A DNA stretch of 32,000 bases from Horticoccus luteus (GTDB lineage: Bacteria > Verrucomicrobiota > Verrucomicrobiia > Opitutales > Opitutaceae): contig NZ_CP080507.1 in the NCBI RefSeq assembly GCF_019464535.1, forward strand, positions 630,001 through 662,000, written 5' to 3'. The notes below the pieces were generated by a model. The model had not been told where the DNA came from. It did no database searches and saw only the letters and a program-made list of their open reading frames with translations. The position numbers and the translations under genes were made by a program. This document shows positions 1 through 32,000 of this stretch, in pieces (positions within the stretch are counted from its first letter, which is position 1; every line of letters starts with the position of its first letter).

Positions 1-7
1 GCGGCGA

Positions 8-841
8 TCAGAGCTGGGCGAGGCCGCGCTTGGCGGCTTCGCGCACGGAGCGGTCGACGGCGGTGTCGCGCGTGAGTTGCTCGAGGGTGCCGGCGGCCTC
101 GCGGTCGCGGGCGGCGACGAGAAAGTCGATCATCGACACTTGGACGAGGGGGCTTTGTTCGCGGGGGAGTGACGCGAGCACGCCGGCGCGGACAACGTCT
201 TCGCCGGCGTGCGGGTAAAGCGCATCGAGGGCGGTGAGGCGGACGTTGACGCTGGGATCGAGGGCGAGTGCGCCGATGAGTTGAGTGAGCACCTGCGGAT
301 CGGCTTTCGCGGCGGCCATGGAGGAGAGGACGCCTTGCAGGCGCTCGGGCGTGGAGCGTTCCTGCAGGAGCGAATAACTGACGAGTTGGCCCATCGAATC
401 GACGCGGTGCCGCAAGTCCGCGAGTTCGCGCGCCGTGGCGGGATCTGCGGCGGGAGCGGCGGCCGGGATGACCGCGGGTGGAGCGTAGCGGGTGCCGGCG
501 AGGAAGCCGACGATGAGCAGGCCGCAGGCGGCGACGGGGGCGAAGATCCAGCGCAAGAGCGTAGAGCGCGTGCGTTGCGAGGCGCGACGCGCGGCCGCGG
601 CGACGCTGGCGGCGGAGTTTTTCTCCTCTTCGAGCAGCGCGTAAAAGTGGGTGCGCAGGCGGGGACTGGGGGCGGGGGCGGGCAGGGCGTCGAGGGCCGC
701 CAGGGTTTTATTGAGGGCGGCAAATTCGCGCTGGCAGTCGGGGCAATGGGCGAGATGCGCGCGCACATCCGCCGCGACGGGCGCGGCGAGGCGTTGATCG
801 AGCAAGTCCGGAAAGTGGTCGCGGGCCAGGGTGCAGTTCAT
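8..841 (-). CDS. anti-sigma factor: zf-HC2 N-terminus, single TM helix, HEAT-like C-terminal repeats
   Basis: Starts at the internal Met (MNCTLARDHF...). The zf-HC2 signature is HLAHCPDCQ. There is one hydrophobic helix (LLRWIFAPVAACGLLIVGFLAG). The C-terminal region has HEAT-like repeats (DPSVNVRLTALDAL, SPLVQVSMIDFL, DRSVREAAKRGL). Its ATG (839-841) overlaps the upstream sigma gene's stop (838-840) as ATGA. Confidence 0.75.
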   Translation of the reverse strand: MNCTLARDHFPDLLDQRLAAPVAADVRAHLAHCPDCQREFAALNKTLAALDALPAPAPSPRLRTHFYALLEEEKNSAASVAAAARRASQRTRSTLLRWIFAPVAACGLLIVGFLAGTRYAPPAVIPAAAPAADPATARELADLRHRVDSMGQLVSYSLLQERSTPERLQGVLSSMAAAKADPQVLTQLIGALALDPSVNVRLTALDALYPHAGEDVVRAGVLASLPREQSPLVQVSMIDFLVAARDREAAGTLEQLTRDTAVDRSVREAAKRGLAQL

Positions 842-1482
842 GACAAGGGCTCCTTTTGCAGTTGAAAATAGTGGTCGCGCAAGGCGCGGAGGGCGCGGTG
901 CGCGCGGACTTTCGCGGCGCCGACGGAGCATTCAAGGATGCCGGCGATCTCGGCGAACGAGAGTTCTTGAAAGCGGCTGAGGAGGAGGACCTCGCGGTCG
1001 TCGCGGGCGAGGCGGCCGAGCGCGGTGTGGAGCAGCGCATGGTCGTCACGGGTCGTGGCGCGGTCGCTGGCGTCGGGCGCGTCGTCCGCGTGCGTGTGCA
1101 GGATAGCGGGATCGGTGGCGGTGGGCAGCCGGGTGGACTGGCGAAAATGGTCGGCGGCGCAGCGGCGGGCGAGTTGGTAGAGCCAGGCGGTGAACGACCC
1201 TTCATCGCGGTAGGTGTGGCGGTATTTGAGAATGCGTTGAAAGACGATCTGCGCGATGTCTTCCGCAGCCGCGCGCTGGCCAGTGAGCTTGTAAAGAAAA
1301 CCGAAGAGGGGACCGTGGTGGCGTTCGAAGAGTTCGCCCAGTGAATCGAGTTCCCCATCGCGAACGGCGAGCATGAGGGCGTGATCGGAGGCGGGGGTGG
1401 CGGTGTCCACGGCGAAGCGGGCGCGAGCGTTAGCCGCCGGTGGGCGGGAGGAAATGCGGAAATCGGTCAGGTCGGCGATCAC
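838..1482 (-). CDS. ECF-type RNA polymerase sigma-70 family factor
   Basis: Region 2-like segment: DIAQIVFQRILKYRHTYRDEGSFTAWLYQLARR. Region 4 HTH: REVLLLSRFQELSFAEIAGILECSVGAAKVRAHRALRAL. It is translationally coupled to the anti-sigma gene. The start is uncertain: in-frame GTG at 1410 and ATG at 1374 are alternatives. Confidence 0.85.
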   Translation of the reverse strand: MIADLTDFRISSRPPAANARARFAVDTATPASDHALMLAVRDGELDSLGELFERHHGPLFGFLYKLTGQRAAAEDIAQIVFQRILKYRHTYRDEGSFTAWLYQLARRCAADHFRQSTRLPTATDPAILHTHADDAPDASDRATTRDDHALLHTALGRLARDDREVLLLSRFQELSFAEIAGILECSVGAAKVRAHRALRALRDHYFQLQKEPLS

Positions 1483-1650
1483 GGCGATACATGGAGGTCA
1501 GTGGCGAGGGAAACCGAGGAGGCGGCGAAAGGTTACAGAGAATTTCCCGGCCGCGTGGGACGTGCGTTGGGCGCGCGAGCCGCGCGGGAGGAGGCGAGCT
1601 TTCGTGCGGCGGGAGATTGCGTCGGGCGGGAGGTTGCGCATGGTCGCAGC

Positions 1651-2631
1651 ATGAACCGACGCGATTTCCTCGTAAGTTCCTCGGCCGCGATGTTCACGGG
1701 TTGGGCAGTGGGAAAAGGCAAGGAGTCGGCGTCGTCGGCCACGGCGTCCGCAGCAGGGCAGAAGGCCGCGGCGAGCGCAGCGACGGCCACGGAATTTCGA
1801 ACCCTACGGCGCGACGTGGGGGTGTTTACAGGCCGGGGCGGCACGATCGGCTGGCTGGCGGACAAGGACGCGCTCGCGATCGTCGATACGCAGTTTCCCG
1901 ACACGGCAGGGATCTGCCTGGGCGGATTGCCGGGGCGCAAGGACCGGCGGATCGACGTGGTGTTGAATACGCATCACCACGCCGATCACACCAGTGGCAA
2001 CGGCATCTTCCGGCCGGTGGCGCGGACGATCGTCGCGCAGGCGAACGTGCCGAAGTTGCAATTCGCGGCGGCGGAGCGGGCGGAGCGCAATCCCAACGTG
2101 TCGTCGTGGGCGCGCCTGACCCAGCAGGTTTACGCCGACACGACTTTCCCTGAAGTCTGGCGGCACGACGTGGGCGGCGAAGTGATGACGGCGCAGTTCA
2201 ACGGGCCGGGCCACACCGGCGGCGACGCGGTGATCACGTTTGAGCGGGCGAACGTGGTGCACATGGGCGATCTGGTATTTAACCGCATCTACCCGGTGAT
2301 CGATCGGGCGGGTGGCGCCTCGATTCGGAATTGGATCAAGATTCTGGCGGAGGCGCAGCGCGACTATCCGGCGGACGCGATTTATATATACGGCCACGGC
2401 AATCCGAAGTTCGGGGTGACGGGCACGCGGAGCGATCTCGGCGTCATGCATGATTATCTGACGGCGTTGGTCGACTATACGCAGAAGCAGATCGACGCGG
2501 GCAAAGCGAAGGCGGAGATCGTGACTTTGGAAAACATGCCCGGTTTCGAGGACTTTCACGCGCCGGCACCGAACCGCCTGGCGGGAAACCTAGCCGACGC
2601 CTACGACGAGTTGACGGCGAAGGCGGGTTGA
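1651..2631 (+). CDS. MBL-fold metallo-hydrolase with twin-arginine (Tat) signal peptide
   Basis: The internal ATG at 1651 gives MNRRDFLVSSSAAMFTGWAVG, an RRxFL Tat motif. The metallo-beta-lactamase signature HHHADHTSGN (HxHxDH) is present. The 90 upstream codons of the track ORF are Gly/Arg-rich and look non-coding. Confidence 0.8.
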   Translation: MNRRDFLVSSSAAMFTGWAVGKGKESASSATASAAGQKAAASAATATEFRTLRRDVGVFTGRGGTIGWLADKDALAIVDTQFPDTAGICLGGLPGRKDRRIDVVLNTHHHADHTSGNGIFRPVARTIVAQANVPKLQFAAAERAERNPNVSSWARLTQQVYADTTFPEVWRHDVGGEVMTAQFNGPGHTGGDAVITFERANVVHMGDLVFNRIYPVIDRAGGASIRNWIKILAEAQRDYPADAIYIYGHGNPKFGVTGTRSDLGVMHDYLTALVDYTQKQIDAGKAKAEIVTLENMPGFEDFHAPAPNRLAGNLADAYDELTAKAG

Positions 2632-2817
2632 GAGCGGGAGTAAAACTTGGAGAGTAGTTGTAGCGTCGGTTGCACGGCGCAGACGAGCGGGAATTCCCGA
2701 GTTTTGGAGTGGTGTTATGATAGAGAGGGTTCACTGTAAGTGCTCTAGAATGAGAGAATTCTCCATGTTCTTCACGCCGGATGATTTTGCGCGTTCTCGG
2801 ATTTCATTGTCGTTGCG

Positions 2818-5800
2818 GTGAAGACCAAGGCGCTGAGGTTAGCCGGAACGGTCCTTGATCTTACTGCCGTAGCTTTATTCTGTATTCTCGCTTTTTGGCC
2901 CCGCGGCAGTGCCGACTTTGCCGATACAGCTGCGGGACCCCGTTCGGGACTTAATATTGCGCACGCTGTTGTCGGCGCACGTTCGGCGATTCCGCTAGGG
3001 CCAGCGCACCACCGACCGCTCACAAAGAGCGAAGAAGAAACTCTTGCCGCCATGCGCACGGCGTTACGGGTGCACAACCCGACCGCGAACCACCGCCTTC
3101 AGAGTGTGCCAGTTAGGGCGCGCAATTTTCCGGCGCCGCTGGAACCGCAACTTTCCACGGCCCAGCGGAAAGTGCTTCAAAAGCTAAGGTGGGGTCCGGC
3201 TAAAGAGCTTATGTATCGAGGCGATGCCGCCGATGCCACGGTGCGCACCTTAGCGTCTCCGGCGTTGGCGTTGGGCAGTCCGGGCGGTCCTGAAGAGGCG
3301 GTGAGTGCGGTGATACGGTTTACGCAAACCAACAAGGAACTGTTCCTGCTCAGCAACCCGGCTCAGGAACTCGCAGTAACGACGATCGACGCGATCGACG
3401 GCTCGGGCTACGTGGTTCGGCTCCAGCAGCGTTACGATGGAATACCTGTCTGGCCGAGCGAAATAATTGGCAACGTGAGCGAAACCGGCGTGCTGACGGT
3501 TATTGCGGGAAGTTACATTCCCACGCCCTCGCTGGCTTCCACCCAACCGTCGATTGAGAAGGCCGAGGCGATCGAGGTTGCACTGGCGCGTGGGGGCTTT
3601 CCGGCGGCAGCCCAAGGGTTGACGACTGAAGCGAAGCTCGTGGTTTTCGGCGACAAAGGGAACGTCCCAGAGTTGGCCTATCACGTGACAATGGAGACGC
3701 CAGACGAGCGGCGGAGTACATTCGTCAGCGCGGTGACTGGACTGGTGCTTTTGAGCTACTCCGAGATCTGCGATGCGAGTGCCACCGGTTCTGGGGTAGA
3801 TTTGCTTGGTGCGACTCGCACGTTAAACGTATCGACCAGTGGAGCATCCTACGTCCTCAAAGACACTTCAAAGGCGATGTATGTACCGGCGACCGGCAAG
3901 GGAGCGATTTCGATTTACGACGCTGGAGAAGTGGCTACCTCGAGTCCGCCTATTGGTGGTTCGGCGAATCTGAATGGCGGTTATGTGCCTGCAGCGGTCA
4001 GTGCAGCCTACAACCTTAGTCGTGTGTATGATTTCTATGCGGGCGCACTGTCCCGAATTTCCTTCGATAATCTAGGCGCTGACGTTATCGCCGTCGTCCG
4101 CGCCCGCAATGCCGACGGCACTACTCTCAGCAATGCTTTTTGGAATAGCCACTTTCTGACGTTTGGATCTGGTGATCGTTATCCTGCCGCTCTGGACGTC
4201 GTTGCGCACGAATTCACTCATGCGGTTACGGGATCTACAGCGCAATTGGTTTACCAAGGAGAGTCGGGCGCTCTTAATGAGAGTTTCTCCGACATCATGG
4301 GAGAAGCCTGTGAGGGATACATGACAGGAGCGGCCGACTGGTTGGTGGGCACTTCGCTCTTACGCCCGTCGCGGAGCCTGAGCGCCCCGGCTCTCTTTGG
4401 GCAGCCCGCCTCAATGTCAGGATATGTCAGGACGACTAACGACAACGGAGGGGTGCATATGAACAGCGGCATTCCCAATCACGCTTTTTACCTGTTGGCG
4501 GAAGGGCTAGAGGGCGGAGGCATTGGTATTACGGCAGCCCGCGATATCTTTTATCGTGCGTTGCGTACGAAGTTGACGTCGCGTTCCACGTTTTACGATC
4601 TGCGGAGCGCTTGCGTCCTTGCGGCAGGCGAACTTTACGGCGCGGGCGAAATCCAGGCCCAAAAAACAGGCCAAGCGTTCGACGCGGTGGAAATCTATGA
4701 CGCGGCGAGCGTCGCAGAACCTCAGGATTTAACGCCGGTCAGCGGTGCCGATGCCTACTTATTCGTCTACAAGGAGCTCGACGGAAATTCCTATTTGAAG
4801 AGGCGCGAGGCGGCGCGGGGAGATGGCTCTGCCCTCGTTCCCATTTCCGCCCAACCGGTGAGTGTATCCACACGCGTTTCTATTACTGCGGACGGATCGA
4901 CGGCGGTGTTTGTGAGCGCAACACATGATCTGGTGGCGGTTGGCACCGATGGCAGCTTCGACGAACGCGCCCGAGCTCCCGGCGTGTTTAACTCCGTTTC
5001 CATTTCGGCGGATGGTAAATACTTAGCCGCGATCGCGCGTGATCCGACGACAGGGCGCGCAGCTAACAAGCTCTTTTTCGTTAACCGTGATGATGGAGTG
5101 TCCCAAGCGATTGATCTTTACGCGCCCAGCATGGACGGACCGTCAGGCCTGCAATTGATCGCGGTCGACGAAGTGGATCTATCTCCCGACGGGCAAATTG
5201 CCCTTTTTGACGGGCTGGCGAGCACAACCCTAGGAGATGGCACAATGATAAAAGGATGGTCGATTTTTGCCGTCGATCTGCAAACTCTATCGATCTATTC
5301 TCTGGCCGGACCATATGCCGGTATTGATATCGGCAATCCCAGTTTCGGACGCGTCTCATCTGGTCGTGCGCTTCTTGAGTTTAATAGTCCGACATCTTCC
5401 GGGGTAATAGCAGTCGATTTGCTACATGGTGCGGTCGCAACGGTTAGCAGTTATAGCCCTGGTTCAATCTATTACGCGTATCCGCGCTATTCCGCTGCGG
5501 ACGATTTCGTTGTCTTTACGAACGATTATTTTGATTTTGGCAGCCTTTCCTATCAGCCGCGGGTCGCCCGCATTTCTCTCCAGCCGGACAAAATTACCCC
5601 GAAAGGCGTGTCATCGGTCTTGAATGCTCCGGCCTATAGCGGGCTCAGTTACAGGCGTGGAGTTTTCGCGGGTCCACCGCTGCTCACAGTTTCAGTGTTG
5701 GCCACTTCGATCGGCAAAGGCCAATCCACCGCGTTTCGGATTAGCCGGATCGGCGGCGACCAAGCGATCCGAGTGCCGGTGTTATTTAAAGCTACCGGCA

Positions 5801-7014
5801 CCGCTCGACCCGGCATTGACTTCAATCCTGTCCCTCTGGGCGTTGATCTCCCGGCTGGCTCCTCTTTTGTCGACGTGCCGATCAGTACGGCTTCAACCGT
5901 CAGCCCCGGGACTCGAACCGTTACGATGGCACTCGATCGGACGAGTTACTACTTGATCTCCGGCGATGGTCAGGCCGTGCTCGCCATCAACGGACCGCCC
6001 GAGATCGTTGTCGCGCCCGAAAGCCAGTTTATTGTCCAGGGCGGCACTGCGGTGTTCAACGTTGGGTTCATCGGTGGAGGCGTCACCTTCCAGTGGTATC
6101 ACGACGGAACAATGATTGCGGGGGCCACTTCTGCGACGTTGTCCTTGGCCAATGTGCAGAAGGGCAGTGCCGGCTCGTATTGGTGCGTGCTGACGAACAC
6201 CGCGGGCTCGACAAGCACGTCGGCGGTAGCTCTTTCGGTAACGCCGGCGGCGTATTTGTCGAACTTGTCGGTGCGGGCCAGCCTGCCGGCCGGCGAGACG
6301 CTCATCACCGGGTTTGTCGTGGAAGGCGGTGCGAAGCCGGTGTTAGTCCGCGCGGCCGGGCCGGCGCTCAATCGCTACGGCATCACGGGTTGCTCCGATC
6401 CCGGCCTAAAACTCTTCAACGCGATCAATACTTTGGTCGGTGAGAACGACGATTGGGACATGTCACTGGCGTCGGTCTTCGGCGACTTAGGCGCATTTCA
6501 GTTCGATGTCGGCAGCAAGGACGCGGCGTTTATGCCATCGTTTAACGGTCCGCACACCGTCCACGTATCCGGCGCCGCAACTGGCTTAGTGCTCGTTGAA
6601 GCCTATGATGCAGGCTCAAACGACGGCCGGGCCCTCGTCAACGTTTCGGCGAGATATCACGTAGGAACGGGTAGTGAAATTCTGATAGCCGGCATAGTCG
6701 TGGCTGGCGAGGGCTCACGGCAGGTTCTTCTGCGCGCTGTGGGGCCAAAGTTGGCAACATATGGAGTCGCGGATATCTTATCCGACCCGAAGCTGGAGGT
6801 GTATCGCGACGGGACTCTGATCGGATCGAATGATAATTGGGCATCGAGTCTCGAGTCGACATTCTCAGTGGTGGGTGCTTTTCCTCTCGAAACTGGGAGC
6901 AAGGATGCTGCGATGGTCCTCGAACTTGCTGCAGGCCGGCCCTACACGATCCAAGTATCTGGCGCAAATGGCGGGTCGGGTGAAGCGTTAGTGGAAGTTT
7001 ACGCGTTGCCGTAG
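2818..7014 (+). CDS. secreted multidomain M4 (thermolysin-family) zinc metalloprotease
   Basis: GTG start followed by a hydrophobic signal/anchor (LDLTAVALFCILAFW). Zinc site HEFTH starts at 4207, with the third ligand in GALNESFSD and GGVHMNSGIPNHAFY (M4 C-lobe). Approximate downstream modules:
- 4717-5680: PD40/TolB-like beta-propeller repeats (ITADGSTAVF, ISADGKYLAA, LSPDGQIALF).
- 5680-5990: Calx-beta-like domain (FKATGTARPGIDF...VDVPI).
- 5995-6244: Ig I-set-like domain (FQWYHDGTMIAGATSATLSL...GSYWCVLTN).
- 6244-7011: two copies of a ~127-aa module also found at the C-terminus of the 19350-29105 protein. Confidence 0.85.
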   Translation: MKTKALRLAGTVLDLTAVALFCILAFWPRGSADFADTAAGPRSGLNIAHAVVGARSAIPLGPAHHRPLTKSEEETLAAMRTALRVHNPTANHRLQSVPVRARNFPAPLEPQLSTAQRKVLQKLRWGPAKELMYRGDAADATVRTLASPALALGSPGGPEEAVSAVIRFTQTNKELFLLSNPAQELAVTTIDAIDGSGYVVRLQQRYDGIPVWPSEIIGNVSETGVLTVIAGSYIPTPSLASTQPSIEKAEAIEVALARGGFPAAAQGLTTEAKLVVFGDKGNVPELAYHVTMETPDERRSTFVSAVTGLVLLSYSEICDASATGSGVDLLGATRTLNVSTSGASYVLKDTSKAMYVPATGKGAISIYDAGEVATSSPPIGGSANLNGGYVPAAVSAAYNLSRVYDFYAGALSRISFDNLGADVIAVVRARNADGTTLSNAFWNSHFLTFGSGDRYPAALDVVAHEFTHAVTGSTAQLVYQGESGALNESFSDIMGEACEGYMTGAADWLVGTSLLRPSRSLSAPALFGQPASMSGYVRTTNDNGGVHMNSGIPNHAFYLLAEGLEGGGIGITAARDIFYRALRTKLTSRSTFYDLRSACVLAAGELYGAGEIQAQKTGQAFDAVEIYDAASVAEPQDLTPVSGADAYLFVYKELDGNSYLKRREAARGDGSALVPISAQPVSVSTRVSITADGSTAVFVSATHDLVAVGTDGSFDERARAPGVFNSVSISADGKYLAAIARDPTTGRAANKLFFVNRDDGVSQAIDLYAPSMDGPSGLQLIAVDEVDLSPDGQIALFDGLASTTLGDGTMIKGWSIFAVDLQTLSIYSLAGPYAGIDIGNPSFGRVSSGRALLEFNSPTSSGVIAVDLLHGAVATVSSYSPGSIYYAYPRYSAADDFVVFTNDYFDFGSLSYQPRVARISLQPDKITPKGVSSVLNAPAYSGLSYRRGVFAGPPLLTVSVLATSIGKGQSTAFRISRIGGDQAIRVPVLFKATGTARPGIDFNPVPLGVDLPAGSSFVDVPISTASTVSPGTRTVTMALDRTSYYLISGDGQAVLAINGPPEIVVAPESQFIVQGGTAVFNVGFIGGGVTFQWYHDGTMIAGATSATLSLANVQKGSAGSYWCVLTNTAGSTSTSAVALSVTPAAYLSNLSVRASLPAGETLITGFVVEGGAKPVLVRAAGPALNRYGITGCSDPGLKLFNAINTLVGENDDWDMSLASVFGDLGAFQFDVGSKDAAFMPSFNGPHTVHVSGAATGLVLVEAYDAGSNDGRALVNVSARYHVGTGSEILIAGIVVAGEGSRQVLLRAVGPKLATYGVADILSDPKLEVYRDGTLIGSNDNWASSLESTFSVVGAFPLETGSKDAAMVLELAAGRPYTIQVSGANGGSGEALVEVYALP

Positions 7015-7105
7015 AATTGAGAAACCCTGGTATCGCGATGATCTTCGCCTAGCATTCTTCTGAGGAGTTAATAGTGCCGGCGGATGGGAGCCGCGGCGAG
7101 TGAGG

Positions 7106-7202
7106 CGCGGGGTGAGGGCACCCAGCCTGCAGTTGGATTTGGTTCGGACGGGGAGCGGGCTGATTATCTTCGAGCGGAGCGGCGGGGTGAGGGCACTGCG
7201 AC
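7106..7202. repeat. pair of REP-like hairpin motifs (core CGGGGTGAGGGCAC) in a convergent intergenic region
   Basis: Core motif starts at 7108 (cggggtgagggcaccc) and 7183 (cggggtgagggcactg), exactly 75 nt apart. The core can fold as a GGGTG/CACCC stem. The same core occurs twice at 10156 and 10231. Confidence 0.5.
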
Positions 7203-7258
7203 TACACGGGAGGCTGAGATGACGGGGCCGGCCGTTTTTAAGAAATCGCTATATAATG

Positions 7259-8326
7259 TCAGTCGTCGTGCGCGAGGTGAGTGGGCGCGGGGGCGTGAAC
7301 GGGGGCGGTGCGCTCGGTGGCGGCAGGGTAGGTGCGGGTGGTGCCGCCCCATTTGTCGCAGCCGCCTTCGCCGCTGGGGCGGACGGTGGGTTTTTGAATA
7401 TCCGCGTAGCCGCGGTAGGCGTAGGGATCCTGGCCGGCGACGATGATGATGTCGCGGTAATCGTAGCGTGCGTTGTGCTGATCGTCAGGGGTCTTGCCCC
7501 ATGGGAGAAACGATTCACAGCTCATGTAGTGGTTCACCAAGGCGCGGCGATAGGTGCCCTCGGGGGCGCGATTGGGCAGCGAGCGGTGCAACAGGTAGCC
7601 GTTGAAAAACACGACTGAGCCGGCGGCGACTTCGACGGGGACGGCCTGTTCGTCGCGATAGGGAAAGCCGACCGATTGATCGGAGCAATCGAAGCGGCGG
7701 TCGCCGTGCCACTGCTGCTCCCAGAGGATACCGGGGCGATGCGAGCCGGGCAGAACCCAGAGGCAGCCGTTGTCGATCGTGGCGCGGTCGAGGGCGATCC
7801 ACGCGCCGGTCAGCGAGCGGTCGCGAGTGGGGATGTAATCTTCGTCCTGGTGCCAGGCCTGGCCGGGTTTGCCGGAGGCTTTGATGAAGAGCATCGATTG
7901 CATGAACTTCACGTTGGGGCCGATGACGTGGGTGAGCGCGGCGACGCTGGGCGCGTTGTGGATGGCGGCGGTCATGACCGCCGAACATTTGTGTGGGAAG
8001 TGGATGCAGAGGAAGCGGCGGAGGACGGAGTCGTCGAGCTCGGCTGGATCGGCGCGCGGGTGATCGGGCAACTCGCCGCGTTCGCCGCGGCAGATGAGGG
8101 TGGTCTCGCGTTTCAGGGTTTCGATTTCGGCGGCGGAGAACGCGTCCTCGAGCACGAGGTAGCCGTTGGCGGCGAAGAAGCGCTGGACGGCCGCGGGATC
8201 GGCGTCGGGCGAGAAGTAGCCGGTCGGGCGGACGGCGGGAAAATCGCTGCGGCGGGTGCCGGCGAAACCGCCGGTGTCAACGACGAGGGAAGGGGCGGCG
8301 GGTGTTTCCAAGATTGCAGAGCTCAT
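7259..8326 (-). CDS. phytanoyl-CoA dioxygenase (PhyH) family Fe(II)/2-oxoglutarate-dependent oxygenase
   Basis: PhyH-like N-terminus (FAANGYLVLEDAFSAAEIETLK). HxD iron motif in AWHQDEDYIP. GCLWVLPGSH and the distal His in FFNGYLLHRSLPN. A ~60-aa C-terminal tail has no obvious domain. Confidence 0.8.
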   Translation of the reverse strand: MSSAILETPAAPSLVVDTGGFAGTRRSDFPAVRPTGYFSPDADPAAVQRFFAANGYLVLEDAFSAAEIETLKRETTLICRGERGELPDHPRADPAELDDSVLRRFLCIHFPHKCSAVMTAAIHNAPSVAALTHVIGPNVKFMQSMLFIKASGKPGQAWHQDEDYIPTRDRSLTGAWIALDRATIDNGCLWVLPGSHRPGILWEQQWHGDRRFDCSDQSVGFPYRDEQAVPVEVAAGSVVFFNGYLLHRSLPNRAPEGTYRRALVNHYMSCESFLPWGKTPDDQHNARYDYRDIIIVAGQDPYAYRGYADIQKPTVRPSGEGGCDKWGGTTRTYPAATERTAPVHAPAPTHLAHDD

Positions 8327-8351
8327 GCGAGGGCATACCTATTAGCACACA

Positions 8352-9188
8352 ATGCCGCGTGCCGGTAGCCTTGGCGGGCTCAAAAACATACCTAAAAGTC
8401 TTCGCAGCGCGCGTTCGCCGCGGGTGTATTTCGGCGATGTGATCTACGAACCGGGAGGGACGTGCGGGCCGCGGGTGCAGTTGGATTACCAATTGGTGGT
8501 CGTGCTGGAAGGTGAGGCGCGAGTGGACGTCGATGGCCGCGCGCGCCGCGTGGCGGCCGGCGAGGTGGGGTTGTTTCGGCCGGGCGGAAGGGAGTTTTTT
8601 CAACTCTCGCTCGCACAAAAGACGCATCACACGTGGTGCGCGGTGCATCCGGCGGTGGTGGGACGGGATCTGGCGGAGGCGTGTGGGCGGGCGCCGGCGG
8701 TGGTGCGCGTGACGCGCCGCTTCGAGCAGTTGATGGAGTTGGGGCTGGGCTTGCCGCGCGACACGGGCGAACACTCGCCGGGACTCGCGGAGGCATTGGG
8801 GCTGGCCGCGTTGCACGAGTATGTTTTTAGCGCGACCCGGCAGGCGCGGGGCGAGACGGAGGAGCCGGACGCGTTGCGGCGGGTGCTCGAGTGGATCGGC
8901 CAGGCGGGGGAGCACGCCGTCGACCTGCCGACGCTGGCGGCGGAGGCGTGCGTCTCGCGGGCGCAGTTGGTGAAACTGTTTCGCGAGCATCTGGGGACCA
9001 CGCCGATCCGATTTGTGTGGGAAACGCGCACGCGGCGCGGGGCGCAAATGTTGCGCGAGACGGGGTTGACCGTGGGCGAGGTGGCGTATCGCTGCGGGTT
9101 CCAGACGCCGTTTCATTTTTCGCGCTGGGTGAAGGAATTGTTTGGGGTGGCGCCGCGCGCGTTGCGGGCGCAGGCGTGGCGCGGGTGA
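8352..9188 (+). CDS. AraC family transcriptional regulator (cupin-like N-terminus plus AraC HTH)
   Basis: C-terminal AraC HTH: LAAEACVSRAQLVKLFREHLGTTPIRFVWETRTRRGAQMLRETGLTVGEVAYRCGFQTPFHFSRWVKELFG. It is divergent from the PhyH gene with only 25 bp between the annotated starts. An in-frame GTG at 8424 is an alternative start. Confidence 0.85.
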   Translation: MPRAGSLGGLKNIPKSLRSARSPRVYFGDVIYEPGGTCGPRVQLDYQLVVVLEGEARVDVDGRARRVAAGEVGLFRPGGREFFQLSLAQKTHHTWCAVHPAVVGRDLAEACGRAPAVVRVTRRFEQLMELGLGLPRDTGEHSPGLAEALGLAALHEYVFSATRQARGETEEPDALRRVLEWIGQAGEHAVDLPTLAAEACVSRAQLVKLFREHLGTTPIRFVWETRTRRGAQMLRETGLTVGEVAYRCGFQTPFHFSRWVKELFGVAPRALRAQAWRG

Positions 9189-9279
9189 GGCAAACGAGGG
9201 CCGCGCGGAGGAGCGGCGAGTTTGCATTTGCCGAGGTCGGAGGAGCGGACCATATCAGGCGGTTCCACTCGCCGCCACC

Positions 9280-9531
9280 ATGCTCAAAGCCGTCTTTCGC
9301 ACCATCGCGTTTCTCGCGATTCTTTTCATCATGCTCTATGTGGGCATGAACAACACGCACGACATCAAGTTCTTCTTCCCGCTCGCGGGGACGACGGAGA
9401 AAACGCCCATTCACGCGTCCGCGGCGTTGATTTATTTCGGGGTGTTCGCGATCGGCGTGCTGGGCGGCACGGTGCTGACGGTGGGCACCGGCAGCGGCCG
9501 GGGCGGGCGCTCGGCGAGCAAAGCAAAGTAA
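9280..9531 (+). CDS. small two-TM membrane protein, LapA/DUF1049-like
   Basis: The internal ATG at 9280 gives an 83-aa product with two hydrophobic helices (FRTIAFLAILFIMLYVG and ALIYFGVFAIGVLGGTVLTV) around a short loop, then a basic tail. This layout matches LapA-domain proteins. The assignment is by pattern only. Confidence 0.5.
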   Translation: MLKAVFRTIAFLAILFIMLYVGMNNTHDIKFFFPLAGTTEKTPIHASAALIYFGVFAIGVLGGTVLTVGTGSGRGGRSASKAK

Positions 9532-9593
9532 GGCGGCACGCGCGGGCGTCGTCGGAGGGCCGCGAGGCCGGTCGACGGCGCGGTGGGCGTGGT

Positions 9594-10445
9594 TTAGCGC
9601 AAGCAGCGCCGCAGATTGTCGCAGACGATCGCGGCGGCGAGGGCGGCGTTGAGCGATTCGGCGCGGCCGTGGCGGGGGATCGTGAGAAACTCCGTGACGA
9701 GCGCGCGGACGGCGGGGGAGAGCCCGCGGCCTTCACTGCCGATCACGATCACGGCATCGCGAGGCGGCGCCCACGTGTGCACATCCGTGCCGGCGAGATC
9801 GCAGCCGAAGATTGCTGCGGACGTGGTGTCGAGAGCGGCCGCGAGGTCGACGGTGCTGACGCGCACGCGGGCGAACGAGCCCATGCTCGCGTTAATCGTT
9901 TTTTGGTGAAACAGGTCGGCGCAGTCCGCCGAGAGCAGCACGCGGTCGAGGGCAAACCAGTCGGCGAGGCGCAGGAGCGTGCCGACGTTGCCGGGATCCT
10001 GCACGCCGTCGAGTGCCAGGGTGAGGCCGCGATCAAGTTCGCGTGGGGCGAGGTCGAGGCGGCGCAGCGGGCCGACCGCGAGAATGGTGGAGGGCGTGGG
10101 AAAATGGCTGGCGCGCGCCATCTCGTCGGGCGTGATGCGGGTGACGGTGGGGTTGCGGGGTGAGGGCACCCCGCCCACAGGGGGCTGCGTGGGGGTGGAC
10201 GGTTGTGAGGTAAGTTCGGAGGTGGGGCTGCGGGGTGAGGGCACCCCGTCCACATCCGGAGGCGTCAGCGTGAGGGATGGCGGTTCAGGCCAATCGGGGG
10301 TGGCGTAGAGTTCGGTGAAAACGGTGCCGGCGGCGAGTAGTTCGCCGACGACTTTTTCGCCTTCGACGACGAACGAGCCGAGCGCTTCGCGGTGTTTCTT
10401 TTCGCGCAGGGAGCGGAGGCGCTGGACGGCGGCTTTGGTGAGCAC
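9594..10445 (-). CDS. TrmH/SpoU family RNA 2'-O-methyltransferase (RlmB-like) with an in-frame low-complexity insertion
   Basis: SpoU methylase motifs: LDGVQDPGNVGTLLRLADWF, VIVIGSEGRGLS, IPRHGRAESLNAALAAAI. The N-terminal substrate-binding-like part is FVVEGEKVVGELL. A GTG start at 10445 gives a typical N-terminus (LTKAAVQRLRSLREKKHRE). An upstream ATG at 10595 would add 50 low-complexity residues. The rest of the 965-aa track ORF is antisense to the next gene and is rejected. Confidence 0.75.
   Translation of the reverse strand: MLTKAAVQRLRSLREKKHREALGSFVVEGEKVVGELLAAGTVFTELYATPDWPEPPSLTLTPPDVDGVPSPRSPTSELTSQPSTPTQPPVGGVPSPRNPTVTRITPDEMARASHFPTPSTILAVGPLRRLDLAPRELDRGLTLALDGVQDPGNVGTLLRLADWFALDRVLLSADCADLFHQKTINASMGSFARVRVSTVDLAAALDTTSAAIFGCDLAGTDVHTWAPPRDAVIVIGSEGRGLSPAVRALVTEFLTIPRHGRAESLNAALAAAIVCDNLRRCLR
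10151..10254. repeat. pair of REP-like hairpins (CGGGGTGAGGGCACCCCG) embedded in the methyltransferase CDS
   Basis: Two copies: ttgcggggtgagggcaccccgcccaca (core from 10156) and ctgcggggtgagggcaccccgtccaca (core from 10231), 75 nt or 25 codons apart. Each has a perfect 7-bp stem (cggggtg / caccccg) and a 4-nt loop. On the coding strand they translate to GVPSPRSPT and GGVPSPRNPT. Confidence 0.6.
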
Positions 10446-10616
10446 GGCGCAGCATGGAGCGGCGCGAGCGGCGGCGGCAAGCGCGACGACTAGCGGCCGG
10501 CGGGCGCGCGTGGTGGCGGTAAAGCGTGAATGTTCGCGCGCGGGCGAGGCGTTTTGTGCGGCGGTTGCTTGCAGTGGCGGCGCGGGGCGTTTCATCGTGC
10601 GGGCGTTACCCAACCT

Positions 10617-12623
10617 ATGAAAACTTCCCTCCAGTGGGGCATCCTGAGCACCGGGCGGATCGCGGGCATTTTCGCGCGCGGTGTCGCTCATTCGCAATCC
10701 GGGCAACTCGCCGCCGTCGGCAGTCGCTCCCTCCCGGCGGCGAAGAAATTTGCGCAGGAATTCGGGGTGGCGCGGGCGCACGGCAGTTATGAGGCGCTCC
10801 TCGCGGATCCGGGCGTGGAGGCGGTTTATATTGCGACGCCGCATCCGCTGCACGTCGAGTGGATCGTGCGGGCGGCGGAGGCGGGGAAACATGTGTTGTG
10901 CGAAAAGCCACTCGGACTGAATTACGCGGAGGCGATGGTGGCGGAGGCGGCGTGCCGCGCGCATGGCGTGGTGTTGATGGAGGCGTTCATGTATCGATGC
11001 CATCCGCAGACGGCGAAGGTCGTGGAGCTCGTGCGCAGCGGCGCGATCGGGGCGGTGCACGCGGTGCAGGCGACGTTCAGTTTCGATGCGGGCTTCAACG
11101 CGGAGCACCGGCTGTGGAGCAACGCGCTCGGTGGCGGCGGCATGCTGGATGTGGGCTGCTATCCGGTGTCGTTCGCACGGTTGATTGCAGGTGCGGCGGC
11201 GGGGCAGGCGTTTCTCAATCCGGTGCAGGTGAGTGGCGCCGCGCAACTGCACCCGGAGACGGGCGTGGATCTTTACGCGGCGGGGACGATGAAGTTTGCG
11301 ACCGGGTTTATCGCGCAGGTGGCGGCGGGGATCAGTCTCGGGCAGGATTCGTCGGCGCGCATTTACGGGCGCGAGGGGTGGATTCATGTGCCGTCGCCGT
11401 GGATTCCGCCGAGCGAGGGCGAGGTGGGGAAAATCTTTGTGCACAAAGGCGGCGCGGTGGAGGAGATCGCGGTCGCCACGCCGGAGCATCTCTACGGGCT
11501 GGAGGCGGACGCGTTTGCCGCGGCGCTCGCGCGCGGCGCGCAGGATGTGCCGCAGATGAGCGTGGCGGATACGCTGGGCAACCTGGCGGCGCTCGACGCG
11601 TGGCGCGAGGCGGCGGGACTCGTTTACGAGAGCGAGCGGCCGGAGACGTTTCTGCACACGCACACGCGCCGGCCTCTGGCCAAGCGCGCGGACGCGCCGA
11701 TGCGTTACGGACGGATCGAGGGGCTCGCGTTGCCGGTGTCGCGACTGCCGATGGGCTGCGACAACCAGACGACGATGGCGCACGGCGCGGCGGTGTGGGA
11801 CGACTACGTCGAGCGCGGCGGCAACACGTTTGACACGGCGTATGTTTACGGCGGCGGGTTGCAGGAGAAGCTGCTCGGGCAATGGATCCGCAACCGGGGC
11901 GTGCGTTCGCAGGTGGTCGTGATGGCCAAGGGGGCGCACACGCCGTTCTGCACGCCGGAGTGGCTGACGCGTCAGCTCGAGGAATCGATGGCGCGGCTGC
12001 AAACCGACTACGTGGACTTGTATCTCATGCACCGCGACAATCCCGAGGTGCCGGTGGGCGAGTTCGTCGACGTGCTCAACGCGCACGTGCGCGCGGGGAA
12101 AATCAAGGTGTTCGGCGGCTCGAACTGGACGATCGAGCGCATGGCGGCGGCGAACGAGTATGCGCGGCGCAAGGGCGTGCAAGGCTTCGGGGTGTTGAGC
12201 AATAATTTCAGTCTCGCGCGGATGGTGGACCCCGTGTGGGGCGGTTGCATCAGCGCGAGCGATGCGGCGACGCGGCGGTGGCTGACGGAGACGCAGACGC
12301 CGTTGCTGGCGTGGTCGAGTCAGGCGCGCGGATTTTTCACGGAGCGCGCGGGCCGCGACAAGCTCGGCGACGAGCAGCTCTCGCGGTGCTGGTATGCGGA
12401 GGACAACTGGCAGCGGCGCGAGCGGGCTTACGCGTTGGCGAAGGAGAAAGGCGTTTCGCCGATCAACATCGCGGCGGCGTATGTGCTGCACCAGCCGTTC
12501 CCCACGTTTGCGTTGATCGGTCCGCGGGTGATCAGCGAGACGGTGAGTTCAATGCCGTGCCTCAAGGTGAGCCTCACGCCGGAGGAAGTGGCGTGGTTGA
12601 ACCTCGAGCGCGACACGGTGTAA
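10617..12623 (+). CDS. fusion protein: Gfo/Idh/MocA-family NAD(P)-dependent oxidoreductase (N-terminal) plus aldo/keto reductase (C-terminal)
   Basis: ATG at 10617 (MKTSLQWGILSTGRIAGIF, Rossmann start). The Gfo/Idh/MocA EKP motif is in HVLCEKPLGL. From about 11700 there is an AKR domain: GGNTFDTAYVYGGG (Asp/Tyr), VVMAKGAH (Lys), YVDLYLMHRDNP (His), KIKVFGGSNW. It is one uninterrupted frame of 668 codons. Confidence 0.8.
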   Translation: MKTSLQWGILSTGRIAGIFARGVAHSQSGQLAAVGSRSLPAAKKFAQEFGVARAHGSYEALLADPGVEAVYIATPHPLHVEWIVRAAEAGKHVLCEKPLGLNYAEAMVAEAACRAHGVVLMEAFMYRCHPQTAKVVELVRSGAIGAVHAVQATFSFDAGFNAEHRLWSNALGGGGMLDVGCYPVSFARLIAGAAAGQAFLNPVQVSGAAQLHPETGVDLYAAGTMKFATGFIAQVAAGISLGQDSSARIYGREGWIHVPSPWIPPSEGEVGKIFVHKGGAVEEIAVATPEHLYGLEADAFAAALARGAQDVPQMSVADTLGNLAALDAWREAAGLVYESERPETFLHTHTRRPLAKRADAPMRYGRIEGLALPVSRLPMGCDNQTTMAHGAAVWDDYVERGGNTFDTAYVYGGGLQEKLLGQWIRNRGVRSQVVVMAKGAHTPFCTPEWLTRQLEESMARLQTDYVDLYLMHRDNPEVPVGEFVDVLNAHVRAGKIKVFGGSNWTIERMAAANEYARRKGVQGFGVLSNNFSLARMVDPVWGGCISASDAATRRWLTETQTPLLAWSSQARGFFTERAGRDKLGDEQLSRCWYAEDNWQRRERAYALAKEKGVSPINIAAAYVLHQPFPTFALIGPRVISETVSSMPCLKVSLTPEEVAWLNLERDTV

Positions 12624-12646
12624 GCGCGCGAGCAGGGAGGCGCTGA

Positions 12647-12670
12647 CGCGTTCCGCTCCGGCGGAACGCG
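12647..12670 (+). terminator. candidate intrinsic terminator hairpin downstream of the oxidoreductase fusion gene
   Basis: Perfect 10-bp GC-rich stem, cgcgttccgc (12647-12656) / gcggaacgcg (12661-12670), with a 4-nt loop tccg. It lies 24 nt after the stop codon. There is no immediate T-tract; atttgggttt lies about 18 nt downstream. Confidence 0.45.
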
Positions 12671-12729
12671 GGCGAGCGCGGCGGCGATTTGGGTTTGGCG
12701 GCGGCGCGGGCGACGCACAGAATGGAGGC

Positions 12730-13971
12730 ATGACATGCTTTCGTTCGCTGGCGCTGATTCTCATGTGGGCGGCGTTGTCGGCTGGCGCGATGCGTGGCGC
12801 CGAAGTGCGGGCGGTGGCATCGCCGGAGCGGTCAGCACCATCGGAGGTGAGGAGCGCGGCAACCGTCGATCACTCGCCGGCGGCGCCGGTGGCGCAGGCG
12901 TTAACGGCGGTGACGGGGATCGCGATTTCGCCGCTGTTGGGGACGAGCGCGTATGGCGCGTATCAGTGGTTTCGGGCGAAGGACGACGCGGCGCGAGCGA
13001 AGCTCCCGTGGTTCGCGCAATGGTATTTTTTTGCCCCGGCGCTGCTGCTGGTCGGCGCGTGTGCGGCGAAGGACGCGCTCGGAGCGATTGTGCCACCCGG
13101 GTTGAAGAAGCCGTTGGATATGCTGGAAACCGTGGAGAATAAAATCAGCGGGCTGATCGCGGCGGGAGCGGTCGTGCCGATTCTGATGATGACGGCGGCG
13201 CAGGCGGGACAATCGACGCCGGTCGCGGCGGGCGGCGGCGGAGCAAGTGCGCTGGCGATGGTGCATTTCGGCGCGGCCGACGGCCGCTGGCTCCTGGGCG
13301 CGGCGGCGGTGGCGGTGGCGATCGTGACTTTCGGTTTCGTGTGGATGGCGTCGCACGCGATCAACGTGTTGATTTTGCTGAGCCCGTGGGGGGCGGTGGA
13401 CGCGGCGTTGAAGAGTTTGCGCACGGGGCTCATGGGGCTGCTCGCGTTGACGGCGATCATCAACCCGTGGGCGGGCGCGGCGCTCGCGGTCGCGATCATC
13501 GTGGTGGCGTATTTTCTGGCGGGCTGGGCGTTCCGGCTGACGACGTTCGGGTCGGCGTTTTGCTGGGATTTCTTCACGCTGCGGCGCACGCGGTTTCACG
13601 TGGCGGACGAAGCGAACGCGATGTTTGCGGGCGGCAACCTGCCGGAGGTGCCGGCACGGACCTACGGACGGTTGCGGCGAGAGGAGGACGGCTCGCTGGT
13701 CTTTGCGTTCAAGCCGTGGCTCGTGCTGCCGGAGCGGCGGGTGCCGCTGCCGACGAACGCGTTGTATATTGGACGCGGGTTGTTCTTTTCGGCGATCGTG
13801 ACGGAGGAAGGGCGTTCGTATCTACTCCTGCCGCCGCGGTATCGCGGACATGAGAGGGCGGTGCTCGATGTGTATAAATTCGTGTCGGTGCAGGACGCAG
13901 GTCTGCGGCGGGCGTGGAGTGTGCTGGGCGAGCTGTTTGGCGGCGCGGCGGCGAAGACCCAAATCATGTGA
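12730..13971 (+). CDS. polytopic inner-membrane protein of unknown function with a ~130-aa soluble C-terminal domain
   Basis: N-terminal signal-like segment (LALILMWAALSAGA). At least five hydrophobic helices, for example WYFFAPALLLVGACA, LIAAGAVVPILMMTAA and AALAVAIIVVAYFLAGWAF. The hydrophilic C-terminus is RFHVADEANAMF...YKFVSVQDAGL. I recognise no family. Confidence 0.6.
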   Translation: MTCFRSLALILMWAALSAGAMRGAEVRAVASPERSAPSEVRSAATVDHSPAAPVAQALTAVTGIAISPLLGTSAYGAYQWFRAKDDAARAKLPWFAQWYFFAPALLLVGACAAKDALGAIVPPGLKKPLDMLETVENKISGLIAAGAVVPILMMTAAQAGQSTPVAAGGGGASALAMVHFGAADGRWLLGAAAVAVAIVTFGFVWMASHAINVLILLSPWGAVDAALKSLRTGLMGLLALTAIINPWAGAALAVAIIVVAYFLAGWAFRLTTFGSAFCWDFFTLRRTRFHVADEANAMFAGGNLPEVPARTYGRLRREEDGSLVFAFKPWLVLPERRVPLPTNALYIGRGLFFSAIVTEEGRSYLLLPPRYRGHERAVLDVYKFVSVQDAGLRRAWSVLGELFGGAAAKTQIM

Positions 13972-14000
13972 CGTGCCGCGGCAGGAGCGGCGGGCGCGCG

Positions 14001-14717
14001 TCACTGCGGCGCGTGGATCGTACGGGATTTCGACGGGACGACGGCGGGAAAAGGCACGCCGAATAACGCGGGGTGTTCCTGAGCGCTGCGATCGGCGTCG
14101 GGCGCGAGATGGCGAAAGACATCGTCGAAGCGCAGGCTGCACTGGAGGCGACGCTGTGTTTTGCTGTCGATCTTGGGATTGAGCACGAAGACGCACTCAG
14201 TGAAGGGCGGTTCGCGTTTCATCCGGGCGGCGGCGGCGCGCGCCTGCTGGGGTGTGAGGGAGCGGTCTTTGATGACGGCGTCGAGGCGGGCGAGATCGGC
14301 GCGCGTGACGGGCCCCCAGAGCTTGCGCCATGCGGCGGGATCGATGCGCGGCGCGACGATGTTGACGAAGCGCTTGGCGTCGCCCTCCTGTTGCCAATAG
14401 CCGATGACCAGCATGAAGGACTCGGCGATATCGAACTGGCGCAGCGCATCGCCGAGATCGACGGGTGTGTGGAATTTCGTGGCTTTGGGATTAACGGGGA
14501 CGCCGCCGTAGCGTTTGTTGGCCGACGCCGGGATATCCCACTTTTGTGTATAGCTCGGCGGGCGGTAGCCGTCGAAAAAGGTGTCGTCGACCCAGCGCTC
14601 GAACACGAGCCCGTGGTGCTGCACTTCCTGGGCCGGGGTGAAGGTGGCGGACGCGAGGCACGCCAGCGCGAGGGCGAAAAAGAAGAGCCGGAGACGGCGG
14701 GGCGGGGAGCGAACCAT
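14001..14717 (-). CDS. secreted hypothetical protein
   Basis: ATG at 14717 gives MVRSPPRRLRLFFFALALACLASATFTPAQE, a signal peptide. The mature part is about 210 aa and matches no family I can name. It is convergent with 12730-13971, with 29 bp between the stops. Confidence 0.6.
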   Translation of the reverse strand: MVRSPPRRLRLFFFALALACLASATFTPAQEVQHHGLVFERWVDDTFFDGYRPPSYTQKWDIPASANKRYGGVPVNPKATKFHTPVDLGDALRQFDIAESFMLVIGYWQQEGDAKRFVNIVAPRIDPAAWRKLWGPVTRADLARLDAVIKDRSLTPQQARAAAARMKREPPFTECVFVLNPKIDSKTQRRLQCSLRFDDVFRHLAPDADRSAQEHPALFGVPFPAVVPSKSRTIHAPQ

Positions 14718-15115
14718 GGGGGCAGGGCAACTCAAGCAAACGGCGCTTTGGGGGCAAGCATCTGAAGGGACGCCGGCCGATCATATGATTTTTACCAAAT
14801 GGCGCACGTAAGAGCGCTGGGCGAAATGCCTGGAAAAGCAGGTTGCCCAAGTCGGGAAGCGACTTCCGACTTCGAGTCGCACCCATGCAAGGAAGCGTGG
14901 AAGCTCGCTTGGGACAGGCAGGTGGGGAGGCCTCGGGTGCCTCCCTCGCATGGCTGGCAACTCAACAAGGAACAGAAATGCCGTCACCCCGATCCTTTTC
15001 GCTCTCTGCCGAGCGCGTTGTTATAGCGCAAAGTTTGACCCCTGTTTCAATGCCGCTGTCGCAAGTTGTCAAAAGTCAAGACATGAGGTTGGTGGCTTGG
15101 TCTCCAAGCAAACGG

Positions 15116-15163
15116 GTATGATCCGGTGATAGGTAACAAACTATCCGGAGTGATAGGTGACAC
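15116..15163. repeat. IS left terminal inverted repeat with two direct subterminal motif copies
   Basis: Sequence: gtatgATCCGGTGATAGGTAACAaactATCCGGAGTGATAGGTGACAc. The ~20-nt motif ATCCGG(N0-2)TGATAGGTNACA occurs twice. Confidence 0.75.
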
Positions 15164-15203
15164 TTTTTGTTGATAGGTTGGAAGGGTTGGAGGCCAAGTA
15201 TAT

Positions 15204-16439
15204 TTAAGGGGAGGGTTTAAGGGAGGGGGCTTGGCTCCCTCCCTTTTCTGGATGGATCGGGCGGAAGGGAGCGACGTAGGCGGTCGGTTTGAAGCGGCCA
15301 CCTTCGGCATCAAAGCGCAGATGGCCGAGCAGGATATTGGCAAAATGCAGTTCCGTCTGGCCGTCGGGAGCACGGCGCAGGCCCACGCGTTTGCCGGCGA
15401 AGGCTTCGCCGAGGTGGTAGTTCTTTCCTTCGTGGGCGACATGGCCGCTGGTGCTGACCACCTTCACCTCGAACTCCGGGGCATAGACGATGGGTTTGTC
15501 GTGCTCGTTCAAGCGTCGGGTGCTGGGACGGTAAACCTCGGCCGGACGTTGCAGGTTCAGCGCCTCGTGCGGTCGTTCGTGGTTGTAGGTGTGCCGCCAG
15601 CGCTCGAAGCGGCGCTGCTGGGCGGTGAAGGTGGGCGAAGGAGGTTGGGTGGCCTCGGCCTTGAGATCGCGGTGCATGCGCTCGTGCGAGCCGTTGTCCT
15701 GTGGCGAGGCCGGGCGGGTGAACTCGACTTCGATGCCCTGCTCAATCCACCACACGCTCAAGGCGGAGAGCCGGCCCAGCCCGGTCGAGGCGAAGGGCGA
15801 TCCAAGGTCCACCCGGATGATCTCGGGCAGGCCGGTCTGGCGCATGAGCGCCCGGAAGGTGCCCAGGGTCCGGCGGAACTGCTGGTCGGGCTGGCCCCGC
15901 ACCGCCATGACGTAATGGCTGTAGCGGTCGCAGATGGTCAGCGGATCGCAGCGCTGGTTGTTGCCGAGCAGGAACCAGCCTTTGAAGTCCACGGTCCAGA
16001 CCTGATTGGGCTGATTGGGCACCGTCAGCGCCTGGTTGAGGGCGGGATAAACCCCGGGCCGACGGCGGCGCTTCACGCTCTGCCCGTGCCGCCGCAGGAT
16101 CTCGCCGATGGTGCTGCAAGCCGGTGGCCGTTCCACCCCGTGCTTGGTCTCCAGCAAGTCCTGGATCTTTTTCGGCCCCCAGGTCCGGTGCAGGCGACGC
16201 TCCGCCAGGACCAGCTTCTCGATCTGCGCGTCCGTGCGCTGCGGAAAACGGTGCGGGCGGTGGCTGCGCGGGCTCAAAGCCGCCAGGCCGCCTTCGGCGT
16301 AGCGTTCCAAATGCTTATAGGCCGTCTTCCGGCTGATGTTAAACTGCTCGCACAGATCCGTGATCGTGAACCGATCGGTCTGCGCCAAGCTGACGAAACG
16401 AATGATCTCTTCCATTGGGGTGGTGGTTTTCCACGGCAT
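15204..16439 (-). CDS. DDE transposase, integrase (rve) core with N-terminal HTH, IS481-like
   Basis: HTH: FTITDLCEQFNISRKTAYKHLERY. rve catalytic region: QVWTVDFKG (D), IIRVDLGSPF (D), ASPQDNGSHERMHRDLK (E). The length of 411 aa and the single ORF fit IS481-type elements. Confidence 0.9.
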   Translation of the reverse strand: MPWKTTTPMEEIIRFVSLAQTDRFTITDLCEQFNISRKTAYKHLERYAEGGLAALSPRSHRPHRFPQRTDAQIEKLVLAERRLHRTWGPKKIQDLLETKHGVERPPACSTIGEILRRHGQSVKRRRRPGVYPALNQALTVPNQPNQVWTVDFKGWFLLGNNQRCDPLTICDRYSHYVMAVRGQPDQQFRRTLGTFRALMRQTGLPEIIRVDLGSPFASTGLGRLSALSVWWIEQGIEVEFTRPASPQDNGSHERMHRDLKAEATQPPSPTFTAQQRRFERWRHTYNHERPHEALNLQRPAEVYRPSTRRLNEHDKPIVYAPEFEVKVVSTSGHVAHEGKNYHLGEAFAGKRVGLRRAPDGQTELHFANILLGHLRFDAEGGRFKPTAYVAPFRPIHPEKGGSQAPSLKPSP

Positions 16440-16450
16440 AGTGCCGCAGA

Positions 16451-16500
16451 GTGTAACCCATCACCCCGGATAATCTGTCACCTATCACTCCGGATCATAC
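16451..16500. repeat. IS right terminal inverted repeat with two direct subterminal motif copies
   Basis: The reverse complement reads gtatgATCCGGAGTGATAGGTGACAgattATCCGGGGTGATGGGTTACAc. It matches the left end apart from a 2-nt indel and a few substitutions. Confidence 0.75.
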
Positions 16501-16509
16501 CTCCCAGGG

Positions 16510-16941
16510 TCATTTCTGGAGGTCTAGCGATTCCAAAAGAGTGAAAGAAGTAACATCCTCAAGCTGGGCAAAAAACTGTTCAAAAGTGCCCGCAGTCTGG
16601 TTGACGAATCGACCTTCAATCACTGCATCAACCAAGTGGCCTCGCTTGCCCTTTTCAGCGGATGATCCCGGCCTATTTGCACCAATCCACAAACTAAGAG
16701 GATGCTTGTCATGATCGAATGCGCGTCTTGATTCATACAAGGCAGATATTGGAGACTCTAGGACGTAAAAACCACGAACCCGAACAACTTGTCCATCGAG
16801 CTCAACACGACGTTGCCACAGTTCGCTTAAGGATACTGAGCCTTCAGCCTTACGTTGTGACATGCCCGAGAGTGCCGATGCGAAGATGCCCAAGCAAACA
16901 ACACATAGAATCCAGAAGTTTGGCGTCTTGATCGATTTCAT
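16510..16941 (-). CDS. candidate immunity protein for the upstream RHS C-terminal toxin domain; N-terminal signal/anchor
   Basis: The ATG at 16939-16941 overlaps the RHS stop (16938-16940) as ATGA. The 143-aa product begins MKSIKTPNFWILCVVCLGIFASALSG (hydrophobic anchor). GC is about 45% (44 of the first 100 nt counted), against well over 60% in flanking core genes. I recognise no family. Confidence 0.6.
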   Translation of the reverse strand: MKSIKTPNFWILCVVCLGIFASALSGMSQRKAEGSVSLSELWQRRVELDGQVVRVRGFYVLESPISALYESRRAFDHDKHPLSLWIGANRPGSSAEKGKRGHLVDAVIEGRFVNQTAGTFEQFFAQLEDVTSFTLLESLDLQK

Positions 16942-19031
16942 GGGTAAGTGCCAATGGTGCGTTGAGTGGTAGACCATCCTTGATCAGTCCTGACGCCGCT
17001 GAGAACTTCGACGGTTATCCCGCTTCCGCCGGTTGCTGTCCGTCCGACGTAAAGCAAGATCGGACGCTGAAAGTCGTTGGAAGCAGAGATTACTTGGGCG
17101 ACATCTCCGTAAGCTCGCCCCGCAATCGTGTAGTTGCTGAAAGAATTGGCGGAAGGATGCGAATGATAGCCGCCAACGAATACCGTCCCGCCCGGCACAC
17201 TATAGGAGATAGATGCACCTGGAGTGACTGTCTTCCCATCCTGGACGTATGGAACACCTCCACGAACTGGCGTCGTGAAACCGTAATAGGTTACCTCATC
17301 CCGAACGTAAGAGAATATCGCGCCACTATATTCGAGGTGCTGCGGATCCGCGTTCGTCATGCGCTTTGCCAAAACGGACATCACTCCGCCGGCAGCATCT
17401 GCCGACGTGAAATCTCCATATGATGCCTGGCCGTTCGCACCTGAGACGCCACCTCGGGTTCCAGCGACCGCGACACCTCCCTCTGAGGCGATGCTCATTC
17501 CACTGTTTGGGGCTGCCTCCGCCTGCACTTGCGCGGCGGACCGGGCTGCGGCCGCGAGTGTCGCCGTAGCCGGAGCCATCTTTACATATGTATCGGTTAC
17601 GATCTCGTGTCCATTATACGTTACCCCGTTAGTCAGGGTCGCGAAAGCTGCCGCCGCTCCTGGCGTCAACGCTTTCACCTCGTTTCCATCGAGGTATATT
17701 AGTCCATTTTTTGCTGCGCTTTCGAGATACTTTCGAGCCTCGGCCTTCGCGACTCCTAGCGACGCAGCGGCCATTGACTGCTGCGCGAACGTTTCTGCCA
17801 TCCCGTTGAGCTGCTGATCACTTACTCCCGGCCCTCCAATCTGAGTTCCTCCCGCCCCTCCCTGGCCGTTCTCAGCCCACCAGACGCTCGCTGCAACCGC
17901 CCACCCGCGCTCTTCGGGCGACATGGCAGTCAGTTGCGCGGAGTATTCCTCGACGGTAAGCATGCCGAGCAGATCGATGCCATTGACCGGGTTGTTATTG
18001 CAGAAGCGGTAGAGGTTCATGCCGCCTTGCTCCCCACTGGGGTCGCGGCCGAGGAAGCGGCCGAGAGACGGCGAATAATACCGCATGCCGTAGTAAACCA
18101 AGCCGGTCTCGTCGTCGGTGTACTTCGTGGAGAAGCGGAAGGGGTTGTTCTTCGCTTGCGCGCCCTCCGCGCGCAACGACTCGCCGTAGGGGCTGTATTC
18201 GTAAGTGGCAGACTGGGTGCTGCCGACAGCGGAGAGGGTGGCCACATTGCCGTTGCCGTCGTAGCCGGGCAGGTAAGCGGTGACCGCCGTGCCGGTGTGA
18301 TCCACTTCCTGAAGCAGCGCACCAACTCCGCCGGTTGCCGTCAGGCTGCCCGCCTTGTCCAGTCCCCACGCATAGGTGCGTTGCCGGGTGCCGCTGCTGT
18401 TCAATTCCGCGATCAAGTTCCATCCTTGATAGATGAACCGCACGTCGCTTTCCAAGGACCAAGTGCTGCCGCTCCACTTTAAAACCTGCTTCACCGTGCG
18501 CCGTCCTGAGCTGTCGTAGCGAAACGTCACCCGCCGGCCCGGCAGCCCGACATTCATCGCCACCGTGCGCGTCTCCATCGCAGTCAGGCGGTTTTCTGCA
18601 TCCCAGGTGTAGTGCCAGCGACCGTCGCAGGTCACGTTGCCATCGGCATCATAGGTGATTCCTTCGGCGACCCACGGCAGAAACGCCGCCAGCAGGGAGG
18701 GGATTTCCACGGTGCCCGCCTTCGCCGCCTTCACCGCGATGCTGCTGGTATAGGCCGGGCCGTCGTTGTTATTCAACGTCACGCCGCTCGCCCAGTAGTT
18801 GCCCTGCCGGTCGGCGATCGCACCGTTGACCAGCACCTTCGCGTCCGCATCGGCGGTGCCCGAGACCGGGATATACAGATTGGGCCGCTTCGTGATCTGG
18901 TTGAGGTTGTTCACCGTCGCCGTCGCCTTCAACTCGGGATTGTCGGTCGCATTCACCTCCGTGCGATTGCCGGCTCCGTCGTAGCCATACACAAACTGCC
19001 GGTCCGGCAACGGCGCGCTCGTCGACGTCAC
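16938..19031 (-). CDS. RHS repeat protein fragment (5'-truncated): YD/RHS repeats, RHS core end, 340-aa C-terminal toxin-like domain
   Basis: YD repeats: YGYDGAGNRT, YDADGNV, WDAENRLT, FRYDSSGRR. RHS-associated core: YAWGLDKAGS...GGVGALLQ, YLPGYDGNGNV, YEYSPYGE, FRFSTKYTDDETGLVYYGMRYYSPSLGRFLGRDP. It ends in the PVNGIDLLGM variant of the PxxxxDPxGL cleavage motif (Met codon 17961-17963). The frame stays open, still YD-repeat-like, upstream to 19220, where a stop sits at 19221-19223. There is no ATG, GTG or TTG between 19220 and the GTG at 19031. Confidence 0.85.
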   Translation of the reverse strand: MTSTSAPLPDRQFVYGYDGAGNRTEVNATDNPELKATATVNNLNQITKRPNLYIPVSGTADADAKVLVNGAIADRQGNYWASGVTLNNNDGPAYTSSIAVKAAKAGTVEIPSLLAAFLPWVAEGITYDADGNVTCDGRWHYTWDAENRLTAMETRTVAMNVGLPGRRVTFRYDSSGRRTVKQVLKWSGSTWSLESDVRFIYQGWNLIAELNSSGTRQRTYAWGLDKAGSLTATGGVGALLQEVDHTGTAVTAYLPGYDGNGNVATLSAVGSTQSATYEYSPYGESLRAEGAQAKNNPFRFSTKYTDDETGLVYYGMRYYSPSLGRFLGRDPSGEQGGMNLYRFCNNNPVNGIDLLGMLTVEEYSAQLTAMSPEERGWAVAASVWWAENGQGGAGGTQIGGPGVSDQQLNGMAETFAQQSMAAASLGVAKAEARKYLESAAKNGLIYLDGNEVKALTPGAAAAFATLTNGVTYNGHEIVTDTYVKMAPATATLAAAARSAAQVQAEAAPNSGMSIASEGGVAVAGTRGGVSGANGQASYGDFTSADAAGGVMSVLAKRMTNADPQHLEYSGAIFSYVRDEVTYYGFTTPVRGGVPYVQDGKTVTPGASISYSVPGGTVFVGGYHSHPSANSFSNYTIAGRAYGDVAQVISASNDFQRPILLYVGRTATGGSGITVEVLSGVRTDQGWSTTQRTIGTYP

Positions 19032-19349
19032 GCTCCGGCCCAGATAATTGCGGGCGGCCGTGAGCTCCCCCCGCGCATTGTAACTGTAGCGGTAATAGGT
19101 GTCGTTGCCGTAGTCGGCAAACGCGAACCCGGACTGCTGGGCCGTCGCCCGCTGCCCCAGCGCGTTGTTATAGCCGAAACTGCGAAGCCTGTCCCGATTC
19201 GGGGCCTCGAAGCGGGAAACTCAAGCAGCGGACAATTTTGGGGTCAGCAGCTGGAAGGATGCCTGCCTATCAGACGAATTTTACAAGAAATTGGGCATCG
19301 GCGCCGCACGGGCCCCTGCTGAGAGTTGACCGCTGGGGGCGGATTCCCA

Positions 19350-22300
19350 ATGTCGCCCGCGATGTTCCGTCGTGTAATTCTTATAATCGTGGTGGTTTTG
19401 GCAGTGGGTTTGTTGGGGCGGTGGCTTTCGCACCGGACCGGCGGAGGTCCGACGAGCCCCATGGCGGCAGCGAAGAATGACGCTGGGTCGGCGGCACTCC
19501 CGGCTGCGAAGGGAACGCCGAATTCCCGCGTCGATGAGAAGCAGCCGGCTGCTTCCGCGAACTGGACGTCATTTCCTGTCTTTGGCGCGCACGGAGCGGT
19601 GACTTTGAGCGACATCCCGGCGGGGCGGTTTCACGATCAAGTGGCGCGGTTGGCGGCCGGACCGCAGGCGCGGACGCTGCACCAGCTCGAGACGTTGCAC
19701 GCGCCGCTCAATGACGTCAGATCGCTGCGCGTCGATGCGCGCGGAAGTCTGTATTACGTCTGCACGATTCCGGGTGCGCAGAAGGAGGCGATTGCGACGA
19801 CAACAAGCAGCGAGAGGAAGGCGGTGATGGAGGGCGCCATGCGGGCGGCCGGCGAGTCGCCCAGCGGCAGCCAATCGTATGCAGCCGCGGCGGGCGCGGC
19901 GGTGCCGGTCTCGGCACCTCCCATCCGGCATAGCAGACCGGGGGCGGAGAATGTCATCTATCTGAATTTCAGCGGTTATACAGTCAAAGGAACCGCGTGG
20001 AACGCGGAGCTGGCGAAGGCGGAGTTCGACTGCGTGCCTTACGATACGGATTCGGATCCGACGACGTTCAGCGCGAGCGAGCAGGCGGCGATAGTGGCGA
20101 TCTGGCAGCGGGTGGCGGAAGACTACCGGCCTTTTGATGTTGATGTGACGACGGAGCGCCCGGCGGTTTTTACCAGCCGCACGGCGCATGCCCTGATCAC
20201 GCGCAACACCGACGTGGAGTATAAACCGAATCCGGACAGCGACACCGCGAGCGGCGTGGCGTATGTCGGCGTCTTCGGCGGAGCGGATTATCAAAGCCTG
20301 AGCCCGGCGTTTATCTATTGGAATCTGCTGATCGATGTTTCCGCGATCGCGGATACGATTTCGCATGAGGTCGGCCACAATCTCGGGCTGACGCACGATG
20401 GGACGGCGACCGAGGAATACTATCGGGGCCATGGGATCGGCGAAACGTCGTGGGGGCCGTTGATGGGTGCGCCGAACAAATCGAACGTCACGCAATGGTC
20501 GAAGGGTGAGTATCGCGGGGCCAACAATCCGCAGGACGACATCGCGATCCTGACCGGAAATCTGGGGCGTCGGGCGGACGATGCGGGAGATAACGTGGCG
20601 GCGGCGAGTGAGATGGCCGCAGGCGGAGCGGGATGGACGGCGGGGGGCGTGATTGAGGCGAACACGGACAGCGATGTGTTCGCGTTTACGGCGGACTGGC
20701 CGAATGTGGCGATCACCGTTTCGCCGGACCGGCCGGCGGGGAGCGCCACGGGCGGCAACCTGGACGTGGTGGCGGAGTTGCTGGATGCGAGCGGGACGGT
20801 GGTGGCGCGGGCCGATCCGGCCAACCGTACGTCGGCGATCATCGTGCAGGATGTAGCGCCGGGTAGATATTATGTGCGAGTGAGCGCGACCGGGACGGGC
20901 AATCCGTGGGCGGATTCCCCGACGGGTTATACGAGTTACGGTTCGGTGGGCGGCTATACGATCGCGGTGGTGTCTCGTCCGCGCATCACGCCGGCCCGGA
21001 ATGTTGTGGCGCCGGGTCAGGCGATCGCGCTCGAGGGTGCGGTCGGAGGCGGTTCCGGGCTGACGTTTCGTTGGAAGAAGGACGGGACGTTCATCAATGG
21101 CGCGACGACGGCGACATTGAACGTGGGGAATGCGGGCCGCGGAGACAGCGGGGCCTATACGCTGGAAATCACGGATGGAAATTCGGTCACGCGGCGAGGC
21201 ACGGCGTTTGTACAGGTGGCGCCGGCGCAAACGGAATTGCGGATGTGGGGCAGTAACGACCGGGGGCAGACAGCGGTGCCGGCGGACTTGCACACGGCGG
21301 TGAGCGTGGCCGCGGGCGATGATAACACTTTGGTGATCGAGGCGGATGGGACGGTGCTTGGTTGGGGGCTCAACGACTCAGGCGACATGCGTGTGCCGGA
21401 CGGTCTCCATGCCGTAGTCGCAGTGGCAACGGCGGGAGAGCACGCGCTCGCGTTGCGGGCAGACGGGACCGTGATGAGTTGGGGACAAGCCGATGGTTTC
21501 AGTGTGAGGGGCGTGCCGGCAGATCTCGCGGACGTCGTGGCGGTGGCGACGGGCGGGAAGCATAATCTCGCGTTGAAAGCGGATGGGACGGTCGTCGCCT
21601 GGGGGGGCGACGAGAAGGGCCAGACTGACGTGCCGGATGGGCTGGTGGATGTGGTGGCCGTGGCCGCGGGGGATGAGCATTCGCTCGCGTTGAAACGGGA
21701 TGGGAAGGTGGTCGCCTGGGGCTCGAATTATGGCGGAGCGACGTATGTGCCGACTGGCCTGACGAATGTCGTGGCGATCAGCGCTGCGGCGAACGGATCT
21801 CTCGCGCTGAAAGCGGATGGGACGGTGGTGTTTTGGGGCATTGGCTACAATGGCCCGAGCAATATTCCGGCGGATCTGGCGCAGGTGAGCGGAGTGGCGT
21901 TGGGCGCGGAACACGTGATTGCGCGGAAGGGGGACGGGACGGTGGTGGGCTGGGGCTCGAATTCCTTTGGCCAGACGGATAATTCGCTCGGCTTGACCGA
22001 CGTGATTGGCGTCGCGGCAGGGCGGGCGCACACGGGGGCGTTGCGCGACGCGAGCCGCGATCACGTGCCCACGATCACTGTGGGGCCGCTGACGCAGAGC
22101 GTGGCAGAGGGCACGGACGTGACGTTGAGCGTGGAGGCGAGCGGCGGGGGAGCGCAGTTGTTTTATCAATGGCGGAAGAACGGGGAAGTCATCGCGGGCG
22201 CGACGACGGCCACGTTGGCGCTGGACGAAGTCACTTCCGCGGCCGGGGGTAGCTACGACATCATCGTGACCGACTGGCTCGGCAGGACGCCCTCGTCGCC

Positions 22301-25300
22301 CGCCGTGCTGACCGTGAATCCCTTGCCGGGCGTCACGAGCCGCAGCAATGCGCGACAGGTTTTGAGTCCGGGCGACACGCTGACATTGAACGTGGCGGCG
22401 ACGGGCGCCGGTGCGTTGCATTATCAGTGGCGGCGCAACGGGCGCGTGCTGGCGGGCGAGACCGGCGCAACGTTGAGCAAGCCGGCCATGGCCGTGGCGG
22501 ACAGCGGCACGTACATCGTGGAAGTGACCGACGACTGGGGGACGCGACGGGTGCCGTTCTTTGTGAACGTCATGCCCGCGTCAACGCGCGTCGTCATGTG
22601 GGGCGACGGCGGCGATCCGGCGCTCGGTGCGGTGCCGGCAGATCTGACGGATGCGGTGGCGCTGGCGGCCGGCTATCGCTTTTCGCTCGCGCTGCGGCGC
22701 GACGGCACGGTGGTGGGCTGGGGCCAGTCCAATGGTTGGGGCCAGGCGACACCGCCCGCCGGGCTGACCGACGTGGTGGCCATTGCGGGTGGGTTGTATC
22801 ATGCGCTGGCGTTGCGGGCGGATGGGACGGTGGTGGCTTGGGGAAGCCGGGGCGGCGATGCTTTGACGCTGCCGAGCGGTCTCTCCGACGTCACCGCGTT
22901 GGCCGGCGGTTCGGGGAATTCGACGTCGCTAAGGTTAAACGGCAAGGTCGCGACTTGGGGAGACGGAGGCTCCTACGGGCCGATGCCGGCGAACCTCCGC
23001 GATGTCATTGCGATCGCTTCCGGGGCTTATCACCGGTTGGCGTTGAAATCGGACGGCACAGTGGTCGCGTGGGGTTCGAACACTCGCGGGGAATCCACGG
23101 TGCCGGCGGGTCTCAGCGATGTGACTGCGATCGCGGCGGGCGGACAGATTTCGTTGGCGCTAAGAGCGGACGGCACGGTGGTCGCCTGGGGCGACAAGCC
23201 ATTTCCGGGCACGCAAATGCCGACGGACTTGAAGGACGTCGTGGCGATTGCGGTCGGGAGCACCGTGGCGGTGGCGTTGAAGAGCAATGGCACGCTGGTG
23301 ACGTGGGGTGCCAAAGTCGATGGGGCGAACATTCCCGCGGCGGTGACCAATACCCTCGCGGTCGCCATGGGCACCGCGCATGGGCTGGCGTTATGCGATA
23401 TGAGCCGGGACACCGCACCGGTGTTGACGACGGCTCCCGCGGACCAAGTGGTTGCGGAAGGACGCGATGCGACGTTCACGGTGGTGGTCAACGGCAGTGC
23501 GCCGCTTTCATATCAATGGCGGAAGGACGGCGTGCCGGTGGCCGGCGCGACAAATGCCACGCTGACCATCGTCGCCGCGGTGCCGAGCGAAGCAGGCCGA
23601 TACGACGTCGTGGCGACAAATTTGAGGGGCACGGTGACATCGCCGGCCGCCACCCTCACCGTCCGCCCGTTGCCAATTCTCACGAGCTGGTCGCCGGCGC
23701 GGCAGCGAGTCGCGCAGGGCCAGTCGTTTTCGTTGGCGGCAGCGGCGACGGGCACGGGGGGTTTGCATTACGAGTGGCGGCACGATGGCCGCGTGATTCC
23801 CGGGGCGACCGCGGCGACGTTCGAACGAGCGGAGACATCGTCGACGGACGGCGGACTTTATACGGTGGTCGTCACGGACGACGTGGGCAGCCGCAGCTAC
23901 GTGAGCGTGGTTGTGGTCGCGCCCACGGCGACCGAAGTGCGGGCGTGGGGCTCCAACGGCTATGGACAAACGAATGTGCCGGCCAATCTTGGGAACGTCG
24001 TGTCGGTGGCGGCCGCAGGCGAGCATTCGCTCGCGTTGCAGGGAGACGGCAAGGTCGTCGCGTGGGGCCGCAATGCCTACGGGGAATCCACCGTGCCCGG
24101 CGCCCTGGGGCCGGTCGTGGCGATTGCGGGCGGCACAACGTTTTCGGTGGCGGTGACGGACGCGGGCCGCGTGGTGGCGTGGGGCGACAACGCTGCCGGG
24201 CAGTTGAACGTGCCCGGCGACCTCAGCGAGGTCGTCGCGGTGGCCGCGGGCGAGGGATTTATCGTGGCGCTGAAAGCTGATGGCACCGTGCGCGCGTGGG
24301 GCACCAATCGTTTCGGAGAGTCGACCCCGCCGAGCAGGCTGGGGAACGTGACGGCGATCGCCGCCGGTTCGAGCAACGCACTGGCCGTCAAGGCGGATGG
24401 CACGGTGATCAGATGGGGTTCGAATGACGCGGCCTTGGACGTGCCGGCAGACTTGACGGATGTTGCGAACGTGGCGAGCGGAGGGCTTTATGCGATCGCG
24501 ACCAAGAGAGATGGGACAGTCGCCAGTTGGGGTGGCGGTCTGGCGCCCGCGCCGGCCGGGACCAGCACTGTCGCGACGGTGGCGGTGGGGCCGGGCCACG
24601 CCTTGGTGGCCCGGACAGATGGAAGTGTCGTGGGCTGGGCGAACAGCAACGTTCCTCAGACGACGCCGCCGGCCAATCTCGCGAACGTAATCGCGGTGGC
24701 GGCGGGCAACGGGCATGAGCTCGCTTTGCGCGACGCGTCCGGGGGCAAGGCGCCGGTCATCCTGACGCAGCCGCGGGATCAAACGGTGGTCGAGGGAACC
24801 GCGACGATCTTGTCGGTGAACGCATCGGGAGGACCGTCGGTGTTGCGCTATCAGTGGCAAAAGGACGGCGCGGAGGTGGCCGGAGCCACGACGGCAGTGC
24901 TGGCACTCACCAACGTCACCGGTGGCGGGAGCGGGCGCTATACGGTCGTGGTGAGCAACGACCTGGGCACGGTCACTTCGCTGGCCGCGACGTTGACGGT
25001 GCGGCTGCTGCCGGTCATCAGCGCCAGCAGCGCGGCGCGACTAGTGATCGCGCCCGGGCAACCCCTGGCGCTGTTTGTCACCGCGAGCGGAACGGGAAGT
25101 TTGCATTACCAATGGTATAAAGATGGCTCCGCTCTGCCGGGAGCGACGGCCGCCACTTATAACAAAAACGCCGCCGTCGTGACGGACAGTGGAAATTATT
25201 GGGTGGAGGTGAGCGATGAGGTGGGGGTGCGCGGGTCCGCGAAAATGAGCGTCCTCGTCAGTGGGGTGCGGACGGAGATCCGCGGGTGGGGAAAGGGCGT

Positions 25301-28300
25301 CGGCGCAAACGTGCCCGCGGGGATTTATGATGCGGTCGCGGTGGTGGCGGGAAATTTTTACGCCCTGGCGTTGCGGGCGGATGGGACGGTGGTCAGCTGG
25401 GGCTCTAGTTATGGCGGAGCGGCGCAGGTGCCCGCTGGCCTCACCAATGTGATCGGCCTGGCGGGGGGCAGCTCGCAGTCCTATGCGTGGCGCGCCGACG
25501 GGACCGTGGTGGGTTGGGGCCAGCCGTCGGGCGAGATGAACGTGCCGCAGGGGCTTTCCGACGTGATCGCTTTGGCGGCGGGGGATTTTCATGTGCTCGC
25601 TTTGCGGGGCGATGGCACGGTCGTGGCGTGGGGCAACGCGACGCAAGGAGCCCAAGCCGTCCCCGCGGGACTGGCTCACGTCACGGCGATCGCGGCGGGT
25701 CGCGCGCATTCGCTCGCTCTGAAATCCGATGGCACGGTGACGGGCTGGGGATCGAATGCGTGGGGACAGGCCACCCCGCCGGCCGGGCTTAAGCAAGTGG
25801 TGGCGATCGCGGCGGGTGGCGATCTTTCCGTGGCGTTGAAACGCGATGGCACGGTGGTCACGTGGGGTCTCGGGGCGGCGGATATCACCAGGCCGCCGCA
25901 GGGGCTGACCGACGTGGTCAAGATTGCCGCGGGCAATGCCTTCGCGCTGGCCGTGCGCGCGAATGGGAGCGTCACGGCCTGGGGCTACGATACGAGCCTC
26001 GCGGTGAGCACGGCACCGGCGTTGCGCGACGTGGTCAACGTCGCCGGCGGATATGACTTCGGGCTGGCCCTGCGCATGGCCGCCAACGATCCCGCACCGG
26101 TGATCACCGCTCAGCCCATTCCCGCCACAGCTGTGGAGGGCTCGTCGGCGACGTTAAACATTGCAGTCAAGGCCGGCGATTCCTCTCCCGTGTTTGAGTG
26201 GAGGAAAAACGGCGTTTCGCTCGGTCAGTCGATTCAGTCGCAGCTCACGCTGACGAACATCACGCCAGCGGATGCGGGCGGCTATTCGGTCGTCGTGACC
26301 AACAGTGGCGGCTCGGTGACGAGCGAGGCGGTGGCTTTGACCGTGGTGCCGCTGCCGAGGATCGTGCGGCCGGCGAAACCGCGGCAGCTTTTGCGCGCGG
26401 GGGAGCCGCTGACGCTGGCGATCGCGGCGGAAGGCACCGGGACTTTGCACTACCAGTGGTTCCGCAACCGGCGGCCGATCGACGGAGCCACTCAGGCGAG
26501 TTACGTGCGGCCGTCGTGCACGGTGGCGGACAAGGGACTTTATTGGGTGGAGGTCAGCGACGATGTCGGCCTGCGGCGGAGCCGCCTCCTCAGTGTAAGC
26601 GTAGCGCCACAGGTGAGTGCCGTGGTGGCGTGGGGCGATGTGCTGACCTACAATTTGCTGCCCGACAAGGTAACGGATGTAGCCGAGATGGCGGGCGGCA
26701 CCCAGTTCGCGTTCTATTTGCATGCGGATGGCACGGTCAGCGTGGTCGGCAATCCGGGCGTGGCCCACGTGCCGGCCGGACTGGCAGGAGTGGTCGCCAT
26801 CGGAGCGGGCGGTTGGCAAGCGATGGCCGTGAAGGCCGATGGTTCGGTGGTCCAGTGTGGTAGCAACCTATATCCGGCCCCGGCGTACTTGACCGATGTC
26901 GTGGCCGTGGCCGCGGGCAATGGACATTGTCTCGCGTTGCGGGCGGACGGCACCGTGGTCGCATGGGGTGACAACAGAAACAACCAGACCACCGTGCCGG
27001 CGGGTTTGACCAACGTCGTGGCCATTAGCGCCGGGCAGGATTCCTCAGCGGCGGTGACCGCGGACGGCACGCTCTATTGCTGGGGTTACGGAGGTTCATG
27101 GATAGTCACGCGGGATGCCGTCGCGGTGGCGACGGGAACCGATGCCACGCTGGTCCTCAAGAGCGACGGAACGGTCTTTATGCAGAGATACGGATCGCAT
27201 GGGGAGTCGAGCGTGCCGGCGGGGCTCGCGAACGTGGCCGAAGTGGTCGCCGGTTCGCTGCATCTGGTGGCGTTGAAATCCGACGGCACGGTGGTGGCGT
27301 GGGGCCAATCGTCCCTCGGAAAAACCGTGGTGCCCGCCGGTCTCGACCGCGTCGTGGGCATAGCGGCAGGCAGCGATTTTTCGCTCGCCCTGCGCGAGGC
27401 GGCACCGGCGAGTGCGCCCGCGATCGTGACTGCGCCGGTCGGCCAACGCGTGCTGGCGGGACGCTCAGCGGAATTTCGCGTGAGCGTCGTGGGAACGCCG
27501 GCCCTGACTTTCCAGTGGAAAAAGAACGGAGCCGCACTTCCCGGAGAAACGGCGGCGACACTGAAACTAGCGGCCGTGGAGGCTTCCGATGCGGGCGCCT
27601 ACAGCGTCACCGTGACCAATGCGCAAGGCAGCGCGACCAGTGCAGCGGCGACGCTCACGGTCGTGCCGCGTTCCGCATTTGCGGGTAGCTATTTCGGGAC
27701 GTTTGGCTCGGGCGGCGCGTGGGGATTGCACGTGCGCGACGACGGCACGGCGGTGCTGGTCGCGGACTTGCGGAGCCGGCAGAGCGCGCTCGTGGTGGAG
27801 TTCAGCGTGGCGGCGGACGGCACGTTTGACGCACTGGGCGCGGAGATGCGCTCTTCGCTACAAACGCCGGCGGGCGGGCGTTGGGCGGCGGCGCCGCTGG
27901 CAAGCGATTTCTCCCTCACCGGACAGATCGGCGGAAACGGTGCGATCGCCGGCAACCTGACGGGCCTGGGCGAAACGTTCTCGGGCGCGCTCGACGCGGC
28001 GAACGGTGCAGCGCACGCGCGAGCGGGCTATTATACAGCGACGGCGCTCGCGGCTGACGCCGGCGAAACATATCTCGTGATCGGTCCGTCCGGGCAAGCC
28101 GTCGCGGTGGTCACAGCGCCGGGGCGGGTCGAGAGTGCGGCCGGCATCGTCGACGCCGGGGGGCAGTTGGCGGCGACGAGCGGCTCGCACTCTTCGATCA
28201 ACGTTGCGGTGGGTTCGGCTGGAGAAAATGTCAGCGTGAGCGTGCTTCCGGCGGGCGCGGCGGCGGCGATTCGTTACGCGGGATTGTCCGATCGCGTGGC

Positions 28301-29105
28301 GCCGGTGGCGCGGTTCACCAATCTCTCGATTCGCAGCCGCGCTGGAGCGGGATCGCAGACCCTGATTGTCGGTTTCGTGGTCAACGGCGCGGGCACGATG
28401 CCGCTTTTGGTGCGGGGCATCGGTCCCGCGCTGAGCGCGTTTGGCGTCACCAATGCGGTGCCTGATCCGCGTCTGCGATTGTTCGACGCGCACGGGACGG
28501 AAGTGGATGGGAACGACAACTGGAACGGCTCGCTGGCGTTGCGCGACGAGTTCCGGATCGTGGGGGCGTTCGAACCGGCGGCCGACTCCAAGGATGCCGC
28601 GCTTTACTCCGAGCGGCCGGCGGGAGCCTATACGTTCCACGCGGTGACCAATGACGGGACGGAAGGCGTGGCGTTGGCGGAACTGTATGTCGCCGACGCG
28701 GGACCGGGCACCACGGATCTGGTGAACATCTCGGCGCGGACTTACGTGGGCACGGGAGACGATGTGTTGATCGCGGGCTTCGTCGTGGCCGGCAACGCGC
28801 CGAAGCGGTTGTTGATCCGCGGATTGGGGCCGACACTGGCGGGGTATGGCGTGACGGGCGTGCTGGCGAACCCGGTGCTGCGTGTTTTTGAAGGCGGGAC
28901 GGAAATCGCGCTGAACGACGACTGGCAGGGCGGGGCGGACTTGAAGGCCGCGTTTGCGACGGTGGGGGCGGCGCCGATGGCGAGCGACTCAAGTCAGGAT
29001 GCGGCGTTGCTGATCACGCTGGAGCCGGGAATCTACACGGCACAGGTGAGCGGCGTGAGTGGCTCCGCGGGGGTGGCGTTGGTGGAAATCTTCGCGCTGC
29101 CGTGA
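19350..29105 (+). CDS. giant secreted metzincin-type zinc metalloprotease with PPC domain, five Ig-RCC1 propeller-Ig super-repeats and a tandem C-terminal module
   Basis: ATG at 19350; TTG at 19326 and ATG at 19362 are alternatives. Signal/anchor: FRRVILIIVVVLAVGLLG. Metzincin motif HEVGHNLGLTHD starts at 20364. Approximate modules:
- 20578-20970: pre-peptidase C-terminal-like domain (DSDVFAFTA...GRYYVRVSATG).
- 20975-27665: five units of Ig-like domain, seven RCC1-like blades of about 39 aa (WGxNxxGQxxVPxxLxxVVAVAAGxxHxLALxxDGTVxx), then an Ig-like domain.
- 27665-28290: Ala/Gly-rich unassigned region.
- 28314-29102: two copies of the same C-terminal module as the M4 protease. Confidence 0.85.
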   Translation: MSPAMFRRVILIIVVVLAVGLLGRWLSHRTGGGPTSPMAAAKNDAGSAALPAAKGTPNSRVDEKQPAASANWTSFPVFGAHGAVTLSDIPAGRFHDQVARLAAGPQARTLHQLETLHAPLNDVRSLRVDARGSLYYVCTIPGAQKEAIATTTSSERKAVMEGAMRAAGESPSGSQSYAAAAGAAVPVSAPPIRHSRPGAENVIYLNFSGYTVKGTAWNAELAKAEFDCVPYDTDSDPTTFSASEQAAIVAIWQRVAEDYRPFDVDVTTERPAVFTSRTAHALITRNTDVEYKPNPDSDTASGVAYVGVFGGADYQSLSPAFIYWNLLIDVSAIADTISHEVGHNLGLTHDGTATEEYYRGHGIGETSWGPLMGAPNKSNVTQWSKGEYRGANNPQDDIAILTGNLGRRADDAGDNVAAASEMAAGGAGWTAGGVIEANTDSDVFAFTADWPNVAITVSPDRPAGSATGGNLDVVAELLDASGTVVARADPANRTSAIIVQDVAPGRYYVRVSATGTGNPWADSPTGYTSYGSVGGYTIAVVSRPRITPARNVVAPGQAIALEGAVGGGSGLTFRWKKDGTFINGATTATLNVGNAGRGDSGAYTLEITDGNSVTRRGTAFVQVAPAQTELRMWGSNDRGQTAVPADLHTAVSVAAGDDNTLVIEADGTVLGWGLNDSGDMRVPDGLHAVVAVATAGEHALALRADGTVMSWGQADGFSVRGVPADLADVVAVATGGKHNLALKADGTVVAWGGDEKGQTDVPDGLVDVVAVAAGDEHSLALKRDGKVVAWGSNYGGATYVPTGLTNVVAISAAANGSLALKADGTVVFWGIGYNGPSNIPADLAQVSGVALGAEHVIARKGDGTVVGWGSNSFGQTDNSLGLTDVIGVAAGRAHTGALRDASRDHVPTITVGPLTQSVAEGTDVTLSVEASGGGAQLFYQWRKNGEVIAGATTATLALDEVTSAAGGSYDIIVTDWLGRTPSSPAVLTVNPLPGVTSRSNARQVLSPGDTLTLNVAATGAGALHYQWRRNGRVLAGETGATLSKPAMAVADSGTYIVEVTDDWGTRRVPFFVNVMPASTRVVMWGDGGDPALGAVPADLTDAVALAAGYRFSLALRRDGTVVGWGQSNGWGQATPPAGLTDVVAIAGGLYHALALRADGTVVAWGSRGGDALTLPSGLSDVTALAGGSGNSTSLRLNGKVATWGDGGSYGPMPANLRDVIAIASGAYHRLALKSDGTVVAWGSNTRGESTVPAGLSDVTAIAAGGQISLALRADGTVVAWGDKPFPGTQMPTDLKDVVAIAVGSTVAVALKSNGTLVTWGAKVDGANIPAAVTNTLAVAMGTAHGLALCDMSRDTAPVLTTAPADQVVAEGRDATFTVVVNGSAPLSYQWRKDGVPVAGATNATLTIVAAVPSEAGRYDVVATNLRGTVTSPAATLTVRPLPILTSWSPARQRVAQGQSFSLAAAATGTGGLHYEWRHDGRVIPGATAATFERAETSSTDGGLYTVVVTDDVGSRSYVSVVVVAPTATEVRAWGSNGYGQTNVPANLGNVVSVAAAGEHSLALQGDGKVVAWGRNAYGESTVPGALGPVVAIAGGTTFSVAVTDAGRVVAWGDNAAGQLNVPGDLSEVVAVAAGEGFIVALKADGTVRAWGTNRFGESTPPSRLGNVTAIAAGSSNALAVKADGTVIRWGSNDAALDVPADLTDVANVASGGLYAIATKRDGTVASWGGGLAPAPAGTSTVATVAVGPGHALVARTDGSVVGWANSNVPQTTPPANLANVIAVAAGNGHELALRDASGGKAPVILTQPRDQTVVEGTATILSVNASGGPSVLRYQWQKDGAEVAGATTAVLALTNVTGGGSGRYTVVVSNDLGTVTSLAATLTVRLLPVISASSAARLVIAPGQPLALFVTASGTGSLHYQWYKDGSALPGATAATYNKNAAVVTDSGNYWVEVSDEVGVRGSAKMSVLVSGVRTEIRGWGKGVGANVPAGIYDAVAVVAGNFYALALRADGTVVSWGSSYGGAAQVPAGLTNVIGLAGGSSQSYAWRADGTVVGWGQPSGEMNVPQGLSDVIALAAGDFHVLALRGDGTVVAWGNATQGAQAVPAGLAHVTAIAAGRAHSLALKSDGTVTGWGSNAWGQATPPAGLKQVVAIAAGGDLSVALKRDGTVVTWGLGAADITRPPQGLTDVVKIAAGNAFALAVRANGSVTAWGYDTSLAVSTAPALRDVVNVAGGYDFGLALRMAANDPAPVITAQPIPATAVEGSSATLNIAVKAGDSSPVFEWRKNGVSLGQSIQSQLTLTNITPADAGGYSVVVTNSGGSVTSEAVALTVVPLPRIVRPAKPRQLLRAGEPLTLAIAAEGTGTLHYQWFRNRRPIDGATQASYVRPSCTVADKGLYWVEVSDDVGLRRSRLLSVSVAPQVSAVVAWGDVLTYNLLPDKVTDVAEMAGGTQFAFYLHADGTVSVVGNPGVAHVPAGLAGVVAIGAGGWQAMAVKADGSVVQCGSNLYPAPAYLTDVVAVAAGNGHCLALRADGTVVAWGDNRNNQTTVPAGLTNVVAISAGQDSSAAVTADGTLYCWGYGGSWIVTRDAVAVATGTDATLVLKSDGTVFMQRYGSHGESSVPAGLANVAEVVAGSLHLVALKSDGTVVAWGQSSLGKTVVPAGLDRVVGIAAGSDFSLALREAAPASAPAIVTAPVGQRVLAGRSAEFRVSVVGTPALTFQWKKNGAALPGETAATLKLAAVEASDAGAYSVTVTNAQGSATSAAATLTVVPRSAFAGSYFGTFGSGGAWGLHVRDDGTAVLVADLRSRQSALVVEFSVAADGTFDALGAEMRSSLQTPAGGRWAAAPLASDFSLTGQIGGNGAIAGNLTGLGETFSGALDAANGAAHARAGYYTATALAADAGETYLVIGPSGQAVAVVTAPGRVESAAGIVDAGGQLAATSGSHSSINVAVGSAGENVSVSVLPAGAAAAIRYAGLSDRVAPVARFTNLSIRSRAGAGSQTLIVGFVVNGAGTMPLLVRGIGPALSAFGVTNAVPDPRLRLFDAHGTEVDGNDNWNGSLALRDEFRIVGAFEPAADSKDAALYSERPAGAYTFHAVTNDGTEGVALAELYVADAGPGTTDLVNISARTYVGTGDDVLIAGFVVAGNAPKRLLIRGLGPTLAGYGVTGVLANPVLRVFEGGTEIALNDDWQGGADLKAAFATVGAAPMASDSSQDAALLITLEPGIYTAQVSGVSGSAGVALVEIFALP
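20975..27665 (+). repeat. five intragenic tandem super-repeats of ~1.34-1.35 kb (Ig, 7-bladed RCC1-like propeller, Ig)
   Basis: The first-blade Trp codons of successive propellers are at 21246, 22599, 23946, 25287 and 26631. Spacings are 1353, 1347, 1341 and 1344 nt, all multiples of 3. Within each propeller the blade period is about 117 nt. Strings such as gcggatgggacggtggt recur. Confidence 0.85.
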
Positions 29106-29130
29106 GGAGATAGGCGGAGAGCGGAGCGTG

Positions 29131-29175
29131 GAGGTTTAGGCCGGAACTGGTCGGGCGCGAAGGGCTCTAAACCTC
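29131..29175 (+). other. inverted repeat between the giant gene's stop and the next start codon
   Basis: gaggtttag (29131-29139) pairs perfectly with ctaaacctc (29167-29175) across a 27-nt loop. It ends 4 nt before the ATG at 29180. There is no T-tract. Confidence 0.3.
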
Positions 29176-29179
29176 GCGC

Positions 29180-30481
29180 ATGTTGCCCCTCGCCGAAAAC
29201 TCTCCTTCGCTCGCGGACGCCGCCCTGGTCACGCCACGCCCCGAGTCGCCGGCCACGGCGAATTGCCAGTTGCTCTACTTCACTTCTTCCAGCGCCACGG
29301 AGGACGGGGCCGTGCTGGCGGCGATTACGGACGAGTATTCAACGAAGGAGGGCGGAGCGAGTCTCGCGCGCATCGACCGGCAGGCGCACGCGATGGAGCC
29401 GCTCGCGATTTTTGAGGGGCCGGCGGTGCAGGCGTATCCTTATTTCGCGCGGCCGCGCGCGGCGGATCCGGCCAAGGAGTATCTTTACAACGGTCCGGTC
29501 GCGACGCACGGGTTGAACAAATCGAGCCCGTGCCTGCATCCGGCGTCGGGGGATTTGTTTTTCGTGTGGGTGCGTGAGGATGGGTGCAATCAACTCGATT
29601 GCGTGAATCTGCACTCGGGGCTGCGGCGGCAGGTGACGGAGTTTCCGGCGGATCGCACGGTGGCGTATTGTCATCTCGATTGCCTGGGCGCGCATCTGCT
29701 CGTGGCCTTGGCGGATGCGCGGGTGCTGGCTCTGGGCGCGAAGCGGGACAGCAATCGCGGAGTGTCGGAGGCGTTTGGGCGCCTCGGGTTGACGACGCGG
29801 CTCGTGGAGGTGGAGGTGGCGTCGGGCGCGAGCGAAGTGCGTTGGGAAGACCAGGGCTGGGTCACGCACGTGCAATATCATCCGCAGCATCGCGACACCG
29901 TGTTGTTTAATCGCGAATGGACCTGGCCGCTGGGGACGCAGCGCATGTGGCTCAAGCAGCGGGGCGAACCGCCGGTGCAGGTGCGCCGTCCGGAGCGGCC
30001 GGTTCAGTTCCGGGTGTCGCCCGATCTGGCGCTCGACGATGTGGCGCATGAAGTGTGGCAGGAGGACGGCACGGCAATCATCTACCACGGCATGCAGTGG
30101 GACGCGGGCGATTTTCCGGAGCAATTCGTCGGGCGCGCGCCTGTCAATGCGACGGCGCCGTTGCAGGAGATTTCTCTGCCGCGCGAGGTGGTGTCGTTTT
30201 ACGGACATTTCTATCCGAGCGCGACCGGCGATTTCGTGATCACGGATGCCGTGGCGAACGAGCGCGGGCGGGCGCAGCGCAAGGGCAATTTGATTTCGCG
30301 GCTGGACATGGACTGGGTGAACGGGTCGATGCGCGTGACGCCGTTGTGCGAGAGCAACGCGTCGTGGCATACGCAGGACAATCATCCGCATCCGGTGCTC
30401 TCACCCGATGAGAGTGAAGTGTTGTTTACGTCGGACGGCAGCGGCGTGCGGCAGATTTACTCGGTGCCGGTGGCGCCGTGA
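29180..30481 (+). CDS. oligogalacturonide lyase (PL22)-like beta-propeller protein
   Basis: Resemblance from memory to Ogl-type enzymes: HPQHRDTVLF...RMWL, HEVWQEDGTAIIYHG, and the C-terminal SWHTQDNHPHPVLSPDESEVLFTSDGSGVRQIYSVPV (compare THPHPSFTPDDKQILFTSD in enterobacterial Ogl). No signal peptide is evident. Confidence 0.6.
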   Translation: MLPLAENSPSLADAALVTPRPESPATANCQLLYFTSSSATEDGAVLAAITDEYSTKEGGASLARIDRQAHAMEPLAIFEGPAVQAYPYFARPRAADPAKEYLYNGPVATHGLNKSSPCLHPASGDLFFVWVREDGCNQLDCVNLHSGLRRQVTEFPADRTVAYCHLDCLGAHLLVALADARVLALGAKRDSNRGVSEAFGRLGLTTRLVEVEVASGASEVRWEDQGWVTHVQYHPQHRDTVLFNREWTWPLGTQRMWLKQRGEPPVQVRRPERPVQFRVSPDLALDDVAHEVWQEDGTAIIYHGMQWDAGDFPEQFVGRAPVNATAPLQEISLPREVVSFYGHFYPSATGDFVITDAVANERGRAQRKGNLISRLDMDWVNGSMRVTPLCESNASWHTQDNHPHPVLSPDESEVLFTSDGSGVRQIYSVPVAP

Positions 30482-30720
30482 GTTGCAGGATCGCCATCGG
30501 GGCGAGCGCGAGCGGCGAGTAGGGCGGGGCGCTTCGGAGCGCGGCGCGGGTGACCGGGCGAGGAGAGCTGGCGAAGCGTGGGCACACGTGAGGCAGCGGA
30601 CTAGGGCAAGCTTCGAGCGAGGATCGGGCGCGGTTGCCGGTTGAGTCTTGCGGCGGGGAAGGCGGTGCACAGATTGCCGCGAAACCCGCCCTTACCCTGT
30701 TTTGATCGAGCCTTACTCCC

Positions 30721-31494
30721 ATGCTCACTTACGATCAGGTGCAATTGTTTGACCGCGACGGCTACGTGCTCGTGCCGGACGTGTTTACGCCGCAGGAAAT
30801 CGAAATCCTTGTCGCCAACGTGGGTGGCGCCCGCACGAAGAAGCACGAGGGCAACATGCCCGATGCGGCGGGGCGTTCGAGCAAGCTCTCGCTGTGGGCC
30901 GACATCGGCGACGATGTGTTTGGGGCGGTGAGCGCGAGTCCGCGCGTGGTGAACAACGCGCGCATCTTGTTGCGCGAGGAAGTTTATCACTGGCACAGCA
31001 AAGTGATGCTGAAGGAGCCGCGCGTGGGCGGGGCGTGGGAGTGGCATCAGGATTACGGATATTGGTATGGCGACGGCTGTCTCTACCCGCGGATGATCTC
31101 GTGCATGATCGCGCTGGACGCAGCGACGCGCGAGAACGGGTGTTTGAAGGTGATTCCCGGTTCGCATCTGCTCGGGCGTTTCGACCACGGGCGCGTGGGC
31201 CAGCAGGCGGGCGCGGATCAGGAGCGCGTGGCCGCGGTGGCGGAGCGGCTGGGGGTGGTGTATTGCGAAGCTCCCGCGGGAAGCGCGCTGTTTTTCCACG
31301 GCAACACGTTTCATGCGTCCGAGGCGAATCTATCGGACCGGCCGCGGCGCGCTTACATTTGCTGCTACAACGCGTTTTCCAACGTGCCGTATGGCGGCCA
31401 CGGGCACGGGCGGCCGGAGCCGATCGCGGTTGCTCCGGATGATGCGATTTTGCGATTCACCACGGCGAGTGAGCCGACGACGGCGGCGCGGTGA
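30721..31494 (+). CDS. phytanoyl-CoA dioxygenase (PhyH) family Fe(II)/2-oxoglutarate-dependent oxygenase
   Basis: FDRDGYVLVPDVFTPQEIEIL. HxD in WEWHQDYGYW. GCLKVIPGSHLLG. Distal His in FFHGNTFHAS. Confidence 0.8.
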   Translation: MLTYDQVQLFDRDGYVLVPDVFTPQEIEILVANVGGARTKKHEGNMPDAAGRSSKLSLWADIGDDVFGAVSASPRVVNNARILLREEVYHWHSKVMLKEPRVGGAWEWHQDYGYWYGDGCLYPRMISCMIALDAATRENGCLKVIPGSHLLGRFDHGRVGQQAGADQERVAAVAERLGVVYCEAPAGSALFFHGNTFHASEANLSDRPRRAYICCYNAFSNVPYGGHGHGRPEPIAVAPDDAILRFTTASEPTTAAR

Positions 31495-31507
31495 GGAGAC
31501 GCCGCGG

Positions 31508-32000
31508 ATGAATGAAGACGCTCAAGTATTGAGCGCGGCGCTGACGGCGGCCGTGCGGAAGAACTTGGAACCCGCAGCCACGGAGCGGGCGTATCAAGGG
31601 CATTTCACCATCGTGGCCGACGGCCACTGGTTCGGGGCGGAGAACACGTGGCCGGGGCTTGATTCGTGGCAGATGGCGGGCGCGTATTTGTCGCTGGGGC
31701 GCACGCAACTCGTGACCGACTACTTCGCCTACGTGCGCGCCTCGCAGCGGGCGGACGGCAACATCCCCTTCGCGATTTTTGCGACGGAGCCGCCGCCGGA
31801 ACATTTGGCTACGTATTTGAAAGGCCTGCGGCTGACCGAGGACGCGTTTACTTACCCGGTGAAAGGTGGCGGCGGGGAGCGAACGTGGGTTGGACTGTTC
31901 AGTCATTGGATCGCGGGGATCAATCCGCTCGGGGCGCTGGGCGCGACCTGCTACCTGTTGATGGCCGATGAAATTTTCGCGACGACGGGCGACTTGGCGT
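31508..32000 (+). CDS. partial CDS (3' end beyond window), possibly an (alpha/alpha)6-barrel glycosidase-like protein
   Basis: By my own translation, the ATG at 31508 opens a frame with no stop to the window end: MNEDAQVLSAALTAAVRKNLEPAATERAYQGHFTIVADGHWFGAENTWPGLDSWQMAGAYLSLGRTQLVTDYFAYVRASQRADGNIPFAIF.... It is absent from the ORF track, presumably because it is open-ended. The functional guess rests only on the W-G-LDSWQ...ADGNIPF pattern. Confidence 0.5.
   Translation, partial: MNEDAQVLSAALTAAVRKNLEPAATERAYQGHFTIVADGHWFGAENTWPGLDSWQMAGAYLSLGRTQLVTDYFAYVRASQRADGNIPFAIFATEPPPEHLATYLKGLRLTEDAFTYPVKGGGGERTWVGLFSHWIAGINPLGALGATCYLLMADEIFATTGDLA

Follow-up and report, generated by a model that had tools for sequence, protein, structure and literature searches.

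The TrmH/SpoU (SPOUT) family RNA 2'-O-methyltransferase gene in the 32,000-nucleotide window of the Horticoccus luteus genome analysed here very probably contains two in-frame copies of a 26-nt REP that are predicted to be translated as ..VGGVPSPR.. and to lengthen a surface loop of the putative RNA-binding N-terminal domain by about 40-45 disordered residues. The insert appears to be tolerated, and its origin would lie in the spread of the REP followed by duplication. The protein model indicates that the SPOUT fold and the conserved motifs are intact despite the insert. Intragenic REPs in the Opitutaceae have already been published (2013, PMC3733652) and the trmH case is a further instance, one that would show cleanly, and with good controls, how a selfish hairpin repeat can become protein sequence and do no harm, with the same 26 nt occurring as intergenic DNA and as a translated loop, in two frames.

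The gene (9594..10445, minus strand) encodes 283 residues in an intact frame. Translation probably begins at the GTG at 10445, which matches the conserved M/V-LTKA start of the orthologues; an ATG upstream of it, at 10595, is a less likely alternative. The TrmH/SpoU assignment made in the original prediction was borne out by Pfam, which identified SpoU_methylase (PF00588, E = 1.6e-30) and an MRM3-like N-terminal domain (PF22435, E = 7e-11). The protein has the SpoU_methylase catalytic domain with the conserved motifs and the N-terminal substrate-binding domain of a SPOUT, TrmH-SpoU member, and the columns of the catalytic domain showed no variation over 60 homologues. Judged from its sequence, the gene product is a TrmH-family enzyme and a predicted methyltransferase. 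The score against TIGR00186, the equivalog for RlmB (23S rRNA Gm2251 methyltransferase), was 69.2 bits, below the NCBIfam cut-off of 160, so the protein was filed as TrmH-family only and no substrate was named. The AlphaFold model of the 283-residue protein had a mean pLDDT of 86.5 and a pTM of 0.79. The closest solved structure was 2i6d from Porphyromonas gingivalis (E = 2.7e-39) and, as in 2i6d and RlmB-type enzymes, an N-terminal L30e/MRM3-like domain is followed by the SPOUT catalytic domain.

An exact 18-mer, CGGGGTGAGGGCACCCCG, was found at 10156-10173 and again at 10231-10248 (plus strand), 75 nt apart as originally described. Both occurrences lie in the minus-strand open reading frame, and the Pro/Ser/Thr-rich peptide quoted for the region is present in its translation. 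No such 18-mer pair is expected in shuffled sequence (100 shuffles); these shuffles, together with reversed-pattern controls that gave 0 matches, ruled out chance or low complexity as the source of the motif. Copy A (TGCGGGGTGAGGGCACCCCGCCCACA, 10154..10179, plus strand) has no mismatches to the 26-nt consensus of the genome and forms a hairpin at 10155-10174 with an 8-bp stem and a 4-nt loop. On the sense (minus) strand of the gene it reads TGTGGG followed by the hairpin and encodes PVGGVPSPRN, residues 89-98. Copy B (TGCGGGGTGAGGGCACCCCGTCCACA, 10229..10254, plus strand) has one mismatch and encodes DVDGVPSPRS, residues 64-73. The strong RNA structure that had been anticipated agrees with the calculated folding energy of each REP unit, about -16.5 kcal/mol as RNA and -10.8 kcal/mol as single-stranded DNA. 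An Rfam search gave only a chance match below threshold, and a known RNA family was rejected.

The extra protein loop (10146..10289, minus strand) comprises residues 53-100, PEPPSLTLTPPDVDGVPSPRSPTSELTSQPSTPTQPPVGGVPSPRNPT, at a place where REP-free orthologues have 6-12 residues, so that the insert amounts to about 40-45 residues. It had been placed between the N-terminal and SpoU domains but is instead located in a loop within the N-terminal domain, between model strands 45-48 and 100-103. In the AlphaFold model the loop was mostly coil, with one short four-residue helix at 56-59, and the pLDDT means of 10-residue blocks ranged from 47 to 81, with the lowest at residues 61-70. A coil of low confidence, within a fold that is elsewhere modelled with confidence, is consistent with the disordered loop that was predicted. 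The protein has 56 residues where 2i6d has 18, or approximately 38 extra residues in this loop of the N-terminal domain. The proposal that the element landed without breaking the frame, as an addition to the usual layout, also held, since the frame is intact and the orthologues of 14 related genera lack the segment. All of the orthologues checked that have the segment also have the DNA motif. Four features account for the tolerance of the insert by the gene: five of the six frames of the REP unit are free of stop codons, the added DNA amounts to whole codons, the peptide has a high content of Pro, Gly and Ser, and the loop concerned is one in which orthologues differ freely. The insert is probably a tolerated passenger and not an adaptation of the enzyme.

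The hairpins in trmH are members of a genuine dispersed REP family, as the term REP-like had implied. The family unit is 26 nt long, TGCGGGGTGAGGGCACCCCGCC[C/T]ACA, and on the opposite strand consists of a GT[G/A]G head, an 8-bp stem and a 4-nt loop. The flanks are kept as tg...cc[c/t]aca, which corresponds to the GT[GA]G head on the other strand. There are 33 exact 18-mers in the genome and about 89 copies of the 26-mer when up to 5 mismatches are allowed. The head TGT[G/A]GG abuts the stem in most of the approximately 90 copies and in both genic copies, as in GTAG-type REPs, where GT[AG]G lies 0-2 nt 5' of the hairpin foot. The stem, 8 bp (GCGGGGTG/CACCCCGC) with a loop of 4 nt, likewise falls within the range for REPs (7-20 fully paired bp, a loop of 2-5 nt and compensatory changes). 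Compensatory stem variants, GCGGGCTGAGGGCAGCCCGCC and GCGCGGTGAGGGCACCGCGCC, were found in the genome of a relative (G019), and others in a second relative (G003) and in the TrmH loops of other species.

The copies are many, mostly intergenic and downstream of genes. By the gene calls of a crude gene caller made for this analysis, 65 of the 89 copies are intergenic, distributed over convergent (26), tandem (36) and divergent (3) gaps, while the fractions expected from gap length are 0.11, 0.62 and 0.27, respectively; convergent gaps are favoured and divergent gaps avoided. The median distance from a REP copy to the 3' end of a gene was 51 nt. Two degenerate copies lie within the window. One (7106..7131, plus strand), in the convergent intergenic gap between an M4 peptidase gene and a PhyH gene, has one mismatch in the 18-mer core and the tail CCTGCA; the other (7181..7206, plus strand), 75 nt away, has two core mismatches, a broken right arm and the tail ACTACA. 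The intergenic cores reported at 7108 and 7183 are therefore present but not exact, all of the mismatches being in the right arm and the hairpins weakened.

An alignment of orthologues had been suggested as a means of deciding whether the segment is lineage-specific. Its absence from the 14 genera is in accord with that idea, but comparison of the sequences showed that many uncultured Opitutaceae have REPs in the same loop and that such inserts are not confined to this lineage. A perfect hairpin of at least 7 bp was present in the TrmH loop DNA of 24 of 74 species-representative Opitutaceae genomes, in a survey where the genes were chosen through catalytic motifs only, and the hairpin density was 7.4 per kb in the loop versus 0.54 per kb in the remainder of the gene. 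The stems vary among lineages through compensatory changes and some belong to other REP families; in one genome (G017), the hairpins in the TrmH loop are repeats found throughout that genome. In another relative (L028), the first REP is identical at 26 of 26 positions though DNA identity between the genes is just 72%, falling to 57% at third codon positions. The loop of UvrA has unrelated hairpin families in five of six genera, and in CobW/P47K, RecD, E2 and FtsY the REPs of Opitutus terrae fall at almost the same residues as those here.

These observations make it quite possible, although we put it at less than an even chance, that the TrmH loop, like those of UvrA, CobW, RecD2, E2 and FtsY, is an old inherited REP site or a preferred target, where successive REP families replace or overwrite one another and the hairpin, far from being a one-off accident, is kept by re-insertion or because its structure in DNA or RNA is selected. 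On the protein tree, however, REP carriers are scattered among rows with a short conserved W.G.KTH loop; the tree needs at least 19 changes, at least 7 of them forced by well-supported branches. A single-clade origin of the insert was nevertheless not rejected by the AU test (p = 0.08), and inheritance is consequently indistinguishable from recurrence. Strong filtering for a few permissive loops could by itself yield the same pattern, and no insertion event was directly observed. A persistent or targeted site extends the explanation given at the outset and does not exclude it. Perfect hairpins persist in the TrmH loop across many species, and they may play a role in the mRNA or the DNA.

A still more tentative suggestion, which we regard as somewhat unlikely, is that a fixed set of loops (TrmH, UvrA, CobW, RecD2, E2, FtsY and others) would be heritable REP docking sites, with the families replaced in situ by strand-specific, replication-coupled insertion into existing hairpins. 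If so, perfect hairpins would persist in coding DNA over family-level divergence, with their orientation locked to the direction of replication. That the same protein loops are held by different REP families in different genera seems to have been less described; the same-site REP occupancy reported in PMC3733652 concerns Xanthomonas recB genes only. The shared occupancy makes it testable whether REPs target existing hairpins or whether selection leaves few permissive sites.

The original prediction spoke of two inserted elements. Their REP nature was upheld, but two separate insertions were probably not involved; the second trmH copy is most likely the product of a tandem duplication, local and 75 nt in length, that took in the first copy and its flank. 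Copies A and B are 81% identical over 52 nt, including a private 5' flank of 10 nt (GGTGGGGYTG) that is missing at the other copies in the genome, and a single REP, with a decayed remnant after it, is present in the nearest homologue, P0002, whose identity is about 85% across the whole protein and 91% when the loop is masked. Two independent insertions, or the arrival of a ready-made direct doublet such as that at 7106/7181, appear unlikely. Direct, same-strand neighbours are usual in this genome, accounting for 24 of the 27 close pairs at 33-75 nt (3 of the 27 are inverted), and the intergenic pair 3 kb away has the identical 75-nt spacing. The shared flank and the single REP of P0002 nonetheless argue against this alternative, as does the failure of the spacers of the genic and intergenic pairs to align, which also ruled out a longer composite element spanning both 75-nt pairs.

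The orientation of the REPs follows the direction of replication in 95-98% of copies in two genera. Of the 89 copies, 85 are on the G-rich (leading) strand, and 53 of 54 copies are on the leading strand in G003, whose REP orientation flips at the point where the GC skew does. REP orientation is unrelated to transcription, matching that of the upstream gene in 30 cases and opposing it in 32, and only 51% and 50% of the genes in the two genera are co-oriented with replication; these values ruled out an artefact of gene orientation. A replication-linked orientation seems to have been less described before, and PMC3733652 does not mention it. The REP units would be spread at the replication fork by a transposase that works on single-stranded DNA (HUH/Y1, RAYT-type), which would account for the one orientation of approximately 95% of the copies. 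Y1 transposases act on the lagging-strand template, and in-frame REPs have been reported (PMC6006769). The canonical 5'-GT[AG]G-hairpin is, however, on the C-rich strand, which is not the exposed lagging-strand template, so the sign of the bias would not follow simply from the IS608 model.

Alternatively, the bias could reflect not the insertion mechanism but selection for a polar signal in the DNA, for example a G-rich loop motif resembling KOPS or the avoidance of hairpins on one template. Such a signal would fit a bias that is almost complete in two genera and has no link with transcription, a G-rich loop (GGGGTGAGGG) and an extreme GC skew (0.14 here and 0.2-0.3 in G003). We nevertheless consider it distinctly unlikely, because the E. 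coli KOPS motif, GGGNAGGG, has no exact match as read from the sequence, the copies number only about 90, far below typical polar motifs, and the related IS200/IS605 family is known to have an orientation bias tied to replication (PMC3971601). If the orientation does reflect a bias of insertion, it would constitute genome-scale evidence that REP singletons move via single-stranded DNA at the fork and would offer a direct way of telling which strand is active.

The REP is also read in frame in at least 11 other genes of the genome with Pfam domains on both sides, including UvrA, DnaE, FtsY, RecD2, CobW, HrpA and Tex; matches in Lpd and E2 (5 mismatches) were uncertain and were left out of the validated inserts. 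The reading is always VGGVPSPR or RGEGTPPT in this genome, with a third, GVRAPRPQ, in relatives, and 10-11 related genera lack the segments that the REP encodes in UvrA and DnaE. It is extremely improbable that VGGVPSPR is a selected short linear motif or linker repeat, recurring as it does in many proteins and many TrmH orthologues, with the DNA identity a by-product of codon usage, because 65 copies are intergenic, one DNA is read in different frames and orientations, the identity reaches synonymous positions and the untranslated head, and the stem changes are compensatory at the DNA level. REP-coded peptides would be of practical use in flagging insertion-tolerant loops in conserved enzymes.

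The closest precedent is provided by the GTAG-type REPs of Opitutus terrae, a member of the same bacterial family, of which about 70 copies are intragenic (Di Nocera et al. 2013, BMC Genomics 14:522, PMC3733652). They share the GT[AG]G head (frequently GTGG), a 6-9-bp stem and a short loop, encode 7-8 residues per unit and lie in frame in UvrA, HrpA, FtsY, CobW/P47K, RecD and E2, partly at the same residue positions. The REP sequence differs, as do the peptides (VAGVADPG, GTGVPPV and VGPALAAG in O. terrae), the published gene list contains no TrmH/SpoU gene, and dimers are common in O. terrae, whereas singletons or direct one-strand arrays are found here. The palindromic elements of Rickettsia (RPEs; Ogata et al. 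2000, reviewed in PMC10969869) also occur in frame in many unrelated housekeeping genes and add surface segments compatible with the fold. However, RPEs are about 100-150 bp long and encode 30-50 residues, compared with 26 nt for the REP, and their sequence families are different (CGTC-type in part), as is their host, an obligate intracellular alpha-proteobacterium. The REP has no sequence relationship to them and the likeness, judged from reviews, is one of behaviour.

In common with REPIN-RAYT and REPtron systems (Nunvar 2010; Bertels and Rainey 2011, PMC3116915; Ton-Hoang/Messing 2012, PMC3479197; Quentin 2018, PMC6006769), the family has a GT[AG]G guide at the hairpin foot, a high copy number and enrichment at gene 3' ends, the genome encodes Y1/HUH proteins, and in-frame REPs in flexible loops have been reported there. 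Unlike REPINs, inverted doublets are nearly absent, given the single strand shared by most copies on each replichore and the few inverted close pairs, yet inverted REP pairs of 75-78 nt are present in the TrmH loop of three relatives (L025, L026 and L028). In contrast to REPtrons, no Y1/RAYT gene flanked by the same REP was found in this genome; it contains three Y1_Tnp genes (genome positions 1,221,624-1,222,559; the region 2,025,961-2,526,902; and 2,026,413-2,027,384), with no REP within about 1.5 kb of any of them. The best NCBIfam match of the Y1 proteins was REP_Tyr_transpos, at 58-68 bits, below the curated cut-off of 80, and they differ from RAYTs in having a long C-terminal extension. 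Among G003, G017 and G019, the presence of Y1 genes and that of the REP family do not go together: this REP is missing from G017, where there is a strong Y1 match, and G003, with its 51-54 copies, gives only weak Y1 matches. One hint of such an association came from G019, in which a Y1 gene encoding 316 residues, 45% identical to a paralogue in the Horticoccus genome, has a REPIN of a related variant 210 nt upstream of it.

The 18-mer CGGGGTGAGGGCACCCCG occurred exactly twice on the + strand of the window, at 10156-10173 and 10231-10248, a spacing of 75 nt; none was expected from 100 dinucleotide-preserving shuffles. Both copies fell within a minus-strand ORF ending at 9594, the TrmH/SpoU coding sequence in which the original prediction had placed the two hairpin cores, and the translation included the peptide quoted there. 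Pfam detected a SpoU_methylase domain in the ORF (E 1.6e-30), together with an MRM3-like substrate-binding domain, and NCBIfam classified it at the level of the TrmH family only (RlmB 69 bits vs a cut-off of 160). Orthologue alignments and our own codon-usage gene caller identified the start codon as GTG at 10445 (VLTKAAVQ..., 283 aa), in agreement with the M-LTKAE start conserved among the relatives, and both copies of the element are in frame. The core had also been reported at 7108 and 7183. Intergenic copies were present at these positions, likewise 75 nt apart, but the core was not exact, with one and two mismatches, respectively, and the right arm was degenerate, so that these hairpins are weakened. 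The two decayed copies (7106-7206) were located in a convergent gap, 7015-7258, between an M4-peptidase gene and a PhyH gene. The same spacing of the two pairs is probably a coincidence, since the spacer of the intergenic pair did not align with that of the genic pair.

The H. luteus genome (a single contig of 4.32 Mb, 64% G+C, with the window at C1:630001-662000) contained 33 exact copies of the 18-mer. Alignment of approximately 90 near-matches revealed a longer unit, tgCGGGGTGAGGGCACCCCGcc[c/t]aca, whose opposite strand reads TGT[G/A]GG and then, with no gap, an 8-bp stem with a 4-nt loop. A hairpin headed by GT[AG]G is the architecture that defines REPs (PMC6006769, PMC3733652), and the motif is a member of this family. 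When the 26-mer was searched with up to 5 mismatches and assigned a gene context with our own codon-usage gene caller, 89 copies were found, 65 intergenic, 22 genic and 2 at gene edges, as expected of the small repetitive extragenic-type element originally proposed and confirming that the motif is repeated elsewhere in the genome. The intergenic copies were distributed over 26 convergent, 36 tandem and 3 divergent gaps, while the fractions predicted from gap length alone were 0.11, 0.62 and 0.27, and the median distance to the 3' end of a gene was 51 nt. The hairpin had a folding energy of -16.5 kcal/mol when modelled as RNA and of -10.8 kcal/mol when modelled as ssDNA. A search of Rfam gave no match. 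Among 30 relatives screened, the family was abundant only in G003, which belongs to a different genus (51-54 copies), and, as compensatory stem variants, in G019, from a different family of the same order (42 copies). Reversed-pattern controls gave no matches.

The segment encoded by the two REPs looks like an insertion, as had been suggested. When the protein was aligned with its orthologues in 15 further genera of the family, 7-16 residues separated the conserved W from the V.(I/V)T..EM motif in 14 genera vs 48 in the H. luteus protein; the segment is absent from orthologues that have no REP. At the corresponding place 2i6d, the closest solved structure (E 2.7e-39), has 18 residues, compared with 56 in the H. 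luteus protein. AlphaFold2, run with 60 homologues, gave a model that was confident overall (mean pLDDT 86.5, pTM 0.79), and the added loop, residues 53-100, was modelled as coil except for one 4-residue helix at 56-59. The mean pLDDT of successive 10-residue blocks fell from 81 to 47 and 52 (residues 61-80) and then rose to 68 and 77; the REPs encode residues 64-73 and 89-98. The model thus predicts the disordered loop that had been anticipated. The insert had been placed between the N-terminal region and the SpoU domain; however, the strands that flank the loop in the model, 45-48 and 100-103, put it within the N-terminal domain, where it splits a loop. The original observation and its interpretation were right. 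The insert would appear to be neutral for the enzyme.

A stretch of 52 nt, 81% identical, is common to the two genic copies and includes a 10-nt flank, GGTGGGGYTG, that was not found at other REP copies of the genome. In the nearest homologue, P0002, which is approximately 85% identical along its whole length (91% when the loop is masked), there is only one REP, and a decayed remnant follows it. Two separate insertions are possible, direct neighbours at 33-75 nt being the usual arrangement in this genome, but the shared 52 nt with its flank and the single REP of P0002 favor the insertion of one REP, which would then have been doubled by a local duplication of 75 nt.

Many TrmH proteins of uncultured Opitutaceae (60-86% identity) carried VGGVP[SP]PR...x6-12...[RS]GVRAPRP[QH], the encoded product of an inverted REP pair, in the same loop. 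DNA from four such loci bore this out, one having a single REP and each of the other three an inverted pair of 75-78 nt, with 0-2 mismatches to the H. luteus consensus in the first unit. In one locus, L028, the first REP was identical at 26/26 positions, while DNA identity between the genes was 72%, falling to 57% at third codon positions. These sequences came from a word-based homologue search that was biased toward insert-bearing matches and, consequently, a sample of 80 species-representative loci, of which 74 were parsable, was selected by catalytic motifs only. In 24 of the 74 genes the loop DNA contained a perfect hairpin (minimum 7 bp), and the density was 7.4 per kb in the loop vs 0.54 per kb elsewhere in the gene; 13 genes kept a minimal W.G..TH loop. 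The stems varied between lineages by compensatory changes (GCGGGGTG, GCGCGGTG, GCGGGACG, GGCGGGTG and others), and some hairpins belonged to other families. The closest GTDB relative, G017, had no copies of the H. luteus REP; its TrmH loop held three different hairpins, one of which had 15 copies in that genome (control 0). The insert is not lineage-specific, given the REPs in the same loop of many uncultured Opitutaceae. In a loop-masked tree the REP carriers were scattered, requiring at least 19 changes, at least 7 of them forced by well-supported branches, while a single clade of carriers was not rejected by the AU test (p = 0.08). The scatter may reflect recurrent gain or an ancient gain followed by losses.

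Intragenic REPs are general, both within the H. luteus genome and across species. At least 11 further genes of this genome carried the same REP in frame, and the genic copies used just two of the five open frames, encoding VGGVPSPR when antisense and RGEGTPPT when sense. Copies with up to 3 mismatches fell within long genes with high scores. According to Pfam, the REP-coded segment was between the HHH and helicase domains of RecD2 (genome positions 824995-827535), between the N and G domains of FtsY (3248797-3249861), in a His-rich linker of a CobW-type GTPase (3208630-3210132), and within DUF3418 of an HrpA-type helicase (3567435-3571724), the central-region domain of Tex (3773707-3776145) and the vWF_A domain of a YfbK-type protein (484796-486904). 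The segments were flanked by domains on both sides except in a TPR membrane protein, whose sole match was a C-terminal TPR, and a secreted protein, which had the segment in its N-terminal region and no Pfam domain. REPs were also in frame in UvrA (1426995-1430126) and DnaE (1232271-1235957), whose orthologues in 10-11 related genera were without REP-coded segments. In 5 of 6 genera the UvrA loop that follows RLNARS (loci L047-L054) was occupied by hairpins of unrelated families. The perfect hairpins in the UvrA and TrmH (L085-L164) loops belonged to lineage-specific REP families that differed by genus, for example CACGGGCTTCCAGCCCGTG pairs in G004 and GCACAGACATTCTTGTCTGTGC pairs in G001, two of the relatives.

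This kind of event is already known in the Opitutaceae, since Di Nocera et al. (2013) found that O. terrae had the most intragenic GTAG-type REPs of any genome (PMC3733652). Their supplement lists approximately 70, in HrpA, FtsY, CobW/P47K, both UvrA genes, E2 subunits, RecD, DnaE2 and ligase (PMC3733652). The REP families and encoded peptides of O. terrae differ from those of H. luteus, and its list has no TrmH/SpoU gene. Several positions almost coincide: CobW/P47K, 290-304 of 493 residues in O. terrae and 295-304 of 500 in H. luteus; RecD, 331-380 of 871 and 337-346 of 846; and E2, 127-142 of 481 and 140-149 of 464, the last an uncertain match with 5 mismatches. Genes of the same category were reported to hold REPs at different sites, except for the Xanthomonas recB genes (PMC3733652). 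The classic analogue in behavior is the Rickettsia RPE.

REPs may be spread by a single-strand DNA transposase. The genome has three Y1_Tnp genes (311-323 aa), the best NCBIfam match of which was the REP-associated tyrosine transposase, below the cut-off. No copy of the REP was within approximately 1.5 kb of any of them, and no Y1 gene flanked by the same REP, the arrangement called a REPtron, was found. The sole REPtron-like arrangement seen, a hint only, was in G019 (locus L168, contig C4), where an inverted pair, or REPIN, of a related stem variant (1180-1265), its GTAG heads facing inward, was 210 nt upstream of a 316-aa Y1/HUH gene (1465-2415). The encoded protein was 45% identical to the H. 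luteus paralogue at 2,026,413.

The orientation of the REPs is locked to the direction of replication in both H. luteus and G003. According to the cumulative GC skew of H. luteus, the origin lies near position 0 and the terminus at about 1.996 Mb, and the GAGGG-loop form was on the G-rich (leading) strand in 85 of 89 copies (48 of 50 with up to 2 mismatches). The genes had no such strand bias (51% and 50%), and orientation was unrelated to that of the upstream gene (30 same, 32 opposite). In G003, which serves as an independent replicate, the skew was below zero over 0-2.16 Mb, above zero over 2.4-4.3 Mb and below zero once more at 4.56 Mb; the REP strand switched at 2.28 Mb and was back by 4.72 Mb, so that 53 of 54 copies fit the skew. 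The skew was very strong in H. luteus (approximately 0.14) and 0.2-0.3 in 20-kb samples of G003, and the genes of neither were co-oriented with replication. A replication-linked orientation bias of IS200/IS605 elements has been ascribed to ssDNA at the lagging-strand template (PMC3971601, PMC6006769); no statement of such a bias for REPs was found in the literature searched. The canonical 5'-GT[AG]G-hairpin strand is the C-rich strand in H. luteus and, consequently, the sign of the bias can be read mechanistically only in conjunction with the active strand.

Elsewhere in the window, 15143-16495 is a probable insertion sequence with perfect 20-bp terminal inverted repeats, ATCCGGAGTGATAGGTGACA and TGTCACCTATCACTCCGGAT, enclosing a 411-aa rve/HTH (DDE integrase-type) ORF at 15204-16439 (-). 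The 20-mer of these repeats also adjoins a Y1_Tnp gene at approximately 2,525,885 of the genome. A 3168-aa protein encoded at 19599-29105, in which RCC1-like repeats alternate with Ig-type domains, accounts for the families of direct repeats with a 117-nt period in the window.

What the first reader, a model, noticed from the sequence alone, without database searches (positions are those of the whole stretch)
16510..19220. Orphan RHS polymorphic-toxin cassette: truncated RHS shell, uncharacterised 340-aa C-terminal domain, coupled immunity candidate
The minus-strand frame carries canonical YD repeats and the RHS core, ending in PVNGIDLLGM. In characterised Rhs/Tc proteins this motif marks autoproteolytic release of the C-terminal toxin. 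Downstream are 340 residues I cannot assign to any characterised toxin family. A 143-aa ORF then starts inside the RHS stop codon (ATGA). That arrangement is the hallmark of a toxin-immunity pair. The cassette lacks an N-terminal half and any start codon upstream of 19031, sits next to an IS element, and drops in GC towards its 3' end. All of this fits a horizontally exchanged orphan toxin/immunity module. This is the best candidate in the window for an undescribed effector-immunity system.
Basis: partly seen in the sequence, partly recalled or inferred. Interest (0 to 1): 0.8.

Follow-up and report, generated by a model that had tools for sequence, protein, structure and literature searches.

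The report
Truncated RHS toxin-immunity cassette, JAB-type
This is a leftover tail end of a bacterial RHS "contact weapon" gene in Horticoccus luteus, carrying a rare zinc-hydrolase-like (JAB-fold) toxin domain and a matching exported antidote gene; it is an ordinary kind of cassette whose toxin and antidote belong to small, previously unnamed sub-families.

Summary
A minus-strand frame is open from 19220 to 16938. It holds YD repeats and an RHS-associated core (TIGR03696, E=1.5e-26) ending in DLLG|M, followed by 340 residues. A 143-aa ORF starts in an ATGA overlap, a complete IS481-family element lies 15 bp downstream, and GC falls from 64% to 49%.

Only the last ~420 of ~2100 shell residues remain, so the fragment cannot deliver a toxin by itself.

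The "unassignable" 340 residues split into a 180-aa linker and a 160-aa domain (16941-17420).
- The AlphaFold2 model is confident (pLDDT 92), and its Foldseek matches are almost all MPN/JAB proteins.
- E, HSH, S and D are conserved.
- Profile comparison with genuine DUF4329/Tox-JAB-2 domains gives 96% probability (E=3e-9).
- It fails Pfam's own threshold and has about ten relatives among 1.84 billion representatives.

The 143-aa protein has no family assignment. Homologues follow toxin relatives in three independent metagenome lineages. One more survives beside a toxin stub in a Verrucomicrobia MAG (dN/dS ~0.15). All carry export signals, which suggests a periplasmic target rather than the RNase role the literature assumes.

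Verdict: a real, ordinary orphan cassette and a new variant of a known kind.

The parts
17961..19220 (-). 5'-truncated RHS/YD-repeat shell fragment: the last ~420 residues of a shell that is ~2100 residues long in relatives. There is no start codon before GTG 19031.
   Evidence: Open frame. RHS_repeat E=2.2e-7. tblastn aligns it to residues ~1695-2114 of a 2425-aa Rariglobus RHS protein and ~1740-2151 of a 2459-aa Verrucomicrobia RHS protein.
17961..18197 (-). RHS-associated core domain ending in ...NNNPVNGIDLLG|M, the presumed autoproteolytic release site.
   Evidence: TIGR03696 E=1.5e-26, 92.7 bits against a cutoff of 32.5. The relative P0006 has the same DLLGM ending. Cleavage itself is inferred from established knowledge of Rhs/Tc proteins.
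17421..17960 (-). 180-residue Ala/Gly-rich linker or pre-toxin region with no detectable family.
   Evidence: No Pfam or NCBIfam hit. Exhaustive phmmer hits cover only CT residues ~120/163-340. Linker length varies among relatives.
16941..17420 (-). 160-residue JAB/MPN-fold toxin domain, a divergent Tox-JAB-2 (DUF4329-like) clade. Conserved residues are E30, H86-S-H88, S95, D106 and Y124 in domain numbering.
   Evidence: AF2 pLDDT 92, pTM 0.88. Almost all of the best Foldseek PDB hits are MPN/JAB proteins. hhalign against a DUF4329 alignment gives Prob 96.1%, E=3e-9. Invariant H, H, D, Y and near-invariant E. Relatives give sub-threshold DUF4329 and Prok-JAB hits.
16510..16941 (-). 143-aa cognate immunity candidate (NCBI K0B96_02610) with an N-terminal export signal (MKSIK-FWILCVVCLGIFASA|LSG), starting in the ATGA overlap with the toxin stop codon. 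It belongs to a new small family.
   Evidence: Overlap. 100% match to the H. luteus protein and a 73% homologue in a Verrucomicrobia MAG. Homologues lie directly downstream of toxin relatives in L085, L087 and L088. Hydrophobic N-termini, with lipoboxes LAGC/LFAC in some. dN/dS 0.15. No Pfam or PDB match.
15126..16495 (-). Complete IS481-family insertion sequence that bounds the cassette (context, not part of the system).
   Evidence: Transposase 15204-16439, NF033577 E=8e-62. Terminal inverted repeats.

Best explanation
The locus is an orphan, 5'-truncated rhs cassette in the chromosome of Horticoccus luteus (Verrucomicrobiota, Opitutaceae).

It keeps the last fifth of an RHS shell, the RHS core with its DLLG|M self-cleavage site, and a 180-aa linker. 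It also keeps a 160-aa JAB/MPN-fold metal-dependent hydrolase domain, which is a divergent clade of the Tox-JAB-2/DUF4329 toxin family with an intact E...HSH...S...D site. A translationally coupled gene for a 143-aa exported immunity protein of a new small family follows.

In a full-length parent the toxin would be enclosed in the shell, cut free at DLLG|M and delivered to a neighbouring cell. Relatives of the parent are ~2400 aa long and begin with a Sec-type signal.

Here the N-terminal ~1700 residues are missing. The toxin part can therefore only serve as recombination stock, or is decaying. The immunity gene is the part most likely still in use, protecting against the same toxin fired by relatives.

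The immunity protein is exported in every lineage found. The most likely mode of action is therefore a zinc-dependent peptidase or isopeptidase attacking a periplasmic or cell-envelope target, blocked by direct binding of the immunity protein in the periplasm.

Shown: anatomy, fold, homology, conserved pairing, export signals.
Inferred: cleavage, delivery, periplasmic site of action (about 45% likely) and substrate (unknown).
For: Organism: the immunity ORF is 100% identical to K0B96_02610 of H. luteus; taxonomy.

RHS parts and truncation.

Toxin domain:
- Exhaustive phmmer finds 11 proteins (including self) among 1.84e9 representatives, and all align to CT residues ~120/163-340.
- Several relatives sit directly after an RHS core.
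- The AF2 model has pLDDT 92.
- Foldseek top hits are CSN6, Rpn8/Rpn11, BRCC36 and Prp8-Jab1 (E down to 6e-4). In BFVD, three of the five best, all weak, hits (E>=0.014) are a JAB-domain phage protein (ranks 1 and 5) or a 26S proteasome regulatory subunit.
- H86, H88, D106 and Y124 are invariant and E30 nearly so. This matches the 'E, H[ST]H, S, D' signature given for Tox-JAB-2 in PMC3482391.
- hhalign against E. coli RhsB-CT (a genuine DUF4329, Pfam E=6.7e-40) plus two other DUF4329 domains gives Prob 96.1%, E=3e-9, with all motifs in register.

Immunity:
- ATGA coupling.
- Homologues lie immediately downstream of toxin relatives in L085, L087/L086 and L088, and they diverge in step with the toxins.
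- In MAG contig L001 the immunity gene persists next to a ~35-codon toxin stub, and homology ends at the immunity stop codon.
- dN/dS is 0.15.

Export:
- All five family members have an N-terminal hydrophobic segment (KD13 2.1-2.8), and two have lipoboxes.
- The different immunity gene next to the more distant JAB toxin P0013 is also a lipoprotein.
- E. coli YhhH and the Klebsiella YbbC/YhhH-family protein also carry signals.
- Zhang et al. note that Imm65 of Tox-JAB-1 is a lipoprotein.
- L087 also carries a periplasm-acting Tlde1-domain cassette.
Against: - The window protein itself gets no Pfam DUF4329 hit, and only E=0.27 to Prok-JAB.
- Foldseek TM-scores are modest (~0.4).
- The Ser-to-Asp spacing of the JAMM motif is lengthened by an insert in this copy.
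- The literature proposes a nuclease/RNase role for Tox-JAB-2, which implies a cytoplasmic target.
- The gene downstream of a genuine DUF4329 in Tenacibaculum has no export signal.
- No promoter-like site above chance and no ATG start were found for the fragment.
- The immunity structure could not be modelled (pLDDT 52), and no toxin-immunity complex could be predicted.
- Whether H. luteus holds a full-length rhs gene could not be checked, because its genome was not among the hits in the searchable collection.
Confidence: 0.7

Rival explanations
1. The JAB domain is a cytoplasm-acting nuclease or RNase, as the literature assumes for Tox-JAB-2/DUF4329. The membrane-anchored or exported 143-aa protein would then protect by blocking entry, or would act from the membrane.
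For: Zhang et al. 2012 argue that toxin JAB domains, like RadC, lack the ubiquitin-tail tunnel and may be nucleases. Later T6SS papers label DUF4329 an RNase. The gene downstream of the Tenacibaculum DUF4329 lacks a signal.
Against: No experiment supports the RNase label; a 2024 preprint states that activity and substrate are unknown. Every immunity partner found for this clade is exported, as are those of the neighbouring P0013 clade and the E. coli Imm-NTF2-2 proteins.
Confidence: 0.25
2. The whole cassette is a dead remnant: neither toxin nor immunity is expressed or useful, and the open frames simply have not yet decayed.
For: It is 5'-truncated, has no ATG and no promoter-like site above chance. 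It lies against an IS element, and no main rhs gene is found in 32 kb.
Against: A 760-codon frame without any stop or frameshift, with all catalytic residues intact. The immunity gene is intact with dN/dS ~0.15 against a MAG copy, which is itself kept after loss of its toxin. dS is near saturation, so the ratio is approximate and reflects past rather than present selection.
Confidence: 0.15
3. The 143-aa ORF is not an immunity protein but an unrelated periplasmic protein or an accessory factor such as a chaperone or adaptor for the toxin.
For: No binding or neutralisation data exist. The protein has no family assignment and its structure model is poor.
Against: A homologue lies directly downstream of toxin relatives in three other lineages with tight or overlapping junctions. 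It is also retained alone beside a toxin stub. That pattern is the hallmark of immunity genes in polymorphic toxin systems (established knowledge; PMC3482391).
Confidence: 0.07

Closest known systems
Tox-JAB-2 / Pfam DUF4329 (PF14220) C-terminal toxin domains of Rhs proteins, e.g. E. coli K-12 RhsB-CT with YhhH (Imm-NTF2-2)
   Same: - Sits at the C-terminus after the RHS core.
- Has the JAB/deaminase-like fold.
- Carries the same E, H[ST]H, S, D signature and the YLG(R/T) strand.
- Profile-profile match of 96%.
- The immunity gene is small, lies immediately downstream or overlapping, and carries an N-terminal export signal.
   Different: - Falls below the Pfam gathering score: no hit for the window protein, and E 2e-4 to 0.04 for relatives.
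- Has an extra beta-hairpin insert between Ser and Asp and a C-terminal two-strand extension ending in ...TIGTYP.
- The immunity protein is unrelated in sequence to Imm-NTF2-2 (hhalign Prob 0.04%).
- Found in Verrucomicrobia and environmental metagenomes and is very rare.
Tox-JAB-1 (Pfam Toxin-JAB1) with Imm65 in Bacteroidetes RHS proteins
   Same: An RHS-borne JAB-fold toxin whose immunity protein is exported; Imm65 has a signal peptide and lipobox according to PMC3482391.
   Different: No member of this clade hit Toxin-JAB1 at E<=1. Tox-JAB-1 has an NxxxE motif and is restricted to Bacteroidetes.
Orphan rhs toxin/immunity modules of Enterobacteria (Salmonella, E. coli, Serratia)
   Same: A 5'-truncated rhs fragment that keeps core-coding sequence, with a different toxin tip, its own immunity gene, lower GC and nearby mobile elements.
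   Different: Classical orphans lie in tandem just downstream of a full-length main rhs gene, with which they can recombine. Here no main rhs gene lies within 32 kb, and the upstream neighbour is a divergently oriented 3259-aa RCC1/Ig protein.
JAMM/MPN+ isopeptidases (Rpn11, CSN5, BRCC36, AMSH; Prok-JAB PF14464)
   Same: Same fold by structure search. Same set of metal-binding and catalytic residues in the same order on the same secondary-structure elements (HxH at the end of a strand, Asp at the start of the following helix).
   Different: About 10% sequence identity and TM ~0.4. The Ser-Asp spacing is not the canonical S-x-x-D in this copy. There is no ubiquitin-like partner in the context, and the domain serves as a toxin cargo.

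Membership tests
RHS / YD-repeat polymorphic toxins | YD/RHS repeats | tested here: met
   PF05593 E=2.2e-7 with 3 stretches. TIGR01643 E=4.6e-6. 39-51% identity to the shells of full-length Verrucomicrobia RHS proteins.
RHS / YD-repeat polymorphic toxins | RHS-associated core domain ending in a DPxGL-type self-cleavage motif just before the variable C-terminus | tested here: met
   TIGR03696 E=1.5e-26, 92.7 bits against a cutoff of 32.5. The motif variant is NNNPVNGIDLLG|M, shared with relative P0006. Cleavage itself is not testable here.
RHS / YD-repeat polymorphic toxins | Complete shell with N-terminal plug and trafficking or secretion domain | tested here: not met
   Only the last ~420 residues are present. 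They align to residues ~1695-2114 of 2425. There is no start codon before 19031 and no other RHS piece in the window.
RHS / YD-repeat polymorphic toxins | Variable C-terminal toxin followed by a small cognate immunity gene | tested here: met
   ATGA overlap and a conserved toxin-immunity pairing in L085, L087 and L088.
Tox-JAB-2 / DUF4329 (PF14220) | Scores above the Pfam gathering threshold (28.6 bits) | tested here: not met
   No hit for the window domain even at E<=10. Relatives score 14-22 bits, E 1.9e-4 to 0.042. E. coli RhsB-CT as a positive control scores 136 bits.
Tox-JAB-2 / DUF4329 (PF14220) | Conserved E, H[ST]H, S, D residues (Zhang et al. 2012) | tested here: met
   E30 (LEYSG), H86-S-H88, S95 (SFS) and D106 (YGD). 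H, H and D are invariant and E nearly so across 10 sequences. Signature as quoted.
Tox-JAB-2 / DUF4329 (PF14220) | Homology to genuine members by profile comparison | tested here: met
   hhalign of A2 against A4 (three DUF4329 domains): Prob 96.1%, E=3e-9, 106 columns. Against RhsB-CT alone: 68%, E=4.8e-5.
Tox-JAB-2 / DUF4329 (PF14220) | JAB (deaminase-like) alpha+beta fold | tested here: met
   AF2 pLDDT 92, pTM 0.88. Foldseek PDB hits are almost exclusively MPN/JAB proteins, with probability up to 1.00.
Tox-JAB-2 / DUF4329 (PF14220) | Partner immunity of the Imm-NTF2-2 family (PF15631) | tested here: not met
   No Pfam hit for any of the five immunity homologues. hhalign against YhhH/YbbC: Prob 0.04%. 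A fold-level relationship could not be tested because the model has pLDDT 52.
Tox-JAB-2 / DUF4329 (PF14220) | Catalytic activity and substrate | not testable with these tools
   Also unknown for the family itself. Papers call it an RNase without direct evidence, and one states that activity and substrate are unknown.
JAMM/MPN+ metalloisopeptidases | E-x(n)-H-x-H-x(7)-S-x-x-D motif with canonical spacing | tested here: inconclusive
   The residues are present in order. The spacing is HSH-x6-S followed by a 10-residue insert before D in the window copy. Relative P0013 has HSH-x6-S-x-x-D. Prok-JAB Pfam E=0.27 for the window and 4.9e-4 for P0013, both below the cutoff.
Orphan rhs modules | 5'-truncated rhs fragment with its own toxin tip and immunity gene | tested here: met
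Orphan rhs modules | Lies downstream of, and shares core sequence with, a full-length main rhs gene in the same genome | tested here: inconclusive
   None within the 32-kb window. The rest of the H. luteus genome could not be searched, because no H. luteus contig was among the hits in genome contigs.

The most novel reading that the evidence does not exclude
JAB-fold polymorphic toxins may be periplasm-acting zinc (iso)peptidases that cut a cell-envelope substrate, rather than nucleases or RNases. Candidate substrates include peptidoglycan cross-links or the lipoprotein-peptidoglycan bond. This would apply to the present clade and, by extension, to the DUF4329/Tox-JAB-2 tips of widespread E. 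coli and Salmonella Rhs effectors. The 143-aa protein would be the founding member of a new exported immunity family that blocks them. It would be the first envelope-targeting activity assigned to the JAB/MPN fold, and it would correct an annotation now spreading through the T6SS literature.
Probability: 0.3. Interest if true: 0.6.

Novelty: new variant of a known kind. Interest (0 to 1): 0.35.

Why it matters
In itself the locus is a routine relic of bacterial warfare and will not change how RHS systems are understood. It has two modest points of value.

- It defines a rare clade of JAB-type toxin domain that Pfam does not detect, together with a conserved, previously unnamed immunity family. 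These could be added to toxin and immunity profile sets.
- The consistent export signals on the immunity partners form a cheap, testable argument that JAB-type Rhs toxins work in the periplasm. Those partners include E. coli YhhH and YbbC-type proteins. The RNase label currently copied from paper to paper has no experimental basis.

Tried and rejected
Searches and tools that led nowhere:
- The word-indexed search of 5.8 billion proteins with the 346-aa C-terminal region found nothing. With the domain profile it found only two fragments. The exhaustive representative search was needed.
- PDB sequence searches were empty or spurious for the CT, the toxin profile, the DUF4329 profile and the immunity profile.
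- tblastn of the CT against plasmids found no match.
With two sequences it gave pLDDT 52, and its Foldseek hits (E>=0.1, generic alpha/beta sandwiches) were disregarded. No complex prediction was possible.
- The genome-contig scan with the shell fragment did not return H. luteus, so the hunt for a main rhs gene failed.
- None of the related RHS loci carries this toxin.
- Promoter and terminator scans were at chance level.
- Rfam gave no hit in the window.
- The IS inverted repeat does not recur at the 5' break, so the truncation is not explained by this IS.

Readings considered and rejected:
- Tox-JAB-1 membership: no Pfam hit.
- A deaminase toxin: no HxE/PCxxC motif.
- Imm-NTF2-2 identity for the immunity protein.
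Full report
**Origin and observation.** The 143-aa ORF is 100% identical to hypothetical protein K0B96_02610 of Horticoccus luteus, on a 4.32-Mb contig. H. luteus belongs to Verrucomicrobiota, Opitutaceae.

On the minus strand a frame is open for 760 codons, from 19220 to the TGA at 16938-16940. The first possible start codon is GTG at 19031.

- Pfam RHS_repeat scores E=2.2e-7.
- NCBIfam TIGR03696 (RHS-associated core) scores E=1.5e-26 at residues 342-420, which is nt 17961-18197. This confirms the RHS identity, and the core ends in NNNPVNGIDLLGM.
- Exactly 340 residues follow.
- The next gene starts at 16941, so its ATG uses the last base of the toxin's final Pro codon plus the TG of the stop codon (CC[ATG]A). 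It runs to 16510 and encodes 143 aa.
- GC falls stepwise from 0.64 to 0.49 towards the 3' end, against ~0.65-0.70 around it.
- Immediately beyond lies a complete IS481-family element. Its transposase is at 15204-16439 (E=8e-62). Its terminal inverted repeats are at 15126-15164 and 16450-16495. Its end is 15 bp from the immunity stop codon.

**How truncated it is.** A scan of one genome per species with the 420-aa shell fragment returned no H. luteus contig. It did return Verrucomicrobia relatives at 39-51% identity.

Two of them are full-length ORFs of 2425 and 2459 aa. Each is followed by its own C-terminal tip and a small, adjacent or overlapping downstream ORF. Each begins with a Sec-type hydrophobic signal rather than a PAAR or VgrG-linked domain.

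tblastn of these proteins against the window aligns only their residues ~1695-2114 and ~1740-2151 to 19190-17961, and nothing else in the 32 kb. The window copy thus lacks about 1700 N-terminal residues, including the signal and roughly four-fifths of the shell.

The upstream neighbour is a divergently oriented 3259-aa RCC1/Ig/reprolysin protein. The IS inverted repeat does not recur at the 5' break. No promoter-like site above chance was found.

**What the 340 residues are.** Pfam, NCBIfam and PDB sequence searches of the whole region were empty. So was the word-indexed search of 5.8 billion proteins.

The exhaustive phmmer search of 1.84 billion cluster representatives found 11 proteins including self. 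All aligned only to residues ~120/163-340. The region is therefore a 180-aa Ala/Gly-rich linker (17421-17960) plus a 160-aa domain (16941-17420).

Several relatives carry the domain directly after an RHS core, among them P0006 (...NGYDLLGM...), P0009, P0011 and P0012. Others are short stand-alone cassettes.

- The alignment shows invariant H86, H88, D106 and Y124, near-invariant E30, and a conserved SFS.
- An AlphaFold2 model built on this alignment is confident (pLDDT 92, pTM 0.88). HxH lies at the end of a strand and Asp at the start of the next helix.
- Foldseek against the PDB returned almost only MPN/JAB proteins: CSN6, Rpn8/Rpn11, BRCC36 and Prp8-Jab1. E-values reach 6e-4 and probabilities reach 1.00, but TM-scores are only ~0.4.
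- In the viral library, three of the five best hits, all weak (E>=0.014), were a JAB-domain phage protein (ranks 1 and 5) or a 26S proteasome regulatory subunit.

**Relation to the known family.** Zhang et al. 2012 (PMC3482391) describe Tox-JAB-2, "DUF4329 in Pfam". They give it a deaminase-like fold, the conserved residues E, H[ST]H, S, D, RHS association and the immunity family Imm-NTF2-2.

The window protein gives no DUF4329 hit, but four relatives give sub-threshold hits (E 1.9e-4 to 0.042). One relative gives Prok-JAB at E=4.9e-4.

I fetched three genuine DUF4329 domains as references:
- E. coli K-12 RhsB-CT, with Pfam E=6.7e-40;
- a Klebsiella RhsD-type tip;
- a Tenacibaculum protein.

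Profile-profile comparison of my family alignment with these three gave Prob 96.1%, E=3e-9 over 106 columns. E, HxH, D and the YLG strand were all in register. Against RhsB-CT alone the values were 68% and E=4.8e-5.

The domain is therefore a divergent, rare clade of the Tox-JAB-2/DUF4329 superfamily. It works like that family but is not a member by Pfam's own threshold.

No structure of either clade is in the PDB by sequence search. The papers I could read give no experiment on its activity. The "RNase" label is passed on by citation, and one preprint says outright that activity and substrate are unknown.

**The immunity candidate.** It has no Pfam, NCBIfam or PDB match and only one close homologue: P0002, 73% identical, from a Verrucomicrobia MAG.

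On that MAG contig the homologue is preceded by a degraded stub of the last ~35 toxin codons. DNA homology to the window starts in that stub and ends at the immunity stop codon. The toxin tip plus the immunity gene therefore behave as one module, and the immunity gene outlives the toxin.

dN/dS between the two immunity genes is 0.15, or 0.11 for the mature part. dS is ~1.4, near saturation, so this is approximate.

A metagenome scan with the toxin profile found three further independent lineages. In each, the ORF directly after the toxin relative is a recognisable homologue of the 143-aa protein:
- L085 1188-1583;
- L087 6456-6860, with L086 holding the same sequence;
- L088 1510-1938, with a 4-nt overlap.

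These homologues are 23-34% identical to the window protein, while the corresponding toxins are 35-51% identical. This conserved, co-diverging pairing is strong comparative evidence for a cognate immunity function.

The family is unrelated in sequence to Imm-NTF2-2 (hhalign Prob 0.04%).

**Export and what it implies.**
- All five family members start with a strongly hydrophobic N-terminal segment after a few basic residues. Two have lipoboxes (LAGC, LFAC), and the window copy has an ASA|L signal-peptidase-type site.
- The different small gene that follows the more distant JAB toxin P0013 in L087 is also a lipoprotein (IFGGC).
- The same island holds a Tlde1-domain cassette, a known periplasm-acting toxin type.
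- E. coli YhhH and the Klebsiella YbbC/YhhH-family protein, partners of genuine DUF4329 tips, also begin with hydrophobic export-type segments; the latter has LFAC.
- Zhang et al. record that Imm65, partner of Tox-JAB-1, is a lipoprotein.

An immunity protein normally sits where its toxin acts. I therefore infer that this JAB toxin attacks a periplasmic or envelope target, most plausibly as a zinc peptidase or isopeptidase. This goes against the nuclease idea.

It is an inference, which I rate at about 45%. The gene downstream of the Tenacibaculum DUF4329 has no signal, so the rule is not universal.

**Mechanism.**
- Shown: a truncated RHS shell, an intact core motif, an intact JAB-type site, a coupled exported partner and a module boundary at an IS.
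- Inferred from established Rhs/Tc biology: in a full-length parent the tip is encapsulated, released by aspartyl autoproteolysis at DLLG|M and delivered to neighbours.
- Inferred here: the fragment cannot be exported or assembled, so the toxin part is recombination stock or decaying.
- Also inferred here: the immunity gene is the part likely kept in use.

**Verdict.** This is a real but ordinary orphan polymorphic-toxin cassette. Its toxin is a new, rare clade of a computationally known but experimentally uncharacterised JAB family, and its immunity protein founds a small new exported family. I score interest at 0.35. The most novel reading still open is a periplasmic envelope-cleaving role for JAB-type Rhs toxins, including those of E. 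coli and Salmonella, which I rate at about 0.3.

Noticed in passing
window 19326-29105 (+): A 3259-aa ORF with an N-terminal hydrophobic segment and a reprolysin-like zinc-protease motif (HEVGHNLGLTHD). After these come many RCC1-like repeat blocks alternating with Ig domains. Its start lies only ~100 bp from the 5' break of the rhs fragment, in divergent orientation.
   Followed up: partly
window 2818-7014 (+): A 1398-aa thermolysin-family (M4) protease with propeptide and Ig domains. Together with the giant RCC1/Ig protein this suggests a region rich in large secreted proteins.
   Followed up: no
window 15126-16495: A complete IS481-family element with 39-nt imperfect terminal inverted repeats. 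A perfect 20-nt core is duplicated at the right end (16452-16471 and 16476-16495).
   Followed up: partly
L087 2900-7700 (marine metagenome contig; L086 is the same sequence): An island of stand-alone toxin/immunity cassettes: two different JAB-like toxins, each with an exported partner, and a Tlde1-domain ORF (6950-7309, PF10908 E=3.5e-7) followed by a multi-TM protein. It also holds an ORF with an HEVGH metalloprotease motif (2904-3611).
   Followed up: partly
L002 4900-5283 (E. coli K-12 yhhH) and L004 1966-2334 (Klebsiella YbbC/YhhH-family gene): Both Imm-NTF2-2 immunity proteins of genuine DUF4329 Rhs tips begin with hydrophobic export-type segments; the Klebsiella YbbC/YhhH-family protein has a lipobox-like LFAC. 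This fits poorly with the 'RNase' annotation of DUF4329 used in T6SS papers.
   Followed up: partly
L001 6469-6780 and 7764-8087: In the MAG contig the orphan immunity gene is flanked by two paralogous ~105-aa ORFs with signal-like N-termini (…SGKALRIILIAIPEI… / …SGKSLQAILVAIPEI…) and no Pfam family on record. They may be further immunity-type genes of a poly-immunity locus.
   Followed up: no
window 14001-14735 (-) and 12730-13971 (+): Two sizeable ORFs (244 aa with a signal-like N-terminus, and 413 aa) with no Pfam or NCBIfam match.
   Followed up: no

Follow-up and report, generated by a model that had tools for sequence, protein, structure and literature searches.

A DUF4329-like, predicted JAB-fold toxin domain with a candidate exported immunity protein in a probable orphan RHS cassette

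The closest described relatives of the toxin domain reported here are the Tox-JAB domains of polymorphic toxins. Tox-JAB-2 (= DUF4329) was defined on RHS tips by the residues E, H[ST]H, S and D, and a nuclease/RNase role was proposed for it and for Tox-JAB-1, whose partner, Imm65, is an exported lipoprotein (Zhang et al. 2012, PMC3482391). The proposal is repeated in later annotation papers, and the 'RNase' label on DUF4329 has been passed along among them with no assay found behind it. DUF4329/Tox-JAB-2 tips are widespread: one survey found them in over 150 Salmonella serotypes, and E. coli K-12 RhsB also carries one.

In the window, i.e. the whole stretch of 32,000 nucleotides that was analysed, an RHS-family ORF occupies positions 16938..19031 of the minus strand (697 aa from the first GTG, according to the ORF list and translation) and comprises YD repeats, an RHS-associated core, a linker and a toxin domain. 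Its match to the Pfam family RHS_repeat (PF05593, E 1.6e-7) indicates that RHS/YD repeats are present before the variable tip. The RHS repeat-associated core (17961..18197, minus strand, aa 279-357; NCBIfam TIGR03696, 91.1 bits, E 4.6e-26) terminates in NNNPVNGIDLLGML, a variant of the PxxxxDPxGL cleavage/demarcation motif, and the same core junction was found in the relative P0004 (LNNAVNGYDLLGML). Conservation with P0004 stops at this junction: the linker or pre-toxin region that follows (17427..17960, minus strand, 178 aa, aa 358-535) resembles neither the corresponding part of P0004 nor any Pfam family, and no relatives of it were detected. By composition it is Ala/Gly-rich (21.9% Ala, 13.5% Gly), in agreement with the preliminary description, which had noticed such a stretch before the domain. 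The single-sequence AF2 model of the 330-aa tip reached a pLDDT of 35 and showed low-confidence helices in the linker.

YD-repeat coding continues upstream of the GTG for 63 in-frame codons (19032..19220, minus strand; FGYNNALGQR..., YRYSYNARGELTAARNY; three-frame translation). There is no start codon among them, and the first ATG/GTG/TTG after the stop is the one that opens the ORF at 19031. Since the YD-repeat coding extends 63 codons above the GTG without a start codon and then stops, the RHS gene was considered to be 5'-truncated. Ahead of the tip there are no more than about 357 aa, and the N-terminal trafficking or secretion domain of a full-length shell is missing.

The toxin domain, JAB/MPN-fold and DUF4329 (Tox-JAB-2)-like, was mapped to 16941..17426 on the minus strand (aa 536-697) with the use of phmmer relatives, alignments A1 and A6, hhalign, AF2 and Foldseek. 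It is about 162 aa long and includes a conserved N-terminal helix (FTSADAAGG...), so that the limits proposed earlier, 16941-17348 (136 aa), were too short, the start lying about 26 residues further upstream in the protein, at 17426. All the residues of the set of Zhang et al. (2012) were found: E567, H623-S-H625, S632 and D643, with codons on the minus strand. E567 (17331..17333), the predicted general-base Glu, lies in an E-Y-S-G motif (LEYSG) at the start of a beta-strand; it is present in 13 of 13 sequences covering the position and is aligned to the DUF4329 Glu. H623-S624-H625 (17157..17165), with the predicted metal ligands, stand at the end of the strand VFVGGYHSH and are invariant (14/14). 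The preliminary description had located the His codon of an HSHP motif at 17163-17165 and a Glu 56 residues upstream of it; direct reading of the reverse complement placed H623 at 17163-17165 and H625 at 17157-17159, with E567 exactly 56 residues before H623. D643 (17103..17105), the predicted third metal ligand, is situated at the N-terminus of model helix 108-115 and is also invariant (14/14), as is Y661, in alignment A6, which comprises 14 sequences of the new family and of canonical DUF4329.

The counterpart of the JAMM Ser, S632 (17136..17138), belongs to an FS motif and is followed by a 10-residue hairpin insertion before the Asp; strands 98-101 and 104-107 of the AF2 model sit between S632 and D643. 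The FS motif is kept in 8 of the 9 sequences of the new family. Strict invariance of F and S is confined to the 11-row alignment A7, the canonical DUF4329 rows of A6 having YW or FN in these columns. The domain thus reads H-S-H-x6-S632-x10-D643 and does not contain the strict JAMM motif E-xn-H-x-H-x7-S-x2-D. It had indeed been stated before that the spacing HxHx7SxxD is missing, and the suggestion of a divergent variant with non-canonical spacing was borne out, the S-D stretch being lengthened by the insertion in the subgroup to which the window domain belongs. In the relatives P0010 and P0005 the arrangement is HxH-x6-S-x2-D.

A phmmer search over 1.84e9 representatives gave 10 matches at E<=1e-3, namely the window's own protein and 9 relatives. 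Most of the relatives are RHS tips, several with RHS core junctions; in P0004, P0007, P0008, P0009 and the protein of locus L010 the domain likewise follows such a junction. The known source among them is one Verrucomicrobiota MAG, the remainder coming from metagenome contigs. The closest relative, P0002, is a 5'-truncated toxin stub beside an intact immunity gene, and the related loci L009, L011 and L012 hold arrays of core-fragment/tip/immunity modules. Pfam, NCBIfam and PADLOC yielded nothing for the tip, its sub-fragments or the partner, and the toxin domain was unmatched in Pfam even at E<=10. A word-indexed homologue search found nothing with the 330-aa tip, P0009 alone with the family profile, and near-identical E. 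coli/Salmonella proteins only with RhsB-CT. No meaningful match was obtained in a PDB sequence search with the single sequence or with profiles A1, A7 and A8, nor any match in a tblastn search of the toxin domain against plasmids. The PHROGs scan returned one weak match (phrog_26864, E 0.007), P0010 gave one short match against phages and RhsB-CT gave none. A Pfam 'Mago-bind' match on the C-terminal hairpin of the relatives was put down to the shortness of that profile (27 residues) and rejected as an artefact.

The relationship to DUF4329 was revealed by profile-profile comparison, as the preliminary description had proposed. The profile of the nine-member family (A1) was compared by hhalign with bona fide DUF4329 domains (A4: E. 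coli K-12 RhsB-CT, Salmonella, the K. oxytoca RhsD-annotated tip and Tenacibaculum), giving 95.8% probability and E 8.1e-9 over 109 columns with the Glu, HxH, Asp and Tyr in register. The score of 57.9 compares with at most 20.2 for 30 column shuffles and 11.4 for an unrelated alignment (A3). Omission of the three most DUF4329-like members left a six-member subgroup that still gave 95.2%. The window sequence alone matched the DUF4329 profile weakly (P 0.005). Sub-threshold matches to PF14220 were found in 5 of the 9 relatives (14.2-21.8 bits); the family consensus scored 13.5 bits, below the gathering cut-off of 28.6, and E. coli RhsB-CT, used as a positive control, scored 136 bits (E 6.8e-40). 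These observations support the assignment of the toxin domain to a rare sister clade of Tox-JAB-2/DUF4329 that falls under the Pfam threshold.

Structure prediction, another check proposed at the outset, led to the same fold class. The AF2 model obtained from an 11-row alignment (pLDDT 89.1, pTM 0.85) has E567 at the head of a strand, HSH closing a strand and D643 capping a helix, as in JAMM enzymes. Foldseek comparison of this model with the PDB retrieved almost exclusively MPN/JAB structures with probability up to 0.99, the top matches being CSN6, BRCC36-KIAA0157, Cap3, Rpn8, Prp8-Jab1, NPL4 and EMC8/9; because E values (2.5e-3 or weaker) and TM-scores (0.38-0.40) were modest, the fold is assigned at class level only. 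The comparison with viral structures gave a single match. In sequence, the HxH strand of human Rpn11 (vvGwYHSHP; GWYHSHP) was matched locally, with P of about 5e-4. The JAB and Prok-JAB models did not match the window protein, and 2 of the 9 relatives gave sub-threshold Prok-JAB matches (P0010 20.4 bits, P0002 12.2 bits; cut-off 25). Together with the hhalign result and the sub-threshold PF14220 matches of the relatives, the model upholds the original idea of a divergent JAB/MPN- or DUF4329-like module. None of the catalytic residues of a JAMM-type zinc hydrolase appears to be missing from the domain, and from model and sequence we infer zinc binding and hydrolase activity.

The candidate immunity gene (16510..16941, minus strand, 143 aa) begins with an ATG that overlaps the RHS stop codon (CCATGA; ATGA overlap). 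A signal peptide, MKSIKTPNFWILCVVCLGIFASA followed by LSG, was recognized at the N-terminus of the product, the hydropathy of which is 2.86 in this part. The product had no Pfam match and no phmmer similarity to YhhH, which as a control matched PF15631 (Imm-NTF2-2) with E 2.5e-26. In six further loci, which makes seven with that of the window, the gene immediately following the toxin encodes a homologue; pairwise phmmer E values range from 1e-18 to 6e-3, and each locus takes part in one or more pairs with E of 2e-6 or better. By eye and by hydropathy, the partners carry a signal peptide or a lipobox in 7 of 7 loci, a weak one in L009 (4353-4757). P0009 and P0010 also have exported partners, as does the K. 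oxytoca tip, whose YbbC/YhhH partner shows an LFAC lipobox. In Tenacibaculum, the product of the gene that follows the toxin gene has no N-terminal export signal. The product of 16510..16941 is therefore a candidate cognate immunity protein of a new exported family, as judged from gene order and sequence.

An IS481-family insertion sequence (15126..16495, minus strand) with 39-nt terminal inverted repeats (15126-15164 and 16450-16488, 85% complementary) ends 15 bp from the stop codon of the immunity gene; its transposase gene (15204-16439) encodes rve, HTH_32 and LZ_Tnp_IS481 domains. The cassette region is of lower G+C. Promoter and terminator scans gave background levels, with promoters not above shuffle expectation, and Rfam found nothing in the window. 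Because the RHS shell is 5'-truncated, the G+C lower and an IS481-family element directly downstream, the window copy was judged to be a probable orphan cassette. Its use as a toxin would then require that it first recombine into a full-length rhs gene; alternatively, it may serve mainly for immunity.

Taken jointly, the RHS tip is likely to be a JAB toxin of a DUF4329 sister clade, acting as a periplasmic metallohydrolase, with an exported cognate immunity protein and in a probable orphan cassette. Within the target cell's periplasm, the toxin would most likely cleave an envelope substrate by metallo-(iso)peptidase or amidase activity, possible substrates being the peptide cross-links of peptidoglycan or the links between protein and peptidoglycan. 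E567 would serve as the general base and H623, H625 and D643 as metal ligands, with S632 set off from the Asp by the 10-residue hairpin, and the immunity protein would neutralise the toxin by binding it directly in the periplasm. A periplasmic metallohydrolase is preferred to a nuclease because the partners in this clade and those of several other JAB-type toxins carry export signals, which suggests the cell envelope, and not nucleic acids, as the target of the toxin.

A chance HSHP motif in an unrelated domain would fit with the lack of a direct database match for the window sequence and with the low TM-scores, but it is very improbable: all 14 aligned sequences share H623, H625, D643 and Y661, and the 13 that cover the position of E567 have this residue too, so the motif is more than chance, and moreover the profile-profile score against DUF4329 lies far above the shuffles and the Foldseek list is almost purely MPN. 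[quoted passage not shown] Among the RHS tips characterised so far, the majority are active in the cytoplasm. Nuclease/RNase is also the only functional proposal in the literature: T6SS surveys label DUF4329 an RNase domain, and the toxin JAB clades were reported to lack the ubiquitin-tail tunnel residues and to resemble RadC (Zhang et al. 2012, PMC3482391). However, the searchable papers contained no enzymatic assay of a DUF4329 toxin, and a 2024 STEC preprint calls the activity and substrate unknown. Export signals on partners, a signature of periplasm-acting toxins, count against a cytoplasmic nuclease, and they were found in 7 of 7 clade loci as well as on the partners of P0009 and P0010, on K. 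oxytoca YbbC/YhhH and on Imm65. The nuclease explanation was thus regarded as rather improbable.

The other question is whether the cassette works at all, since it could be a decaying, non-functional remnant in which the RHS fragment is neither made nor delivered and selection acts on the immunity gene at most. This would be consistent with the 63 YD-repeat codons without a start above the first start codon, the missing N-terminal trafficking domain, the IS481-family element 15 bp downstream, the promoter scan at shuffle expectation and the closest relative, P0002, which is also a 5'-truncated stub with an intact immunity gene. On the other hand, the 697-codon frame is intact, the predicted catalytic residues are all retained and the ATGA-coupled immunity gene is intact as well. 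In addition, orphan rhs-CT/immunity modules are a known reservoir from which tips can be recombined into the main gene. A dead remnant was considered unlikely, though less so than a nuclease; it concerns expression and not the identity of the domain, and is compatible with the main explanation, a periplasmic JAB toxin with its immunity protein.

If the periplasmic metallohydrolase is confirmed, the antibacterial effectors that target the envelope would gain a new enzymatic class, and current annotations would have to be corrected. The locus adds a clade missed by Pfam and a new immunity family, and together with the export signals on several JAB-type toxin partners it provides a testable argument for periplasmic action. 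The biological weight of the window copy itself is limited since it is probably a silent orphan cassette. A broader generalization, that all JAB-fold polymorphic toxins (the new clade, DUF4329/Tox-JAB-2 and Tox-JAB-1) are periplasmic zinc (iso)peptidases cutting isopeptide-type bonds of the envelope and not nucleases, is offered tentatively and has somewhat less than an even chance of being right. The bonds in question may be peptidoglycan cross-links or lipoprotein-peptidoglycan links. If the generalization holds, the pair in the window would be a new toxin/immunity family of this kind, the exported immunity protein having a fold not described so far and the active site of the toxin being modified by a hairpin.

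The cassette resembles orphan rhs-CT/immunity modules in having a 5'-truncated core, a tip and an immunity gene, lower G+C and mobile-element neighbours. Such modules are usually placed downstream of the main gene, whereas no full-length rhs lies within the 32-kb window. With JAMM/MPN+ proteins (Rpn11, CSN5, AMSH, BRCC36 and prokaryotic JAB such as Cap3) the domain shares the predicted fold class, a Glu about 45-60 residues ahead of HxH, the position of HxH at a strand end, the same as in Rpn11 (G-[WG]-Y-H-S-H-P), and the Asp at a helix N-terminus. It differs in the spacing HxH-x6-S-x10-D in place of HxH-x7-S-x2-D, which departs from canonical DUF4329 too, and in the predicted loop or hairpin between strands 3 and 5, where canonical MPN domains have a helix. 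A ubiquitin-like substrate is not expected for the domain. It also differs in being a secreted toxin with an immunity protein.

DUF4329 tips are similar in their place at the RHS C-terminus after the core motif, in size (about 120-160 aa) and in the order of elements: F-x-S-x-D-x-A helix, E-[YF]-x-G strand, P-x-G, Y-H-[ST]-H, S...D and Y-L-G. Identity of the window domain to four canonical tips is, however, 15-24%. In the new clade a hairpin of 4-10 residues is inserted between Ser and Asp, a beta-hairpin (T-W-x-[ST]-x-T) extends the C-terminus, and the conserved cysteines of the enterobacterial DUF4329 tips are absent. The partner of the new clade belongs to a new family, in contrast to the Imm-NTF2-2 partner (YhhH/YbbC) of canonical DUF4329. 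Tox-JAB-1/Imm65, known from Bacteroidetes RHS tips, differs by description in its motif (NxxxE, HxH, S, D) and in being confined to one lineage, but it offers the same combination of a JAB-fold RHS tip with exported lipoprotein immunity.

The RHS ORF on the minus strand (16938..19031; 697 aa from its first GTG by ORF list and translation) carries an RHS repeat (PF05593, E 1.6e-7, Pfam scan) and an RHS repeat-associated core at aa 279-357 (TIGR03696, 91 bits, NCBIfam scan) that ends in NNNPVNGIDLLGML. The 178-aa stretch between the core and the toxin domain contains 21.9 % Ala and 13.5 % Gly, in agreement with the Ala/Gly-rich region reported in the preliminary description. The C-terminal peptide quoted there, the first His codon of the HSH motif (H623, 17163-17165, minus strand) and the Glu lying 56 residues before it (E567, codon 17331-17333, minus strand) were all exact on direct reading of the sequence. 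The strict JAMM spacing is indeed absent, the window protein having H623-S-H625-x6-S632-x10-D643. The proposed motif-bearing C-terminal module exists, but its boundaries had to be corrected: in the alignment of the new toxin family (A1) the domain comprises ~160 residues (16941-17426, minus strand) and starts ~26 residues earlier than suggested, with an F-x-S-x-D-x-AG helix. The invariant residues in A1 are Glu in E-[YF]-[GS]-G, H-x-H, Asp, and Tyr in L-Y-L-G-R. Two relatives, P0010 and P0005, demonstrate the spacing HxH-x6-S-x2-D, one residue less than in JAMM, and the window subgroup has 4-10 residues inserted between Ser and Asp.

Searches of Pfam, NCBIfam, PADLOC and PDB sequences at permissive thresholds gave no match for the motif region or toxin domain, nor did a word-indexed homologue search for the window tip. 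When the last 175 residues were compared by phmmer with 1.84 billion cluster representatives, only 10 proteins were found at E<=1e-3, the window's own product and nine others (E 2.6e-15 to 2.6e-4). RHS core junctions precede the domain in several relatives (NNAVNGYDLLGML, NNPVNTFDPTGN, NNPVRFIDPDGM). The closest relative, P0002 (L012 354-1108; ~50 % identity), is a 97-aa stub without the Glu-bearing half of the domain and is accompanied by an intact partner gene very like that of the window (GTFDQFFAQLEDVT), followed by a short RHS fragment. The 27-residue Pfam profile Mago-bind matched the C-terminal hairpin (DGTWRSKT...) of P0003 and the L011 tip (4884-5456) with 23.4 bits at a cut-off of 20.6, almost certainly a short-profile artefact.

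AlphaFold2 gave no usable model from the single sequence; the 11-row alignment yielded one with pLDDT 89.1 and pTM 0.85. In this predicted fold E567 heads strand 33-42, strand 82-89 ends in HSH, the residues inserted between Ser and Asp fold into a small hairpin (98-107) and D643 caps helix 108-115. JAMM active sites have Glu, HxH and Asp at the same places on their strands and helix, so the model would position E567, HSH and D643 as in these enzymes. Nearly all of the top 50 Foldseek matches in the PDB were MPN/JAB chains, including CSN6, the BRCC36-KIAA0157 pair, CBASS Cap3, Rpn8, Prp8 Jab1/MPN, NPL4 and EMC8/9. Probabilities reached 0.99, but with E values of 2.5e-3 or weaker and TM scores of 0.38-0.40 these matches give class-level support for MPN/JAB and no close structural match. 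When human Rpn11 (query 100 % identical to PDB chains) was compared with the window domain, only the vvGwYHSHP strand aligned (P about 5e-4; shuffles <=13.6).

Tox-JAB-2, which overlaps Pfam DUF4329 (PF14220), has been described as a JAB-superfamily toxin domain located at RHS tips, in which E, H[ST]H, S and D are conserved (Zhang et al. 2012, PMC3482391). The reference alignment A4 was composed of four such domains: the E. coli K-12 RhsB tip (136 bits on PF14220; the adjoining YhhH is Imm-NTF2-2), its Salmonella homologue, a K. oxytoca tip annotated RhsD and a Tenacibaculum protein annotated DUF4329. Profile-profile comparison of A1 with A4 gave 95.8 % probability (E 8.1e-9) over 109 columns, with Glu, HxH, Asp and Tyr in register. 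The score was 57.9, versus at most 20.2 for 30 column-shuffled versions of A4; an unrelated alignment scored 11.4. Removal of the three most DUF4329-like members from A1 still left 95.2 %. The preliminary suggestion of a JAB/MPN- or DUF4329-like module is thus supported by this comparison and by the mostly MPN/JAB Foldseek matches. The window sequence alone matched the DUF4329 profile weakly (P 0.005), so the link depends on the family profile. Sub-threshold matches to PF14220 (14-22 bits, cut-off 28.6) and to Prok-JAB occurred in five and two of the nine relatives, respectively, and the family consensus reached only 13.5 bits on PF14220. At the level of sequence profiles the new family is homologous to DUF4329, yet outside the Pfam family as now delimited, which is why it is treated as a sister clade.

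The candidate immunity gene (16510-16941, minus strand) directly follows the toxin, its ATG overlapping the RHS stop codon (CCATGA). The N-terminus of its product, MKSIKTPNFWILCVVCLGIFASA followed by LSG, is a typical Sec signal by eye and hydropathy. In six other loci (L009, L010, L004, L011, L003, L012) the gene immediately after the toxin is a homologue; pairwise phmmer E values span 1e-18 to 6e-3, the best pair of each locus reaching 2e-6 or lower. Searches of Pfam and the PDB gave no relative of this partner family, nearly all members of which begin with a signal peptide or lipobox. The more distant toxins have partners unrelated to this family that are lipoproteins as well: those of P0010 (L009 3489-3827) and P0009 (L013 1749-2150) carry the lipoboxes ...FGGC and ...VTAC, and YbbC/YhhH of K. 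oxytoca, which accompanies a canonical DUF4329 tip, has LFAC (L006 1975-2343). E. coli YhhH (L005 5400-5783) has a hydrophobic N-terminus ending WAQC. Imm65, the partner of Tox-JAB-1, is a lipoprotein (Zhang et al. 2012, PMC3482391).

The YD-repeat reading frame extends 63 codons beyond the GTG on its upstream side, without a start codon, up to a stop, and no trafficking domain was found in the RHS ORF, so the RHS shell is 5'-truncated. Over the toxin tip, immunity gene and IS end (16000-18000) G+C is 0.56-0.58 versus 0.64-0.69 in the flanks, and the G+C skew switches sign, consistent with horizontally acquired DNA. An IS481-family element (15126-16495, minus strand; transposase 15204-16439) with 39-nt terminal inverted repeats, 85 % complementary, is inserted 15 bp past the stop codon of the immunity gene. 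In related loci, short RHS fragments and free-standing tips form arrays. L009 (2860-4757, on a contig shared with L001/L008) has P0010 and P0003 as tandem stand-alone tips, each with its own downstream partner, mutually unrelated, and then a weak Tlde1-domain gene; it looks like an orphan toxin/immunity array on a marine metagenome contig. L011 (4884-7757), which belongs to a Candidatus Synoicihabitans MAG (Verrucomicrobiota), has a stand-alone tip and partner ahead of a 496-aa RHS fragment, part of which (DGLWDYTWDAENRL...) is closely similar to the RHS part of the window, a hint that the window stems from a related verrucomicrobial lineage. The truncated shell, low G+C, adjoining IS and such loci indicate that the window copy is probably an orphan module.

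Divergent from the RHS fragment is a giant 3259-aa ORF (19326-29105, plus strand) with a reprolysin-like zinc-protease motif near its N-terminus (HEVGHNLGLTHD), RCC1-like domains in which ~19 RCC1 repeats were matched, and several Ig domains. Together with a 1398-aa thermolysin-type (M4) metallopeptidase bearing a propeptide motif and Ig domains (2818-7014, plus strand), it points to an abundance of secreted or surface proteins in this region.

Exported immunity proteins are the hallmark of periplasm-acting toxins, as is well established from the amidases, muramidases and lipases of T6SS. From the exported partners of the window toxin and of other JAB-type toxins we infer that the toxin domain works in the periplasm as a zinc hydrolase. 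It would most plausibly be a peptidase or amidase that attacks a component of the envelope, the substrate being speculation. This departs from the idea, repeated in annotation papers, that JAB-type/DUF4329 toxins are nucleases or RNases; no supporting assay was found in the literature searched, and one of these papers itself gives the activity as unknown. The exported-looking partners (LFAC, WAQC, VTAC, FGGC) also fit badly with the 'RNase' label. The case for periplasmic action of JAB-type polymorphic toxins is contextual and unproven, but testable, and constitutes the most interesting by-product of this analysis.

The window domain belongs to a sister clade of Tox-JAB-2 that is rare and invisible to Pfam, and it is paired with a new family of exported immunity proteins. 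Enterobacterial DUF4329 tips (L005 4826-5425; the rhsD tail in L006) contain several conserved cysteines (S-I-C-x-D, G-L-I-C-K-D, C-P-x-G), which would fit periplasmic disulfide formation, whereas the new clade is devoid of them.

Follow-up and report, generated by a model that had tools for sequence, protein, structure and literature searches.

A stretch of DNA of 32,000 nucleotides from the soil bacterium Horticoccus luteus (Opitutaceae, Verrucomicrobiota; contig NZ_CP080507.1, positions 630,001 to 662,000; hereafter the window) contains a gene for a giant protein, which at NCBI (WP_220163509.1) carries only the label "immunoglobulin domain-containing protein". A first-pass annotation, made from the sequence alone, had described a secreted metzincin followed by a PPC-like domain and five consecutive Ig-propeller-Ig units. 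The questions raised by this locus are whether the repeats are genuine, how the protein is built, whether its architecture recurs elsewhere, and what a protease joined to five propellers could do. The overall anatomy (signal or anchor, metzincin, PPC, five units) proved to be correct by Pfam searches, motifs, unit alignment and Foldseek; missing from that description were aa 2776-3251, which comprise a linker and a tail, and a pro-like domain from aa 84 to about 170.

Integrity of the gene and of the assembly

The open reading frame on the plus strand begins with TTG 19326 or ATG 19350 and extends to the stop codon at 29105. It is intact and yields 3,251 aa from ATG 19350, in agreement with the approximately 3250 aa given previously. 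The start in the NCBI entry is GTG 19599, which is situated 83 codons downstream of ATG 19350. The repeat number had been regarded as a possible assembly artefact; since identities between units reach only 37-46% and the longest stretch of exactly matching DNA in any pair of them has 29 nt, this is excluded. By blastn, only short segments with 67-92% identity were found between units. The probability that the repeat count was inflated by mis-assembly, or that the ORF is a pseudogene or a chance ORF, is considered negligible: the source contig has 4.32 Mb, the ORF is free of stop codons over 9.8 kb with a coding GC3 (0.77-0.79 over the ORF body), all domains score far beyond chance, and no support for an artefact was found.

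N-terminus, export and protease head

The N-terminal part of the protein comprises the following features, with the basis of each assignment in parentheses:
19350..19430, plus strand: ATG 19350 as the start codon, and a hydrophobic N-terminal helix of the Sec signal or signal-anchor kind, RRVILIIVVVLAVGLLGRW, aa 7-25 (translation)
19431..19598, plus strand: Ala/Pro/Gly-rich linker, aa 28-83 (composition)
19599..19904, plus strand: conserved pro-like N-terminal domain, aa 84 to about 170, then a low-confidence linker (alignment of 46 homologues)
19905..20639, plus strand: metzincin catalytic domain, aa 186-430 (Pfam, motifs, AF2)
20364-20399, plus strand: zinc motif HEVGHNLGLTHD, aa 339-350 (sequence motif)
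20451-20474, plus strand: Met-turn WGPLMGAP, aa 368-375 (sequence motif)
20640..20984, plus strand: PPC-type (pre-peptidase C-terminal / collagen-binding-domain-like) beta-sandwich, aa 431-545 (Foldseek)

The Kyte-Doolittle maximum in the first 60 aa is 2.56, and head homologues throughout the family likewise begin with a hydrophobic helix or with a signal peptide of the classical kind. GC3 in the Ala/Pro/Gly-rich linker is 0.67, compared with 0.58 in the non-coding stretch upstream in the same reading frame. The term "secreted" could not be upheld as it stood, since the N-terminus resembles an uncleaved anchor more than a classical signal peptide and is without an obvious signal-peptidase site. 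Judged from its sequence, the giant protein could remain tethered to the inner membrane, in which case neither "surface" nor "secreted" would be the right term; the fusion of its tail to TonB_C domains, as found in other proteins, would be equally compatible with a periplasmic or an envelope location. Export as T9SS cargo was considered and rejected: the type A sorting domain (TIGR04183) scored 22.7 bits against a cut-off of 23, with a match at aa 471-515, which is inside the PPC domain and not C-terminal. One relative, P0075, carries PF18962.

The pro-like domain is helical in the AF2 model (pLDDT 95-98) and has no Pfam match; L42, L54 and G73 of alignment A1 are nearly invariant among the 46 homologues. 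It is a putative propeptide, and the head may accordingly be made as a zymogen; no Cys or Asp "switch" was present in any column of the alignment that is invariant or nearly so.

Both the zinc motif and the downstream Met-turn of the proposed metzincin are present, and 47 head sequences have without exception the residues H, E, H, H and D of HExxHxxGxxHD as well as M and G of the Met-turn. The Pfam profile Reprolysin_3 matched with 24.4 bits (cut-off 22.4), spanning only profile positions 74-123; matches to Reprolysin_5 and Reprolysin_4 were weak and under their cut-offs. With solved metzincins in the PDB, among them snake-venom metalloproteinases, the catalytic domain shares sequence similarity over no more than 20-26 aa at the zinc motif (E = 0.08-0.9). 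In comparison with adamalysin/reprolysin (M12B), the giant protein is without a disintegrin domain. The AF2 model of the head had a mean pLDDT of 90.6 and a pTM of 0.91, with pLDDT > 90 for the catalytic domain. Weak metzincin matches to pro-meprin (7uab) and an astacin zymogen (8a28) were obtained with Foldseek at a probability of 0.85 and with poor TM-scores, while the best matches of the head model fall on the PPC domain. For the latter, the fold was confirmed by Foldseek (5sv5, 3jqw, 1nqd; probability 1.00, TMt 0.67-0.79), whereas the Pfam profile PPC (PF04151) remained sub-threshold (18.4 bits versus 25.9). From these motifs, the head is predicted to be an active, metal-dependent zinc protease.

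A profile search of contigs from species-representative genomes yielded at least 596 loci of the head family; the source genome H. luteus itself was not among the matches. A core of catalytic domain and PPC ("H-c") was present in all of the best 80 of these loci, and only three of the 80 carried a propeller, so that the array appears dispensable for the function of the head. By sequence, the head of about 500 aa is a conserved unit, found in hundreds of genomes either alone or joined to other extensions.

The five Ig-propeller-Ig cassettes

The units occupy aa 546-997, 998-1446, 1447-1892, 1893-2340 and 2341-2790. They were delimited by unit alignment and HMMs; each contains an Ig-like domain (Ig-A), a 7-blade BLIP-II-type propeller and a second Ig-like domain (Ig-B):
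20985..22340, plus strand: cassette 1, Ig-A 20988-21233, propeller 21234-22064, Ig-B 22065-22337
22341..23687, plus strand: cassette 2, Ig-A 22344-22586, propeller 22587-23414, Ig-B 23415-23684
23688..25025, plus strand: cassette 3, Ig-A 23688-23933, propeller 23934-24746, Ig-B 24750-25022
25026..26369, plus strand: cassette 4, Ig-A 25029-25274, propeller 25275-26090, Ig-B 26094-26366
26370..27680, plus strand: cassette 5, Ig-A 26373-26615, propeller 26622-27410, Ig-B 27414-27680

The units are collinear end to end and measure 446-452 aa (447-451 aa had been given previously); this full-length collinearity of all five bears out the notion that the three-domain unit was duplicated as a block. 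Pfam analysis of the whole protein gave E = 1.5e-161 for WD40_RLD and E = 1.2e-156 for RCC1_2, the latter with 21 stretches above threshold. With a blade HMM, six full blades and a seventh, split blade were detected per unit, in accordance with the postulated 35 blades; the period is 39-40 aa. The split blade consists of an N-terminal "WG" strand and a C-terminal half with the pattern P.GL..V..IA.G..H.LALR, which suggests a velcro closure of the ring. The positions conserved within blades form a structural core motif. The propeller of cassette 5 is the most degenerate, with three weak blades. The repeat length of about 39 aa reported for these RCC1-like blades was thus right, but it is not unusually short, since it is that of the known BLIP-II subclass of RCC1/BLIP-II propellers; the propeller of cassette 2 matched BLIP-II itself (PDB 1JTD/3QHY) with E = 1.3e-39.

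The Ig domains were recognized by Pfam Ig_3 (E = 5e-82, 270.9 bits) and I-set (E = 2e-66, 220.7 bits), both above cut-off. The ten copies are of two alternating types, with identities of 42-43% within a type versus 31% between types; HMMs built from the copies in the window found the same alternation of a and b in unrelated proteins outside the building set, and the distinction of two Ig types therefore holds. Judged by their sequences, the five cassettes are ancient and individually diverged.

Linker and tail

The last 475 aa of the giant protein consist of an orphan linker and a tandem tail:
27681..28304, plus strand: orphan beta-rich linker, aa about 2778-2985 (AF2 pLDDT 37-88)
28305..29105, plus strand: tandem jelly-roll tail, repeat 1 aa about 2986-3120, repeat 2 aa about 3121-3251 (AF2, repeat alignment)

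For the linker region (aa 2776-2941) neither a homologue at E <= 1e-3 nor a Pfam match was found, and it was treated as a lineage-specific linker for this reason. The two tail repeats are 44% identical to each other (E = 6e-26), and the protein ends with the residues VEIFALP, followed by the stop codon. In the AF2 model the tail is predicted to form two confidently folded jelly rolls (pLDDT > 90), which were matched by Foldseek to PNGase-type, PRD1 P3 double jelly-roll and ColG tandem collagen-binding domains. No Pfam or NCBIfam family matched the tail. At least 1,438 homologues were found, mostly in proteins of Opitutaceae, with a C-terminal Pro in 90 of the 120 top homologues; elsewhere the tail is joined to M10 protease, NHL, RCC1, fn3, RHS and TonB_C domains. 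A polymorphic (Rhs-type) toxin was rejected as an explanation of the protein, since its C-terminus is this conserved tail, common to more than 1,400 proteins, and not a variable toxin domain. An ORF with RHS repeats is located nearby (16938..19031, minus strand) and is a separate gene.

Recurrence of the architecture

BLIP-II-type propellers are very common in bacteria; 18,245 cluster representatives matched one cassette at E < 1e-30. Two or more aPb cassettes were present in 26 of the 149 other best representatives of 50%-identity clusters. Six of these relatives possess the same head together with cassettes, namely P0241 (12 cassettes), P0242 (13 cassettes), P0246, P0255, P0260 and P0308. 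Three others have an M10-like head ahead of the arrays, and arrays were also found behind NHL domains, which indicates, at the level of sequence, that they are portable between heads. L005 consists of head, PPC, a single cassette and the same tail as the giant protein.

The largest relatives are P0241 (MBI2514185.1, from an Opitutae MAG, 6,732 aa), P0242 (6,538 aa) and P0246, which share head and aPb cassettes with the giant protein. Unlike the latter, they carry 7 to 13 cassettes and an extra He_PIG-type Ig after the PPC domain; their C-terminal end is different, and none of the three has the jelly-roll tail. Their cassettes pair by position, u1 with u1 through u7; thus the arrays appear to be old, ordered and retained copy by copy. 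Neither PDB sequence searches nor Pfam, NCBIfam or the literature yielded a characterised protein with an Ig-propeller-Ig protease architecture, as the first-pass annotation had surmised; the architecture is uncharacterised but, to judge from the relatives with the same head and up to about 13 cassettes, not unique, and dozens of database proteins have this design in common.

Comparison with known systems

The beta-lactamase inhibitory protein II (BLIP-II) of Streptomyces exfoliatus (1JTD, 3QHY) has seven blades of about 40 aa and belongs to the RCC1/BLIP-II group, like the propellers of the cassettes. It is an exported, tight protein-binding module; however, it is one free propeller of approximately 280 aa, whereas the giant protein has five, each between two Ig domains and behind a protease.

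The clostridial collagenases ColG and ColH (M9 peptidase, PKD and tandem collagen-binding domains) have a similar layout, in which a zinc protease at the N-terminus is followed by beta-sandwich spacers and a jelly-roll pair at the C-terminus; their C-terminal jelly rolls of the PPC superfamily hold the enzyme on its substrate. Both the PPC domain and the tail of the giant protein matched structures of ColG/ColH collagen-binding domains in Foldseek, although for the tail the identity is about 7-10% and the likeness is structural and derived from a predicted model. The catalytic family is M9 gluzincin in ColG/ColH, but metzincin in the giant protein, and one or two PKD domains serve as spacer there instead of five cassettes.

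Proteins annotated as "zinc-dependent metalloprotease family protein" from Verrucomicrobiota and Gammaproteobacteria (Reprolysin_3/_5 and PPC) are 35-51% identical to the giant protein in the pro-like, catalytic and PPC parts, and HExxHxxGxxHD and the Met-turn are invariant in them; unlike the giant protein, most of them are of 500-1,400 aa, with Flg_new_2, PKD, cadherin-like or Ig extensions. Other bacterial proteins with propellers of the RCC1 superfamily are the RCC1-type giants of Oscillospiraceae, which consist of RCC1 (PF00415) repeats alone, and the RCC1-repeat proteins of Legionella, small effectors that are injected into host cells; Ig flanks and a protease head are absent from both groups.

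Possible function

In our estimation there is about an even chance that the giant protein is a Sec-exported modular zinc metalloprotease, with the chain of cassettes as a multivalent binding stalk and the tail as a binding or anchoring module. The tail would bind a polymer or a component of the envelope, whereby one end of the protein would be fixed, and the ten Ig domains and five propellers would form a stalk of some tens of nanometres. Because each propeller would possess its own protein-binding face, by analogy with BLIP-II, the chain could capture or position targets for the protease head, beyond passive spacing. The earlier idea of a multivalent scaffold or surface fibre is plausible.

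A simpler role, to which we assign a small but appreciable likelihood, would be that of a rigid extender between protease and anchor, with propellers devoid of binding specificity, similar to the Ig-like repeats in giant RTX adhesins. The occurrence of one array on unrelated heads (M12-like, M10, NHL) and tails (FG-GAP, jelly-roll) would suit such a generic module, as would the structural character of the conserved blade motif. Extender repeats of giant adhesins are typically near-identical, whereas the cassettes have diverged to 37-46% identity and are conserved position by position in relatives; this combination suggests that each copy has its own role. In addition, the nearest solved relative of the propellers, BLIP-II, is a dedicated protein binder. 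The protein as such was not considered a giant RTX or T1SS adhesin, since no RTX or HemolysinCabind match was found with Pfam and its repeats are not near-identical.

It appears very unlikely that the protein functions in attachment (to plant roots or to other cells, for instance) rather than in proteolysis, as an adhesin or surface fibre with a vestigial protease head. Adhesins do typically contain Ig arrays, propellers and jelly-roll binding domains, and relatives of H. luteus are reported to be root-associated isolates; yet the giant protein has retained all zinc ligands, the catalytic Glu and the Met-turn, none of which varies in the family, and the head was modelled with very high confidence. 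An array of inhibitors or decoys, whose propellers would neutralise foreign secreted enzymes such as beta-lactamases or other enzymes of competitors, while the head would degrade the catch, is a long shot. The strong similarity to BLIP-II points in this direction, and diverged, positionally conserved copies would suit different targets, but propellers of this type are so common in bacteria that most are unlikely to be enzyme inhibitors.

An extended version of the multivalent protease with a binding stalk may also be formulated, which we regard as rather improbable: the cassettes would be a new multi-specific recognition array, in which each propeller binds a different foreign protein (an exoenzyme of a competitor, or a protein on the surface of prey or host), joined on more than one occasion to metzincin heads (M12-like, M10) to form a targeted extracellular capture-and-cleave device, while the tail would be an undescribed, Opitutaceae-wide module by which such cargo is docked to a polymer or the envelope.

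All building blocks, i.e., metzincin, PPC, Ig, BLIP-II-type propeller and jelly roll, are known. For the Ig-A - propeller - Ig-B cassette, of which 2 to 13 copies follow metalloprotease heads in ordered arrays, no description was found in the literature. That cassettes are conserved by position in proteins as long as 6,700 aa speaks for a job of its own for each copy; if this were so, the arrays could serve the multivalent, multi-specific recognition of proteins in Verrucomicrobiota, a group that is abundant, but poorly studied, in soil and on roots. Experiments are feasible, since H. luteus has been isolated in culture and its genome is closed.

The neighbouring M4 protease

A second gene in the window encodes a protease of similar design:
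2818..7014, plus strand: M4 (thermolysin-like) protease of 1,398 aa (Pfam Peptidase_M4, Peptidase_M4_C, FTP, Ig_3)

It shares the logic of its layout with the giant protein, consisting of anchor, protease, middle region, Ig and tandem tail. A PD40-type propeller in the middle region was not claimed, as there was only a sub-threshold hint (E = 0.055). The tail (aa 1103-1398, nt about 6124-7011) is 44% identical to that of the giant protein (E = 6e-52), and these two ORFs were the only matches of the tail HMM within the window. The presence of the tail on three different protease families provides a separate and easily testable lead on the placement of exoproteins.

The gene and its database record

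The large protein is encoded by a single plus-strand ORF, which opens with TTG (19326) or ATG (19350), closes with a stop at 29105 and encodes 3,251 aa if the ATG is used. The gene is intact. From residue 84 on, the product is identical to QYM79529.1 / WP_220163509.1 of Horticoccus luteus (4,320,198-bp contig), a protein of 3,168 aa with the database name "immunoglobulin domain-containing protein". Its NCBI start is GTG 19599, which leaves out 83 codons with a hydrophobic N-terminal helix (19350..19598). ATG 19350 would appear more likely as the start, since most full-length homologues of the head open with a hydrophobic helix or signal peptide, 130–235 residues before a conserved HSRPG motif; from ATG 19350 this distance is 194 in the window protein. 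Third-position GC is 0.77–0.79 over the body of the ORF, drops to 0.67 across the first 83 codons, and is 0.58 in the same frame of the non-coding stretch upstream.

The metzincin head

The head comprises a pro-like domain, the catalytic domain and a PPC domain. With Pfam, Reprolysin_3 was marginally over its cut-off (24.4 bits vs 22.4) and PPC under it (18.4 bits vs 25.9). Two motifs mark the catalytic domain:

aa 339–350, zinc motif HEVGHNLGLTHD
aa 368–375, Met-turn WGPLMGAP

A search with aa 1–545 yielded 439 proteins at E ≤ 1e-5; among the matches listed, the best identities were 46–48%, and most were proteins of 500–950 aa from Verrucomicrobiota (Opitutaceae, Limisphaerales) with varied C-terminal additions. 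All catalytic residues are present in the head; an alignment of 47 members showed no variation in the zinc ligands, in the catalytic Glu, in the Asp that follows the third His or in Met and Gly of the Met-turn. An AF2 model of aa 60–545 (pLDDT 90.6, pTM 0.91) contained a helical pro-like domain, the catalytic domain and a beta-sandwich. Using Foldseek, the sandwich matched PPC and collagen-binding domains (probability 1.00, TMt up to 0.79), and the rest of the head gave weak matches to metzincin zymogens. Similarity to solved snake-venom metalloproteinases was confined to 20–26 residues round the zinc motif. Assignment as a metzincin appears sound at clan level, and membership in M12B proper is not established. 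A near-threshold hit to TIGR04183 (T9SS type A sorting domain; 22.7 bits vs 23) at aa 471–515 (nt about 20760–20894) lies inside the PPC sandwich; it was rejected as a sorting signal and probably reflects relatedness of folds.

Five Ig–propeller–Ig cassettes

Pfam covered the repeats with WD40_RLD (E = 1.5e-161), RCC1_2 (E = 1.2e-156), Ig_3 (E = 5e-82) and I-set (E = 2e-66). When borders were anchored on the conserved Ig tryptophan motifs, the five units described in the first-pass annotation were recovered as collinear cassettes of 446–452 aa with 37–46% pairwise identity, the fifth being the most eroded:

aa 546–997, cassette 1
aa 998–1446, cassette 2
aa 1447–1892, cassette 3
aa 1893–2340, cassette 4
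aa 2341–2790, cassette 5

A blade HMM found six complete blades per unit (period 39–40 aa) and a seventh in two pieces, one a strand ahead of blade one and the other a half-blade behind blade six. The arrangement appears to be the usual velcro closure, which gives seven blades per unit and 35 in all, as had been counted. The ten Ig domains, of I-set / Ig_3 type, fall into the two types proposed (42–43% identity within, 31% between); among solved structures they come closest to Ig-like tail proteins of phages, e.g., Shigella phage Sf14. HMMs of the two types gave the same a/b alternation in proteins outside their training set, which argues that the Ig–propeller–Ig unit was duplicated as one block, in agreement with the earlier proposal. 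An assembly artefact, which had been considered as a source of the repeat number, is excluded by the divergence of the units: no exact DNA word common to any two exceeds 29 nt, and blastn aligned short segments alone (67–92% identity).

The description of the blades as unusually short needs correction. The propeller of cassette 2, alone or within its cassette, matched BLIP-II (3QHY, 1JTD, 9T9P) at E = 1e-39 to 1e-40, far better than eukaryotic RCC1 (E = 1e-11 to 1e-13), and the blades are thus assignable by similarity to the known BLIP-II subclass. RCC1 and BLIP-II are counted as one propeller group in the literature.

Linker and tail

The C-terminal 475 aa were missing from the first-pass annotation. 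For aa about 2778–2985 (27681..28304, 208 aa), which join the last Ig domain to the tail, neither a homologue nor a family was found, and model confidence was low to moderate. The tail (aa about 2986–3251, nt 28305..29102) consists of two repeats, 44% identical to each other, which were modelled as a pair of jelly-roll sandwiches with pLDDT above 90. Structural neighbours were PNGase-type domains, the PRD1 double jelly roll and the tandem collagen-binding domains of ColG; Pfam and NCBIfam yielded no family. At least 1,438 homologues exist, mostly in Opitutaceae. In 90 of the 120 top homologues (P0121–P0240) the protein ends exactly at a conserved ...E[VI]Y[ED]xP, the usual last residues being ...EVYEVP. 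The domains ahead of the tail include Ig, NHL, RCC1, fn3, RHS and M10; some homologues consist of the tail alone, and five fusions to TonB_C have it immediately behind the signal peptide. One other ORF in the window carries it:

2818..7014, plus strand, M4 thermolysin-like protease of 1,398 aa, a second large exported protease, 12 kb upstream of the large gene

The two tails (6124..7011 in the M4 protease) are 44% identical (E = 6e-52).

Recurrence and age of the cassette arrays

An exhaustive search of 1.84 billion cluster representatives with one cassette gave 18,245 proteins at E < 1e-30. The best 150, including the window protein itself (P0243), were parsed with our own domain HMMs. At least two cassettes in the same domain order were present in 26 of the 149 others, other propeller-plus-Ig alternations in 65, mostly propellers in 29 and Ig domains only in 29. 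Six proteins have a head of the window type ahead of the cassettes (P0241, P0242, P0246, P0255, P0260, P0308), among them P0241 from an Opitutae MAG (6,732 aa, 12 cassettes by Ig-pair counting), P0242 (6,538 aa, 13 cassettes) and P0255 from a Phycisphaerae MAG. The architecture is therefore not unique. No protease with Ig–propeller–Ig arrays was found in the literature searched, the nearest mention being giant proteins of RCC1 repeats alone in Oscillospiraceae.

Other cassette proteins differ at their ends. An HExxHxxGxxH motif lies near the N-terminus of P0267, P0386 and P0387 (a matrixin (M10) domain in P0267 and P0387 by Pfam), NHL repeats replace the protease head in P0274, and several carry FG-GAP tails. 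In P0241 and P0246 the zinc motif is HELGHNLALSHD, with Ala replacing Gly. Several relatives finish with a conserved "...DPDxDGxxNLxEYALGxDP..." domain instead of the jelly-roll tail. Species-representative genomes contain at least 596 head loci; the catalytic-plus-PPC core was present in all of the 80 best and a propeller in only three. One of these loci, L005 (head–PPC–one cassette–tail), has the layout of the window protein with a single cassette.

A neighbour-joining tree was built over 52 cassettes. In it, P0241 and P0246 cassettes paired by position from the first through the seventh, and in most cases the P0242 unit of that position was their sister; the cassettes of these three proteins (7 to 13 each) thus appear to be positional orthologues. 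The window's five had long branches and were no closer to each other than to those of P0255 (about 45% identity). Pairing and branch lengths together indicate that the arrays are old and ordered and that each copy was maintained separately, whereas the repeats of typical extender regions are homogenised.

Possible function

The identity of the protein, five BLIP-II-type propellers each between two Ig types, behind a metzincin head and before a well-folded tandem jelly-roll tail, can be stated with high confidence. The binding-stalk mechanism, somewhat less likely than not, can be outlined tentatively. The protein would be exported by Sec, with the pro-like domain as propeptide or folding aid, and the tail, by analogy with ColG, may fix it to a polymer or to a component of the envelope. 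Judged by the usual sizes of such domains, the cassette chain could form a stalk tens of nanometres long, whose propellers might act as individual protein-binding sites feeding or positioning the protease. Identity and mechanism taken together have about an even chance of being correct.

BLIP-II is a secreted tight binder, and an array of such propellers could also be an inhibitor or decoy, a very improbable reading. An adhesin with a vestigial head, considered beside the complete catalytic residues, is very improbable as well. The main rival, a purely passive stalk, retains the same chain and omits binding by the propellers; we regard it as unlikely. For the binding stalk, cellular location is the weakest point. 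No signal-peptidase site is evident at the N-terminus, and fusions of the tail with TonB_C are in keeping with a place in the envelope or periplasm.

Clostridial collagenases appear closest in working, being likewise zinc proteases that have beta-sandwiches as spacers and binding domains in tandem at the C-terminus. In the logic of its spacer the protein recalls giant adhesins; it belongs to neither family. The sequence has a database entry under a generic name, the folds of its parts are known ones, and there are longer relatives. Two points merit experimental work, the array of cassettes and the tail family, which has no assignment.

Neighbouring genes

The M4 protease consists of an FTP propeptide motif, the M4 catalytic domain, a 400-aa middle region (PD40 at sub-threshold level only), one Ig domain and the tandem tail. 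Its GC of 0.55–0.60, well under the 0.64–0.70 of the flanks, suggests foreign origin. Other features are:

9594..12491, minus strand, long ORF antisense to the oxidoreductase fusion
10530..12623, plus strand, 697-aa fusion of GFO/IDH/MocA oxidoreductase and aldo-keto reductase
15204..16439, minus strand, IS481-type transposase (rve, HTH_32, LZ_Tnp_IS481)
16938..19031, minus strand, 697-aa ORF with RHS repeats, adjoining the transposase

Four further genes flank the region (7259..8326, minus; 8352..9188, plus; 30721..31494, plus; 29180..30481, plus): two PhyH-type dioxygenases, an AraC-type regulator and an oligogalacturonate-lyase-like gene, which had no evident link to the large protein. Of the antisense ORF, only the 3' end is real; it encodes a SpoU methylase on the minus strand (about 9594–10400). 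The transposase and RHS ORF lie directly upstream of the large gene and divergent from it; GC falls to 0.56–0.58 at 16–18 kb of the window, and the stretch may be a disrupted Rhs element.

Follow-up and report, generated by a model that had tools for sequence, protein, structure and literature searches.

A paired C-terminal module, predicted to be of PPC/collagen-binding-domain type, on two large metalloproteases of Horticoccus luteus and on other exported proteins of Verrucomicrobiota

RESULTS

Domain structure of the two proteases

The stretch of Horticoccus luteus DNA analyzed here, 32,000 nucleotides in full and referred to as the window, encodes two large metalloproteases, whose features are listed in Table 1. 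Both proteins begin with a hydrophobic segment. In the thermolysin-family (M4) enzyme this N-terminal export signal is followed by an FTP propeptide motif, the M4 catalytic domains, an unassigned middle region, an Ig domain, and a pair of modules, described below as copies A and B. The metzincin consists of the N-terminal hydrophobic segment, a protease domain with the motif HExxHxxGxxH, a PPC-like domain, Ig and RCC1-propeller repeats, an unassigned region of about 210 residues, and again a module pair. An earlier note on this DNA had proposed that two unrelated exported metalloproteases carry one and the same tandem C-terminal module. Our analysis agrees: the active-site motif is HEFTH in the M4 protease and HEVGHNLGLTHD in the metzincin, and both end with the same pair.

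Table 1. Positions of the two protease genes and their features within the window.
Feature	Positions	Strand	Evidence and remarks
M4 protease gene	2818–7014	+	Thermolysin-family, 1,398 aa; PF01447 4.1e-25, PF02868 1.3e-45
M4 active-site motif HEFTH with flanking residues	4207–4242	+	Between the Peptidase_M4 and Peptidase_M4_C matches
Ig-like domain, adjoining the M4 module pair on its N-terminal side	5995–6240	+	Ig_3 (residues 1060–1127), I-set, Ig_2; residues 1060–1141 overall
M4 copy A, 126 aa	6256–6633	+	HMM i-E 3.5e-54
M4 copy B, terminal, 126 aa	6634–7011	+	HMM i-E 1.6e-59
Metzincin gene	19326–29105	+	3,259 aa; weak Reprolysin-like matches, 23 RCC1_2 and 10 Ig_3 stretches
Metzincin zinc-binding motif HEVGHNLGLTHD	20364–20399	+	Read from the translation
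Classical-type PPC-like domain, directly after the metzincin catalytic domain	20667–20888	+	PF04151 18.4 bits, cut-off 25.9; residues 448–521
Metzincin copy A, 134 aa	28314–28715	+	HMM i-E 2.3e-63; residues 2998–3131 of the stop-to-stop ORF
Metzincin copy B, terminal, 128 aa	28719–29102	+	HMM i-E 1.5e-58; residues 3133–3260 of the stop-to-stop ORF

Translation confirmed the two tandem regions as first delimited (28314–29102 and 6244–7011), with the small correction that the start at 6244 takes in four linker residues. Both close with LVE(I/V)(F/Y)ALP directly before the stop codon: the metzincin ends in GVALVEIFALP (stop codon at 29103–29105) and the M4 protease in EALVEVYALP (stop codon at 7012–7014). 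The boundaries of the individual copies were taken from an HMM of the four copies, with domain E-values of 1e-54 to 1e-63; since the model was built from these same copies, the E-values set the boundaries and have no independent significance.

The four copies align over 138 columns, 35 of them invariant, and are 41–44% identical to the first copy and 41–51% identical overall. The two second copies, which had been judged by eye to be roughly 50% identical, are 51% identical by computation, and the landmarks picked out by eye are all present in the alignment (N-x-S-x-R, LIxGxVV, RxxGPxL, P-x-L, NDxW, GA(F), S-x-DAA, and the final LxE strand). When the HMM was run against the six-frame translation of the window, no further copy was found in other ORFs. 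There is no DNA similarity between the two tandem regions as judged by blastn, which rules out a recent duplication of, or gene conversion between, the two genes.

Distribution of the module and its pairing

In a library of 1.84 billion proteins the family comprises 19,427 clusters at 50% identity, which provides independent support that the shared module is not a chance resemblance. The named sources are all Verrucomicrobiota, except for one MAG labelled Bryobacteraceae, and the closest match to a module in the genomes shares 53% identity with it. We found no description of the module in the literature on DVUA0089, NF038127, or Verrucomicrobiota sorting domains.

The module nearly always occurs in pairs. 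Of the top 150 representatives, 107 contain two copies, 35 contain four, and two contain six, while two copies are present in 92 of the 98 module-bearing ORFs of the genome loci. The two positions are also distinguishable: for 186 of 189 B copies the nearest neighbor in another protein is again a B copy, and for 153 of 189 A copies it is again an A copy. Judged from these sequences, the A and B copies have become differentiated and appear to be passed on together, as a single fixed unit of two domains. Thousands of exported proteins of Verrucomicrobiota have acquired this unit, usually as their final 260 residues.

Predicted structure and family membership

Structures were predicted using AlphaFold for the M4 pair (pLDDT 95.7, pTM 0.90) and for M4 copy B alone (pLDDT 96.0). 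Each module is predicted to be an eight-stranded jelly-roll β-sandwich with two short helices. A Foldseek search of the PDB with the single module matched the PPC domain of Bacillus anthracis collagenase (5sv5; TM 0.57/0.67, rmsd 3.7), the jelly-roll domain of Tk-SP (3afg; TM 0.61), and the collagen-binding domains (CBDs) of ColG (1nqj; TMt 0.65) and ColH (3jqw; 0.54/0.56), all with a probability of 1.00; KP-43 and C-CPE were further matches. For the tandem model, the best structural match is the tandem collagen-binding domain of ColG (5iku, E 1.3e-6). A comparison with the BFVD viral fold library gave only generic jelly-roll and capsid matches at low TM and was uninformative.

In sequence searches, no Pfam family matched either tandem region at E ≤ 1, and neither region reached the gathering score of PF04151 (25.9 bits). 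PDB sequence and profile searches with alignments of the four copies and of 50 diverse modules gave only chance-level matches (E > 0.4) and no PPC chain. A profile of 50 modules was aligned by hhalign to the PPC-like domain of the metzincin with a probability of 60% and E 8.5e-5 over 46 columns, and this domain is probably a distant homologue of the C-terminal module. We propose that the module is a divergent member of the PPC/collagen-binding-domain superfamily, an assignment that rests on the fold and on weak profile evidence, because the PDB sequence searches were empty and PF04151 gave no match.

The likeness to PPC and collagen-binding domains extends beyond the predicted β-sandwich fold, which superposes on the solved structures. 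PPC domains likewise lie C-terminal on secreted M4 and metzincin-type proteases, and in both metallopeptidases of the window, each with an N-terminal hydrophobic export segment, the pair is C-terminal to the catalytic domain. A tandem arrangement is also found in ColG (s3a–s3b) and in the protease E495, and the hhalign alignment suggests a common core motif, D-x-x-L-x-L ... G-x-x-x-A ... G-x-Y-x-x-x-V. The module differs from PPC domains in lacking a PF04151 match at E ≤ 1, in an inserted helix region (NDNW...GAF) together with the landmarks N-x-S-x-R, RxxGPxL and S-x-DAA, in being an obligate, differentiated A–B pair, in its mostly non-peptidase cargo, and in its conserved Y-x-x-P-COOH terminus.

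The closest named sequence family appears to be NCBIfam NF038127, the DVUA0089 family (FDP_fam), which is the only curated sequence model that recognizes the module. Its matches span profile positions of approximately 4–109 of 150, about two-thirds of the model. It matches 79 of 122 relatives at E < 0.01 (best E 1.9e-14), and in a sample of ten relatives the whole-protein score was above 29 bits in four and below it in three, with no match in the remaining three. The copies in the window, by contrast, lie under the cut-off: the metzincin pair reaches 27.7 of the 29 bits required, over residues 183–249 of the tandem, and the NCBIfam scan gave no match to the M4 pair. The founding gene, DVUA0089, belongs to an exopolysaccharide/biofilm sigma-54 regulon (PMC4641369), which fits an extracellular or matrix role. 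Membership of NF038127 would not in itself explain a mechanism, because we found no experimentally tested function for the family in the literature searched. The module had originally been called unassigned; this holds in that it has no Pfam model, but the confident structural models place it nearest to PPC and collagen-binding domains, and by sequence it sits at the edge of NF038127.

Two known C-terminal signals had been discounted at the outset, correctly so. Both proteins end in a β-strand, LVE(V/I)(Y/F)ALP, and lack a transmembrane helix and a basic tail; the NCBIfam scan of the tandem regions likewise gave no match to a PEP-CTERM model at E ≤ 1. The type A C-terminal domain (CTD) of the type IX secretion system (T9SS; TIGR04183, at least 23 bits at the extreme C-terminus) matches neither tandem region, and no module scores above its cut-off. 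The model does give 22.7 bits on the metzincin, at residues 478–522, far from the C-terminus, and weak sub-threshold matches in 8 of 122 relatives (best E 3.9e-5).

Position of the pair and its C-terminal end

The module had been described as strictly C-terminal. Both proteins of the window and about 90% of the family proteins do end with the pair (141 of 150 top representatives; 83 of 92 in the genome loci), but among the 189 pairs of the top representatives 51 lie at the N-terminus or internally. Such non-terminal pairs often follow the signal peptide immediately, and the proteins concerned have a further pair at the C-terminus. A signal-peptide-like N-terminus was found by a crude test in 123 of the 150 representatives.

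The end itself is strongly conserved. Of 131 terminal copies, 120 have exactly three residues beyond the conserved Tyr, and E-x-Y-x-x-P forms the tail in 120 homologues. Proline is the last residue in 94 of the 131 terminal copies (72%), compared with 8 of 33 internal copies at the same place (24%). The ALP ending, which had been noted as a feature of the terminus, is therefore enriched there but not confined to it: Y-x-(L/I)-P also occurs in some internal copies. The last strand is probably capped by the Y-x-x-Pro-COOH end, which might for instance protect it from exoproteolysis at the C-terminus. The fixed stop after Tyr, together with the Pro, is a tighter constraint than a simple binding domain would call for, and would fit a C-terminal tag that is recognized.

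Cargo and gene neighborhood

Partner domains of the pair include Ig domains, NHL/SBBP/RCC1 propellers, PKD, PhoX, GH26, a metallo-β-lactamase domain, cupredoxin, CHRD, M10, and Kelch. Ig domains are a frequent partner, with Ig_3 present in 29 of 63 representatives, and non-peptidase proteins make up most of the family. This cargo is too broad for one substrate.

The pair might be a carbohydrate-binding module (CBM) that targets enzymes to dietary polysaccharide, although we consider this very unlikely. Opitutaceae are known polysaccharide degraders, the module fold resembles CBM35, CBM6 and CBM51 (TM 0.41–0.51), which are also non-catalytic appended modules and sometimes tandem, and the tandem model also matches tandem CBM51. 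These scores are nevertheless lower than those for PPC and collagen-binding domains, and the cargo is rarely a glycoside hydrolase: among the 25 commonest of the 51 partner families matched, such a domain (GH26) was found in only one of the 63 representatives. A dietary glycan would hardly account for the fusions to proteases, cupredoxins and phosphatases.

Across 80 genome loci (±3 kb) the search turned up no conserved neighbor gene; the flanks held mainly antisense shadow ORFs of the GC-rich genes. The sole recurring neighbor family was an ECF-sigma-like ORF, in 6 of the 80 loci.

These observations bear on a further explanation, namely that the pair serves as a C-terminal tag specific to the phylum, which dedicated Verrucomicrobiota machinery would read for translocation across the outer membrane or for attachment to the surface, whether covalent or not; such a sorting or attachment tag would be a functional analogue of the T9SS CTD. 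The predominantly terminal position, the uniform Tyr+3 end with its enrichment in Pro, the extreme diversity of the cargo (cupredoxins, phosphatases and proteases among them), the near restriction of named sources to one phylum, the very large size of the family, and the sub-threshold T9SS CTD matches all point this way. The T9SS CTD of Bacteroidota is likewise a β-sandwich found at the extreme C-terminus of diverse signal-peptide proteins within one phylum, but it is a single domain of about 80 residues, whereas the unit described here comprises two folded domains of about 130 residues each, and at 260 residues is far bigger than known sorting domains. To our knowledge no T9SS is present in Verrucomicrobiota, and we know of no candidate machinery for such a tag; nor does any conserved gene in the 3-kb flanks hint at one. 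Moreover, a signal that depends on the terminus could not work from an N-terminal or internal position, yet roughly a quarter of the pairs in the top representatives are found there. We therefore regard a sorting tag as possible but rather unlikely. Its most specific form, in which the A–B pair with its Y-x-x-Pro-COOH end is the tag of an undescribed Verrucomicrobiota-wide route that delivers Sec-exported proteins (proteases, cupredoxins, phosphatases, and adhesin-like arrays) to the cell surface or attaches them there, seems to us unlikely. As a variant, the pair could be the long-sought folded "secretion signal" that is read by the type II secretion system of the phylum.

DISCUSSION

On balance we lean towards the explanation that the A–B pair is a putative PPC-type unit for non-catalytic binding or tethering. 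The original suggestion of a sorting, anchoring or substrate-targeting role named the right class of putative function. We prefer binding to a terminus-dependent signal because 51 of 189 pairs are not terminal and because the 80 loci have no conserved neighbor. In the mechanism we envisage, the Sec route would take the protein across the inner membrane by means of its N-terminal hydrophobic segment, and the pair would fold as a rigid unit. By binding non-catalytically to a polymer, which may belong to the cell's own envelope or matrix or may be a macromolecular substrate, this unit would keep its cargo, in this case the two large metalloproteases, tethered near the cell or the substrate; two or three pairs per protein would add avidity. 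A point against this view is that the cupredoxin fusions fit localization better than substrate binding.

An M4 protease with two C-terminal PPC domains is an architecture that has already been described: in E495 the two domains bind protein substrates, raise the catalytic efficiency of the enzyme on proteins, and are removed stepwise (PMC3327674). In M4, M9, M28 and S8 proteases the PPC domains are usually removed once the enzyme has been secreted, and the functions suggested for them are to assist in secretion or to inhibit the enzyme (PMC3327674). In proteases, the pair may similarly be trimmed off during maturation. It could even be that the pair has the classical pre-peptidase role only, as an extension for folding, stability or latency that is cleaved after secretion and has no function in the mature enzyme; the PPC-like fold, the presence of the Tk-SP jelly-roll domain among the best structural matches, and the usual removal of PPC domains from peptidases would be consistent with this. 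We consider it quite improbable, given that most family members are not peptidases (Ig/propeller arrays, cupredoxins, PhoX, GH26, and the metallo-β-lactamase domain), that a protein may carry several pairs, some of them N-terminal, and that E495 with its PPC domains is a stable and more efficient mature enzyme (PMC3327674).

This one appended unit, common to some 19,000 protein clusters, marks a large part of the exported proteome of Verrucomicrobiota, and no Pfam model describes it. The two giant proteases of the window follow the known plan of an M4 enzyme with two PPC domains. Verrucomicrobiota are abundant degraders in soil, freshwater and the gut, but little is understood of how their enzymes come to be on the cell or outside it. 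The module provides an easy in silico marker of the exoproteome, a testable handle on localization, and a candidate for use as a tether in enzyme engineering. Should machinery recognize the strict C-terminal ending, this would point to a new sorting system, and a route that reads the A–B pair would, if real, be a functional counterpart of T9SS CTD or sortase-type signals built from PPC-like domains. Even without such a system, thousands of "hypothetical" C-termini gain a fold and a family.

Two large proteases with a common C-terminal module

The window (G+C 64.5%) carries two very large genes on its plus strand, listed below with their neighbors. The M4 protease matches Peptidase_M4 (4e-25), Peptidase_M4_C (1e-45) and the FTP propeptide motif. 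The metzincin gives weak reprolysin-like matches and contains 23 RCC1-repeat stretches, 10 Ig_3 stretches and one PPC (pre-peptidase C-terminal) domain below threshold. In both proteins the N-terminal segment is hydrophobic and of export type.

Features of the window and boundaries of the module copies (from the four-copy HMM)
Feature	Position (nt)	Strand	Description
M4 protease gene	2818-7014	+	1,398 aa; thermolysin family, HEFTH motif
M4 copy A	6256-6633	+	module
M4 copy B	6634-7011	+	module
PhyH-family dioxygenase gene	7259-8326	-	flanks region
ORF	12730-13971	+	413 aa, ATG start; no Pfam match at E<=1e-3
IS481/rve-type transposase ORF	15204-16439	-	411 aa; HTH_32, rve, LZ_Tnp_IS481 matches
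RHS-repeat ORF	16938-19031	-	697 aa; RHS-repeat match
Metzincin gene	19326-29105	+	3,259 aa; motif HEVGHNLGLTHD
Metzincin copy A	28314-28715	+	module
Metzincin copy B	28719-29102	+	module
Oligogalacturonate-lyase-like gene	29180-30481		directly after metzincin gene
PhyH-family dioxygenase gene	30721-31494	+	flanks region

Translation and alignment of the two C-terminal regions bear out the earlier note, which had described a tandem module common to both proteases: both end in ALP directly before the stop codon, and the four copies share 35 invariant columns and 41-44% identity. The terminal copies are 51% identical, close to the rough 50% judged by eye. Run against the window translated in all six frames, the four-copy HMM found no further module. 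No DNA-level similarity was found between the two module regions, which therefore do not represent a recent copy of one gene's module into the other. Antisense to the module region, the ORFs at 27858-28640 and at 28447-28992 resemble the shadow ORFs of a GC-rich gene.

In the metzincin, some 210 residues after the last Ig domain and before the module pair (residues ~2790-2997, about nt 27690-28313; SAFAGSYFGTFGSGGAWGLHVRDDGT...) match nothing in Pfam or NCBIfam; the remainder of the protein is built periodically of Ig-Ig-RCC1-propeller units. Residues ~640-1050 of the M4 protease (about nt 4740-5970) have no family match at E<=1; by eye, the region between the catalytic and Ig domains shows propeller-like and Calx-beta-like stretches. 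The transposase ORF sits between the two protease loci, and the RHS-repeat ORF, transcribed divergently from the metzincin gene, may represent part of a polymorphic-toxin-type protein, a fragment lying beside the transposase.

Family assignment and predicted fold

No Pfam model matches the module. The sole relevant NCBIfam match is NF038127 ("DVUA0089 family protein"), which scores 27.7 bits on the metzincin pair (cut-off 29) and gives no match to the M4 pair. The model matches 79 of 122 tandem sequences (120 homologues plus both regions from the window) at E<0.01, with a best value of 1.9e-14, and 4 of 10 sampled pass the cut-off. The module thus appears to be a divergent offshoot on the border of this named family.

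AlphaFold2 models were obtained for the tandem (122-sequence alignment; pLDDT 95.7, pTM 0.90) and for a single terminal module (pLDDT 96.0), and each module consists of eight strands and two short helices. In Foldseek searches of the PDB, the single module matched first the collagenase PPC domain from B. anthracis (5sv5; TM 0.57/0.67, rmsd 3.7 Å), with the jelly-roll domain at the C-terminus of Tk-SP subtilisin (3afg, TM 0.61) also high and the ColG and ColH collagen-binding domains (1nqj, 3jqw) among the leading matches; the KP-43 C-terminal domain and C-CPE were also matched, and the carbohydrate-binding modules CBM35, CBM6 and CBM51 followed at lower TM. The top match of the tandem model was itself a tandem, the s3a-s3b collagen-binding domain of ColG (5iku, E 1.3e-6). 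A profile of 50 diverse modules aligned by hhalign with the metzincin's own PPC-like domain (E 8.5e-5, probability 60%) across the D-P-x-L-x-L...G...A...G-x-Y-T-x-x-V core, with the NDNW...GAF helix region as an insertion. The module is thus a sandwich of the PPC/collagen-binding-domain superfamily, a placement that the predicted structures establish at the level of fold and that has weak support at that of sequence. By sequence it does not qualify for Pfam PPC. To call it unassigned, as had been done, was an overstatement.

Model-based tests agree that the module is neither a PEP-CTERM signal nor a T9SS C-terminal domain. We note that the T9SS type A sorting-domain model (cut-off 23) gives 22.7 bits for metzincin residues 478-522 (window 20757-20891, plus strand). 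This is the classical-type PPC-like domain beside the catalytic domain, far from the C-terminus, and illustrates that PPC-like sandwiches cross-match that model.

Pairing and position

A profile search run exhaustively over 1.84 billion cluster representatives found 19,427 proteins at E<=1e-3, of which 11,279 reach E<=1e-30. The best 150 contain two modules in 107 cases, four in 35, six in 2 and three in 6; the module thus comes in pairs. A second sample, 80 loci from species-representative genomes, is less score-biased, and two copies were present in 92 of its 98 module-bearing ORFs. The nearest neighbor in another protein is of the same position type for 186/189 B copies and 153/189 A copies. 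By this sequence measure A and B are distinct types, and the pair is thus passed on as a unit.

The last copy lies within five residues of the C-terminus in 141 of the 150 best representatives, and within five of the stop in 83 of 92 assessable ORFs from the 80 loci. These counts show a positional bias, but "strictly C-terminal" was too strong: 51 of 189 pairs are N-terminal or internal, many directly after the signal peptide or before Ig domains or linkers, usually in proteins that also end in a pair. Terminal B copies end exactly three residues past a conserved Tyr in 120 of 131 cases. Pro occupies this Tyr+3 position in 94/131 terminal B copies versus 8/33 internal ones, and is absent from the commonest residues there in A copies.

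In four large Ig/RCC1 representatives (P0134, P0146, P0151 and P0194) the last pair lies ~200-335 residues before the end, and all four terminate in a common tail, EDGF(A/G)x(G/P)P, which has no Pfam match. In the three scanned with Pfam (P0134, P0146 and P0194), the pair is followed by Ig domains.

Cargo, distribution and genomic context

A signal-peptide-like N-terminus was present in 123 of 150 representatives by a crude test. Ig-type domains are partners in 29 of 63 scanned representatives; other partners are NHL/SBBP/RCC1 propellers, PKD, PhoX, GH26 and Calx-beta, and a metallo-beta-lactamase domain also occurs. In a second sequence flavor, with at least 8,000 matches, NDNW...E-S-A replaces S-K-D-A-A, and the partners are cupredoxin, CHRD, M10 and Kelch. 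Many Chthoniobacterales-type relatives (P0285-P0390) are proteins of ~380-430 residues consisting of one cupredoxin/plastocyanin domain (PF00127) and then a pair, a composition that suggests a tethered extracytoplasmic electron carrier.

Organism names on the matches are all of Verrucomicrobiota (Opitutaceae, Opitutales, Chthoniobacterales, Udaeobacter) with one exception among the genome matches listed; the genome scan, its patterns being taken from the window, is biased towards close relatives. The exception, locus L004 (DASZXS010000062.1), is among the best genome matches at 51% identity and comes from a MAG labeled Bryobacteraceae (Acidobacteriota); the label could reflect horizontal transfer or a binning error.

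No conserved neighbor gene was found within 3 kb of module-bearing genes at the 80 loci. An ECF-sigma-like ORF adjoins them at six (for example L052, 3536-4603, plus strand), and a zf-HC2 anti-sigma-type ORF lies at the left edge of the window (8-931, minus strand); these may be coincidence.

Proposed function

The analysis shows the module's fold, the A-B pairing, the export context, the bias in position and the diversity of cargo; its function is a proposal built on these. The pair is most likely a non-catalytic binding or tethering unit, working as PPC and collagen-binding domains of the same fold superfamily do. We infer this because the closest solved relatives (collagen-binding domains, C-CPE and CBMs) are binding domains, because the presence of two or three pairs in a protein resembles a design for avidity, because N-terminal and internal pairs cannot serve as a free-C-terminus signal, and because protease E495 has exactly this architecture of an M4 protease with two PPC domains at its C-terminus. 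In E495, whose PPC domains are removed stepwise, both bind proteins, and the form containing them is more efficient on protein substrates (PMC3327674). The class of role proposed in the earlier note (sorting, anchoring or substrate targeting) thus holds.

A pure pre-peptidase role in latency, folding or stability would suit the two proteases, but the majority of the family is non-peptidase. Binding of dietary glycans is weakly supported by the limited likeness of fold to CBMs, and is contradicted by the cargo. We consider it unlikely that the pair is a phylum-specific sorting or attachment tag: the roughly 90% terminal placement, the exact Tyr+3 ending, the terminal enrichment in Pro and the breadth of cargo are what such a tag would show, but internal pairs exist, the unit is large and candidate machinery was not found. 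Were the pair to mark a truly novel route of sorting, this would be of great interest.

The literature searched appears not to describe an A-B pair that is obligate and differentiated, the pair's very large expansion in Verrucomicrobiota, its presence on non-protease cargo or the conserved Y-x-x-P-COOH ending. The terminal Pro may shield the last strand from exoproteases. The founding gene, DVUA0089, belongs to an exopolysaccharide/biofilm regulon of D. vulgaris (PMC4641369), which would fit, circumstantially, a matrix-associated role. For a binding unit, cargo this heterogeneous makes a common ligand likelier than each enzyme's own substrate. Such a ligand might be the cell's own envelope glycan, its own matrix or generic polymer surfaces, and the pair bound to it would act as a retention device.
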